A stretch of 64,000 nucleotides of DNA from contig NW_003314272.1 of the NCBI RefSeq assembly GCF_000143415.4, forward strand, positions 1,372,374 to 1,436,373, in the 5' to 3' direction. Under the pieces are notes generated by a model. That model had not been told where the DNA came from. It saw only the letters and a list, made by a program, of their open reading frames with translations, and ran no database searches. Origin of the DNA: Selaginella moellendorffii (lineage: Eukaryota > Plantae > Lycopodiophyta). The translations under genes were made by a program, and so were the position numbers. Below, in pieces: positions 1 to 64,000 of the stretch. The first letter of the stretch is position 1. Every line of letters begins with the position of its first letter.

Positions 1-294
1 GTAAGAACCTCAGTTATAAATATTTTGTATTGTTAGAAATATAATAATTAAACAATATAAAATTTTTTAATTTATTATACTAATGTTTTCTTTTGGTATA
101 TACAACAATGTAACAACATATTGAAGAAGAAGTATATAAACACCATCGTAGCTTACAATAGTATTTAATTTCAATAAGAGATTTCTTCATGAATATAGAA
201 TAACGTTATAATTAAATTTTACATTTAATATTTAAGATTATCAAAGTAATATCACAAAACATTTGATATGATTTTTGATATTGTTTTTAGTAAT

Positions 295-601
295 TCTACA
301 TTTATCAATATAATAATTAATAATATCATTGCAATATATATTTCAAATACAATTCATAAAGAATCACATGTGATATTTATTTTTAAATCTTCATTTAATA
401 ATAAAAAGGTGAATTTCCATATATTTATTTAAAAGTTACAAGAATGTTAGTTTTACCAAATTCAATACCTTAGAAAGTTTTATAATTACTTGGATTAATA
501 AAAAAAATTTGACCATGAAATTTAATTTTAAATCCATCATTAAAATTATTTCAAATTCATCATATATTAAAGTATAATTTTCCTTTCACTCAAACTATGT
601 G

Positions 602-652
<51 letters not shown>

Positions 653-1240
653 TATATATAAATATATATATATATAATGTTTACATTAAATAATATTAAC
701 ATTTAACTTTATTTTTCTAACTCGTTACTTTCTTTCTATTTTTACTTTCTCTGTTTCTCTTTTATAATAATTAGCTACTAAGTTTTTAAAACTTTTTATT
801 TTTCAAACCATAGTTTTATGGTTTGAATAATTATTATATTAAAGGTTTAGCATTCACAATTCACAAAGTGGTGGGTTAATTTATCATATTTGGGTGATGT
901 TTATATACCTCAAAAGTATAAACAATAGATCTATTTATAATAGACATCTCTAGTTCTTCTTTCCTTATCATCCCTCATGTATAGGAATATTTTATTATGA
1001 GAATGTTGAAATAGCTACCAAAACCTTATTTATTTGTGTGGACTTAACCTTTATTTTTACGGGATCTTATTTTATAATTTTTGGAATTTTAATAGATAGT
1101 CTAAATTACTATAGACAACTATTTAAATTATAATATGAATAGAATGATACTTTGATTATTTATTGTTTTATTGTTATTTGCCCCAATATTAAGTAGCCCA
1201 ACTTGAAAAGAAATAGTTTCTTGATTATAAGAGAGTCATT
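295..1240 (+). repeat. AT-rich dispersed repeat (module spacer); left arm of a diverged inverted pair with 3360-4280
   Basis: Blocks match 3360-4280 in reverse complement (1178-1220 vs 3367-3412; 860-915 vs 3755-3810) and match directly within 20460-21600 and 61930-62740. Boundaries are approximate. Confidence 0.7.
607..676. repeat. (TA)n microsatellite
   Basis: Direct reading of a TA run with two TAAA interruptions. Confidence 0.95.
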
Positions 1241-1764
1241 TGTGAATTAGACATTTAAACCATATGTTTTTATATCCTTCATGACAATATTTCCAAATTT
1301 CATCTTTTAAGCTTTGTACATTAATATTATAAATCTCTCTCACCATTATCAGCTACCAAAATAGAAAATGAATGAGTTTAAATAATAATCTTATTCTTCT
1401 TAGGAAAAAGATAATATTAAGAGTTACATTTACCAAGTAATAATGCATTGTGCGTAGAGGTATTGAACTGAACCTAAAAATAAATTCATACTTTCTGTGT
1501 TTGAAGAAGTTATTGTACAACTATTGTTCTATGTGAATCAGTGTTTCTATTACACTAAATATGATTTTAGAATTGTTCTTTAAATGCATTGAAAATAGCT
1601 AATTGAATAACTAAGAAGACTATCAAAAACCATAAAATACTATAAACTTGAAGCATTTGAAATCTCATATTCTACAATTTAATCATTTCTGTTTTGCTTT
1701 ATAAAACCTGTGTAAAGAATATAGTTAGAATATCCAAAAATATTGAAATATTCACCACTGCTCT

Positions 1765-2130
1765 TAATAAGCAGGACAAGTTCTTGCAAAAGATTGTCGA
1801 CGATCGGCACGGGAATGCAAGGACTTCCTTGATATCATGCTCGAGTTCTACGGAGCAAATACCCAGGGAGAAACACACATCAAGGCAAATCTCTTGGTAA
1901 GAGTTCTTGCTAGTTTGCAGGAGGTGCTTATGGCTGGACCTGATACTTCTGCCCCCACAAGCGAGTGGCTCATGGCCTCGGTGATGCACAAGCCTCGGGT
2001 TTTGATCAAACTCCAGGAAGAGCTTGACAGAGCCGTAGGTGAGAATCATTGGTGAATGCTTGGGCCGTCCACATGGAGCGCTTACTACCTAAGACTCCAC
2101 TGCAAGCCATGCCACTCCAAGACTGGCCAT
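1765..2130 (+). pseudogene. Cytochrome P450 fragment, inverted relative to the intact P450
   Basis: MLEFYGANTQGETHIKANLL, intron remnant, EVLMAGPDTSAPTSEW..KLQEELDR, LVNAWAVHM and KTPLQAM pieces. Collinear with the 5306-6839 gene but with internal deletions. Confidence 0.9.
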
Positions 2131-2152
2131 TAGATATTAGTGGACGTGCCTT

Positions 2153-2830
2153 CTATATCGTTTCTGGATAAGATCTTCGCAAGATAAAGATGCCAATGTC
2201 TTCGCTTTGCCACTGCGGGTGGAGCTCCTCGCTTGGAACGCGCGTAAATTCCAATCCGAGCTCCCTAAGCTTGTGGAAGCACTCGGTCGTCCCAATTCGC
2301 AGCTCGTAGGCCAGGAGGATCCTTGTGCTCTCGCCCGACAGATCCAGTAGCGTCTTTGCCAGCGCGGGCACCGCCTCAATGTCGTACAGGATATCCGAGC
2401 ACAGCACGAAATCCACTGGTGCCGGCACCTGCGAGCAATCGGCGCCCCATTCCAGCTCCAACACCCTCACTCTACTCTCTAGTTGATTCGCCTCCACATT
2501 GCGGCGCAAGCACGGCAGCAATCCAGCGCGGTCAGTGAGGATCACCTCCGACGCGCCCAGCAGCGCCGCCGCCATTCCTGGCAGCCCCGTTCCTGCTCCC
2601 AGCTCCACGACCCTCTTGTCCTTGAAGCCGTGGTGCCCCAGCCCTAGCTCCGCCGATACAGGCGCGATGTCGGCGCCGCCACTCTCGCCTATGGCGGCAA
2701 TTGAATCCAGCCAGTGCGTTAGGACTAGAGCACAGTCCCAAACCCACGCGCCTGTGAAGCACTTGCCCTCCCTGGAGGGATCATCCTCCAAGACCGCAAT
2801 GGATGTCCTTCCTATCTCTACTTGCCTCAT
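2153..2830 (-). CDS. METTL21/Methyltransf_16-family SAM-dependent (protein-lysine) methyltransferase, single exon, 225 aa
   Basis: GAWVWDCALVL, motif I VVELGAGTGLPG, ILTD, LEWG and DFVLCSDILYD motifs; intact ATG-to-stop ORF. Confidence 0.88.
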   Translation of the reverse strand: MRQVEIGRTSIAVLEDDPSREGKCFTGAWVWDCALVLTHWLDSIAAIGESGGADIAPVSAELGLGHHGFKDKRVVELGAGTGLPGMAAALLGASEVILTDRAGLLPCLRRNVEANQLESRVRVLELEWGADCSQVPAPVDFVLCSDILYDIEAVPALAKTLLDLSGESTRILLAYELRIGTTECFHKLRELGLEFTRVPSEELHPQWQSEDIGIFILRRSYPETI

Positions 2831-3359
2831 AGAGCCCTAAAATTTAAATTTAAAATAAGGTTGTGATTTTCTTATAATAAATTTCATAATTTTTCCCTTA
2901 ATTATTTTATAACACAAAATTTTCCTACTTGAATTGGTAGCATCCAAAGCTATGCAAAAGCTTCTTCCTCAAGAGCATTAGACATTAAATGTTTTTTCTT
3001 CTCCTCTCCATCGAAGATTATCCCGTGGACAAAGGCACTAAACCTTGGTTATTATGAAGACCAGACCATGGCTGGTGAAATCAACAACCATGGAATGAGA
3101 GTTCATTTCAACAAATTAAAGGTAATTTCCTTCCCAATGTGGATGAGAAGCAATGCAAGGTGTGACATTCAATGCCATTGCCTCCAGTCTAGGAACCCCT
3201 CCAATCTAGGAACCTCTCCACAAGGAACAATCTCCACTTGATGGCATAGACAAAGGATCTAGGTGCAATTCTTAAAGCTTGTTTAAATCAGTACTAAGAG
3301 AAAATGTTCAATCATATAATTTTTAATTTTAATTTATATCTAAAACACTAACAACTCTT

Positions 3360-4280
3360 ATAATCAAGCAACTATTTCTTTTCAAGTTTGGCTACTTAAT
3401 ATTGGAGCAAATCACATGGGATTAGTGTCTACCTAAAACAAAGTATAATTCTATTTGCATTATAATCTTATTAGCTTAAATAATCTATTATCCTTAGTAA
3501 AATCTATTGGTAAAATACAAGAATGAGGTCAGAATGGATTAACAGATGAAATTAGGAATGATTTTCAATTAAATTAGATCCCATAAAAATAAAGGTCATA
3601 CAAATAAAGAAGGTTTATTGCAAAATTCTCATAGAATAAAAACATGGGTTCCAAAAAAGTATATATTATCATCTTATTCCTTATGATAGAATACACTATA
3701 AAAATTAAAATATTCTTATTCATGAATGATGATGATAAAGGAGAATTAGACTCTTTTGAGTTTCATGAACATCATCCAAATATTATAAATTAAGCCACCA
3801 TTGTGAACTTTAAAATTTTAATATAACAATTGAGACTATAAAAACTTGGTTTGAAAAATTAGAAATTAAATAAGTGGTTTTTATAGAAGAAAACAAAGAA
3901 AAGTAAAAAGAGAAAGCAAGTAGTGAGTTAAAGAAAAAGAGTTAAATGTTAATGTTATTTAATGTGGTCATTATATATATTGCACACATAGTTTAAGTGA
4001 GGGGAAAATCATATTTTAATATGTGATGAAGTTGGAATGATTGTTAATAACGGATTTAAAGTTCTTAAAGATACAATTTTATAGTAAAAAAACTGATTAT
4101 TTAAGTAATTAAACAAATTTACAAGGTATTAAATTTAAATCTTTTCCTAATGAGAAAAAGGTGTATTTCCATCAATTCATTAAAATTTATAAAAATAAGA
4201 TATGTGATATTTTAAGAATTTTATTTTTATATATAATTGCAATGATATATTATTAATGTTTATTTTGATAAATATAAAAT
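3360..4280 (-). repeat. AT-rich repeat, inverted diverged copy of 295-1240
   Basis: Collinear reverse-complement blocks; boundaries approximate. Confidence 0.65.
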
Positions 4281-5305
4281 TATTGTTTATTTGTCAATGA
4301 TAAAAGCTCATTATTCCCTTTTTTATTTGGTGTAATTAATGCTAAAAACAATAATAATTGAATTTGGTTCTTTACATTTGAAAATGTTATTAAAACTTAA
4401 TTTTTAATAGTACTGTTTGAATGGTAAAAAATATGTTAGAAGGTGTTCAATCAATGTTTAATAATGCATATAATGGATTTTTCATGAGACATTTTATTGA
4501 GAATCTACATAAAGTGTTTAAAAATCTTAAGCTTATTTATTTGTTTGAAAAGCATGTTACACACTCACACCTTTGAATTTTAATGCAATTATGGCAAAGA
4601 TTCATAATAAAAATCCAAATGCTATTTTTTGGGTGTTAAATGTGTTAGAGCCAAATTATAACAATTGCATTTTCTTAAAGAATAGTAATCTAGATACTTT
4701 ACAAGTAATATTTTGGAGTCTTTGGATGTGTAATTAATTTAAGCTTGAAATATATTTATCCTTGCGATGTTTAAAAACATTTGATGTAAAATAATTGGCT
4801 TATAGTAACACAACCAAAACTAATAGACAATGTAAAAAAACTTCTTCATAATGCAATTTTATGAGCGTACTATTGTATTGTCATGCATTTAAATCCTACT
4901 ATATTCAAAATATAAATGCACAACCATACTAATGTGGTGAATATATTAACATAGTCTTATTCATGCTTTAGATGGCAAAAAATTAGATTGCCTTGTAATC
5001 ACACGATTGTTATAATGTTATTAAAAAATGAGCATGTGCAAATTTATACTGATAACTTGTTTGCAGGTATGTTTATCCTATTGATATTGAGCATTTAAAA
5101 ACAGATGGTATGTTGCCACTAAAAATTTGTAAACTTTTAAGATGTTTAAAAAAAAATTCACATTGAAAATCTTGAGAAATAGAAATGAAAATTTTGTTTT
5201 GGATGTTGTAGTTTATATGGTAATAACTGATGTTTTAAATTTTCTTATTGATTTTTAGTTATAACCTAATATAAAAATACTTTGCCTTTATTGTTTACTT
5301 GACCC

Positions 5306-6839
5306 TTAGTTGCCATAAACTTCCATCGGCAGCCTTGGAGTGGCCATGGCTTGCAGTGGAGTCTTGAGGTAGCAAGAGCCATTGTAAACCTCCTCTGTGG
5401 ATGGTATTGTCCCTGGCACAAAGCTCCAATCAAAGCTGTGAATGAGATTGGCCACCAGCAGCTCCACTGTTCGCAATCCCAAGGGCATTCCAGGACACAT
5501 TCTACGACCAGATCCAAACGGGAGGAGCTCAAAGTTTTGGCCTTTGAAATCGATGGAGCTCCCCAAGAAGCGCTCTGGGTAAAACTGGGTGGGATTCCCC
5601 CACACTGCCGAATCCATATGCACAGCCCAGACATTCACCAGGAGAGTGGTTCCCTTTGGAACGGTATAACCGGCAATTGTGGCTTCCTGGGTGGCCATGC
5701 GTGGGAAAAGGAGCGTTCCTGGAGGATACATCCTAAGTGTCTCCTTGAGAACAAGCTGGAGATAGTCGAGCTTTGGGAGGTCGGATTCTTGGACCATCTG
5801 GTCACTGCCTACGACTCGGTCAAGCTCCTCCCGGAGCTTGATCAAAACCCGAGGATTATGCATCACCAAGGCCATGATCCATTCGCTTGTGGTAGCAGTA
5901 GCATCAGTCCCAGCCATAAGCATCTCCTGGAATGAAAGTTATAGCAATCACAAAGTACATAAGAAGAAGTCTTACCAACAGATTTGCTTTAACGTGTGTT
6001 TCTCCCTGGGCATTATTTCCGTAGAACTCAAGCATGATATCAAGGAAGTCCTTGCATTCCCGTGTCGTTTCCTTGTGCTCGGCAATGATCTTTCGCAAGA
6101 ACTTCTCTTGTTTCGCATGGATTTGCTTGTACCGAGGGATCTGCCAGTCCAGCCATCTTAAATACCACGGTACGAGGGTGCTAATGCACGAGGGATTGAT
6201 CACCAGGTCGACAATGGAGAGCAGAATCTCTTTGAATTCTAAAGCGTCGGAGTCGACTTCGTCTTCACCAAAGTACCTCTTGCTCATCAAAATCCTGGAC
6301 ATATTGTTGAAAGCAAAAATGGAGAACAGCGATCTTATTTCCACGGGCTTGCTGTTGCTGAAAGACTTTAAGATCTCTCCCAAGGCATGGGAGAGCTCCT
6401 CCTTTCTCATCCACGCAAATGAATCGATGGACTTGGCTGTGAAGAGCTCCATGGAACACAGCTTGCGAGTGTCTTTCCAGTACTTCCCATATGGAGAAGT
6501 TCCAAGTCCCGAATAGTTATAGCTGAAGTGGTCGCCTAAAACCATGTATGGCCTGGAACCAAACTTTATGTCGTGTGTGGTAAATACTTCCTTGATTATC
6601 TTCTGGCTAGAGATAACCACAGTGGGCGTCATTCCCATCTTCAAGAACACAATGGGGCCATACTTTCTGGAGATAGATTGTAAACTCCTATGTGGGGGCT
6701 TTCCTGCCAGTAAATGAAGGTGGCCGATCAGGGGCAGTCCCCATGGGCCTGGGGGGAGGTTTTTGAAAGATCTGTAGCTCCATGATAGAACTAAGAAGAG
6801 AATAAAAGCTACAAAGAGCACAACTGGGAGGATTTCCAT
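5306..6839 (-). CDS. Cytochrome P450, CYP71 clan (A-type), copy 1; exons 6839-5976 and 5926-5306, 494 aa
   Basis: N-terminal anchor, LPPGPWGLPLIGHLH, ETLR, PERF and FGSGRRMCPG; 49-nt phase-0 GT..AG intron (5975-5927) at the conserved A-type position. Confidence 0.95.
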
Positions 6840-7159
6840 GAACGCAAACCTCTTACGCTGCCAATTGGAAAATTGCTTCTTTATAGGGAAGTTCATGACA
6901 CAACACCATATGTTCTACGGTGGAACAGTAATTCTAGCAAGAGTTTGGTTCAATTGTGAGAATTGAACTAAACTCCAAGGCTACGCATGAGGTGTAAGAC
7001 TTAGATACAAATTTTAAAAGAAAAAGTTTGAATATATGGTTAGCATCGTTCATGTGACAAATAAACCTGCAGATGCAACACCTCATCCAAATATCATAGA
7101 GCTCGCAAGGGGACCCAACTTGTATTGTACCTTGGAGCTGGTTTTGAGGAAAATGTAGC

Positions 7160-8820
7160 CACTATCTCACGTCCAAAACTCGCAAACTCGTCAGCCGGCT
7201 GTGAATCCACTGTCCATTCTTGGTTTCCTTCATATCAACCAACCAAAGAATAGAAGCTTCAAGTGTGTCAGACTTTTTGGTTTGAGCATTATGTGCAACT
7301 TTCTTTCTAGAAGAAGTTGACACGATTGAATTTGAACGATAGTTTGGCTTTCCATGAGTTTTCTCATAACACAGTCTCCCGGGAGAGCTCTGCAATCCAC
7401 CAGTCAGTCAAAGCCACAAAGTAACTTTACTTTGGGTAATGTAAGCACGAAAGCCCCTAAAACTTATTCAAATGGACGGGCATACCGTTTCTCTACCAGC
7501 ACTCTGCAACCTCAATTCTGTTCAACAGCAGGTTCTTAAGCTCATCATCGTCCGCGCCAACTAGCGGATCTGGCACCGCCACCAGTATCTTTTGGAGCAA
7601 CTGCTTCACCTCCCGGTTCAGAAACATAAAGTTGTCTCCCAGCCCGAAGCACGTCAAATGGATATGGCCGTCTTCACCTTTGCCTTCGGTCCATAACACC
7701 CAGTTTGAGGGGCTAACCAGCTTTGGCTCCTGTAGAAAGACCAGCAGCGTGACGTTCCCGATATCTCGCGGTACGTCCAAAACACCGAACTCGCATTTAA
7801 GCTTGTCAGCTGAGATGGCTTGTAGCCACCCTGTATCGGGATTTGCTTGCAGATGTGCGGCAAAGCACGAAGCTCTTTCTCGACTCATGCTTGCAATCAA
7901 GACCATGCACCGTCTTCAACTTCGTGTACACCAGTTCTTTGGTTCGCGGTCAGTGCGATATGATGAGCTCAACATAAACCAAACGACAACCATTCTTCGA
8001 CAGGCCCTGGATGACAAGAACAAGGACTACCATTCTTCTCGGCTTCACCATGCCATCTTTCCTACTCGGATTGGAGCTTTCGAGACAGTAATCTTGACGG
8101 AGAAAGCTGGGCCTTCAATGCTGGGGATCACACCAGTTCCTGCATCCGCATGTCAGTTGGCATGCTGCAGCTCAAGCTCGTTCCTTCATAAATGACACAC
8201 TCTCAAAATATAGCCGTGATGCAAGACCGCCCTCTGATCGTTACTTCGATCCAGACTTTGAAGGCAATGCATGACATTCTTGAGTGCCTGATCAGCGGGA
8301 ACTGCCGGAAGAATGCAGCCCCTAAACTCCGAGTCCATGTCGCAGTGCCGGAGGAACCGGCGAACGCCTTACGTTACCAATCCCATGATGCCTCTCATAG
8401 CCGTATAAAATACATATGACGTTATTTGTCGGTGATGTGTCACGTTTGATTTGTTCCACGTGTTCGAACCAAGTTATGAGGACTGGAGCAGAGCCCTAAG
8501 CGGAGACTTCCCATCCAGCTCCTCCCCCAGGACTTGCTCAAGATAGAGCACCATGGAATCCTCGGTGCTGTAGCTTGCAAGCTTGTCTGCGAGCTCCGGG
8601 GTCCGAGGAGGATAAGCCGAAGAATGTACGCTCGCAAGGCTGCAGTAGCAGACGTAAACTCCCAGCTGGCGACTTCCCCGTGCACGATGCCTGGACAAGG
8701 CAAGAGTATTATGCTGCAATGGATGCCTGTGCTTCACTAGTTTGAGAAATGCAGAAGAACGAAGACTTGCCCTCGTCCAACATGTTCCTCAGCTCGTTGA
8801 TGTGCGCATACACTGATCTG
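7160..8820. other. Unassigned coding-like relic upstream of the P450 (duplicated at 24445-26088)
   Basis: GC-richer region with short ORFs (7493-7906 -, 8474-8737 -). The two copies differ by frameshifts and mostly non-synonymous changes; family not recognised. Confidence 0.4.
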
Positions 8821-9193
8821 GGTACATTAACATAATACAAATTAGTGCTGCTTAACGATGTTTAAAAATATTTTTTCCTCTCTTAAAAAAATTGAAAATA
8901 CCTATAAAGTGATATCCACGATGCCCTACCTCTAGAATCTAAGCTCGCGATTACTCAGGCATCTCTTCACACACAGTGACATTGCCTCCTCATAAAGAAA
9001 GTTAATGCTCCCCAAGAGAGATATGAACAAGCTATGATGACAATGATATCAGTGGAATTTTTTTTTAGTATTTAAAATTAGGACGCCCACAAAGCTAACG
9101 AAAATAAAATTTCAGAAGAAACTAGTAATTAATAAATAAAATCAAAATAATCAAAAGATTAAAAGATGTACACTGAGGAACCCAAAGAACATG

Positions 9194-9489
9194 TTAAATG
9201 CTTTATTTCGTTAAAGTGGGACTTATTCAGTAAAGTGGGACATTAATTAGCATGTGTCCACATGCCATTTCCTAGTACTTAATTAATATTTATTAATATT
9301 TCTATCAGTTTTTTAATTTATTTTTTTATATTTCACAATATTATAACACAAAATCATATGAAAAGTTTTTAATTTATAAATTATAAAGTTAAAATTTCAA
9401 TTTTTTATTATTGTTATAAAAATGGCATGTGGCCACACACCATAAGTGGGATAATGAAAAATCCCACTTTAACGAAATAAAGCATTTAA
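9194..9489. mobile_element. MITE, ~290 bp
   Basis: Perfect 28-bp terminal inverted repeat TTAAATGCTTTATTTCGTTAAAGTGGGA (9194-9221 / 9462-9489) that includes a TA or TTAA target duplication; subterminal inverted CACATGCCATTT; AT-rich non-coding core. Confidence 0.85.
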
Positions 9490-9959
9490 GACAAGATGCC
9501 TCATAGAGACAATACCATTGAGTGATGAATATAAAGAAGTGGTGGCAAAGATAGGATGCATTCCACTGAAAAACCAAGCACCTGCTTATGGTTCTGGAAA
9601 TGAGACTAAGAATGGTTTGCTGAAGAAATCAAGTTGTTACGTAACAGATGAAAATGAGCTGGATGAGACTTGAATGTTGGACATTTAAACTGCAACAGAA
9701 ATTTATGCAGTTTTTTTTCTAGACTGATGTCAAATATGATCCAACAAATGTCAAATGTGATATGTTCAGTTTGATGCTAATCTTCCATGTATCGCTCCAA
9801 AGGATATACCATGGAGTGTTAAGGTTAAGGAGCTTAGATGAATGCAGGAGAGAGAAAGCAGAGAGTGTATTGAAGAGATAGATAGATCACTTTAAACAAG
9901 ACAGATTCAGAAGGCAAACTTCCGCTTCTTGTTCACACTCCCTCCCCCGGATCAAAAAA

Positions 9960-11000
9960 GTTAGTTTCGCACACTTCACCGTTTTGCTCGATGTCATTGA
10001 CAATCTCGACACCCTTGGGAATCTTCACCTCCTCTGACACGGAACGGGAACATTGTACTGCAGCAACGCTTTGCACTAGCAATACCTGCATTGTTCGTTC
10101 CTTAAGTATGAGCAGCTACAAAAGCATATGCAACGAACCCTTCACAGCTTGTTTTGTTACCATATGGGACTTGTTGCGGTAGCTCTGGAAGCCGAACTGG
10201 TCATACTTCGATTCCACCAAGAGGAAGCAGAGTACAAACTCGTGCGGCTTACTGGTACCGGCATAGATATTGTTCCATGCCGCTACTGGATGGCGCGCTG
10301 CTAAAGTTGGTTGGGCCAGCGTCCTAGCGTCCTAGTGTAGTCACAGCCCCATTATTCTTGATCACTAGCCTCCATACATAGTGGATAGCATAGGCACCTG
10401 CCATCATTCGCAATTAGCCAACCAATGGTAACTCAGCTTCATTTTCCTCCAGTAGAACAATTTTCAAATCTCCTTTGTAGTATCGCAACAACCTTGGTCT
10501 CGGTTCCAAAGGCTGGCAACCATCGCATGCAATCCTCACAAGATTTCCCCGATCTTCAGATTTGCAGTTTCTAAAATAGGTCATATCCGGTGAAAATTAA
10601 AAGTAAAGGTTGAGTCAATAACATTAAGCCATGTCATTTTATGTATGGACATTTTTCCGTTTTGGCAAAGATCCCAAAGAATATTCTTCCATCCTCTTAA
10701 TAGTCGCCTGTTTCTATCAGATCTATGCTCAACCTAAGAAGAATTAGTAAATGTAAAAAAGGAACTGATAGGCAGAATAGCTCCAAGTAGTACGTAAGCA
10801 ACGGAAAGCTCCTCAAAAACAGAGCCTCAAAGCACCTCATATTCAGTCTGCATGAAGTGCTCCAGGTCTATCGGTTCCATCAGAGTGAATTGAGCCTGGA
10901 CTTTTACACTGCAAAAGTTGAGGTAGTAATCTAGGAACGAAGAGCTCTTAGCCGGTTTAAGCAGGATATATCCTCGCCTAGTGATTTGCCTTGCATGCTT
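9960..11000 (-). pseudogene. Degenerate multi-exon gene relic of uncertain family (possible PD-(D/E)xK-like motif)
   Basis: Fragmented frames such as IHYVWR..WNNIYAGTSKPHEFVLCFLLVESKYDQF; a second copy lies at 52720-53795 (+). Confidence 0.35.
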
Positions 11001-11001
11001 C

Positions 11002-13441
11002 CTAAGAATCCCCGCCAATATTTGTTTCAACCCTAAAAGCTAGTAGAAACCAAAAAAGCAAGGTTGTAGTACTAGTGATTCCTGGTTGGCAAACAAATAA
11101 AAAGATGGCGCTCCACAACATCGTGAAGAACCCACCAAGAAATCCCACTACAAAGGCCCCATTGGAGACGTTCTCCTTCCACCAAGTTGCACCATCGCCC
11201 ACGTCCACGAGGCCATCTCCTTCGCACGGCCGGGAGAGAGGCTCCCCGCACAGTCCTGGATTTCCCTCGTAGCTCGACGCGCCAAACTCCAGAGTCTCTG
11301 GAATCCTGCCTTCCAAGTCATTAAACACGACCCTCAGATCCTTGAGCAAGTGAAGCCTCGCCAGTCCCCCTGGTATCATCCCGTTGATCCGGTTGAAAGA
11401 GAGATCCAGCACTGCCATGGACGTCATCTCTCCCAGAGTCCATGGAATGCCTCCAGACAGTCGGTTGTGTGACAAGTTGAGCTCCCGGACTCCAGCCAGC
11501 TTTCCCAAGCTTGCGGGAATCTCACCAGTGAGCTGGTTCGCAGACAAGTCGAGCACTCCTGGCACCTCCAACTCCCTTGCGTATTGCTGGTACGTGTGTC
11601 CATCCACGATGCCAGCCAAATCCTCGGACACAGTTCTTCGGTATGCATCGGTGGAGTTCTCCGGAAACACTCCCGCCGGTGTCATGGACGATATGTTGAG
11701 AGCCTGGTTCTTGTCCGCGGTCTGGAAGCCGGTCCATTCACCGATGGACGCCGGAATCTCTCCACTCAGGAGGTTGGAGGATAGATCCAGTAGCTGCAAG
11801 GAGTCACAGCTTGCGAGGCTGCCAGGAATACCACCCGTGAGCTGGTTCTCGGAGAAGTCCACCTGTGTCAATCGTCGAAGCTGTCCGAGAGTGGCCGGGA
11901 TGGAGCCGTCCAGTTTGTTGTTGGAGAGATAGAGTATGGAAAGTTTGGAAAGGTTGCCAACGGAGGGAGGGATGGAGCCTGATAAGCTGTTGCCGTGCAG
12001 CCTCATGTCGATCATCTCTGGCGAAGCTGGAGCTGGAATCACTCCGGAGAGCTGGTTTCCGTAGAGGAGCAAACTCCGAAGCTTTGCCATCCTGGCGATG
12101 GACTCTGGTATTGCTCCACGGAAGAAGTTCCTCTCGAGGACCAGCTCTTCCAGGTTGGTGCAGTTCCCGAGCTCCTCTGGTATTGCTCCGGAGAGCTGGT
12201 TTCCATCGAGCATCAAAAGTCTGAGACGCTCAAGCGTGCCAAGCGATCGAGGAACGCCTCCCAGGAGTCTGTTGTCGGAGAGGATCAGCGTCTCCATCCT
12301 GGGACACTTGGACAGCTCGTCCGGAACGCTTCCTTCAAAGCGGTTCCCGTTGAGTGCCAGCGACCGAAGCCTTGTCAAGTTTCCGACGATCGGTGACAGG
12401 ATCCCTCGGCTGTTTGTCCTCCCCATTCCCAGAAACTCGAGCTGAGTCATGTTCCAGAGCTGTTCCGGGACCGGACGGTCTGAGGTGTTGTTGAAATAAG
12501 AGAGTTGCAAGGTGGCCAAGCGCGGGAGCTGAAGCAGCGACACTGGAATCGAGCCATGCATGAGCGAGTTTCCGTTGATATCAAACCACTCGAGCTTGCT
12601 GTTGTTGCCGATCTCAGGAGGAATTGGCCCCTCCAGCTGCTGCAAGCTATACAGCGAGAGCGCCACCAAGTTTTCGAGCCGTCCAAGCTCATCTGGTATC
12701 CTCCCGCCCAGAGAATTCTCCCCGAGCGCCAAGAGCTCGAGAGACGAGCAATTTGCAAAAACTGGTGGAATGAGCCCTTCCAACCGGTTTCTCTCCACGA
12801 AGAATACTCGCAGCTCCTGCATAGCCCCGACTTCCTGCGGAATCTCTCCTTCAACATCATTGCTCGTCAGCCAAATCTCCTGGAGCTTCGAGCAGTTCGC
12901 AAGGGACGGAGGAAGAGAACCTGACAAGCGGTTGTTGTCCAGGACGAGTATCTCCAACCTCTGGAGCGCTCCCAGCTGGGGCGGTATCGGACCTTGAAGC
13001 TGGTTTTGCTGGGCGTTGAGAAAACGAAGAGCGCTGCAGTTGCCGAGATCCCGAGGCAAGCTCCCAGTCAGTCTGTTACCCGAGACGTCCAAAGCTTGCA
13101 AGCTTTGCAGCAGCCCAAGCTCCGCAGGAAGAGATCCGACCAGCCGGTTTTTGCTCACGTCCAAGACTCGCAAACTCGCCAGCTGCCCGAGTGCCGGCGA
13201 CGAGATCTCACCTGTGAATCCATTTCCTGCCAGATGAAGCTCCACCACCTCTGAATCGTCACTGTTGCAAATCACTCCCTTCCAGTCGGTGCATGCTCGA
13301 TCGGAGTTTTCCACAGTCCAGTCTGAGGTGTTTCCCAGTCCCAGGAGGCTCCTTTTCAATGCAACCAAGACCCCAGCTTTGTGTGCGTGTAGAGGATCCA
13401 AGCGTGCTCAACAGGATCAGCGAGATCATGAGTTCCATCAT
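11002..13441 (-). pseudogene. LRR receptor-like protein copy A, frameshifted after the signal peptide
   Basis: Plant extracellular LRRs, island domain, GNPGLCG cap and TM segment GAFVVGFLGGFFTMLWSAIFLF. An 11-bp deletion (GCGTCACTCAA) near 13388 relative to copy B disconnects the ATG and signal peptide from the 799-codon frame. Confidence 0.88.
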
Positions 13442-13614
13442 CTGCAACGTGTTACTACTTCACTTCTCTTGACGGAGAGCCCTGCAATCCATCAGTCAGT
13501 CAAGGTGCGCCACGATTTGAACTTGACTTTGCGACCTACCTTTATCCGGCACGATTTTCTTGCTCTCATTTTGTCCCCGCCAACTCTGTACGTGAAACAT
13601 AAAGAAACGTAACT

Positions 13615-14815
13615 TCACCAGTGATCCCCACACGAGCAGGCTCCCTTCTCAAAGTGGTGGAACCGGCTCCCATCTCTCACAAAAATCCCCTTCTCAATGA
13701 TATCTGAGAGGGAGTGGCAGTCGGAGCACACCCGGTGGCTGTTGACGACTCCCAGCGGACTAGAATCGTCTGGATCTTTGGCGGCGATCAGTCCGTAGGC
13801 GATGGCAAGCCTTTTGCTGTGGAAGCACAGGCTACGTTGTTTCTCCTCCTCGCTTGTGCCACCCTGCTGCTCCAAGTAAACTTCCCTCGTGTCGGGGACG
13901 TATCCAGCTTGCTTCATGGGCTCTAAAAGTTCCAGCAGCAGGGACCGGACCCTCTCCATCGTCCGGCCGTCGTGACCCTCGTGCTGCTCGTCTCTACCAC
14001 CACTCGTAAACATGTGTAGCTCGTTGTCAATCTCGATGTAGCTTACTGCCACTGGGCTTGTCACTCCGCGCTCTTCCATCTCCTTCAGAACTCTTCGAGC
14101 GTCGTCAAATCGCTTGGCAGCGGCGTACATGTTGGAGAGGAAGACGTGAGGGAGAGTCTCTGCCGGTGCTAGCTCGAAAACTTTCCTGGCGGCTCTCTCG
14201 CCACGATCCAAGTCACCGTGGCGCTTGCAACCCGACAGTAAAGTCATCCAGGCCACTGCGTCTGCTTAGTTTCCACCAGCTCTCCGGCGTCTCCCAGTCT
14301 TCCCGAGCGGCCCAGAACGTCCACCATGCAAAGGTAGTGCTCCACCAATGGTACCACCCCGTGGTCCATCACCAAAGACTGGAGGAAATCTCGACAATCA
14401 GCCACGAGTGAAGTATGGCTGCAAGCAACCAAGACGCTCACGAACGTGATTCCGTCGGCTGGAATACCTTCCTGTAAATCCTGAGGTTTCTTACGACCGT
14501 GCTGTGTGAAGGCGGCGATCATCGCATTGCAAGAGAAGGCGTCTCTCGTCTTCATCCTGTTAAACACGCGTCTCGCGTCGTCCAGGCTTCCACACCTCGC
14601 GTACATGCTGAGCAAGGAAGTCTTCATCTGCGGGGACGCGAGATTGGCTTCCACAACTCGGTGATGAATCTCTCGGCCTTCGTCCAAAGCTCCCAGCAGT
14701 GCACAGGCATTGAGAGCACTGGAGAAGCTCACACCACTCGGCTCCACGTCCATCCTCTTGAGAAGGTTGAGAGCCTCCTGTGGATTCCCATGCTGAGCGT
14801 AGGCCGCGATCATCT
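13615..14815 (-). pseudogene. PLS-class PPR-E-DYW RNA-editing factor, 3' part, copy A; frameshifted and interrupted by copia
   Basis: PPR motifs ([23 protein letters not shown]), GYVPDT, HSKRLAIAYGL, CSDCH and terminal CSCGDHW; frameshift near 14250. Confidence 0.92.
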
Positions 14816-14998
14816 TGTTGAGGACTTAAGCCGCAATCTCAAGCTGGGATGCCACGTCAGCAGAAGGGACACATCCGTTTAGGTTCTGTAGGTGATCACG
14901 CCCGACACATTCTGTTCTTGATCCGTCTTCCGCAATAAAGGTGGACCCAGCATGGAGCGCTGCTGCGCTCACAAGGCTGGGTATCCCATTTCATAACA
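14816..14998 (+). repeat. Copia 5' LTR (183 bp)
   Basis: Begins TGTTG where PPR homology stops, contains AATAAA, and ends CATAACA directly before the PBS. Confidence 0.85.
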
Positions 14999-15010
14999 TG
15001 GTATCGGAGC
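14999..15010 (+). promoter_or_regulatory. Primer binding site, tRNA-iMet type
   Basis: TGGTATCGGAGC. Confidence 0.9.
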
Positions 15011-15033
15011 CCGTGTGAAGAACGATCCTGAAG

Positions 15034-18000
15034 ATGGGGAGTGTGCGCGACGCCATAGAGATCTTTGATGGCAAGGATTTCAGCGGATGGCAGGAGCAAC
15101 TCGAGTACTACTTTATGCAGAAGGAGCTGTGGCCAGTGGTCGACGGTTCCTGGACGCGCCCTCCCACAACGGACAAGGCTGACCGCAAAGAGTGGGATGG
15201 AAAGAACATCAAGGCCTTGGGCATTCTAGGCAGAGGCCTGGGCAAGGTGTTCAGTTGCCATCTCGACATCACGAAGACTGCATCACGAAGACACCAGTGA
15301 GTGAACCGAAGCTCAAGTCGGTTGTCATCAAAGGCGTGGCGAAGTATCTTCTGACAACAGCGACTACTCACTCGTCAAAGAAATTTGACGAAATGGTCCT
15401 TCAGTTGAAGTCAGCAGAGAACTTGATGGAGACCAATGAGGGAGTTGGATCTCAAGATCAAGCGCTATTTGCTGGTCAATCTTCAAAGGGCAAGCGATCT
15501 GCAACAGTGTGGGACAGGTTGGGCCCAATGAATTCTCCAGGGACTGATGGAACCAGTGGGAGCAAGTCCAAGAAGAAGAAGAAGAAAAACGACGGCCTTT
15601 GCAACATTTGCAAGAAACCTGGTCATTGGGCAAGAGACTGCACCAATGAAGAAGCAAAGAAAGCCAAGGAAGCTAGAAAGCGAGACAAAGGCAAGCAAGT
15701 GGCTAACTTTGCAGCAGCTGATTCAGATGACGAGCATGGCAGTCTGTTCATGGCTTCGTTAGAGGATCAGCAGGTGACAAAACATGGTCTGTTGAAAGCA
15801 GAAGTAATCTGGGTGGACTCAGGAGCAAACAGGCACATGACATACATCAGAGAGCTGTTTGGCAAGCTGAGACCAGTTCCAGACGACAAGAGGATTTACC
15901 TTGGTGACGATTACTCGCACAGTGTGCAAGGAGTTGGGACAATCAAGGTGAAACTTGCCAATGGTCAGAAAGTGAACGTGAGCAATGTCTACTATGTGCC
16001 TGGTGTCAAGAAGACTCTTTTCTCAGTGGGGAAGATAGCAGACGCAGGCTGCAAGATTGACTTTAACGAGAAAAGGTGCACCATCTCACGAGAAGGCTAT
16101 GAGCTAGCATCGGGACGCCGACATGCAGGGCTCTATTGCCTGAATGCTGAAGTGGTGTATCCTGAGAGGTTAATGCTCAGTAGCAGCGTGGAAGACAAAC
16201 CAGCTACACTAGACACTTGGCACAGGAGATTAGGCCACTCTTCCATCAAGAGAGTACAGCAGCTAGCAAGAGGACAACTTGTCCGAGGACTGAACATTGC
16301 TCCATCATCAGCTGGATTTTGTGAGCCTTGTGTCCTCAGTAAGCAGCATCGCCTTCCATTTCGCTCAGGTGTAAGTGAAAGAGGGAAGGATGTCCTGGAG
16401 CTGGTACACTCTGATCTATGTGGCCCAATGCAGACCATGTCAAGGACAAAGAAGAAATACTTTGTCACATTCATCGACGATTTTTCAAGGATGGTAGCAG
16501 TGAAGTTTTTGCTGCACAAGTCAGAGGCCTTTGAAGCTTTCAAGGTCTACAAGCTGCAAGCGGAGCTTGAGACAAGCAGAAAAATCAAGATGCTGAGAAG
16601 TGATGGTGGTGGAGAGTTCACCTCTAACGCCTTTAAGGAGTTCTGTGAGCAAGCTGGAATTAAGCGGCAACTTTCAGTGCCTTCAACTCCTGAGCAAAAT
16701 GGCGTGGCTGAGAGGATGAACCGAACTCTTGTGGAGATGGCACGAGCGATCTTGCAAGATGCAGGCATGCCAAATTTCTTTTGGTGTGATGCTGTGAAGA
16801 CAGCAGCCTACTTGAGGAATAGGCTGATTACTTCTGCTGTCAAGGGACGAACACCTTATGAGGTGTGGTATGGGAAGGCACCAGACGTGAGCCATCTCAG
16901 GATCTTTGGGTGTGTAGCTTATGCACTCAAGGACGAGCCCAAGAAGCTGGACAGTAGAAGTGAGAAGTGCATTCTCCTTGGCTATGCAAGCAAGATGAAG
17001 GGTTACAAGCTCTTCAACCTGAACACCAGGAAGGTGATCACGAGCAGGAATGTCATCTTCGACGAGTCTAAGATGTACAACACCAAGAACCAGCTAGCAA
17101 CCACCTCGCAGCAGATGCCGTTACTCATTAGTGGTAAGCAAACCCTAATTGAGGATAGCGACAGCGAGGAGGAAGATGCCTCTCGACGGCAGCGTGCACA
17201 CTCAGGCGGAGCAGCTACAGGTGGAGGTGGAGTCGTGGCTCAAGTTCCTCCCAGGGCAGGCCGAACTCTTCCAAGGAGTGTCTCAGATCTCTCACCTTCT
17301 CTCAATTTCGAGGAAGGCAGCTCTAGTGAGAGCAGCCAGCAGCAGGAAAGCAGCCAGCAGCAGGAAGCAGCAGCACCTCGTAGATCCAGTCGTGTTCGTG
17401 TCTTGACTGAACAAGGACAGCAGTACAGAGAGGATGTGGCATTAAAGCAGGCTCTTGAGGCTTCTAGAGTTGAAGCCAGAGCAGCTCGTGATCGCAGTGC
17501 ATCTGAGCCACCTCCAGTAACCTCAGCAGCATTTTATTATGCTGCAAGCTCACCGTCCCAGCAGCAGGAGGAAGTTCCTTCTGAGGACATGGAACTCGAT
17601 TTTCTAGCACTCTTTCACCAAGCAGAAGCCACAGTACCCAAGACCCTGCAAGAAGCCTTGGCTGGTCCAAATGCAGCAGAGTGGCAGCATGCAATTTTCC
17701 TAGAGTATCAATCTCTGATGGAAAATGAAACGTGGGACTTGGTGGAGCTTCCTACAGGCAGAAGAATCGTGAGTACAAAGTGGCTGTTCCGGATCAAGTA
17801 TAAGCCAGATGGCTCTATTGATCGTTACAAGGCCAGATTTGTAGCTCGAGGATTTTCTCAAGTAGAAGGAGTGGACTTTGCAGAAACATTTTCACCAGTG
17901 GTGAAACATGCATCGATCAGGATGTTGCTGAACATTGCTGCTCAAGAAAACTTGGAAGTCGAGCAGATGGACGTCACCACAGCTTTTCTGAATGGAGATC

Positions 18001-18808
18001 TACATGAGGAGGTCTTTATCTCGCAACCAGAGGGCTTTGTTGTTCCAGGGAAGGAACATTTAGTGTGCCGGTTGAAGAAGGCTTTATATGGCCTTAAACA
18101 AGCACCCAGGGCCTGGTACGAGAAAATGGACGCTTATCTCTTGGGTTTGGGGTTCTCCAAGACTTCAGCTGACAGTAACGTGTACTTGAAGCGAGTGGGA
18201 GAATTTCGAGCCATGATAGCTCTCTATGTGGATGACTGCATCCTTTTCTCAAGTGAAGGTGCTACCATGAAGCAGTTGAAGCTGGATTTGGGGTGCCGAT
18301 TCAAGATGGTTGACATGGGACCTCTTCACTACTGCCTTGGCATTCAGATCTTCCGAGACAGGAGGAAGGGAGTGATTCAGATGTCTCAGAAGAAGTACAT
18401 TCTGGACGTGGTTCAGAGGTTTCAACTCAGTGAGCTGAACCCAGCAACCACACCTATGGAGGTTGGTCTAAAACTCTCACAGGATATGTCACCGACAACA
18501 CCAGCTGAACAGGAACATATGAAGCGGATCCCATATAGGCAGATGGTGGGAAGCTTAGTGTACCTGATGGTGTGTACGAGGCCAGACATAGCCTATGCAG
18601 TGGGAGCAGTTTCACAGCACTTGGAAAATCCTGGCTACCAGCACTGGTTAGCAGTAAAGCAGATTTTCAGATACTTGAAGGGGACTGCCAACTATGGTCT
18701 TGTTTACAAGCAGCAGCCTAGGGGTATTCAGCTCGTTGGATACTCAGATGCTGATTGGGCTAGTGAAGTTGACAAGAGGAAGTCCACTTCAGGCTATATG
18801 TTCAGCCT
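15034..18808 (+). CDS. Copia gag-pol polyprotein; frameshift/deletion in gag near 15290, runs into gap
   Basis: FDGKDFSGW gag start, CNICKKPGHWARDC zinc knuckle, WVDSGAN protease, WHRRLGH/VHSDLCGP/SDGGGEF integrase, YVDD RT and YSDADWA RNase H. Confidence 0.92.
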
Positions 18809-18908
18809 NNNNNNNNNNNNNNNNNNNNNNNNNNNNNNNNNNNNNNNNNNNNNNNNNNNNNNNNNNNNNNNNNNNNNNNNNNNNNNNNNNNNNNNNNNNN
18901 NNNNNNNN
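18809..18908. other. Assembly gap (100 N)
   Basis: Run of N. Confidence 1.
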
Positions 18909-19224
18909 AAGGCTCACCCGATCAATATTTCCAGCAGACATCTGTGATCTACCGAACTGTTTCAGCAGCTCCAGCACCTACAAACATGGCAGTTCCACAT
19001 CTATGGCCGACAACTTATGCCAGCGGGAGTGACGAGATCTTTCCAGCGTTGACCACCAAGACTTTTATGAAAGTTGAGAGCATTGGAAACGTGGAGATCA
19101 TCGGTTGGGATAAGGTGTTAATACTGATCCACTAAAGTGAACTAATATACTCCAAAAGTTATGAAAGAATATTATTACAAGTGGTTTAATCCTACATACA
19201 CATTTATTATAACATTAAAACGAT

Positions 19225-20051
19225 TCACATAAATAGTCATTTGGATCCGAATGGTAGAATGAAGGTGGCTTCTGGATGTAGAAACCAAGTCCCATGGAAT
19301 GGTTCAGCAGCGGATTGTCAAGCCCATGGTAGCGTCCTGTGACATATACCCAGCGGAGGTGTCCAGATGTAAAACAAGGATACTATGTTGCATAGTCCAC
19401 CAGGTCTTTGTTCCCAGTCTCCTCGCCCATCTTCATCAGCTTCTTTTGGAGTTGAAGGATCTTGGCTTCGGTCTCCTGGATCATTTTGCATACTTTGTCG
19501 ACAGCCTCTTGAAAGCTTGCATTATTCGGGCTGTGGCAAAAGATGACACAGAGATAGTTGTGGAAGCACTTGATTTTCATCTCGTGTCGGAAGAAGAAGA
19601 GAACATTGATAAGGGCGGTGTGATCAGCCACTGAAATCTGGAGATTCAACCATACCCTTATCCAGCTTGAGATCCATGCAAAACTCACACATAATACCTC
19701 TGGCTCCTTCAACGAAAACTGTCCCTCTCCTGAGCAACTGATATTTCTCGAGACTTGGGATGGATTTGGCAGATCGCAAAGAGGCCTCCTCCACTAAAGA
19801 ATCCAGAAATGTTAAACAAATCATATAGCGAGCAGTGGGGGATCCATGAGACTCCGAAAGCTCGACATCACCTCCTCAAACATGGCATAGCTAGGATGCT
19901 TCTGCTTCTCTTTTTCACTCAAGACATAGCTTCCCTTAGCAACTTCAAGCAAAATATCAGCAGCTTTTGTCCCCTCAATTGGTGGAGGTGCCGCTCCTTG
20001 CCCAACTTGGCTGATGGCTCTCAAGCATAGAATTTGAGACAAGCTTGCTAT
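19225..20051 (-). pseudogene. Microbial terpene synthase-like (MTPSL) gene relic, copy A
   Basis: IPSLEKYQLLRRGT, degenerate NSE/DTE motif (DHTALINVLFFFRHE), HNYLCV and GHLRWVYVTGRYHG (WxxxxxRY). Start codon is ATA, the DDxxE segment is deleted, and there are frameshifts. Confidence 0.82.
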
Positions 20052-20842
20052 AAACTTCTCTACACAGAAAAAAAGGGGGAAAAACCATTCACTCCATTAG
20101 GATGATGCTAATTTGGAAGATCTCTAGAATATTCAAGTATATAAATAGGAAATATAGAACGAACTATTGGTTTTTCTAGCAATATTCTCAAAAAACACAT
20201 CTTTCTTTATTCAATTTTCATTTCAGTTGTTAAAATTTCAGTTTCATTTCCAACCACAATTACAATATTTAGGTTGAATTTTTTTTAGTATAGCTATTGA
20301 AATTCCTAAAAACAAGAAAGGCATTTATAGTTTTTATTCTTTTATTTTCTATTTTAATTTCTTAGATCAGACTTAAAAATTATGGTACTTCTTCATTTTA
20401 AAACATTAAGGTGATTATGTGTATTTATTGTCCACCAAAATTTATTAAGTACTTTTTCTTAGTTTTAAACATTTTGTATTGTTAGAAATGTGATAATTAA
20501 AAAATTTAAAAAGCTTTTTTAATAGATTACACTACTATTTTCTCTTGGTATATAAAATAATGTAACAACATATTGAAGAATAAATACACAAACACCATAA
20601 TAGTTTACAATATTAATTAATTTCAATAAAAGATTTATTCCTGAATATTATAATTTGATTTTACATTTAATATTTAAGATTGTCAAAGTAATATCACAAC
20701 CATTCTTAATATGATTTCTAACATACTTATCAAATATACTTTTCCTAAAACAGTGAAAAGGTTTAAAAAATACTAAATATTCAACACAGTTCTGTTTTTA
20801 TTAATTCTAAATTTATCAGTATAAAACTAATAATATTCATTG

Positions 20843-20900
20843 ATATATATATATATATATATATACATACATACATACATACATATACATACACATATAA
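20843..20900. repeat. (TA)n(TACA)n compound microsatellite
   Basis: Direct reading. Confidence 0.9.
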
Positions 20901-21964
20901 ATATAATGTCCACATTAAATAATACTAATATTTGATTTTCTTTTTCTAACTCATTAATTTCTTTTTATTTCTATTTTCTCTACTTATAACCAGCTACTAA
21001 GTTTCTAAAAATTTTCATTTTTCAAACCAAGGTTTCATGGTCTCAATAATTATTATATTAAAGGTTTAGTGTGCATAATTCATATAGTGGTGGGTTAATT
21101 TATCATATTTGGGTGATTTTTATATGACTCAAAAGTATAAGCAATAAATCTATTTATAACAGACATCTTTAGTCCTCATGAATTGGAATATTCTATTTTT
21201 ATTTTAATGTATTCTAACATAAAGAAGAAGATGATAATATATACTTTTGGAACTTATGCTTTAATTTCTATGAGAATTTTGAAATAGCTATGAAAACCTA
21301 ATTTATTTGTATGGACTTGACCTTTATTTTTATGGGATCTTATTTAATTAACAATACTTTACAATTTCATCATTTTTGGAGTTTAGAATTAGATAGTCTA
21401 AATTTACTATGGACAACTATTTAAGCTGGATATGAATAGAATGATAGTTTGATTTTTTTTGTTTTAATGAAGTATGCCAACTTGAAAAGAAATAGTTGCT
21501 TGAGTATAAAAGAGTCATTCGTGAAGTAGACATTTAAACTATATGTTCTTATATCCATTGTGACAATATTTCCAAATTTCTCCTTAAAGATTTGTATATT
21601 AATATTATAAATCTCTCTCACCAAAATAGAAAATGAATGAGTTTAAACAATAATCTTATTCTTCTTAATAAAAATATAATATTAAGAGTTAATTTTACTG
21701 AGTAATAATGCATTGTGCCTAGAGGTAATAAACTAAACCTAAAAATAAATTCATACTTTTGTGTTTGAGGAAGTTATTGTACACCTATTGTTCTATGTGA
21801 GTCAGTGTTTCTATTACACTAAATATGATTTTAGAATTGCATTGAAAATAGTTAATTGAATAACTAAGAAGACTATCAAAAACCATAAAAAAAACTGGTT
21901 TTATAAAACCTGTGTAAAGAATATACATAGAATATCCAAAAGTATTTAAATATTCACCACTGCT

Positions 21965-22295
21965 CTTAATAAGCATTGCAAAAGATTGTCAACGATCACA
22001 AGGAGACGGCACGGGAATGTAAGGTCTTCCTTGATATCATGCTCGAGTTCTACAGAGCAAATACCCAGGGAGAAACAAAGAGTTCTTGCTAGTTTGTGAT
22101 TACAATAACTTTCATTCCTGCTTATGGCTGGACCTGATACATCTGCCACCACAAGCGAGTGGCTCATGCCCTCAGTGATGCACAATCCTCGGGTTTTGAT
22201 CAAACTCCAGGAAGAGCTTGACAGAGCCGTAGGTGGCAACCGAATGGTCCAAGAATCTGACCTGACATTGGTGAATGCTTGGGCCGTCCACATGC
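21965..22295 (+). pseudogene. Inverted P450 fragment, unit A
   Basis: MAGPDTSATTSEW..KLQEELDRAVG..LVNAWAVHM; homologous to 1765-2075. Confidence 0.9.
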
Positions 22296-22589
22296 ATCAA
22301 CAATGAGCATGTGCATTGTATGTTACTTGGGGGTATTTTTATCCTATTGATATTGAGCATTTGAAAATAAATACTAAAAACTCATAAACTTTTAGGATGT
22401 TTATGAAGAATATAAATTCACATTGAAAATCTCGAGAAAGAGAAATGAAATTTGGTTGTGGATGTTGTGGTTAATGGGGTAATAACTGATGCACCAATTT
22501 AAAGTTTTAAAATTTCTTATTGATTTTTAGTTATAAACCTAATATAAAAAAACTTTCCCTTTATTGTTTTACTTGATCTCAGCTGACCC

Positions 22590-24123
22590 CTAGTTGCCAT
22601 AGACTTCCATCGGCAGCCTTGGAGTGGCCATGGCTTGCAGCGGAGTCTTGAGGTAGCAAGAGCCATTGTAAACCTCCTCTATGGATGGTATTGTCCCTGG
22701 CACAAAGCTCCAATCAAAGCCGTGAATGAGATTGGCCACCAGCAGCTCCAGTGTTCGCAATCCCAAGGGCATTCCAGGACACATTCTACGACCGGATCCA
22801 AACGGGAGGAGCTCAAAGTTTTGGCCTTTGAAATCGATGGAGCTCCCCAAGAAGCGCTCTGGGTAAAACTGGGTGGGATTCTCCCACACTGCCGAATCCA
22901 TATGCACAGCCCAAACATTCACCAGGAGAGTGGTTCCCTTTGGAACGGTATAACCGGCAATTGTGGCTTCCTGGGTGGCCATGCGTGGGAAAAGGAGCAC
23001 TCCTGGAGGATACATTCTAAGTGTCTCCTTGAGAACAAGCTGGAGATAGTCGAGCTTTGGGATGTCGGATTCTTGGACCATCTGGTCACTGCCTACGACT
23101 CGGTCAAGCTCCTCCCGGAGCTTGATCAAAACCCGAGGATTATGCATCACCAAGGCCATGATCCATTCGCTTGTGGTAGCAGTAGCATCAGTCCCAGCCA
23201 TTAGCATCTCCTGGAATGAACGTTATAGCAATCACAAAGTACATAAGAAGAAGTCTTACCAACAGATTTGCTTTAACGTGTGTTTCTCCCTGGGCATTAT
23301 TTCCGTAGAACTCAAGCATGATATCAAGGAAGTCCTTGCATTCCCGTGTCGTTTCCTTGTGCTCGTCAATGATCTTTCGCAAGAACTTCTCTTGTTTCGC
23401 ATGGATTTGCTTGTACCGAGGGATCTGCCAGTCCAGCCATCTTAAATACCACGGTACGAGGGTGCTAATGCACGAGGGATTGATCACCAGGTCGACAATG
23501 GAGAGCAGAATCTCTTTGAATTCTAAAGCGTCGGAGTCGACTTCGTCTTCACCAAAGTACCTCTTGCTCATCAAAATCCTGGACATATTGTTGAAAGCAA
23601 AAATGGAGAACAGCGATCTTATTTCCACGGGCTTGCTGTTGCTGAAAGACTTTAAGATCTCTCCCAAGGCATGGGAGAGCTCCTCCTTTCTCATCCACGC
23701 AAATGAATCGATGGACTTGGCTGTGAAGAGCTCCATGGAGCACAGCTTGCGAGTGTCTTTCCAGTACTTCCCATATGGAGAAGTTCCAAGTCCCGAATAG
23801 TTATAGCTGAAGTGGTCGCCTAAAACCATGTATGGCCTGGAACCAAACTTTATGTCGTGTGTGGTAAATACTTCCTTGATTATCTTCTGGCTAGAGATAA
23901 CCACAGTGGGCATCATTCCCATCTTCAAGAACACAATGGGGCCATACTTTCTGGAGATAGATTGTAAACTCCTATGTGGGGGCTTTCCTGCCAGTAAATG
24001 AAGGTGGCCGATCAGGGGCAGTCCCCATGGGCCTGGGGGGAGGTTTTTGAAAGATCTGTAGCTCCATGATAGAACTAAGAAGAGAATAAAAGCTACAAAG
24101 AGCACGACTGGGAGGATTTCCAT
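22590..24123 (-). CDS. Cytochrome P450, CYP71 clan, copy 2; exons 24123-23260 and 23210-22590, 494 aa
   Basis: Same structure as copy 1 at offset 17284, intron 23259-23211, about 8 amino-acid differences. Confidence 0.95.
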
Positions 24124-24444
24124 GAACGCAAACCTCTTACGCTGCCAATTGGAAAGTTGCTTCTTTATACGGAAGTTCATAGCACAACACCATACGTTCT
24201 AAGCAAGAGTTTGGTTCAATTGAGAATTGAACTAAACTCCAAGGCTACGCATGGAGATCTACGAGAACATGATCATGTAAGACTTAGATACAAATTTTAA
24301 AAGAAAGTTTGAATATATGGTTAGCATCGTTCATGTGACAAATAAACTTGCAGATGCAACACCTCGTCCAAATCTTATAGAGCTCGCAAGGGGACCCAAC
24401 TTGTACTGTACCTTGGAGCTGGTTTTGAGGAAAATGTAGCCACT

Positions 24445-26088
24445 AGCTCACGTCCAAAACTCGCAAACTCGTCAGCCGGCTGTGAATCCACTGTCCATTC
24501 TTGGTTTCCTTCATATCAACCAACCAAAGAATGCGTGTCAGACTTTTTCGTTTGAGCATTAAGTGCAACTTTCTTTCTAGGAGTTGTCACGCTTGAATTT
24601 GAATGATAGTTTGGCTTTCCACGAGTTTTATCATAACACATTCTCCTGGGAGAGCTCTGCAATCCACCAGTCAGTCAAAGCCACAAATTAACTTTACTTT
24701 GCGAAAGTCCCTAAAACTTATTCAAATGGACGGGCATACCGTTTCTCTACCAGCACTCTGCAACCTCAAATCTGTTCGACAGCAGGTTCTTAAGCTCATC
24801 ATCGTCCGCGCCAACTAGCGGATCTGGCACCGCCACCAGTATCTTTTGGAGCAACTGCTTCACCTCCCGGTTCAGAAACATAAAGTTGTCTCCCAGCCCG
24901 AAGCACGTCAAATGGATATGGCCATCTTCACCTTTGCCTTCGGTCCATAACACCCAGTTTGAGGGACTAACCAGCTTTGGCTCCTGTAGAAAGACCAGCT
25001 GCGTGACGATCCCGATATCTCGCGGTACGTTCAAAACACCGAACTCGCATTTAAGCTTGTCAGCTGAGACGGCTTGTAGCCACTCTGTATCGGGATTTGC
25101 TTGCAGATGTGCGGCGGGCAAAGCACGAAGCTCTTTCTCGACTCATGCTTGCAATCAAGACCATGCACCGTCTTCAACTTCGTGTACACCAGTTCTTTGG
25201 TTCGCGGTCAGTGCGATATGATGAGCTCAACATAAACCAAACGACAACCATTCTTCGACAGGCCCTGGATGACAAGAACAAGGACTACCATTCTTCTCGG
25301 CTTCACCATGCCAGCTTTCGTGCTCGAATTGGAGCTTTCGAGACAGTAATCTTGACGGAGAAAGCTGGGCCTTCAATGCTGGGGATCACACCAGTTCCTG
25401 CAGAACATCCGCATGTCAGTTGGCATGCTGCAGCTCAAGCTCGTTCCTTCATAAATGACACACTCTCAAAATATAGCCTTGAATGACCCGTGATGCAAGA
25501 CCGCCCTCTTCGCAGCTCGCTGATCGTTACTTCGATCCAGACTTTGAAGGCAATGCATGACATTCTTGAGTGCCTGATCAGCGGGAACTGCCGGCCGGAA
25601 GAATGCAGCCCCTAAACTCCGAGTCCATGTCGCAGTGCCGGAGGAACCGGCACGCCTGACGTCACCAATCCCATGATGCCTCTCATAGCCGTATTAAATA
25701 CATATACGTTATTTGTCGGTGATGTGTTACGTTTGATTTGTTCCACGTGTTCGAACCAAGTTATGAGGACTGGAGCAGAGCCCTAAGCGGAGACTTCCCA
25801 TCCAGCTCCTCCCCCAGGACTTGCTCGAGATAGAGCACCATGGAACCTCGGTGCTGTAACTTGCAAGCTTGTCTGCGAGCTCCGGGGTCCGAGGAGGATA
25901 AGCCGAAGAATGTACGCTCGCAAGGCTGCAGTAGCAGACGTAAACTCCCAGCTGGCGACTTCCCCGTGCACGATGCCTGGACAAGGCAAGAGTATTATGC
26001 TGTAATGGATGCCTGTGCTTCACTAGTTTGAGAAATGCAGAAGAACGAAGACTTGCCCTCGTCCAACATGTTCCTCAGCTCGTTGATG
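24445..26088. other. Second copy of the unassigned relic, truncated at the A/B inversion junction
   Basis: Collinear with 7160-8802; homology stops after CTCGTTGATG. Confidence 0.5.
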
Positions 26089-26994
26089 ATTTAAAAAGAA
26101 ATTTGGAAATATTGTCATGATGGATATAAGAACATATAGTTTAAATGTCTAATTCACAAATGACTCTTTTATACTCAAGCAACTATTTCTTTTCAAGTTG
26201 ACCTATTTAATATTGGGGCAAATAACATTAAAACAAAGAAAATCAAAGTTTCGTTCTATTAATATCCAGCTTAAATAGTTGTCCATAGTAAATTTAGACT
26301 ATCTAATTCTAAACTCCAAAAATGATGAAATTGTAAAGTATTGTTAATTAAATAAGATCCCATAAAAATAAAGGTCAAGTCCATACAAATAAATTATCAT
26401 CTTCTTCTTTATGCCAGAATACATTAAAATGAAAATAGAATATTCCCATTCATGAGGACTAGAGATGTCTGTTATAAATAAATCTATTGCTTATACTTTT
26501 GAGTCATATAAACATCACCCAAATATGATAAATTAACCCACCACTATATGAATTGTGCACACTAAATCTTTAATATAATAATTATTTACACCATAAAACC
26601 ATGGTTTGAAAAATGAAAAGTTTTTAAAACTTAGTAGCTAGTTATAAGTAGAGAAAATAAAAATAAAAAGAAAATAATGAGTTAGAAAAAGAAAATCAAA
26701 TATTAGTATTATTTAATGTGGACATTATATATATATTGTCCACATAGTTTGAGTGAAGGGAAAATTATACTTTTATATATGATGAAGTTGAAATGATTTT
26801 AATGATGGATTTAGAATTAAAATTTCATGGTCAACAAAATTTAATTATCCAAGTAATTATAAAACTTTATAAGGTATTGAATTTGATAAAACTAATATTC
26901 TTGTAGCTTTTTAACAAATATATGGAAATCCAACATTTTTCTTATCAAAAGAAGTTTTAAAAATAAATATTACATGTGATTCTTTAAGAATTGT

Positions 26995-27089
26995 ATATAT
27001 AGTTATATGTATATATATATATACATATATACATATACATATATATATACATATACATATATATATACATATACATATATATGTATATG

Positions 27090-27130
<41 letters not shown>
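26995..27130. repeat. Compound (TA)/(TACA)/(TATG) microsatellite
   Basis: Direct reading. Confidence 0.9.
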
Positions 27131-27836
27131 GATATTATTAATTATGTACTGATAAATGTAGAATTAATAAAAACAGAACTGTGTTGAATATTTAGGATTT
27201 TTAAACCTTTTCACTGTTTTAGGAAAAGTATATTTGGTAAGTATGTTAGAAATCATTTTAAAAATGGTTGTGATATTACTTTGACAATCTTAAATATTAA
27301 ATGTAAAATCAAATTATAATATTCAGGAATAAATCTCTTATCAAAATTAAATAATATTGTAAACTATTATGGTGTTTGTGTATTTATTCTTCAATATGTT
27401 GTTACATTGTTTTATATACCAAGAGAAAAAGGTAGTGTATTCTAATAAAAAAGATTTTTAAATTTTTAATTAACACATTTCTTACAATAAAAAATGTTTA
27501 AAACTAAGCAAAAGTACTTAATAAAGTTTGGTGGACAAAAAATAAATATAATCATATTAAAGTTTTAAAATGAAGAAGTACCATAGTTTTTTAAGTATGA
27601 TCTAAGAAATTAAAATAGAAAAAGTAAGCTGTGAGTGCTTGGAATATGGAAATGGAATATAGAAATGTGCATATCAATTAGCCCAAAAACCCTAGCTTAT
27701 ATACAGGAGCGAGTGGTCCAGATTGAAACCAATCCAACGGCTACCAAAATCCCACTACGCTAATATTAGTATATGACATCTTAACCATACACTTGGCCCT
27801 CACATCATCCCCTCCTCTCGGGATAACGGAAGACCA

Positions 27837-30800
27837 TCAGGGTTCTCTTGAAGATGGGCCGGGATCCGGAGGAACGTCAGGAGGAGGCATCGGTGGATCT
27901 ATAGGTGGTATTAACTCCTCTTGATCCCTTTGTAAGAAGTGTTTTAGCTGCTGCACATGCACAATCTCTGGAGGATCGGCCTGATGAACGTCATGCCGAA
28001 CCTCATAAACTTGTGGTCCAATTTGTCGCAACACTCGATACGGTCCTTTCCATTGCGCACAAAGCCCCTTAGATAAACCACGTACCGTAAGATGGGGAAA
28101 ACGGACTAACACCAAATCATCCACTTTGTACCCCACAGGTAGACGATGATGGGAGTTGTAGCGCCGTTGTTGTCCCACTTGTATGCGGCCTAAGTGTTCG
28201 GCAGACTCTGCTCGGACAAGTGGAAGAATGCTCGTCAAATACTGATCCCATGATCTAGCATCGGCAGCACGTGGCAATTGCGAAGGTAAACCCAACTCCG
28301 TTGGTAATATTGGATCATGACCATATAGGAGTTTATATGGTGAAGCACCAACAGAACTCTGCACCCCTGTAACATATGCATACCGAAGAGACGGCAAATA
28401 ACCATCCCAATCCAAATGCTGAAAGTTCACATACTTCGCAATCATCCCTTTGAATGTCTGAACAAGCCATTCCACCAGACCGTCTGATTGTGGATGATAA
28501 GCACTCGTGAAAGTGTGGCATATCCCCAACCGAGACGTCAAAACATGAAAGGCCTCAGCCATAAATGCGGGACCATTATCCGAAAGAATCCGCTCTAGAC
28601 AAGAATGCTGGAACACCACTCGATTGAGGAGGAAGTATCCAACAGCAGTTGCAGAGGCGCTAGCAAGAGCACCAACTTCCACCCAACGAGTCAAATAGTC
28701 AGAAGCAATAATAACATACTCATTGCCAGCAGTTGACCGTGGAAAAGGTCCCATAAGATCAAACGCCACTAACTCAAACGGACGGGAAACTGCAATTGAC
28801 TCCAACCGTCCTTTCGCAGCATGAGGGGGAGTATTACGAACTTGGCACCAAACGCAGCTACGCACATACCGGATAATATCACGTCGCATCTCCGGCTAAT
28901 AGAAAGACCTACGCAGCTTCTCGGTGATACGACAGTGTCCCATATGCCCACCTAGAACAGGAGAATCATGGTAAACATAGAGAAACCACGGAATAAACAC
29001 CGAAGGCACCACCAGCCGTAAATGATCATCAGGATCCATCCCCACAAAATAAAGAAGGCCATTGTCAAGGCGATATTGAGAATGTAAATGCCGGAAAGGC
29101 AAGTTATCAGCAAGTGATGCAAGATTCTCAAACCCATCTCGAAGCTTCCGAATCCACGGCTCAATCTTTTGAGCCTCGCGAACCTCATCAAGAGAAGGTA
29201 GATCTTGCTCTGCACCTTGTGGACACTGAACGTCAAGGATAACAATTGCCGAGGGCACAGAATCGTCATCTAGAAAATCCACAGATGCTGGAACAACATG
29301 TTCGTCAGAAACATGAGAAGTGAGTGGAAAAGGAAGAGGAGCTCGAGAAAGGGCATCAGCATCAGCCATAGAACTCCCTGGGGGATGAACAACATCGAAA
29401 TCATATATCTGAAGCTTCAAAGCCCATCAAGCCGTACAACCAACCAGGTTCTTCTGCTTCAATAATGAAGTAACAGCAGCATGGTCACCTTCAAGTAACG
29501 TCCGAGAACCATGTAGATAGGCATGAAGTTTCTCGAAACCCCAGACTGCTGCTAAACACTCCTTCTCCATCGTAGAGTAGTTCATCTCTGCTGGTTGTAA
29601 TGTACGGCTTATGTATGCAATGGGATGGCGCTGACCCGGCACACTTGAGCTCTCTTGCATCAACACACCTCCGAGACCAATGTCAGAAGCATCCACACGC
29701 AAAATAAAAGGTCGAGTGTTGTCAGGATATGCCAAAACCGGAGGAGTCATCAATAGTTCTTTGAGATCCACGAACGCTCGCTCACAATCCGGAGACCAGA
29801 TGAAAGATGACATTGATGACTTCAGCAATGCTCAAAATGGTGTAGTGCGATCGGAAAGATGATCCACAAAACGACCGAGATACTGCACCTTACCCAAAAA
29901 GCGCTGCACATCATTCACACAATTCGGAGTAGGGAACTTTAGAACAGCCATAAGTTTGTCAGGATCAACTTGCAAAGCCTCACGAGAAATACGGTACCCA
30001 AGATAAGTTGTGTCCTTGGATCCAAACACGCACTTTGACCGCTTCAGCTTTAAACCAACGTCGCGTAGCCGATCCAACACTTTACAAACATCACGAACGT
30101 GCTCCTCCCACGTCCCCTCCAAGTGGATCAAGACATCATCAATGAAGTCAGCAGTCACCTCTGGCATATCGCAAAGAACCTCGTCCATCATCCGTTGGAA
30201 AGTTGCTGGAGCATTGTTCAAACCAAACGGCATCACCAAGAACTCATACAAACAAAATGGTGTACAAAAAACAGTCTTAGGAATATCTTCTTCGGCCATC
30301 GGTACTTGCCAATACCCAGAAGCAAGATTTAGCTTGGTGAACCAATGACTTCGCCCCAGACAATCCAAGAGATTAGCAGTGTGAGGAAGAGGATACACAT
30401 CTGGGATCATCACTTCGTTTAACGGACGATAGTCGATATAGAAACAAATATTCCCATCAGGCTTTATCACAAGATGAGGTTCACATGCCCAAGGACTCCG
30501 CGACTTCCGAATAACACCCTTCTCCAGCATTTCCTTGACGTTTGCACGTAAAATCTTGATCTCCTTAGGTGACCGACGACGAACAGGAACCTTGATTGGA
30601 CGAACATCCCCGGTTGGAATTGGATGACGTGTGGCAATCTTGGCCCCAGACGATAAGTCAAATTCAAAGAGATCAGAATACTCCTTCATGAGCCGGTCAA
30701 CTACTGCAACACAAAGATCGTCGGAGGGATCGGAAAAGGGAAAAACAGAACAAGATGGAAACACAAAAGGAAAGAGTGGGGGAACAAAAGTAATGAAAGC

Positions 30801-31325
30801 AGAGGTAGAAGTAGAGGGACGAAGAGGTATGGAAGTGAGAGGAATGGATGAAATATAAGGAAGTATGAGACAAGGGGGAGAAGCCTCAAAGTCACACTTA
30901 GCATGATTGCGCTGCAACCAATCCATACCAAGAATGAGGTCAAAAGCTTGACTCGGCACCACCCGCAACGGCTGCAACTCAAGCTCAAGATTGCCCACAC
31001 GCACAACTAGGTCCACCTCATCCCGTGCACATGCATGTGTACGGCCGTTGCCATAAAGAATGAAAACTGGTTCTGCCGCACGACGCAAGTGTAAATGACA
31101 ACGTGTGGCAACAGGTCGAGCAATAGAAGATAAACTCGAACCTGTATCAACCAACACGGAGAGAAGAATAGGAGACCTCTTGTTATAAAGACGAGCTTGG
31201 AAAGTAAACACTGGATGAACCGGTGCCGAGTGAACCCTTTGATGATACTCCCGAAAGAAAGATGGAGGGGTCACTAACTTATTCACGCAAGGTCCCTCCA
31301 TTACTCGCGCGACTCCTCGTTTCCC
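27837..31325 (-). pseudogene. G1 pol (protease, RT, RNase H, integrase with GPY motif)
   Basis: LVDTGSS, MPFGLNNAPATFQ, FIDD, VDASDIGLG, HMGH..CVWC, SDNG and WKGPY; stops at 29832, 29427 and 28896. Confidence 0.93.
31262..31325 (-). promoter_or_regulatory. Predicted -1 ribosomal frameshift signal (G GGA AAC plus H-type pseudoknot), G1
   Basis: Heptamer at 31319-31325 in the gag frame with pol in the -1 frame; stems TCGCGCGAG/CTTGCGTGA and ATGGAGGG/CCCTCCAT. Confidence 0.8.
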
Positions 31326-32599
31326 GAATGCACCTCGGTATCCAAACCTTCCACCGCAGCAGCACCAACGGGACGCTGCTGACGCCAAGGTCTCCACCCA
31401 GGAAATGGAGGTCGCCAATCCGGAAAACAACAGCAACGCCGATAAGTATGACCAACTTCATCACACGCCCAGCAGCAAACATCACGGCCACGACCATGTC
31501 CTCGCACTTGTCCTTGGACTCGAGCAGCAGCAGCATCAACCTCCATTGGAACAGGACCATCACCCATAGGAAGTGGAGTGGAAAGACGTGCAGCTGTAAG
31601 CGACTAAATTTTCCATTCTACTTTAGTCACTTAACCACACCTCCGACCACTTGGAGGAGTCTCATTCACAACCTCCATCAATCCAATTCAGGACTTGGGA
31701 CTTGCTAGCCCCAAGAATGGCATCCATGCCACTCCACACTTGCACCTAGTCCAAGTGCTCCACGTGTCCGGTCCTGAGACCGACACCCCAAAGGTACCAC
31801 TGACATCTCGGCCCGTTACGCTAAGGCCATGCCCATTCACCTTTGCTGCACTAGTGGTTCAACACCACTTGCATCACCACCTCGTCTCTCCAAGACTGGG
31901 CCATGTGTCCACGAGGGGTCATCCTGGATCCACTCCTTAGCATCCTTAGGATGCCCACAGACCTGGGGAATTGCCTTCCCCAAAGTCCCTTTGTCAGTTC
32001 CTACCAAGTCCCTTTCTGCCCCTGGCCGTGTTTGCCAACACTGCCACTGGATCGAGGCCCACAGGCCCGACCCCTAAGTCCCACGGTCCTCTGGGACTTC
32101 CTCACCACATGACTGTGTCCTTGGTCACTACCCCAGAGGACTGCTCCTCTTCCTTTCCACAGTCTGGGCCTTTGGGACAACATTTCGGAACACCGTGGCC
32201 TTACGCGAGCCACCTGGGTACTCTCCCCACCTATCGCCTTTAGGTGCTCTAGCCATGGGCTTAGAGCGAGGTTCCGTTGAGCCACGCCTGGTATCCAAGT
32301 AGGTAGTGCCACCCACACTTGGACTGGGAGCATCGGCCAGTCGATCTCCCGGGGGAACTAGAGCCGGCTCTTGAACACTTCACCAAGCTACCCCGCTTGT
32401 CGGTCTGTGTTCACTCTAGTCTTGGACTTCCCAGTGGGCAGCTCATCACCCAACACTGGGTCTGGCCTTCCTGGGCCAAACTGGCCTTTCCTGGCCAAAC
32501 TGGCTCCACTGCAGTCCTCCCCCTTACTATACTTTTGGAGCTCACCAAACCCCCCAGGGTCTGGGAGACGAACGCTTTGGGCTTTCACCCTCTCAGGCT

Positions 32600-32699
32600 C
32601 CGGACTCGGACTCGGACTCGGACTCGGACTCGGATTCGGACTCGGACTCGGGCTTGGGCTTGGTCTCGGCCTCGGCCTCGGTCTCGGTCTCGGTCCCGA

Positions 32700-32731
<32 letters not shown>

Positions 32732-33185
32732 CCGGTCTCGGTCTCAACTTCGGACTCCATCTCGGACTCCATCTCGGACTCCATCTCGGGTCCATCTCGG
32801 GTCCATCTCGGACTCCATCTCGGACTCCATCTCGGGTCCATCTCGGACTCCATCTCGGACTCCATTTCGGGTCCATCTCGGGTCCACCTCGGACTCCATC
32901 TCGGACTCCATCTCGGACTCCATCTCGGGTCCATCTCAGACTCCACCTCGGACTCCAACTCGGGTCCATCTCGGGTCCACCTCGGACTCCACTTCGGACT
33001 CCATCTCGGGTCCATCTCGGGTCCACCTCGGACTCCACTTCGGACTCCATCTCGGACTCCATCTCGGGTCCATCTCGGACTCCACTTCGGACTTCAACTT
33101 GGGTCCATCTCGGACTCCACTTCGGACTCCAACTCGGGTCCATCTCGGACTCCACTTTGGACTCCAACTCGAGTCCATCTCGGAC
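32600..33185. repeat. Minisatellite inside the 3' LTR: (GGACTC)n, (GGTCTC)n, then mixed 11/12-bp units
   Basis: Units CTCGGACTCCAT and CTCGGGTCCAT read directly. Confidence 0.95.
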
Positions 33186-36100
33186 ACTCCCACATGTCAT
33201 GTGTTGGTCCTTTTGGGTCCCTTTTTGGAGCCTCGCTTTTTGCTCGCTTCGTGCTCGTTCCTCGAGCCCTTCTTTGGGAGTTCCACTCCCGCTCTTGACT
33301 TTTCAAGTCGGAGCTTTTGGTCCAAACGTGTTACGCTCGTTTGGCTCTCGCTTCAGCCACTACCACGTGGCACCCTTTCCGGCTCCACTTTAGGGCCTAG
33401 GGATTTTGTGTCTCACAACTCCACCACCCATAGACGAAGTTCGATGTCCTCATCGAACGGTAAACCCTTTCATAAAGTAACACCCACACGTGTTACCATT
33501 TCCATCCTTGGCACCTAGCCAATCTTTGTCTATGGTTTGACACCAAAGGCTCACCATGCCTTGTCCATCCTTTAAGGAGCGTAGTCTCTCCAACTTAGAG
33601 ACTGATTGGACCACATGTAATGGTTCATCCTTTTATTGGTTTAGTTCTCGCTAAACCTCTTAGAGACCCTTCTCTAAGTCAATCCCACTACTCCTTCTCG
33701 AGTAGTCTCAATTTCCATCGATATAACCTTTGCACTTTGGAACTTTGAATTTTTGACTTCTTAGAGTCAATTTCCTAGGTGTCTCCGACACCTTGCCTTG
33801 CACCTTTTGTGCAACTCCACTTCCCATCCTAGGAAGTTCTCTACTCGAGGGCACCATCATCCTCTCTTCTATTTCGTGCCAAAGTTCCAGTTATCATACT
33901 TTGTGCTAGGGCTGTTCATGGCCCTATCATTTGGCTACCTTACCGCTCCCTCCCTTGGAGCTTCCACTTTCGCCAAACCGGAGCATTTCGGAATCCCTCC
34001 TTGGAAACACACTTCCTTTCCCGCAACTTGTTAGCGTCCAAGACATTAGTGTTCCTCGCCTAACTTTGTCACTTGGATTCCCCCCAAGGGATTCCACAGC
34101 CCTATCTTGGCCACTCATCTTTTGCTCCTATCCGTTGATTGTTGCACCAAGCAACATCGAATCTCTACCTCCCTCCTTGAGGTATTGTTTCGGTTCCATA
34201 GCAAAGACTCTTCTTTGCCAAGTCCGGAGGATGTTCACCCCTAGTACGTCTCTTTAGCATCTTCTGCTATGGGCTCTATCCACGGCCCAACTTTGTGACC
34301 CTCCCATGGGTCTTTTATAGAGACTACTTTCCTCGGACTCACTATGCCATCTCACGGACATAGTTTATTTCCCTTAGGTGCTCTTCCCACTTGGTCATCA
34401 CGACCAAGCCACATCACCTTAAACAGTTCAATCTCAACATTTTGAACCAGGAACTTCATTCCTTAGCCAACCAAGGACCTTGTCCTTATCTGGCCATAAG
34501 ATCACTTAGTGATCTCACCTTGGCACCTTAACAGAGTTGCCAAGAGGTACTTGGTCTTCTAGACCTCCAAGTTGTTGACTATAACCCCGGGGGCATCCCC
34601 CACACTTGGCGGTGCACCCAAGCTAGCCCTTACGGCCAAGGGTTCATAGCAACTGAGATTAGGTGTCCCCATCTCACTCACCACGACCTTAGTGCCACTT
34701 GCACCAAAGTGTTCAAGTTAGATATGCTGAGCTTTCACACTAAGCAATCTAACCGTGCATCACGACTCCGAGGCATCCCTCGCTTGGCGGTGTGCCCAAA
34801 CCAGTCTCCCCACTGAGAGTCCATGACCACCGAAATATGAGTGTCCTCATATTCCAAACCATCACCACGCCCTAGTGATTTGGGACTCGAACCCAAGCAC
34901 TAGAGGGTCGGGATTCGAACCCAACCTCCGTATATGCATCTACGGACGGCATCACACTAGATGCCTTGCGTGACTCCCCACGCCGGTGCACCAACTTATT
35001 TTTTAAAGCGCGCTACAGATCACAGCTTAGGAACCTAGTTCCTCCACACTGCCAAGTCCTCTCACTTGACATGTCGGTGATCATGCATGGACTCCTCCAT
35101 GCTCGGCCCCATGGCCCACCCTTTTTGAAGTTATCACCTTCAACTAGGGTCTTTGTTCCCCCGACGTGCCAATCTCACTTGGCAAGTTCTCCGACCATTG
35201 TAACATGGTTCCTGCATAAGCGTGAAAGTCCTTGACCATCGACTTTCGTTCAAAGCCCTCTCTTTGAATACTCGGGAACTACTTCCCTAACCTTGATAAC
35301 CTTGCCTCATGGCAAGCTTCAAGACCACGCTTCTACTGCGCCACTCTGATTTCGCGCGTTCCATGAACCATTTACACTTGGCCTTTCTAGGTACTACGCT
35401 ACCTAGAATCGTCTTTGGGAACCTTGAAGGAACTCTGTCCCTCAACTTGCTAAGGCCTCCCCTTTCGCAAGCTTTATAGTTGCCATATAGTCTAACATGG
35501 ATAATTCCATATTTTAGACTCTCTATGGCATCACGGTTGCTAGCAACAACATCCTCGAGCACCCTCTTGATTCTCCACTCCCAGCTGGCATAACCAACCT
35601 TGGTTATGCCCTTTGATTCCTATGGTTCGGTTCTATCCCCTTACTTCTTGCTTTTTGGCTTCACACCTTTCCTTTGGTCATTCTCCTCCAGACCAGGAGG
35701 ATAGCTTTGCACTTTCTATCATGCCTTAGCAAGTATTCTTAGGGATGAACCTACCCAATAGCCTAGGGAGTGGTTCCTCAATCCGGGTATGCTCACCTTA
35801 TAATCCAACACACTAGGATTACATTGTTGCTTATGGGCCTTTACATGCCCATCACTAGCCTTGCCAAAATTCCATTTTTGGCTTTGTCCAACTCGGGTAG
35901 ACAGTCCTCTCCTGTCTCCGCAACCTTGGACATTTGGATAGCACCTTCTATCCATCATTCGCTAGGGACTTAGTCCCTTGGGCTTTATCCATTGCCCTCG
36001 CGACATCAAACACCACCTCTTGGTGTTCTAGAGTGTTCGGGTGTCCCAATGATGGCTTTCTTGACAATGAGTATTTCCTTTTATGACATTGACTTACTAT

Positions 36101-38473
36101 ATCGCAACATAAGCAACTTATCCCCCGTAAGGGGCTATCCGACTTCCCTATGCTAGAAGTCTTGGGTAGCTACCTTCTACCCGTTTAACCAGTTATTTTG
36201 CACCTCTTGCTTAGTTGCCTCATAGTTGTCAAGTCCTACAACTCATTGCTTGGTGCTTTCACACCTCCATCATTATCTGGGTCACCACACTCCAACTGCA
36301 TGCTCTGCAGCTTAGGCTATGCCATTCCCATTCCAATTGGGATTCCTTTGGCAAGGGGTTCTCATGAACCCACCAACATAGCCTCAAGGTATCACACCTT
36401 GGCACATTTGGTGTCTCCACACCATCAGCTCCACGAGCCTACCTCTATGACACTTCCCCTTCGTGTTTAAGTCTTTGCCAAGACCAACACCGCTCTTTCT
36501 CATGCTAACCATCCGTTAGCACTACACCATAGAGGTCACACACAACTTTGTGTCAAAGTTGTTTTCTTCTGGGAACACCTTTCCCATAACTTTAGCATGG
36601 CATATTTTGCCATCGATGAGATACCCTCCGTTCTCATCCTTGGATCCTATGATCCCCCCCCATCCTTTGTGGGGTACAACACACCTCAGTCCAAATGCTT
36701 CCATCAGTCCTTTTAGGACCATCCGTTGACTCTACTTGAGTCATCCAGCAGTTTTGGACTTGGTTAATCCACAGACCCGTAAGGTCCTACTTGTGAGGCA
36801 CTAGCTCACTGGAATACACTTCTTGCATTCCTGTCCTACTCAAAAGGACTATTTTCACAAGTGTTACTCCAACACTTGATTTTGTTCTCTGGGGGCAACC
36901 TTTGCCCCTTAGGACTACTTGTCCATGTGATGAGAACACCAACTCATCCACTTAATACACCCCCAACTCCTTGGGTTGTTCCAGCATTTATTAGAGGTAG
37001 CCTCGGCTACCTTTTCAAGGACTTGAGTCCTCTTCCGTATTTGACCTCCCACGGTCATTACTTCTGGTCTCACATTCATGAGCACCAACCTCAACTATAT
37101 GAGGAAAATCTTGTGACTCCTTTATTGCTTTGGAGTCTTTATCTTTCCCGTGATCCCAACTGTAATTGTTTACCACAACTACATTAGCCAATTTGCTAAG
37201 TCAAACGCTCATCTGGATCACATCCTCAACTCTTTGAGGAAAACCATATACTGTTCCCAAGATCCCAAAGTCGTTCCATTATTGGCCCCTTTTCTATCCA
37301 CCACCTTGTCTACAAGTTCACACATGAGCTGTAATGGAGAGCCATGTCTTCCCGACTTGCTACTCCTCAAGGATAGGCCCACTCCTCGGACCTTCCGATG
37401 CCAACACTAGTGGTGATATACTTGAGCACCAATAAAAGTCGGACTAAGGAACAGCTCCGATACCAAATTGTAAGCGACTAAATTTTCCATTCTACTTTAG
37501 TCACTTAACCACACCTCCGACCACTTGGAGGAGTCTCATTCACAACCTCCATCAATCCAATTCAGGACTTGGGACTTGCTAGCCCCAAGAATGGCATCCA
37601 TGCCACTCCACACTTGCACCTGGTCCAAGTGCTCCACGTGTCCGGTCCTGAGACCGACACCCCAAAGGTACCACTGACATCTCGGCCCGTTACGCTAAGG
37701 CCATGCCCATTCACCTTTGCTGCACTAGTGGTTCAACACCACTTGCATCACCACCTCGTCTCTCCAAGACTGGGCCATGTGTCCACGAGGGGTCATCCTG
37801 GATCCACTCCTTAGCATCCTTAGGATGCCCACAGACCTGGGGAATTGCCTTCCCCAAAGTCCCTTTGTCAGTTCCTACCAAGTCCCTTTCTGCCCCTGGC
37901 CGTGTTTGCCAACACTGCCACTGGATCGAGGCCCACAGGCCCGACCCCTAAGTCCCACGGTCCTCTGGGACTTCCTCACCACATGACTGTGTCCTTGGTC
38001 ACTACCCCAGAGGACTGCTCCTCTTCCTTTCCACAGTCTGGGCCTTTGGGACAACATTTCGGAACACCGTGGCCTTACGCGAGCCACCTGGGTACTCTCC
38101 CCACCTATCGCCTTTAGGTGCTCTAGCCATGGGCTTAGAGCGAGGTTCCGTTGAGCCACGCCTGGTATCCAAGTAGGTAGTGCCACCCACACTTGGACTG
38201 GGAGCATCGGCCAGTCGATCTCCCGGGGGAACTAGAGCCGGCTCTTGAACACTTCACCAAGCTACCCCGCTTGTCGGTCTGTGTTCACTCTAGTCTTGGA
38301 CTTCCCAGTGGGCAGCTCATCACCCAACACTGGGTCTGGCCTTCCTGGGCCAAACTGGCCTTTCCTGGCCAAACTGGCTCCACTGCAGTCCTCCCCCTTA
38401 CTATACTTTTGGAGCTCACCAAACCCCCCAGGGTCTGGGAGACGAACGCTTTGGGCTTTCACCCTCTCAGGCT

Positions 38474-38603
38474 CCGGACTCGGACTCGGACTCGGACTCG
38501 GACTCGGACTCGGACTCGGACTCGGACTCGGACTCGGACTCGGACTCGGACTCGGGCTCGGGCTTGGTCTCGGCCTCGGCCTCGGTCTCGGTCTCGGTCC
38601 CGA

Positions 38604-38635
<32 letters not shown>

Positions 38636-39089
38636 CCGGTCTCGGTCTCGACTTCGGACTCCATCTCGGACTCCATCTCGGACTCTATCTCGGGTCCATC
38701 TCGGGTCCATCTCGGACTCCATCTCGGACTCCATCTCGGGTCCATCTCGGACTCCATCTCGGACTCCATTTCGGGTCCATCTCGGGTCCACCTCGGACTC
38801 CATCTCGGACTCCATCTCGGACTCCATCTCGGGTCCATCTCGGACTCCACCTCGGACTCCAACTCGGGTCCATCTCGGGTCCACCTCGGACTCCACTTCG
38901 GACTCCATCTCGGGTCCATCTCGGGTCCACCTCGGACTCCACTTCGGACTCCATCTCGGACTCCATCTCGGGTCCATCTCAGACTCCACTTCGGACTTCA
39001 ACTTGGGTCCATCTCGGACTCCACTTCGGACTCCAACTCGGGTCCATCTCGGACTCCACTTTGGACTCCAACTCGAGTCCATCTCGGAC
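38474..39089. repeat. Same minisatellite inside the 5' LTR, 30 bp longer
   Basis: The LTR-to-LTR offset changes from 5874 to 5904 across the hexamer run. Confidence 0.95.
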
Positions 39090-39321
39090 ACTCCCACATG
39101 TCATGTGTTGGTCCTTTTGGGTCCCTTTTTGGAGCCTCGCTTTTTGCTCGCTTCGTGCTCGTTCCTCGAGCCCTTCTTTGGGAGTTCCACTCCCGCTCTT
39201 GACTTTTCAAGTCGGAGCTTTTGGTCCAAACGTGTTACGCTCGTTTGGCTCTCGCTTCAGCCACTACCACGTGGCACCCTTTCCGGCTCCACTTTGGGGC
39301 CTAGGGATTTTGTGTCTCACA

Positions 39322-39935
39322 GCAGCGAGAAGTGGAAGAGGCGACGTCTCATAACGTTGTGCCAAGTGAAGAGCATCATCAAGGGTGGCAGGAGCAAGTG
39401 CATGCACAAGTCCGACAAGATCTTGACGAAGTGCTGGCCACAAGATTCCTAGCTTGATCCGCTCCGACATATTTGGCTCCGCACGAAGCAAAAGACTTCG
39501 GAAACGAATGCCAAATTGCATCACCGACTCAAATGGCCCTTGGCGAAGACGATGCAATTGTTGGAAAGCATCATCACAATCATCGGCATGTCCGAAGGCG
39601 CGTTTGAAGACGTCTAGGAGAACACTCCAATCCCCACGAATGGCTGCGCTTAAACCATTGTACCATTGCAACGCCGTCCCTTGGAGACACGTGGGAAACT
39701 CACGCAACCGTCGAGCATCATCCCAAGAATGATATGTGGCAATCACCGTGAAGTGATCAAACCAATGGTATACATCATCCCCAGGATTCCCACGAAAGAA
39801 CTCCGGCCGAACGCGAGGATTGGCACCAAGAGCAGGAGGAGTTGGACCACGTGCCATGAATGCCACCATCAATTGAGTTTGGTTGTTCAATTGCAAACAC
39901 ATAGCATCAAGCAATTGGACCAATTGCTGCTCACA
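39322..39935 (-). pseudogene. G1 gag, 5' part (start deleted)
   Basis: RPEFFRGNPGDDVYHWFDHF..LRQGPFESV; homologous to G2 gag and continues at 31594-31301. Confidence 0.85.
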
Positions 39936-40735
39936 ATGCAAAAAGTTAGATCTAAACCAAAATCCTGAAAGGAAAGAACAAAAAGAAGGAAATGGAAAAA
40001 ATTAGATCTAGACAATGCAAAAGCTAGATCTAAACCAAAATCCCAAATCTAAGCACTCCTCAAGGACAATCCCCTCGACTCCACCAATGTGAGTGCTTGG
40101 AATATGGAAAGGGAATATAGAAATGTGCATATCAATTAGCCCAAAAACCTTAGCTTATATATAAGAGCGAGTGGTCCAGATTGAAACCAATTCGACGGCT
40201 ACCAAAATCCCACTACACTAATATTAATATACGGCATCGTAACCGTACACTTGGCCCTCTCATTTATTTTAATTTTACCATAAATACGTTTAAAAGAATA
40301 AAAGCTATAAATACCTTTCTTGTTTTTAGGAATTTATAATATAAGATAAAAAAAAGTTTCATAGGAGTTGGGTGAATATTATTACTAAATAATTTGAATA
40401 GCTATACTAAAAACAATTAAACCTAAATATTGTAATTGTGGTTGGAAATAAAACTAAAATTTTAACAACTGAAATGAAAATTGAATTGTGTTTTTTGAGA
40501 ATATTGCTAGAAAAACAAATAGTTCGTTCTGTGAGTGCATGGAATATGGAAAGGGAATACAGAAATGTGCATATCAATTAGCCCAAAAACCTTAGCTTAT
40601 ATACAGGAGCGAGTGGTGCGGATTGAAACCAATCTGACGGCTACCAAAATCCACTACGCTAATATTAGTATATGGCATCGTAGCCATACACTTGGCCCTC
40701 ACATCATCCCCTCCTCTCGGAATAATGGAAGGCCG

Positions 40736-43700
40736 TCAGGGTTCTCTTGTAGATGGGTCGGGATTTGGAGGAACGTCAGGAGGAGGCATTGGTGGATCTG
40801 TAGACGGTATTAACTGCTCCTGATCCCTTTGTATGAAGCGTTTTAACCGCTGCATATGCACAATCTCCGAAGGATCGGTCTGCTGAACGTCATGCCGAAC
40901 CTCATAAAGTTGTGGTCCAACTTGCCACAACACCCGATACGGTCCTTTCCACTGCGCAAGGAGCCCCTTAGATAAACCACGTACCGTAAGATGGGGAAAA
41001 CGGACTAACACTAAATCATCCACTTTGTACTCCGCTGGTGGACAATGATGGGAATTGTAGCGCCGTTGTTGTCCCACTTGTACGCGGCCTAAGTGTTCAG
41101 CAGACTCTGCTCGGACAAGTGGAAGAATGCTTGTCAAATATTAATCCCATGACCTAGCATCAGGAGCTCGTGGCAATCGCAAAGGTAAACCCAGCTCTGT
41201 TGGTAATATTGGATCATGACCATATAGGAGTTTATATGGTGAAGCACCAACAGAACTCTGCACCCCTGTAACATATGCATACCGAAGAGACGGCAAATAA
41301 CCATCCCAATCCGAATGCTGAAAGTTCACATACTTCGCAATCATCCCTTTGAATGTCCGAACGAGTCGTTCCACCAGACCGTCTGATTGTGGATGATAAG
41401 CACTCGTGAAAGTGTGGCATATCCCCAACCGAGACGTCAAAACATGAAATGCCTCAGCCATAAATGCAGGACCATTATCCGAAAGAATCCGCTCTGGACA
41501 AGAATGCTGGAACACTACTCGATTGAGGAGGAAGTATCCAACAGCAGTTGCCGAGGCGCTAGCAAGAGCACAAACTTCCACCCAATGAGTCAAGTAGTCA
41601 GAAGCAATAATAACATACTCATTGCCAGCAGTCGACCGTGGAAAAGGTCCCATAAGATCAAATGCCACCAACTCAAACGGACGGGAAACTGCAATTGACT
41701 CCAACCGTCCTTCCGTAGCACGAGGGGGAGTATTACGAGCTTGGCACCAAACGCAGCTACGCACATACCGAATAATATCACGTCGCATCTCCGGCCAATA
41801 GAAAGACCTGTGCAATTTCTCGGTGACACGACGGTGTCCCATATGCCCACCTAGAATAGGAGAATCATGGTAGGCATGGAGAAACCGCGGAATAAACACC
41901 AAAGGCACCACCAGCCGTAAATGAGCATCAGGATCCGTCCCCACAAAATAAAGAAGGCCATCTTCAAAGCGATATTGAGAATGTAAATGCCGAAAAGGCA
42001 AGTCATCAGCAAGTGATGCAGGATTCTCAAACCCATCTCAAAGCCTTCGAATCCATGGCTCAATCTTTTGAGCCTCGCGAACCTCATCCAGAGAAGGTAG
42101 ATCTTGCTCTACGCCCTGTGGACACTGAACGTCAAGGACAGCAACCGCCGACGGCACAGAATCCTCATCTAGAAAATCCACAGATGCTGGAACAACAGGT
42201 TCATCAGAAACATGAGAAGTGAGTGGAGAAGGAAGAGGAGCTCGAGAAAGGGCATCAGCATCAGCCATAGAATTCCCTGGGGGATGAACAACATCGAAAT
42301 CATATATCTGAAGCTTCAAAGCCCATCGAGCCGTACAACCAACCAGGTTCTTCCGCTTCAATAATGAAGTAACAGCAGCATGGTCACCTTCAAGTAACGT
42401 CCGAGAACCATGTAGATAGGCATGAAGTTTCTCGAAACCCCAGACTGCTGCTAAACACTCCTTCTCCGTCGTGGAGTAGTTCATCTCCGCTGGTTGTAAT
42501 GTACAGCTTATGTATGCAATGGGATGGCGCTGACCAGGCACACTCGAGCTCTCTTGCATCAACACACCTCCAAGACCAATGTCAGAAGCATCCACGCGCA
42601 AAATAAAAGGTCGAGTGTAGTCAGGATATGCCAAAACCGGAGGAGTCGTCAATAGCTCTTTGAGATTCACGAACGCCCGCTCACAATCGGGAGACCAAAT
42701 GAAAGATGACGTTGATGACTTCAGCAATGCTCGCAATGGTATAGTGCGATCAGAAAGATGATTCACAAAACGACCGAGATACTGCACCTTACCCAAAAAA
42801 TGCTGCACATCATTCACACACTTCGGAGTAAGGAACTTTAGAACAGCCACAAGTTTGTCAGGATCAACTTGCAAAGCCTCACGAGAAATACGGTACCCAA
42901 GATAAGTTGTGTCCTTGGACCCAAACACGCACTTCGACCGCTTCAGCTTTAAACCAACGTCGCGTAGCCGATCCAACACTTTACAAACATCACGAACATG
43001 CTCCTCCCACGTCCCCTCCGAGTGGATCAAGACATCATCAATGAAGTCAGCCGTCACCTCCGGCATATCGCAAAGAACCTTGTCCATCATCCGCTGAAAA
43101 GTTGCTGGAGCATTGTTCAAACCAAACGGCATCACCAAAAACTTGTACAAACCAAATGGTGTACGAAAAGCAGTCTTAGGAATATCGTCTTCAGCCATCG
43201 GTACTTGCCAATACCCAGAAGCAAGATCTAGCTTGGTGAACCAACGACTTCGCCCCAGACGATCCAAGAGATCAGCAGTGTGAGGAAGAGGGTACACGTC
43301 CGGGATCGTCACTTCATTTAACGGACGATAGTCGATGCAGAAACGAATACTCCCATTAGGCTTCGTCACAAGATGAGGTTCACATGCCTAAGGACTCCGT
43401 GACTTCCGAATAACACCCTTCTCCAACATCTCCTTGACGTTTGCACGTAAAATCTTGATCTCCTTGGGTGACCGACGACGAACAGGAACCTTGATTGGAC
43501 GAGCATCCCCGGTTGGAATGGGATGACGTGTGGCAATCTTGGCCCCAGACGATAGGTCAAATTCAAAGAGATCAGAATACTCCTTCATGAGCTGGTCAAC
43601 AGCTGCAACACAAAGATCATCGGAGGGATCGGAAAAGGGAAGAGCAGAACAAGATGGAAACACAAGAGGAAATAATGGGGGAACAAAAGTAATGGAAGCA

Positions 43701-45132
43701 GAGGTAGAAGTAGAGGGACGAAGAGGTATGGAAGTGAGAGGAATGGATGAAACATAAGGAAGTATGAGACAAGGGGGAAAAGCCTCAAAGTCACACTTGG
43801 CATGATTGTGCTGCAACCAATCCATACCAAGAATGAGGTCAAAAGCTTGACTCGGCACCACCCGCAATGATTGCAACTCAAGCTCGAGATCGCCCACACG
43901 CACAACCAGGTCCGCCTCATCTCGTGCACATGCATGTGTACGGCCGTTGCCATAAAGAATGAAAACTGGATCCGCCGCACGACGCAAGTGTAGACGACAA
44001 CGTGTGGCAACAGGTCAAGCAATAGAAGATAAACTCGAACCTATATCAACCAACACAGAGAGAAGAATAGGAGACCTCTTGTTATAAAAACGAGCTTGGA
44101 AAGTAAACACTGGATGAACCGGTGCCGAGTGAACCCCTTGATGATACTCCCGAAAGAAAGATGGAGGGGTCACTAACTTATTCACGCAAGGTCCCTCCAT
44201 TACTCGCGTGACTCCTCGTTTCCCGAATGCACCTCGGTATCCAAACCTTCCACCGCAGCAGCACCAACGGGACGCTGCTGACGCCAAGGTCTCCACCCAG
44301 GAAATGGAGGTCGCCAATCCGGAAAGCGCCGACAACGCCGATAAGTATGACCAACTTCATCACACGCCCAGCAACGAACGTCACGGCCACGACCACGTCC
44401 TCGCACTTGTCCTTGGACTCGAGTAGCAGCAGCATCAACCTCCATGGGAACAAGACCATCACTTATAGGAAGTGGAGCTGAAGGACATGTAGCAAGAAGT
44501 GGAAGAGGCAACGTCTCATAACGTTGTGCCAAGCGAAGAGCATCGTCAAGAGTGGCAGGAGCAAGTGCATGCACAAGTCCGACAAGATCTTGACGAAGTG
44601 CTGGCCACAACATTCCTAGCTTGATCCGCTCCGACATATTTGGCTCCGCACGAAGCAAAAGACTTCGGAAACGAACGCCAAATTGCATCACCGACTCAGA
44701 TGGCCCTTGGCGAAGACGATGCAATTGTTGAAAGGCATCATCACAATCTTCGGCGTGTCCGAAGGCGCGTTTGAAGACGTCCGGAAGAACACTCCAATCG
44801 CCACGAGTAGCTACGCTCAATCCATTGTACCACTACAATGCCGTCCCTTGAAGGCATGTGGGGAACTCACACAAACGTCGAGCATCATCCCAAGAATGAT
44901 ATGTGGCAATCACCATGAAGTGATCGAACCAATGGTACACATCATCCCCAGGATTCCCACGAAAGAACTCCGGCCGAACGCGAGGATTGGCACCAAAAGC
45001 AGGAGGAGTTGTACCATGTGCCGTGAACGCCACCATCAACTGAGTTTGGTTGTTCAATTGCAAGCGCATAGCATCAAGCAATTGAACCAACTGCTGCTCT
45101 AGAGTCAAAGGAGGAGATTGCGGATCGGCCAT
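40736..45132 (-). pseudogene. G2 gag (45132-44200) and pol (44224-40736) with nonsense and frameshift lesions
   Basis: ORF pieces 44833-45132, 44200-44820, 43388-43987, 42038-43369, 41141-42001 and 40736-41137. Confidence 0.93.
44161..44224 (-). promoter_or_regulatory. Predicted -1 ribosomal frameshift signal, G2
   Basis: GGGAAAC at 44218-44224, 6-nt spacer, stems TCACGCGAG/CTTGCGTGA and ATGGAGGG/CCCTCCAT. Confidence 0.82.
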
Positions 45133-45348
45133 GAAAATGAATGAGAAAGAAAGAGCAAAAGAAGAGAAATGACAAAAAGCTAGAAAGAAATGGTAGATCT
45201 AGACAATGCAAAAAGCTAGATCTAAACCAAAATCCTGAAAGGAAAGAACAAAAGAAAGGAAATGGAAAAAACTAGATCTAGACAATGCAAAAGCTAGATC
45301 TAAACCGAAATCCCAAATCCAAGCACTCCCCAGGGACAATCAAAAGTG

Positions 45349-45364
45349 CCCCTCATCTCCACCA
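45349..45364 (-). promoter_or_regulatory. Primer binding site, probably tRNA-Ala
   Basis: TGGTGGAGATG..GGGG, complementary to the ..CAUCUCCACCA 3' end of plant tRNA-Ala. Confidence 0.7.
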
Positions 45365-45684
45365 ATGTGAGTGCATGGAATATGGAAAGGGAATACAGAA
45401 ATGTGCATATCAATTAGCCCAAAAACCCTAGCTTATATACAGGAGCGAGTGGTTCGGATTGAAACCAATCCGACGGCTACCAAAATCCACTACGCTAATA
45501 TTAGTATACGGCATCGTAGCCGTACACTTGGCCCTCACAGTTCTAAATTATTTTTGATAATTTTTTGTATTTATATACTTAAATATTCTAAAAATCTTCC
45601 AAATTAGCATCATCCTTAAAACTTTTTCTTCCTTTCTGATGGAGTGAATGGTTTTTCCCTCTTTTTTTCTGTGTAGGGAAGTTT

Positions 45685-46464
45685 ATGGCAAGCTTGTCTC
45701 AAATTCTGTGCTTGAGAGCCATTACCCAAGTTGCAAGGAGCAGCACCTCCACCAATTGAGGGGACAAAAGCTGCTGATATTCTGCTTGAAGTTGCTAAGG
45801 GAAGCTATATCTTGAGTGAAAAAAGAGAAGCAAAAGCATCCTAGCTATGCCATGTTTGAGGAGGTGATGTCGAGCTTTCGGAGTCTCATGGATCCCCCAC
45901 TACTCGCTATATGATTTGTTTAACATTTCTGGATTCTTTAGTGGAGGAGGCCTCTTTGTGATCTGCCAAATCCATCCCAAGTCTCGAGAAATATCAGTTG
46001 CTCTGGAGAGGGACAGTTTTCTTGAATCTCCAGATGTTGTAGCATTTGTCAACGCAGTGGCTGATCATGTTCTCTTCTCCTTCCGACACGAAATGAAAAT
46101 CAAGTGCTTCCACAACTATCTCTGTGTCATCTTTTGCCACAGCCCAAATAATGCAAGCTTTCAAGAGGCTGTCGACAAAGTATGCAAAATGATCCAGGAG
46201 ACCGAAGCCAAGATCCTTTAACTCCAAAAGAAGCTGATGAAGATGGGCGAGGAAACTGGCCTGGTGGACTATGCAACATGGTATCCTTGTTTTACATCTG
46301 GACACCTCTGCTGGGTGTATGTCACAGGACGCTACCATGGGCTTGACAATCCGCTGCTGAACGGTGAACCATTCCATGGGACTTGGTTTCTACATCCAGA
46401 AGCCACCTTCATTCTACCATTCGGATCCAAATGTGGATTTATTAAAACCAATTATTTGATGTGA
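45685..46464 (+). pseudogene. MTPSL relic, copy B
   Basis: ATG retained (MASLSQILCLRA) and GHLCWVYVTGRYHG present; DDxxE and NSE segments deleted, with frameshifts and a stop. Confidence 0.82.
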
Positions 46465-47529
46465 ATCGTTTTAATGTTATAATAAACAAGAATGTGTGTG
46501 TATGTAGGATTAAATCACTTGTAATATTCTTTCATAACTTTTCGAGTATATTAGTTCACTTTAGTGGATCAGTATTAACACCTTATCCCAACCGATGATC
46601 TCCACGTTTCCAATGCTCTCAACTTTCATAAAAGTCTTGGTGGTCAACGCTGGAAAGATCTCGTCACTTCCGCTGGCATAAGTTGTCGGCCATAGATGTG
46701 GAACTGCCATGTTTGTAGGTGCTGGAGCTGCTGAAACAGCTCGGTAGATCACAGATGTCTGCTTGGAAATATTTGATCGGGTGAGCCTTTTTTTGGTTTT
46801 TCAACTTTGGTGAGTCAGATCATTGGATCCCGCCCATATCAGAAAAAGTAGAAACAAAGAAATGGAAATGAATATGTTTGTTCAGCAGTAGTGGTTGTCC
46901 CTTTGCTTCGATAGCATGGGCTCTCCTGAGAACGTTGGGAAGGCTTGCTCGAGCCAATGCGCTCCAGGCATGGGATACCACGTTATCGGGGAGAGCTTGA
47001 GAGTGTATAGAGTCATCACATTTTCTGGCGATTTAATATACTAGCCCAGCACTATTAGGCTTTCTGATATCATCGTGCTCAAGCTCTCGGGTAACAGCCA
47101 TCTGGAGCCATGGCAAACATCTACTCGAGCGTCGAGAGGCTGGTGGCCAAGGAGCTGCTCACGAATCTACGGCTCCACCGTCTTCCACTGGTGATGCAAC
47201 AACTCAAAATGTTAAAGGTGGATCGGGAGCCACGAGCTACTTTCGCGATGGAAGGCGATGAAAGTTGAGAACATCGGCGACCTCGGCAATGAAAAGATTG
47301 CTATCAGTCCGGCTCGGGTAAGTGGGTTTCGAAGAATGTTCTCATAGGCCGATCTCGTGATCACTTTCATTTTGTGTTTTCATCGTTTAGTTAGAACTTT
47401 GGCACTGAGCGAATCGGAAGTACTACAAATTTGAAAACGTAATCTAGCTTACAGCTAGCACATATATCATAGGCTCTTGGCTGTGGCTCTGAATCTCGCC
47501 GCTATATGACTATATGACGACGAGCAGCT

Positions 47530-49626
47530 TTGCTACGTTTAAGCTCGGGATCAAGAACTTACACACCGGAAATTAGGGTTCTTCCGTGCGTATGCCGGCG
47601 GTCGCGAGGTGGCGGCAGGGAGAAGCTGCCGCGGCTGATTGCGCGCACGGAGCTCAATGGCGTGCTGGCAAGGGATTGTGCGATGCAGTTCCATGCCGAG
47701 CGGCATCTTGCCCCCAATCTCAGGTACCGCGATGGCGAAAAATGCCAGCTCCGTCGCGATTACCGAGCTTGAAGCGGTCCAGCGCCGGGAATGTCCTGGC
47801 GGAGATTGACCGGCAGAATGTGAGCGATCCAGCGCTGGGCTATGGATCGCTCCTCCGCCGGTGCTGCCGCCACAAATCCCTGGAAGAAGGTGGGAGAGTC
47901 CACAAGCACATTGTCGAGAATAATCTCAGGTGAACAGCCTGTTCACCTGAGATTATTCTCGACAATGAGGCAACTTGGTGGCACACATGTATGCCCGGAG
48001 TGGCAAGTTCCTGGATGCCAAGGCGGTGTTCGACTCCATCGCCAGCAAGAACGATAGGACTTATGCGATCATGATCGCGGCGTGCGTGAGGGAGGACCGC
48101 CCCTTGCAAGCGCTGGAGCTCTGGGGGGAGATGGAGGAGCGAGACAAGTTCATCGTGACGAGCTTGGTGCCACCTCCAGGCGCTCGAGGAGGAGCGGCGG
48201 CTCCGGGAGGAATCGCGGGGATTCGACACGAACGTTGTCGTCCAGAACGCGCTGGTGACAATGTATGGGAAGTGTGGGAGTCCGGTGGAAGCTCGGAAGG
48301 TCTTCGACTCCATGACGGCTAGGAACGTGATCTCCTGGACTTCGATGATCGCGGCCTACGCTCAGCACGGGAATCCACAGGAGGCTCTCAACCTTTTCAA
48401 GAGGATGGACGTTGAGCCGAGTGGTGTGAGCTGCTCCAGTGCTCTCAATGCCTGCGCACTGCTGGGAGCTTTGGACGAAGGCATTGAGAGCCTTCGTCCT
48501 CTCGATGACGAAGAGATGATTCAACTCGGATGAATAGATTCATCACCGAGTTGTGGAAGCCAATCTCGCGTCCCCGCAGATGGAGACTTCCTTGCTCAGC
48601 ATGTACGCGAGGTGTGGAAGCCTGGACGACGCGAAGCGCGTGTTTAACAGGATGAAGACGAGAGACGCCTTCTCTTGCAATGCGATGATCGCCGCCTTCA
48701 CACAGCACGGTCATAAGAAACAGGCACAGTCAGGATTTACAGGAAGATGGAGCAGGAGGGTATTCCAGACGACGGAATCACGTTCGTGAGCGTCCTGGTT
48801 GCTTGCAGCCATACTTCACTCGTGGCTGATTGTCGAGATTTCCTCCAGTCTTTGTGATGGACCACGGGGTGGTACCATTGGTGGAGCACTACCTTTGCAT
48901 GGTGGACGTTCCGGGCCGCTCGGGAAGACTGGGAGACGCCGAAGAGCTGGTGGAAACTATGCCATATCAAGCAGATGCAGGGGCCTGGATGACTTTACTG
49001 TCGGGTTGCAAGCGCCACGGTGACTTGGATCGTGGCGAGAGAGCCGCCAGGAAAGTTTTCGAGCTAGCACCGGCAGAAACTCTCCCTTACGTCTTCCTCT
49101 CCAACATGTACGCGGCTGCCAAGCGATTTGACGACGCTCGAAGAGTCCGGAAGGAGATGAAGGAGCGCAGAGTGACGAGGCCAGTGGCAGTAAGCTGCAT
49201 CGAGATTGACAGCGAGCTACACATGTTTACGAGTGGTGGTAGAGACGAGCAGCAGGAGGGTCACGACGGCCGGACGATGGAGAGGGTCCGGTCCCTGCTG
49301 CTGGAACTTTTAGAGCCCATGAAGCAAGCTGGATACGTCCCCGACACGAGGGAAGTTTACTTGGAGCAGCAGGGTGGCACAAGCGAGGAGGAGAAACAAC
49401 GTAGCCTGTGCTTCCACAGCGAAAGGCTTGCCATCGCCTACGGACTGATCGCTGCCAAAGATCCAGACGATTCTCGTCCGCTGAGAGTCGTCAACAGCCA
49501 CCGGGTGGGCTCCACTCTGCGATCAAACTCCTCTCAGATATCACTTAGAGGAGGATTTTTGTGAGAGATGGGAGCCGGTTCCACCACTTTGAGAAGGGAG
49601 CCTGCTCGTGTGGGGATCACTGGTGA
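47530..49626 (+). pseudogene. PPR-E-DYW relic, copy B
   Basis: YGSLLRRC.., [29 protein letters not shown] and CSCGDHW end; multiple frameshifts and CxxC destroyed. The 5' boundary is approximate. Confidence 0.9.
47909..47967. repeat. Perfect hairpin, 29-bp arms and 1-nt loop
   Basis: CATTGTCGAGAATAATCTCAGGTGAACAG-C-CTGTTCACCTGAGATTATTCTCGACAATG. Confidence 0.97.
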
Positions 49627-49839
49627 AGTTACGTTTCTTTTGTTTCACCATATGTCCACGTGGTGGGCACAGTTGGCGGGGGACAAAGTCAGAACAAGAA
49701 AATCGCGCCGCATAAAGGTACGTCGCAAAGTCAAAAGTTCCTATACTTTCGTGTCTTTGTGGCGCACCTTGACTGACTGATGGATTGCAGGGCTCTCCAT
49801 CAAAATCTGGAAGAGGAGTGAAGTAGTAACAAGTTGCAG

Positions 49840-52296
49840 ATGATGGAACTCATGATCTGGCTGATCCTGTTGAGCACGCTTGGATCCTCTACAGCGTCAC
49901 TCAACGCACACAAAGCTGGGGTCTTGGTTGCATTGAAAAGGAGCCTCCTGGGACTGGGAAACACCTCAGACTGGACTGTGGAAAACTCCGATCGAGCATG
50001 CACCGACTGGAAGGGAGTGATTTGCAACAGTGACGATTCAGAGGTGGTGGAGCTTCATCTGGCAGGAAATGGATTCACAGGTGAGATCTCGTCGCCGGCA
50101 CTCGGGCAGCTGACGAGTTTGCGAGTCTTGGACGTGAGCAAAAACCGGCTGGTCGGATCTCTTCCTGCGGAGCTCGGGCTGCTGCAAAGCTTGCAAGCTT
50201 TGGACGTCTCAGGTAACAGACTGACTGGGAGCTTGCCTCGGGATCTCGGCAACTGCAGCGCTCTTCGTTTTCTCAACGCCCAGCAAAACCAGCTTCAAGG
50301 TCCAATACCGCCCCAGCTAGGAGCGCTCCAGAGGTTGGAGATACTCGTCCTGGACAACAACCGCTTGTCAGGTTCTCTTCCTCCGTCCCTTGCGAACTGC
50401 TCGAAGCTCCAGGAGATTTGGCTGACGAGCAATGGTGTTGAAGGGGAGATTCCTCAGGAAGTTGGGTTTATGCAAGAGCTGCGAGTATTCTTCGTGGAGA
50501 GAAACCGGCTGGAAGGGCTCATTCCACCAGCTTTTGCAAACTGCTCGTCTCTCGAGCTCTTGGCGCTCGGGGAGAATTCTCTGGGCGGGAGGATACCAGA
50601 TGAGCTTGGACGGCTCGAAAACTTGGTGGCGCTCTCACTGTATAGCTTGCAGTGGCTGGAGGGGCCAATTCCTCCTGAGATCGGCAACAACAGCAAGCTC
50701 GAGTGGTTTGATATCAATGGAAACTCGCTCATGCATGGCTCGATTCCAGTGTCGCTGCTTCAGCTCCCGCACTTGGCCACCTTGCAACTCTTTGGTTTCA
50801 ACAACACCTCGGATCGTCCGGTCCCGGAGCAGCTCTGGAACATGACTCAGCTCGAGTTTCTGGGAATCGGGAGGACAAACAGCCGAGGGATCCTGTCACC
50901 GATCGTCGGAAACTTGACAAGGCTTCGGTCGCTGAGACTCAACGGGAACCGCTTTGAAGGAAGCGTTCCGGACGAGCTGTCCAAGTGTCCCAGGATGGAG
51001 ACGCTGATCCTCTCCAACAACAGACTCCTGGGAGGCGTTCCTCGATCGCTTGGCACGCTTGAGCGTCTCAGAGTTTTGATGCTCGGTGGAAACAAGCTCT
51101 CCGGAGCAATACCAGAGGAGCTCGGGAACTGCACCAACCTGGAAGAGCTGGTCCTCGAGAGGAACTTCTTCCATGGAGCAATACCCGAGTCCATCGCCAG
51201 GATGGCAAAGCTTCGGAGTTTGCTCCTCTACGGAAACCAGCTCTCCGGAGTGATTCCAGCTCCAGCTTCGCCAGAGATAATCGACATGAGGCTGCACGGC
51301 AACAGCTTATCAGGCTCCATCCCTCCCTCCGTTGGCAACCTTTCCAAGCTTTCCATACTCTATCTCTCCAACAACAAGCTGGACGGCTCCATCCCGGCCA
51401 CTCTCGGACAGCTTCGACGATTGTCACAGGTGGACTTGTCCGAGAACCAGCTCACGGGTGGTATTCCTGGCAGCCTCGCAAGCTGTGACTCCTTGCAGCT
51501 ACTGGATCTATCCTCCAACCTCCTGAGTGGAGAGATTCCGGCGTCCATCGGTGAATGGACCGGCTTCCAGACCGCGGACAAGAACCAGGCTCTCAAAATA
51601 TCGCCCATGACACCGTCGGGAGTGTTTCTGGAGAACTCCACCGATGCATACAGAAGAACTGTGTCCAAGGATATGGCTGCCTCCTTGGATGGACACACGT
51701 ACCAGCAATACGCAAGGGAGTTGGAGGTGCCAGGGGTGCTCGACTTGTCGGCGAACCAGCTCACCGGTGAGATTCCCGCAAGCTTGGGAAAGCTGGCTGG
51801 AGTCCGGGAGCTCAACTTGTCACACAACCGGCTGTCTGGAGGCATTCCATGGACTCTGGGAGAGATGACGTCCATGGCAGTGCTGGATCTCTCTTTCAAC
51901 CGGATCAACGGGACGATACCAGGGGGACTGGCGAGGCTTCACTTGCTCAAGGATCTGAGGGTCGTGTTTAATGACTTGGAAGGCAGGATTCCAGAGACTC
52001 TGTTGTTTGGCGCGTCGAGCTACGAGGGAAATCCAGGACTGTGCGGGGAGCCTCTCTCGCGGCCGTGCGAAGGAGATGGCCTCGTGGACGTGGGCGATGG
52101 TGCAACTTGGTGGAAGGAGAACGTCTCCAATGGTGCGTTTGTAGTGGGATTTCTTGTTGTGGAGCGCCATCTTTTTACTTGTTTGCCAACCAAGAGGCCA
52201 AAGAAGAAGCGAAACAAGAAGATGGCGGTGGTGGTCAGCCTGGTCAATTCAGTGGAGGAGGTCACCGCAGGGGTCAGCGAGGTCAGCCTTCACTAG
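49840..52296 (+). CDS. LRR receptor-like protein copy B, 818 aa from the first ATG; ectodomain intact, TM segment frameshifted
   Basis: Signal peptide, LRRNT (CTDWKGVIC), LRRs, island and GNPGLCG. A 17-bp deletion near 52156 relative to copy A shifts the frame inside the TM helix. Confidence 0.85.
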   Translation: MMELMIWLILLSTLGSSTASLNAHKAGVLVALKRSLLGLGNTSDWTVENSDRACTDWKGVICNSDDSEVVELHLAGNGFTGEISSPALGQLTSLRVLDVSKNRLVGSLPAELGLLQSLQALDVSGNRLTGSLPRDLGNCSALRFLNAQQNQLQGPIPPQLGALQRLEILVLDNNRLSGSLPPSLANCSKLQEIWLTSNGVEGEIPQEVGFMQELRVFFVERNRLEGLIPPAFANCSSLELLALGENSLGGRIPDELGRLENLVALSLYSLQWLEGPIPPEIGNNSKLEWFDINGNSLMHGSIPVSLLQLPHLATLQLFGFNNTSDRPVPEQLWNMTQLEFLGIGRTNSRGILSPIVGNLTRLRSLRLNGNRFEGSVPDELSKCPRMETLILSNNRLLGGVPRSLGTLERLRVLMLGGNKLSGAIPEELGNCTNLEELVLERNFFHGAIPESIARMAKLRSLLLYGNQLSGVIPAPASPEIIDMRLHGNSLSGSIPPSVGNLSKLSILYLSNNKLDGSIPATLGQLRRLSQVDLSENQLTGGIPGSLASCDSLQLLDLSSNLLSGEIPASIGEWTGFQTADKNQALKISPMTPSGVFLENSTDAYRRTVSKDMAASLDGHTYQQYARELEVPGVLDLSANQLTGEIPASLGKLAGVRELNLSHNRLSGGIPWTLGEMTSMAVLDLSFNRINGTIPGGLARLHLLKDLRVVFNDLEGRIPETLLFGASSYEGNPGLCGEPLSRPCEGDGLVDVGDGATWWKENVSNGAFVVGFLVVERHLFTCLPTKRPKKKRNKKMAVVVSLVNSVEEVTAGVSEVSLH

Positions 52297-52386
52297 TACT
52301 ACAACCTTGATTTTTATGATACGGCTTTTAGGGTTGAAACACATGTTGCAAGGCAAATGGGCAAGTGCAATTTATTTCCAACTTCT

Positions 52387-52713
52387 TCAATGGAACTTGA
52401 AAGCCCGAATGAACCAGTTGCCTTGGCGAATGATCCAGCTGACCCAGCTGGTATTTTTCATAACATACTGCACTCTACATCCCACTGTTGTGTAAGACAC
52501 TGAAGCTGCAGAGCCACACCAGAAAGAAATAGAATTTATAGCTTCCAAAGTACAAAGCCTGCAAGCAACTTGATCGTTGTAAGTGAGAGCTCCAAACAAC
52601 TCACCATGCTGGGTGGTGATATTGCTTGAGGTGCGGAGCATATCAGTCAAGGTTGCTCCAATAGCCCTGGTTGATGGATCCCAGACAGATAATTTTGCAC
52701 AGGAGCATACCAC
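52387..52713 (-). pseudogene. DUF26/Gnk2-like cysteine-rich domain fragment
   Basis: ACRLCTLEAINSISFWCGSAASVSYTTVGCRVQY resembles the CxxC..A..I..C..CxxxY half of DUF26. Confidence 0.55.
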
Positions 52714-52719
52714 GTGTTG

Positions 52720-53795
52720 CTAGGGGAGGATACATCCTGCCGCTGCTACATTTTAAACCGGCTAAGAGCTGTTTGTTCCTAGATTACTACCTTAACTTTT
52801 GCAGTGTAAAAGTCCAGGCTCAATTCACTCTGATGGAACCGATAGACCTGGAGCACTTCATGCAGATTGAATATGAGGTGCTTCAAGGCTCTGTTTTTGA
52901 GGAGCTTTCCGTTGCTTACGTACTGCTTGGAGCTATGCTGCCTAACAGTTCCTTTTTTACATTTACTAATTCTTCTTAGGTTGATGGTGTGATCCTCGTC
53001 CGAGAAACACTATTAAGAGGAAGGAAACAGTGGGCGAATATTCTTTGGGATCTTTGCCAAAACGGAAAAATGTTTGGACTATACATAAAATGACATGCTT
53101 AATGTTATTGACTGAACCTTTAATTTTAATTTTCACCGGATATGACCTATTTTAGAAACTGCAAATCTGAAGATCCGGGAAATCTTGTGATCTAAAGTGG
53201 ATTGCATGCGATGGTTGCCAGCCTTTGGAACCGAGACCAAGGTTGTTGCGACACAGGAGATTTGAAAATTGTTCTACTGGAGGAAAATGAGTTACTGCTG
53301 AGCTGAGTTACCATTGGTTGGCTAATTGCGAATGATGGCAGGTGCCGATGCTATCCACTATGTATGGAGGCCAGTGATCAAGAATAATGGGGCTGTGGAC
53401 TACACTATCCTTCCTAGGACGCTGGCGCAACCAACTTTAGCAGCGTGCCATGGAACAATATCTATGCCGGTACCAGTAAGCCGCACGAGTTTGTACTCTG
53501 CTTCCTCCTGGTGGAATCGAACTATGACCAGTTCGACTTCCAGAGCTACCGCAACAAGTCCTGTATGGTAACAAAACAAGCTGTGAAAGCTTCGTTGCAT
53601 ATGCTTTTGTAGCTGCTCATACTTAAGGAACGAACAATGCAGGTATTGCTAGTGCAAAGCGTTGCTGCAGTACAATGTTCCCGTTCCGTGTCAGAGGAGG
53701 TGAAGATTCCCAAGGGTGTCGAGATTGTCAATGACATCGAGCAAAACGGTGAAGTGTGCGAAACTAACTTTTTTCATTCAGGGGAGGGAATGTGA
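52720..53795 (+). pseudogene. Second copy of the degenerate gene relic at 9960-11000
   Basis: Inverted homologue of 9960-11000. Confidence 0.35.
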
Positions 53796-54668
53796 ACAAG
53801 AAGTGGAAGTTTGCCTTCTCAATCTGTCTTGTTTAAAGTGATCTATCTGTCTCTTCAATACACTTTCTGCTTTCTCTCTCCTGCAGTGAAGCCATTCATC
53901 TAAGCTCCTTAACCTTCACACTTCATGGTATATCCTTTGGAGCGATACATGGAAGATTAGCATCCAGCTAGCATCAAGCTGAACATGCCACATTTGACAT
54001 TTGTTGGATCATATTTGACATCAGTCTAGAAAAAAAACTGCATAAATTTCTGTTGCAGTCTAAATGTCCAACATTCCAAGTCTCATCCAGCTCAGTTTCA
54101 TCTGTTACGTAACAACTTGATTTCTTCAGCAAACCAAAATAATTTGTATTCTTAGTCTCATTTCCAGAACCATAAGCAGGTGCAGGAATGCATCCTATCT
54201 TTGCCACCACTTCTTTATATTCATCACCCAATGGTATTGTCTCTATGAGGCATCTTGTCTTAATATAAAGAAGTGGTGGCAAAGATAGGCCGTATTCCAC
54301 TGAAAAACTATGCACCTGCTTATGGTAAAGATCCCAAAGAATATTCGCCCACTGTTTCCTTCCTCTTAATAGTGTTTCTCGGACGAGGATCACACCATCA
54401 ACCTAAGAAGAATTAGTAAATGTAAAAAAGGAACTGTTAGGCAGCATAGCTCCAAGCAGTACGTAAGCAACGGAAAGCTCCTCAAAAACAGAGCCTTGAA
54501 GCACCTCATATTCAATCTGCATGAAGTGCTCCAGGTCTATCGGTTCCATCAGAGTGAATTGAGCCTGGACTTTTACACTGCAAAAGTTAAGGTAGTAATC
54601 TAGGAACAAACAGCTCTTAGCCGGTTTAAAATGTAGCAGCGGCAGGATGTATCCTCCCCTAGCAACAC

Positions 54669-54995
54669 GTGGTATGCTCCTGTGCAAAATTATCTGTCTG
54701 GGATCCATCAACCAGGGCTATTGGAGCAACCTTGACTGATATGCTCCGCACCTCAAGCAATATCACCACCCAGCATGGTGAGTTGTTTGGAGCTCTCACT
54801 TACAACGATCAAGTTGCTTGCAGGCTTTGTACTTTGGAAGCTATAAATTCTATTTCTTTCTGGTGTGGCTCTGCAGCTTCAGTGTCTTACACAACAGTGG
54901 GATGTAGAGTGCAGTATGTTATGAAAAATACCAGCTGGGTCAGCTGGATCATTCGCCAAGGCAACTGGTTCATTCGGGCTTTCAAGTTCCATTGA
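54669..54995 (+). pseudogene. DUF26/Gnk2-like fragment, mirror copy
   Basis: Translation identical to 52387-52713. Confidence 0.55.
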
Positions 54996-55085
54996 AGAAG
55001 TTGGAAATAAATTGCACTTGCCCATTTGCCTTGCAACATGTGTTTCAACCCTAAAAGCCGTATCATAAAAATCAAGGTTGTAGTA

Positions 55086-57165
55086 CTAGTGAAGGCTGAC
55101 CTCGCTGACCCCTGCGGTGACCTCCTCCACTGAATTGACCAGGCTGACCACCACCGCCATCTTCTTGTTTCGCTTCTTCTTTGGCCTCTTGGTTGGCAAA
55201 CAAGTAAAAAGATGGCGCTCCACAACAAAGAATCCCACTACAAACGCACCATTGGAGACGTTCTCCTTCCCACAAGTGCACCATCGCCCACGTCCCACGA
55301 GCCATCTCCTTCGCACGGCCGCGAGAGAGGCTCCCCGCACAGTCCTGGATTTCCCTCGTAGCTCGACGCGCCAAACAACAGAGTCTCTGGAATCCTGCCT
55401 TCCAAGTCATTAGACACGACCCTCAGATCCTTGAGCAAGTGAAGCCTCGCCAGTCCCCCTGGTATCGTCCCGTTGATCCGGTTGAAAGAGAGATCCAGCA
55501 CTGCCATGGACGTCATCTCTCCCAGAGTCCATGGAATGCCTCCAGACAGCCGGTTGTGTGACAAGTTGAGCTCCCGGACTCCAGCCAGCTTTCCCAAGCT
55601 TGCGGGAATCTCACCGGTGAGCTGGTTCGCCGACAAGTCGAGCACCCCTGGCACCTCCAACTCCCTTGCGTATTGCTGGTACGTGTGTCCATCCAAGGAG
55701 GCAGCCATATCCTTGGACACAGTTCTTCTGTATGCATCGGTGGAGTTCTCCAGAAACACTCCCGACGGTGTCATGGGCGATATTTTGAGAGCCTGGTTCT
55801 TGTCCGCGGTCTGGAAGCCGGTCAATTCACCGATGGACGCCGGAATCTCTCCACTCAGGAGGTTAGAGGATAGATCCAGTAGCTGCAAGGAGTCACAGCT
55901 TGCGAGGCTGCCAGGAATACCACCCGTGAGCTGGTTCTCGGACAAGTCCACCCGTGACAATCGTTGAAGCTGTCCGAGAGTGGCCGGGATGGAGCCGTCC
56001 AGCTTATAGAGTATGGAAAGTTTGGAAAGGTTGCCAACGGAGGGAGGGACATGTCGATTATCTCTGGCGAAGCTGGAGCTGGAATCACTCTGGAGAGCTG
56101 GTTTCCGTGGAGGAGCAAACTCCGAAGCTTTGCCATCCTGGCGATGGACTCGAGCTGAGTCATGTTCCAGAGCTGCTCCGGGACCGGACGGTCCGAGGTG
56201 TTGTTGAAACCAAAGAGTTGCAAGGTGGCCAAGTGCGGGAGCTGAAGCAGCGACACTGGAATCGAGCCATGCATGAGCGAGTTTCCATTGATATCAAACC
56301 ACTCGAGCTTGCTGTTGTTGCCGATCTCAGGAGGAATTGGCCCCTCCAGCCACTGCAAGCTATACAGTGAGAGCGCCACCAAGTTTTCGAGCCGTCCAAG
56401 CTCATCTGGTATCCTCCCGCCCAGAGAATTCTCCCCGAGCGCCAAGAGCTCGAGAGACGAGCAGTTTGCAAAAGCTGGTGGAATGAGCCCTTCCAGCCGG
56501 TTTCTCTCCACGAAGAATACTCGCAGCTCTTGCATAAACCCAACTTCCTGAGGAATCTCCCCTTCAACACCATTGCTCGTCAGCCAAATCTCCTGGAGCT
56601 TCGAGCAGTTCGCAAGGGACGGAGGAAGAGAACCTGACAAGCGGTTGTTGTCCAGGACGAGTATCTCCAACCTCTGGAGCGCTCCTAGCTGGGGCGGTAT
56701 TGGACCTTGAAGCTGGTTTTGCTGGGCGTTGAGAAAACGAAGAGCGCTGCAGTTGCCGAGATCCCGAGGCAAGCTCCCAGTCAGTCTGTTACCTGAGACG
56801 TCCAAAGCTTGCAAGCTTTGCAGCAGCCCGAGCTCCGCAGGAAGAGATCCGACCAGCCGGTTTTTGCTCACGTCCAAGACTCGCAAACTCGTCAGCTGCC
56901 CGAGTGCCGGCGACGAGATCTCACCTGTGAATCCATTTCCTGCCAGATGAAGCTCCACCACCTCTGAATCGTCACTGTTGCAAATCACTCCCTTCCAGTC
57001 GGTGCATGCTCGATCGGAGTTTTCCACAGTCCAGTCTGAGGTGTTTCCCAGTCCCAGGAGGCTCCTTTTCAATGCAACCAAGACCCCAGCTTTGTGTGCG
57101 TTGAGTGACGCTGTAGAGGATCCAAGCGTGCTCAACAGGATCAGCCAGATCATGAGTTCCATCAT
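55086..57165 (-). pseudogene. LRR receptor-like protein copy C, internally deleted
   Basis: Deletions of 333, 31 and 12 bp relative to copy B, plus small indels near 55220-55305. Confidence 0.9.
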
Positions 57166-57378
57166 CTGCAACTTGTTACTACTTCACTCCTCTTCCAGAT
57201 TTTGATGGAGAGCCCTGCAATCCATCAGTCAGTCAAGGTGCGCCACAAAGACACGAAAGTATAGGAACTTTTGACTTTGCGACGTACCTTTATGCGGCGC
57301 GATTTTCTTGTTCTGACTTTGTCCCCCGCCAACTGTGCCCACCACGTGGACATATGGTGAAACAAAAGAAACGTAACT

Positions 57379-59536
57379 TCACCAGTGATCCCCACACGAG
57401 CAGGCTCCCTTCTCAAAGTGGTGGAACCGGCTCCCATCTCTCACAAAAATCCTCCTCTAAGTGATATCTGAGAGGAGTTTGATCGCAGAGTGGAGCCCAC
57501 CCGGTGGCTGTTGACGACTCTCAGCGGACGAGAATCGTCTGGATCTTTGGCAGCGATCAGTCCGTAGGCGATGGCAAGCCTTTCGCTGTGGAAGCACAGG
57601 CTACGTTGTTTCTCCTCCTCGCTTGTGCCACCCTGCTGCTCCAAGTAAACTTCCCTCGTGTCGGGGACGTATCCAGCTTGCTTCATGGGCTCTAAAAGTT
57701 CCAGCAGCAGGGACCGGACCCTCTCCATCGTCCGGCCGTCGTGACCCTCCTGCTGCTCGTCTCTACCACCACTCGTAAACATGTGTAGCTCGCTGTCAAT
57801 CTCGATGCAGCTTACTGCCACTGGCCTCGTCACTCTGCGCTCCTTCATCTCCTTCCGGACTCTTCGAGCGTCGTCAAATCGCTTGGCAGCCGCGTACATG
57901 TTGGAGAGGAAGACGTAAGGGAGAGTTTCTGCCGGTGCTAGCTCGAAAACTTTCCTGGCGGCTCTCTCGCCACGATCCAAGTCACCGTGGCGCTTGCAAC
58001 CCGACAGTAAAGTCATCCAGGCCCCTGCATCTGCTTGATATGGCATAGTTTCCACCAGCTCTTCGGCGTCTCCCAGTCTTCCCGAGCGGCCCGGAACGTC
58101 CACCATGCAAAGGTAGTGCTCCACCAATGGTACCACCCCGTGGTCCATCACAAAGACTGGAGGAAATCTCGACAATCAGCCACGAGTGAAGTATGGCTGC
58201 AAGCAACCAGGACGCTCACGAACGTGATTCCGTCGTCTGGAATACCCTCCTGCTCCATCTTCCTGTAAATCCTGACTGTGCCTGTTTCTTATGACCGTGC
58301 TGTGTGAAGGCGGCGATCATCGCATTGCAAGAGAAGGCGTCTCTCGTCTTCATCCTGTTAAACACGCGCTTCGCGTCGTCCAGGCTTCCACACCTCGCGT
58401 ACATGCTGAGCAAGGAAGTCTCCATCTGCGGGGACGCGAGATTGGCTTCCACAACTCGGTGATGAATCTATTCATCCGAGTTGAATCATCTCTTCGTCAT
58501 CGAGAGGACGAAGGCTCTCAATGCCTTCGTCCAAAGCTCCCAGCAGTGCGCAGGCATTGAGAGCACTGGAGCAGCTCACACCACTCGGCTCAACGTCCAT
58601 CCTCTTGAAAAGGTTGAGAGCCTCCTGTGGATTCCCGTGCTGAGCGTAGGCCGCGATCATCGAAGTCCAGGAGATCACGTTCCTAGCCGTCATGGAGTCG
58701 AAGACCTTCCGAGCTTCCACCGGACTCCCACACTTCCCATACATTGTCACCAGCGCGTTCTGGACGACAACGTTCGTGTCGAATCCCCGCGATTCCTCCC
58801 GGAGCCGCCGCTCCTCCTCGAGCGCCTGGAGGTGGCACCAAGCTCGTCACGATGAACTTGTCTCGCTCCTCCATCTCCCCCCAGAGCTCCAGCGCTTGCA
58901 AGGGGCGGTCCTCCCTCACGCACGCCGCGATCATGATCGCATAAGTCCTATCGTTCTTGCTGGCGATGGAGTCGAACACCGCCTTGGCATCCAGGAACTT
59001 GCCACTCCGGGCATACATGTGTGCCACCAAGTTGCCTCANNNNNNNNNNNNNNNNNNNNNNNNNNNNNNNNNNNNNNNNNNNNNNNNNNNNNNNNNNNNN
59101 NNNNNNNNNNNNNNNNNNNNNNNNNNNNNNNNNNNNNNNAGATTATTCTCGACAATGTGCTTGTGGACTCTCCCACCTTCTTCCAGGGATTTGTGGCGGC
59201 AGCACCGGCGGAGGAGCGATCCATAGCCCAGCGCTGGATCGCTCACATTCTGCCGGTCAATCTCCGCCAGGACATTCCCGGCGCTGGACCGCTTCAAGCT
59301 CGGTAATCGCGACGGAGCTGGCATTTTTCGCCATCGCGGTACCTGAGATTGGGGGCAAGATGCCGCTCGGCATGGAACTGCATCGCACAATCCCTTGCCA
59401 GCACGCCATTGAGCTCCGTGCGCGCAATCAGCCGCGGCAGCTTCTCCCTGCCGCCACCTCGCGACCGCCGGCATACGCACGGAAGAACCCTAATTTCCGG
59501 TGTGTAAGTTCTTGATCCCGAGCTTAAACGTAGCAA
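57379..59536 (-). pseudogene. PPR-E-DYW relic, copy C
   Basis: ORF translations identical to copy B, including all frameshifts. Confidence 0.9.
59040..59139. other. Assembly gap (100 N) at the mirror position of the 47909-47967 hairpin
   Basis: Run of N; flanks match the hairpin edges. Confidence 1.
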
Positions 59537-60509
59537 AGCTGCTCGTCGTCATATAGTCATATAGCGGCGAGATTCAGAGCCACAGCCAAGAGCCTATGAT
59601 ATATGTGCTAGCTGTAAGCTAGATTACGTTTTCAAATTTGTAGTACTTCCGATTCGCTCAGTGCCAAAGTTCTAACTAAACGATGAAAACACAAAATGAA
59701 AGTGATCACGAGATCGGCCTATGAGAACATTCTTCGAAACCCACTTACCCGAGCCGGACTGATAGCAATCTTTTCATTGCCGAGGTCGCCGATGTTCTCA
59801 ACTTTCATCGCCTTCCATCGCGAAAGTAGCTCGTGGCTCCCGATCCACCTTTAACATTTTGAGTTGTTGCATCACCAGTGGAAGACGGTGGAGCCGTAGA
59901 TTCGTGAGCAGCTCCTTGGCCACCAGCCTCTCGACGCTCGAGTAGATGTTTGCCATGGCTCCAGATGGCTGTTACCCGAGAGCTTGAGCACGATGATATC
60001 AGAAAGCCTAATAGTGCTGGGCTAGTATATTAAATCGCCAGAAAATGTGATGACTCTATACACTCTCAAGCTCTCCCCGATAACGTGGTATCCCATGCCT
60101 GGAGCGCATTGGCTCGAGCAAGCCTTCCCAACGTTCTCAGGAGAGCCCATGCTATCGAAGCAAAGGGACAACCACTACTGCTGAACAAACATATTCATTT
60201 CCATTTCTTTGTTTCTACTTTTTCTGATATGGGCGGGATCCAATGATCTGACTCACCAAAGTTGAAAAACCAAAAAAAGGCTCACCCGATCAAATATTTC
60301 CAAGCAGACATCTGTGATCTAGCGAACTGTTTCAGCAGCTCTAGCACCTACAAACATGGCAGTTCCCGTTGACCACCAAAACTTTTATGAAAGTTCAGAG
60401 CATCGGAAACGTGGAGATCATCGGTTGGGATAAGATGTTAATACTGATCCACTAAAGTGAACTAATATACTCGAAAAGTTATGAAAGAATATTACAAGTG
60501 ATTTAATCC

Positions 60510-61406
60510 TACATACCAAATAGTTGGTGTTAATAAATCCACATTTGGGTCCGAATGGTAGAATGAAGTGGCTTCTGGATGTAGAAACCAAGTCCCATGG
60601 AATGGTTCACCGTTCAGCAGCGGATTGTCAAGCCCATGGCCAGCGGAGATGTCCAGATGTAAAACAAGGATACCATGTTGCATAGTCCACCAGGTCTTTG
60701 TTCCCAGTTTCCTCGCCCATCTTCATCAGCTTCTTTTGGAGTTGAAGGATCTTGGCTTCGGTCTCCTGGATCATTTTGCATACTTTGTCGACAGCCTCTT
60801 GAAAGCTTGCATTATTCGGGCTGTGGCAAAAGATGACACAGAGATAGTTGTGGAAGCACTTGATTTTCATCTCGTGTCGGAAGGAGAAGAGAACATGATC
60901 AGCCACTGCGTTGACAAATGCTACAAAATCTGGAGATTCAACCATACCCTTATCCAGCTTGAGATCCATGCAAAACTCACACATAATACCTCCGGCTCCT
61001 TCAACGAAAACTGTCCCTCTCCGGAGCAACTGATATTTCTCGAGACTTGGGATGGATTTGGCAGATCGCAAAGAGGCCTCCTCCACCAAAGAATCCAGAA
61101 ATGTTTTCAAACAAATCATATAGCGAGCAAACAGTGGGGGATCCATGAGACTCCGAAAGCTCGACATCACCTTCTCAAACATGGCATAGCTAGGATGCTT
61201 CTGCTTCTCTTTTTCACTCAAGACATAGCTTCCCTTAGCAACTTCAAGCAGAATATCAGCAGCTTTTGTCCCCTCTTGCTCATTGATTGTCTCAGCAATG
61301 TCATCCAGAACAAAAAGACTTTTGTCCCCTCAATTGGTGGAGGTGCTGCTCCTTGCCCAACTTGGGTGATGGCTCTCAAGCATAGAATTTGAGACAAGCT
61401 CGCTAT
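60510..61406 (-). pseudogene. MTPSL relic, copy C (longest open frame; keeps DDxxE)
   Basis: LFVLDDIAE (DDIAE at 61305-61291) is in frame with the 60628-61221 ORF. The NSE core and WxxxxxRY are deleted and the start codon is ATA. Confidence 0.85.
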
Positions 61407-63214
61407 AAACTTCCCTACATAGAAAAAAAGGGGGAAAAACCATTCACTCCATCGAGAAAGGAAGAAAAAGTCCGAAGGATGATGCTAATTTGGAAGATTT
61501 TTAGAATATTCAAGTATATAAATAGGAAATATTATCAAAAACAATCTAGCAATATTATCAAAAAACACATTTTTATCTATTCAATTTTCATTTCAGTTGT
61601 TAAAATTTTAATTTCATTTCCAACCACAATTCCAATATTTAGGTTGAATTGTTTTTAGTATAGCTATTGAAATTATTTAGTAATAATATTCACTCAACTC
61701 CTATCAAACATTTTTTATTTTGTATTATAAATTCCTAAAAACAAGAAAGACATTTATAGCTTTTATTCTTTTAAATGTATTTATGATAAAATTAAATTAG
61801 CTTACTTTTTCTATTTTAATTTCTTAGATCAGATTTAAAAATTACAGTACTTCTTCATTTTAAAACGTTAAGCTGATTATGTGTATTTGTTGTCCACCAA
61901 ACTTTATTAAGTACTTTTTCTTAGTTTCAAACATTTTATATTGTTGGAAATGTGATAATTAAAATTTTTAAAAAGCTTTTTTAATAGATTACACTACTTT
62001 TTTCTCTTGGTATATAAAGCAATGTAACAACATATTGAAGAATAAATACACAAACACCATAATAGTTTACAATATTATTTAATTTCGATAAGATATTTAT
62101 TCGTGAATATTATAATTTGATTTTACATTTAATATTTAAGATTTTCAAAGTAAAATCACAACCATTTTTAATATGATTTCTAACATACTTATCAAATATA
62201 CTTTTCATAAAACAGTGAAAAGGTTTAACAAATAATAAATATTCAACACATTTCTGTTTTTATTAATTCTACATTTATCATTATAAAATTAATAATATCA
62301 TTCATATATATAATGACTAAGTTTCTAAAACTTTTCATTTTTCAAACCATGGTTTTATGGTCTCAATAATTATTATATTAAAGATTTAGTGTGTACAATT
62401 CAGGTTAATTTATCATATTTTGGTGATGTTTATATGACTCAAAAGTATAAGCAATAAATCTATTTATAACAAACATCTCTAATCCTCATGAATGGGAATA
62501 TTCTATTTTTATTTTAATGTATTCTGGCATAAAGAAGAAGATGATAATATATACTTTTGGAACCTATGCTTTAATTTCTAGAAATAGCTATGAAAACCTA
62601 ATTTATTTGTATGGTATAAAAGAGTCATTCGTGAATTAGACATTTAAACTATATGTTCTTATATCCATTGTGACAATATTTCCAAATTTCTTCTTAAAGC
62701 TTTGTATATTAATATTATAAATCTCTCTCACCAAAATAGAAAATGAATGAGTTTAAACAATAATCTTATTCTTCTTAATAAAAATATAATATTAAGAGTT
62801 AATTTTACTGAGTAACAATGCATTGTGCCCAGAGGTAATAAACTGAACCTAAAAATAAATTTATACTTTTGTGTTTGAGGAAGTTATTGTACACCTATTG
62901 TTCTATGTGAGTCAGTGTTTCTATTACACTAAATATGATTTTAGAATTGCATTGAAAATAGTTAATTAAGAAGACTATCAAAAACCATAAAAAACTATAA
63001 ACTTGAAGCATTTGAAATTTCATATTGTACTATTGATATTGTTTTTCATTTATTTTTTCCATATTTGCTTCAAATAATTGGTGATATTTACTAGTTTATA
63101 TAAGGTATTCATCTTGTATTATAATTGTTGCATTTGTTAATATTTATATTTTATAAACCTGTGTAAAGAATATACGTAGAATATCCAAAAGTATTTAAAT
63201 ATTCACCACTGCTC

Positions 63215-63555
63215 TTAACAAGCAGGACGAGTTCTTGCAAAAGATTGTCAACGATCACAAGGAGACGGCACGGGAATGCAAGGTCTTCCTTGATATCATG
63301 CTCGAGTTCTACAGAGCAAATACCCAGGGAGAAACAAAGAGTTCTTGCTAGTTTGTGATTACAATAACTTTCATTCCTGCTTATGGCTGCACCTGATACA
63401 TCTGCCACCACAAGCGAGTGGCTCATGGCCTCGGTGATGCACAATCCTCAGGTTTTGATCAAACTCCAGGAAGAGCTTGACAGAGCCGTAGGTGGCAACC
63501 GAATGGTCCAAGAATCTGACCTGACATTGGTGAATGCTTGGGCCGTCCACATGGA
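63215..63555 (+). pseudogene. Inverted P450 fragment, unit C
   Basis: Homologous to 21965-22295. Confidence 0.9.
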
Positions 63556-63815
63556 TCAACAATGAGCATGTGCATTGTATGTTACTTGGGGGTATTTTTA
63601 TCCTATTGATATTGAGCATTTGAAAATAAATACTAAAAACTCATAAACTTTTAGGATGTTTATGAAGAATATAAATTCACATTGAAAATCTCAAGAAAGA
63701 GAAATGAAATTTGGTTGTGGATGTTGTGGTTGATGATGCACCAATTTAAAGTTTTAAAATTTCTTATTGATTTTTAGTTATAAACCTAATATAAAAAAAC
63801 TTTCCCTTTATTGTT

Positions 63816-64000
63816 TTACTTGATCTCAGCTGACCCATAGACTTCCATCGGCAGCCTTGGAGTGGCCATGGCTTGCAGCGGAGTCTTGAGGTAGCAAGAG
63901 CCATTGTAAACCTCCTCTATGGATGGTATTGTCCCTGGCACAAAGCTCCAATCAAAGCAGTGAATGAGATTGGCCACCAGCAGCTCCACTGTTCGCAATC
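63816..64000 (-). CDS. 3' end of P450 copy 3 (continues beyond the window)
   Basis: RTVELLVANLIHCFDW..KTPLQAMATPRLPMEVYGSAEIK; intactness cannot be judged. Confidence 0.85.
   Translation of the reverse strand, partial: LRTVELLVANLIHCFDWSFVPGTIPSIEEVYNGSCYLKTPLQAMATPRLPMEVYGSAEIK

Follow-up and report, generated by a model that had tools for sequence, protein, structure and literature searches.

The window analysed here, a 64-kb stretch of Selaginella moellendorffii scaffold GL377576.1 (contig NW_003314272.1), contains three copies of a microbial-type terpene synthase (MTPSL) sequence, placed by tblastn and alignment at 19238–19976 (copy A, minus strand), 45741–46437 (copy B, plus strand) and 60538–61320 (copy C, minus strand). 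Copies A and C lie downstream of a P450 gene in the same orientation, the distance from the P450 stop codon to the start of MTPSL homology being 2.6 kb and 2.5 kb, respectively, in agreement with the co-oriented spacing of about 2.5 kb proposed in an earlier, sequence-only reading of the region. That reading also suspected that the window holds the edge of a cluster, and two further MTPSL copies (D and E) and one further P450 are indeed found just beyond the right window edge. In unit D, the MTPSL fragment lies 0.65 kb downstream of its P450. Copy E, a near-full-length MTPSL, is located ~24 kb right of the window, 5.7 kb upstream of P450-4 and co-oriented with it.

The amplified block consists of a P450, an MTPSL fragment, a PPR-DYW fragment and an LRR receptor-like protein. 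By Pfam, the LRR receptor-like ORF at 11002–13401 (minus strand, 799 aa) comprises LRRNT_2, LRRs and a C-terminal membrane-spanning stretch and shows no kinase domain; the duplication map places co-duplicated copies at 49834–52296 (plus) and 55855–57171 (minus), which confirms the suggested co-amplification of an LRR receptor. Pfam also identified a PPR/E/DYW deaminase fragment at 13615–14813 (minus), with copies at 48830–49564 (plus) and 57441–58175 (minus), and this fragment and the LRR ORF are joined in one annotated gene model of 1192 aa. The DUF26 fragment that had been proposed as an additional member was not found among the 20 context ORFs scanned with Pfam. Between P450-2 and copy A, unit A harbours an unstranded AT-rich insertion (20344–22401, ~2.06 kb, ~24% GC), which carries an inverted P450 fragment at 21976–22261 and part of which recurs inverted at 26090–27622 in self-BLAST. 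Unit C has the same AT-rich insertion at 61787–63660 (1874 nt, unstranded, TCATA-flanked), likewise with an inverted P450 fragment (63052–63523), and junction comparison showed that unit D lacks it. LTR retrotransposon insertions (Copia, Gypsy) and inverted and fold-back copies are also present in the array.

P450-2 (22590–24123, minus strand; P0001 = XP_024529635.1) encodes 494 aa in two exons separated by an intron at 23210–23258, whose spliced joint was found in contigs of two RNA runs. It matches Pfam PF00067 with E-values of 6.6e-62 and 4.1e-33, and its exon-2 translation contains the I-helix motif AGTDAT, the ExxR motif ETLR, PERF and the heme-Cys motif FGSGRRMCPG. P450-1 (5306–6839, minus; P0123 = XP_024529701.1; 494 aa) is intact and differs from P450-2 by 17 nt and 8 aa, and the 3' end of P450-3 (P0122, 498 aa, minus) occupies 63819–64000, the gene running on to window-equivalent position 65361. 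The identity to proteins named, or clustered with, CYP797B9, B13, B20, B5 and B7 is 64–79%, the subfamily criterion being >55% identity to named members. By both motifs and identity, the P450s are CYP71-clan members of family CYP797, subfamily B; their best matches outside Selaginella belong to the CYP71/75/76/81/82/736 families.

For the MTPSL copies, we used two intact references: P0116 (XP_024535052.1), an intronless paralogue of the (E)-2-epi-beta-caryophyllene synthase (UniProt J9QS25 = P0125), and P0115, the 90%-identity cluster representative of J9QS25; P0073 is the closest JGI model. We take J9QS25 to be SmMTPSL26 of Li et al. 2012. In copy A, ORF pieces match the Pfam profile Terpene_syn_C_2 (PF19086) with E-values of 7.6e-5 and 7.7e-6, and the open frame of copy C (60631–61320, minus; 230 aa) matches it with an E-value of 6.4e-21 and 75.5 bits (cut-off, 23.7 bits) over profile positions 6–198 of 199. 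With P0116 as the tblastn query, the E-values were 8e-129 for C, 4e-82 for A and 1.5e-75 for B, and copy C also matched PDB 9lpb (E 2.6e-7). A, B and C are therefore real fragments of microbial-type class I terpene synthases, their motifs standing far above chance, and the class I identity assigned by the sequence-only reading is borne out. One annotation places a 159-aa gene on copy C (60628–61167), and the description of the ORFs as unlabelled does not wholly hold for this copy.

The motif set from which that identity had been deduced is present among the copies as a whole and is distributed unevenly over them. DDIAE is kept, among A, B and C, in C, where it is preceded by an in-frame stop and lacks a start codon; A and B are missing a 56-nt segment containing this motif, and in C the segment is flanked by the 13-nt direct repeat GAGGGGACAAAAG. 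The stretch IPSLEKYQLLRR was found in A and C, B reading ...LLWR at this place, while WVYVTGRY is deleted in C and retained in A and B, where frameshifts and stops further upstream cut it off. In place of NDLLSFRHE of the intact relatives, the NSE-like stretch of A is NVLFFFRHE, with Asp>Val and Ser>Phe changes, and that of B and C is HVLFSFRHE, a 15-nt deletion having taken out the NSE Asn. None of A, B and C combines DDxxD/E, NSE/DTE and RY with a complete alpha-domain (residues 1 to ~335) in one frame, as class I terpene synthases require.

At the protein level, C is 74% and D and E are 83–85% identical to P0116, and the copies resemble the (E)-2-epi-beta-caryophyllene synthase clade in their motif set (FVLDDIAE, IPSLEKYQLLRR, NDL(L/F)SFRHE, W.YVTGRYHG), the genes of this clade being intronless. 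Unlike its intact genes, which sit on GL377589.1 among housekeeping-type genes (Cpn60, FKBP, SMC, TauE) and no P450, the window copies lack at least the first 87 residues and have a damaged NSE, frameshifts and stops. A, B, C and D all begin their MTPSL homology at one junction, codon 88 of P0116, upstream of which the flank is unrelated, with an in-frame stop before the junction in C and D. No coding sequence for residues 1–87 was found in the 64-kb window by tblastn with P0073, P0115 and P0116 (E up to 1e-3). A split gene with an upstream N-terminal exon was rejected, since the window lacks residues 1–87 and the closest intact genes are intronless. As residues 13–333 of the intact relative align end to end with solved microbial class I synthases, residues 1–87 and WSYVTGRY are part of the conserved fold. 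From the established enzymology of class I terpene synthases, loss of the N-terminal 87 residues, of the NSE Asn/Asp or of the RY motif would be expected to abolish catalysis. In the five-copy alignment, the ND position of the NSE is GTT (Val) in A, B, C and D, compared with GAC (Asp) in E and the intact relatives. Since both the codon-88 truncation and the Asp-to-Val change are common to A, B, C and D, the fragment appears to have been dead before the block was amplified.

Other lesions are specific to individual copies or combinations of them. Copy A lacks codons 1 to ~105 through the common 5' truncation and the 56-nt DDIAE deletion, and carries deletions of 4, 3, 17 and 7 nt and a TGG>TAG stop (YAT*YPC). 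Copy B, which is inverted relative to A, has no adjoining P450 and has Gypsy elements upstream (Pfam domains), has the 5' truncation and the 56-, 4- and 3-nt deletions in common with A. Besides the 15-nt deletion in the NSE, B has further deletions of 64 and 9 nt, a single inserted nucleotide and two stop codons. In copy C, a 20-nt deletion takes VYVTGRY and shifts the frame, and a 1-nt deletion follows. These lesions form a mosaic, the 15-nt deletion being found in B, C and D and not in A, and the 20-nt deletion in C and E and not in D; for a simple history to hold, the copies must have exchanged sequence by gene conversion or recombination. Each of the five MTPSL copies of the array has disabling lesions in the reference, and two RefSeq models, XP_024529706.1 (copy D) and the 159-aa model of copy C, rest on pseudogenes.

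As the sequence-only reading had noted, the MTPSL copies are broken whereas the P450s are intact. Over ~800 nt, the MTPSL copies show indels of 56, 64, 20, 17, 15, 9, 7, 4, 3 and 1 nt and three stops, with dS values of 0.006–0.07 among copies and 0.32–0.42 against the intact paralogue P0116. The four P450 coding sequences (1.48 kb) differ by 4–17 nt and zero indels, with a dS of 0.005–0.027; the low dS among both sets of copies marks the array as young. The P450 dN/dS is 0.20–0.47, the dN/dS values being based on very few substitutions, and the P450 5' flank has 108 gap columns in 1.9 kb. The P450s are kept by selection, and the LRR genes probably are as well.

The truncated 5' end raises the question of how the fragment came to lie behind a P450. 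Capture by a Pack-MULE or Helitron-type element that left it there would account for a 5'-truncated fragment joined to unrelated DNA, with the 13-nt duplicated microhomology GAGGGGACAAAAG at the junction, and would fit with the TCATA-flanked AT-rich element with its inverted P450 fragment that adjoins in A and C and with the presence in unit D of TCATATCATA, which resembles an excision footprint. We nevertheless regard such a capture as highly improbable: the AT-rich insertion does not include the MTPSL fragment, unit D contains the fragment and lacks the insertion, and no terminal repeats were identified around the fragment. Moreover, the copies are confined to the array beside their probable parent E, and the one related fragment found outside it, at locus L002, differs in its flanks and in retaining N-terminal remains of its own.

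Transcription was assigned to individual copies by diagnostic letters. RNA reads mapped to copy A had copy-E letters in all reads at 8 diagnostic sites, including the DDIAETISEQ loose end (30/30 letters) and intact NSE Asp and Ser codons; the RNA on copy A therefore comes from copy E, and no RNA specific to A was seen among the reads mapped on it. Coverage on A stops at the RY region, and the spacer at 20062–22539 has zero RNA coverage. Copy E has intact DDIAE and NDLFSFRHE motifs, is full-length as far as the RY region and shows a dN/dS of 0.22 against P0116; in the reference, a 20-nt frameshift costs it the RY motif and the last ~45 residues. The 20-nt deletion junction was recovered from 14 transcriptome-sized contig sets of 5 studies, and contig set X3 contains both this junction and a spliced P450 contig. 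Judged by two proxies, the E-specific letters in the reads on A and the junction that E has in common with C, copy-E transcripts appear to be frameshifted by the 20-nt deletion and to lack the RY motif. E-type MTPSL RNA and CYP797B RNA occurred at similar depth in the same two runs (two samples from one study).

These RNA data also bear on the copy number, which could in part be an artefact of a two-haplotype Sanger assembly that set haplotypes or mis-joined repeats side by side. N gaps are present at 18809–18908 and 59040–59139, and a gap of 1746 N adjoins the window on its left side, where no MTPSL was found in the stretch examined. In self-BLAST, 47966–50857 and 59039–56148 are inverted repeats of 99.97% identity abutting a gap; C and D are 99.5% (MTPSL) and 99.7% (P450) identical, and the expressed P450 reads match an allele on another scaffold. 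Despite this, we consider the artefact unlikely, as specific large indels, together with orientation, set A to E apart, and the C/E-type junction and E-specific letters were recovered from independent runs. It would in any case alter the copy count and not the pseudogene verdict.

We then looked at linkage elsewhere. No P450 was found within 10 kb at any of four related MTPSL loci (P0116, P0075, P0076 and P0074), and no MTPSL was detected by tblastn within 10 kb at three CYP797B paralogue loci (L005, L006 and L007; P0002, P0004 and P0005). One of these, L006, lies 22–44 kb left of the window and comprises CYP797B genes and a PPR gene. A scaffold-wide profile search revealed no additional MTPSL among the matches listed. 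The linkage of MTPSL and P450 genes predicted for intact loci was thus missing at every locus tested. On another scaffold, the RefSeq MTPSL model P0148 has a last exon derived from a P450; this fragment is 42% identical over 43 aa to the window P450, which assigns it to another subfamily.

The near-full-length, transcribed copy E beside P450-4 makes a once-functional MTPSL/CYP797B neighbourhood possible, and copy E and a CYP797B gene may in the past have formed a functional pair. Taken further, the locus would be the relic of a real two-gene module in which an E-type sesquiterpene synthase and a CYP797B enzyme once belonged, or in some haplotypes still belong, to one pathway, the truncated copies being debris of module amplification. 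We find this unlikely, even though the motifs, dN/dS, transcription and position of E, the conservation and expression of the P450s and the hint from P0148 that MTPSL/P450 proximity recurs in the genome all speak for it. E is frameshifted in the reference, with the junction in RNA-like data from five studies, the closest intact MTPSLs and the closest CYP797B paralogues lack each other as neighbours, P0148 is fused to a P450 fragment of another subfamily, and the literature searched yielded no biochemical description of CYP797 function.

In angiosperms, gene pairs of a terpene synthase and a CYP71-clan P450 occur in terpenoid biosynthetic gene clusters. The locus resembles these pairs in that a terpene synthase homologue and a CYP71-clan P450 are co-oriented a few kb apart in a duplicating region. 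It differs in that its synthase is of the microbial type and non-functional in each copy next to a P450, and in that the pairing originated a single time and was multiplied by copying, being absent at the paralogous loci tested. Of the features of a biosynthetic cluster, adjacency of non-homologous genes is present, whereas a functional scaffold-forming enzyme and linkage at independent loci of the same subfamilies (four MTPSL and three CYP797B loci tested) are lacking. The CYP797B array on GL377576.1 is alike in all essentials to tandem arrays of lineage-specific P450s and LRR receptor-like genes with pseudogene fragments; the MTPSL fragment is its sole unusual passenger.

Altogether, the locus is very probably a decaying duplication array in which the MTPSL fragments are non-functional pseudogenes, and not a working terpenoid cluster. 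The fragments would go back to a single partial duplicate, truncated at its 5' end, of an intronless MTPSL gene nearby that belongs to the (E)-2-epi-beta-caryophyllene synthase clade; the near-full-length survivor of this gene is probably copy E. The duplicate would have inserted ~0.65 kb downstream of a CYP797B P450, an arrangement that persists in unit D, and the block would then have been amplified recently by tandem and inverted segmental duplication, followed by transposon insertions and exchange between copies; we infer this order of events. The MTPSL fragments would be neutrally decaying passengers. As the P450-adjacent copies all derive from one damaged fragment, their pairing with P450s is one copied event and not an independent or selected co-location. 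The terpenoid cluster, or sense-and-defend module, envisaged by the sequence-only reading is accordingly replaced by a single dead fragment copied with its block.

It is improbable, in our estimate, that the E-type MTPSL and the adjacent CYP797B genes constitute a lycophyte sesquiterpenoid module, built on a horizontally acquired, microbial-type synthase and polymorphic for the 20-nt deletion. In that case, the deletion would be present in the reference and absent from some haplotypes or accessions, and the window copies would be by-products of amplification. In the literature searched, we found no description of a physical MTPSL/P450 cluster. By that measure, a functional pair of the two would be the first physically clustered terpenoid module known from a vascular plant to be built on a synthase of microbial type, and it would suggest that terpene synthases came to be paired with P450s independently of the plant TPS family. 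The evidence supports the ordinary reading, in which the adjacency was repeated by copying a block that already held a dead fragment. Repeated terpene synthase/P450 adjacency within a young duplication array thus counts as one observation, not several.

Copies A (19238-19976, minus strand), B (45741-46437, plus) and C (60538-61320, minus) are, as judged from their sequences, true homologues of microbial-type class I terpene synthases (MTPSLs). The ORF pieces of A match the Pfam profile PF19086 with E-values of 7.6e-5 and 7.7e-6, a 230-aa open frame of C covers nearly the full profile (E 6.4e-21), and the 197-aa ORF of C matches the solved microbial-type terpene synthase 9lpb (E 2.6e-7). The PF19086 matches in A and C bear out the identity proposed by the sequence-only reading. 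The motifs it had listed are also present, but they are scattered over the copies, with DDIAE found in C only and WVYVTGRY in A and B only. HMMER, run exhaustively against 1.84 billion representatives, returned only 39 relatives, the best of which are all from S. moellendorffii. The nearest intact proteins are P0116 (XP_024535052.1, 369 aa) and the 367-aa cluster of P0115, which includes UniProt J9QS25, named (E)-2-epi-beta-caryophyllene synthase.

Intact, co-oriented P450 genes lie 2.5-2.6 kb upstream of A and C. As had been proposed, the P450 is a CYP71-clan enzyme with intact coding sequences; position 24123 is the start codon of the P450-2 gene model (22590-24123, minus strand). The locus of its annotated protein, P0001, matches window 12590-34123 at 100% identity, which places the window at 1,372,374-1,436,373 of scaffold GL377576.1 (S. 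moellendorffii assembly GCA_000143415.2). The P450 is 79% identical to the paralogue P0002, whose 90% cluster includes CYP797B9, and 67, 64 and 50% identical to CYP797B13/B20, CYP797B5/B7 and CYP797B1/B2/B17, respectively. Further CYP797B genes are located 22-44 kb leftward on the same scaffold, and no functional literature on CYP797 was found in the papers searched. The four P450 coding sequences of the array differ from each other by 4-17 nt and zero indels, with dN/dS values of 0.2-0.47 that are based on few changes. Alignment of their 5' flank over 1.9 kb shows 108 gap columns, and the MTPSL copies (~800 nt) are full of indels. Such alignments indicate a clear selective contrast between the P450s and the MTPSL copies.

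Self-comparison, domain scans and flanking loci revealed a repeated co-oriented block, consisting of a CYP797B P450, an MTPSL fragment, a PPR/E/DYW fragment, an LRR receptor-like protein that has no kinase, and a hypothetical gene. The LRR receptor-like gene is thus within the repeated block, and its co-amplification, as originally suggested, holds. A Copia element (15192-18947), two copies of Gypsy (27.6-31.6 and 40.5-44.5 kb) and assembly gaps break up the block. Copy B is an inverted partial copy, and this is why AT-rich repeats in inverted orientation (20345-21588 and 27622-26090) flank P450-2. In unit D, a further block right of the window, the MTPSL fragment (copy D, L009:9863-10666, window-equivalent ~79511-80314, minus strand) is only 0.65 kb behind P450-4, and the 2.5-kb spacing in units A and C is due to a 1.9-2.1-kb AT-rich insertion containing an inverted P450 fragment. 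This AT-rich element of ~1.9 kb is found at 61787-63660 and ~20344-22401, with an older copy at 1-2075 and an inverted one at 26090-27622. In unit C it is bordered by TCATA; unit D, which lacks the element, has TCATATCATA at the same site, and this may represent the excision footprint of a DNA transposon. In the AT-rich region downstream of P450-1, an annotated gene corresponds to a 225-aa ORF (2153-2830, minus strand) with a lysine methyltransferase domain (Methyltransf_16, E 1e-31). An annotated 1192-aa model (8474-14247, minus strand) joins the PPR/E/DYW deaminase fragment to the LRR receptor-like protein, and is probably an annotation chimera built from two neighbouring fragments, not a genuine fusion protein.

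By sequence divergence the array copies are young, with dS only 0.006-0.07 between MTPSL copies and 0.005-0.027 between P450s; the local MTPSLs differ from P0116 with a dS of 0.32-0.42 and a dN/dS of 0.22, which is likewise based on few changes. An inverted repeat of 2.9 kb (47966-50857 versus 59039-56148) that spans the PPR-DYW/LRR genes is 99.97% identical and abuts the N gap at 59040-59139; it stems either from a fold-back duplication of very recent date or from an artefact of assembly, and the number of copies may thus be overestimated. Two haplotypes are contained in the assembly, which has further gaps at 18809-18908 and directly left of the window.

A five-way alignment of A, B and C with D and copy E (L009:915-1974) showed that the MTPSL homology of A, B, C and D starts at one common point, codon 88 of the intact protein, upstream of which the flank is unrelated sequence, with an in-frame stop codon immediately before the start of homology in C and D. 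No N-terminal MTPSL coding sequence was found anywhere in the 64-kb window. A distant first exon was ruled out as the source of the missing N-terminus, because the intact relatives have no introns. When aligned with solved microbial synthases, the intact relative is matched over residues 13-333, with its WSYVTGRY opposite WSYLTSRY of 9lpb, and the parts missing from the copies therefore belong to the catalytic fold.

Several lesions are common to two or more copies. C and D carry the 13-mer GAGGGGACAAAAG on either side of a 56-nt segment encoding LFVLDDIAETINEQ, and this segment and one copy of the repeat are absent from A and B, which also have 4-nt and 3-nt deletions in common. At the 'ND' of the NSE motif, A, B, C and D have Val (GTT) versus Asp in E and all intact relatives, and a 15-nt deletion common to B, C and D takes out the Asn of the motif. 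Found in A only are deletions of 17 and 7 nt, a TGG>TAG stop and, within the NSE motif, the replacement of Ser by Phe; specific to B are a 1-nt insertion, 64-nt and 9-nt deletions and two stops. Copy C has a 1-nt deletion and a 20-nt deletion that takes out VYVTGRY and shifts the frame. The distribution of lesions does not fit a simple tree: A is free of the 15-nt deletion seen in B, C and D, and D, despite being 99.5% identical to C, is free of the 20-nt deletion that C has in common with E. From this we infer that sequence exchange between the copies must have occurred. Both RefSeq XP_024529706.1 (251 aa) and SELMODRAFT_409855 are modelled on copy D. Because codons 1-87 and the Asn of the NSE motif are missing from D, what both models describe is probably a pseudogene.

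Among the five local copies, only E, which is unannotated and near-full-length (GL377576.1, window-equivalent ~88203-89262, minus strand), has the N-terminus. From the Met onwards its frame stays open over 322 codons, which include intact DDIAE and NDLFSFRHE motifs; the 20-nt deletion, as in C, removes VYVTGRY, and the frame ends ...RWPWA-stop. The RY motif is required for diphosphate binding in class I terpene synthases.

Reads were mapped on 19000-24300 at 97% likeness from two raw, apparently stranded RNA runs and two contig sets, whose RNA nature is guessed except where splicing proves it. P450-2 was covered and its 49-nt intron spliced, whereas no coverage across 20062-22539 was seen in the mapped sets, indicating no read-through between P450 and MTPSL. 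Depth was 3-8 over 19354-20061. All reads of the MTPSL part depart from A at eight sites, each with the letter of copy E, including GAC (Asp) and TCC (Ser) of the NSE motif. Beyond 19976 they follow the exact E sequence for DDIAETISEQ (30/30 letters; C and D differ at one), and at 19634 they run into VAFVN, which is lost from A. Copy A itself thus has no RNA support in the mapped sets, and the transcribed gene is E-type. Coverage ends at 19354, in the RY region of A (19324-19355). With a 60-nt probe, in which every 31-mer crosses the 20-nt deletion junction common to C and E, the junction was found at a share of 1.00 in 14 transcriptome-sized contig sets from five studies. The frameshift thus appears to be present in the expressed E-type message, although the RNA nature of these sets, too, is guessed where no splicing is seen. 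One contig set, X3, contains both the junction and a spliced P450 contig. The P450 reads over 22590-24123 show five synonymous-site differences from all four scaffold copies, and reproduce M71T and L442V of allele P0124 on a 312-kb scaffold, probably the second haplotype of this locus. Weak antisense transcription is suggested by a few RNA read pairs that lie in reverse orientation over P450 exon 1 (23602-23778).

Copy E has been under constraint until recently, with transcription continuing, and is 5.7 kb from P450-4. E may once have acted jointly with a CYP797B enzyme, although in the reference it is frameshifted ahead of the RY motif.

Linkage was assessed at seven loci. There was no P450 within 10 kb of P0116 (its neighbours are Cpn60, FKBP, SMC and TauE), P0075, P0076 (named MTPSL30) or the pseudogene P0074, and no MTPSL, by annotation or tblastn, at the loci of the CYP797B paralogues P0002, P0004 and P0005. 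Among these seven, the expected linkage of related MTPSLs with CYP797B elsewhere is absent, and the pairing is confined to the array, where it traces to a single insertion event. The model SELMODRAFT_413965 (178 aa; GL377587.1, L002:9700-10660) is based on a further decayed gene of the same clade, with N-terminal remains in two frames, the DDxxE region gone and no P450 nearby. At L004:12413-12730, 1.3 kb behind the intact gene of MTPSL30, there is an unannotated MTPSL fragment that shares 37% identity with residues 11-155 of MTPSL30.

The most economical account is that an E-like MTPSL gene would have resided in or beside the CYP797B/LRR array, a partial copy without the first 87 codons would have been placed behind a P450, the block would have been amplified recently, and the fragment copies would then have decayed while the P450s were maintained. 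The repeated pair is one historical accident copied several times, and, with one insertion followed by block copying, it provides no evidence of selection for co-location. Hence, the initial observation and gene identities are correct, but the interpretation of the window copies as a terpenoid cluster is unsupported, the pairing being one copied event and the copies dead, and a 'sense-and-defend' link to the LRR gene finds no support. The window contributes only dead copies to the question of MTPSL/P450 proximity. Another place where an MTPSL abuts P450 sequence is P0148 (XP model, 407 aa, 658-kb scaffold), of a different MTPSL subgroup, whose C-terminal 40 residues derive from a P450 (exon match to PF00067, E 3.4e-6; 42% identical to P0001, the P450-2 protein), and such proximity may recur in the S. 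moellendorffii genome.
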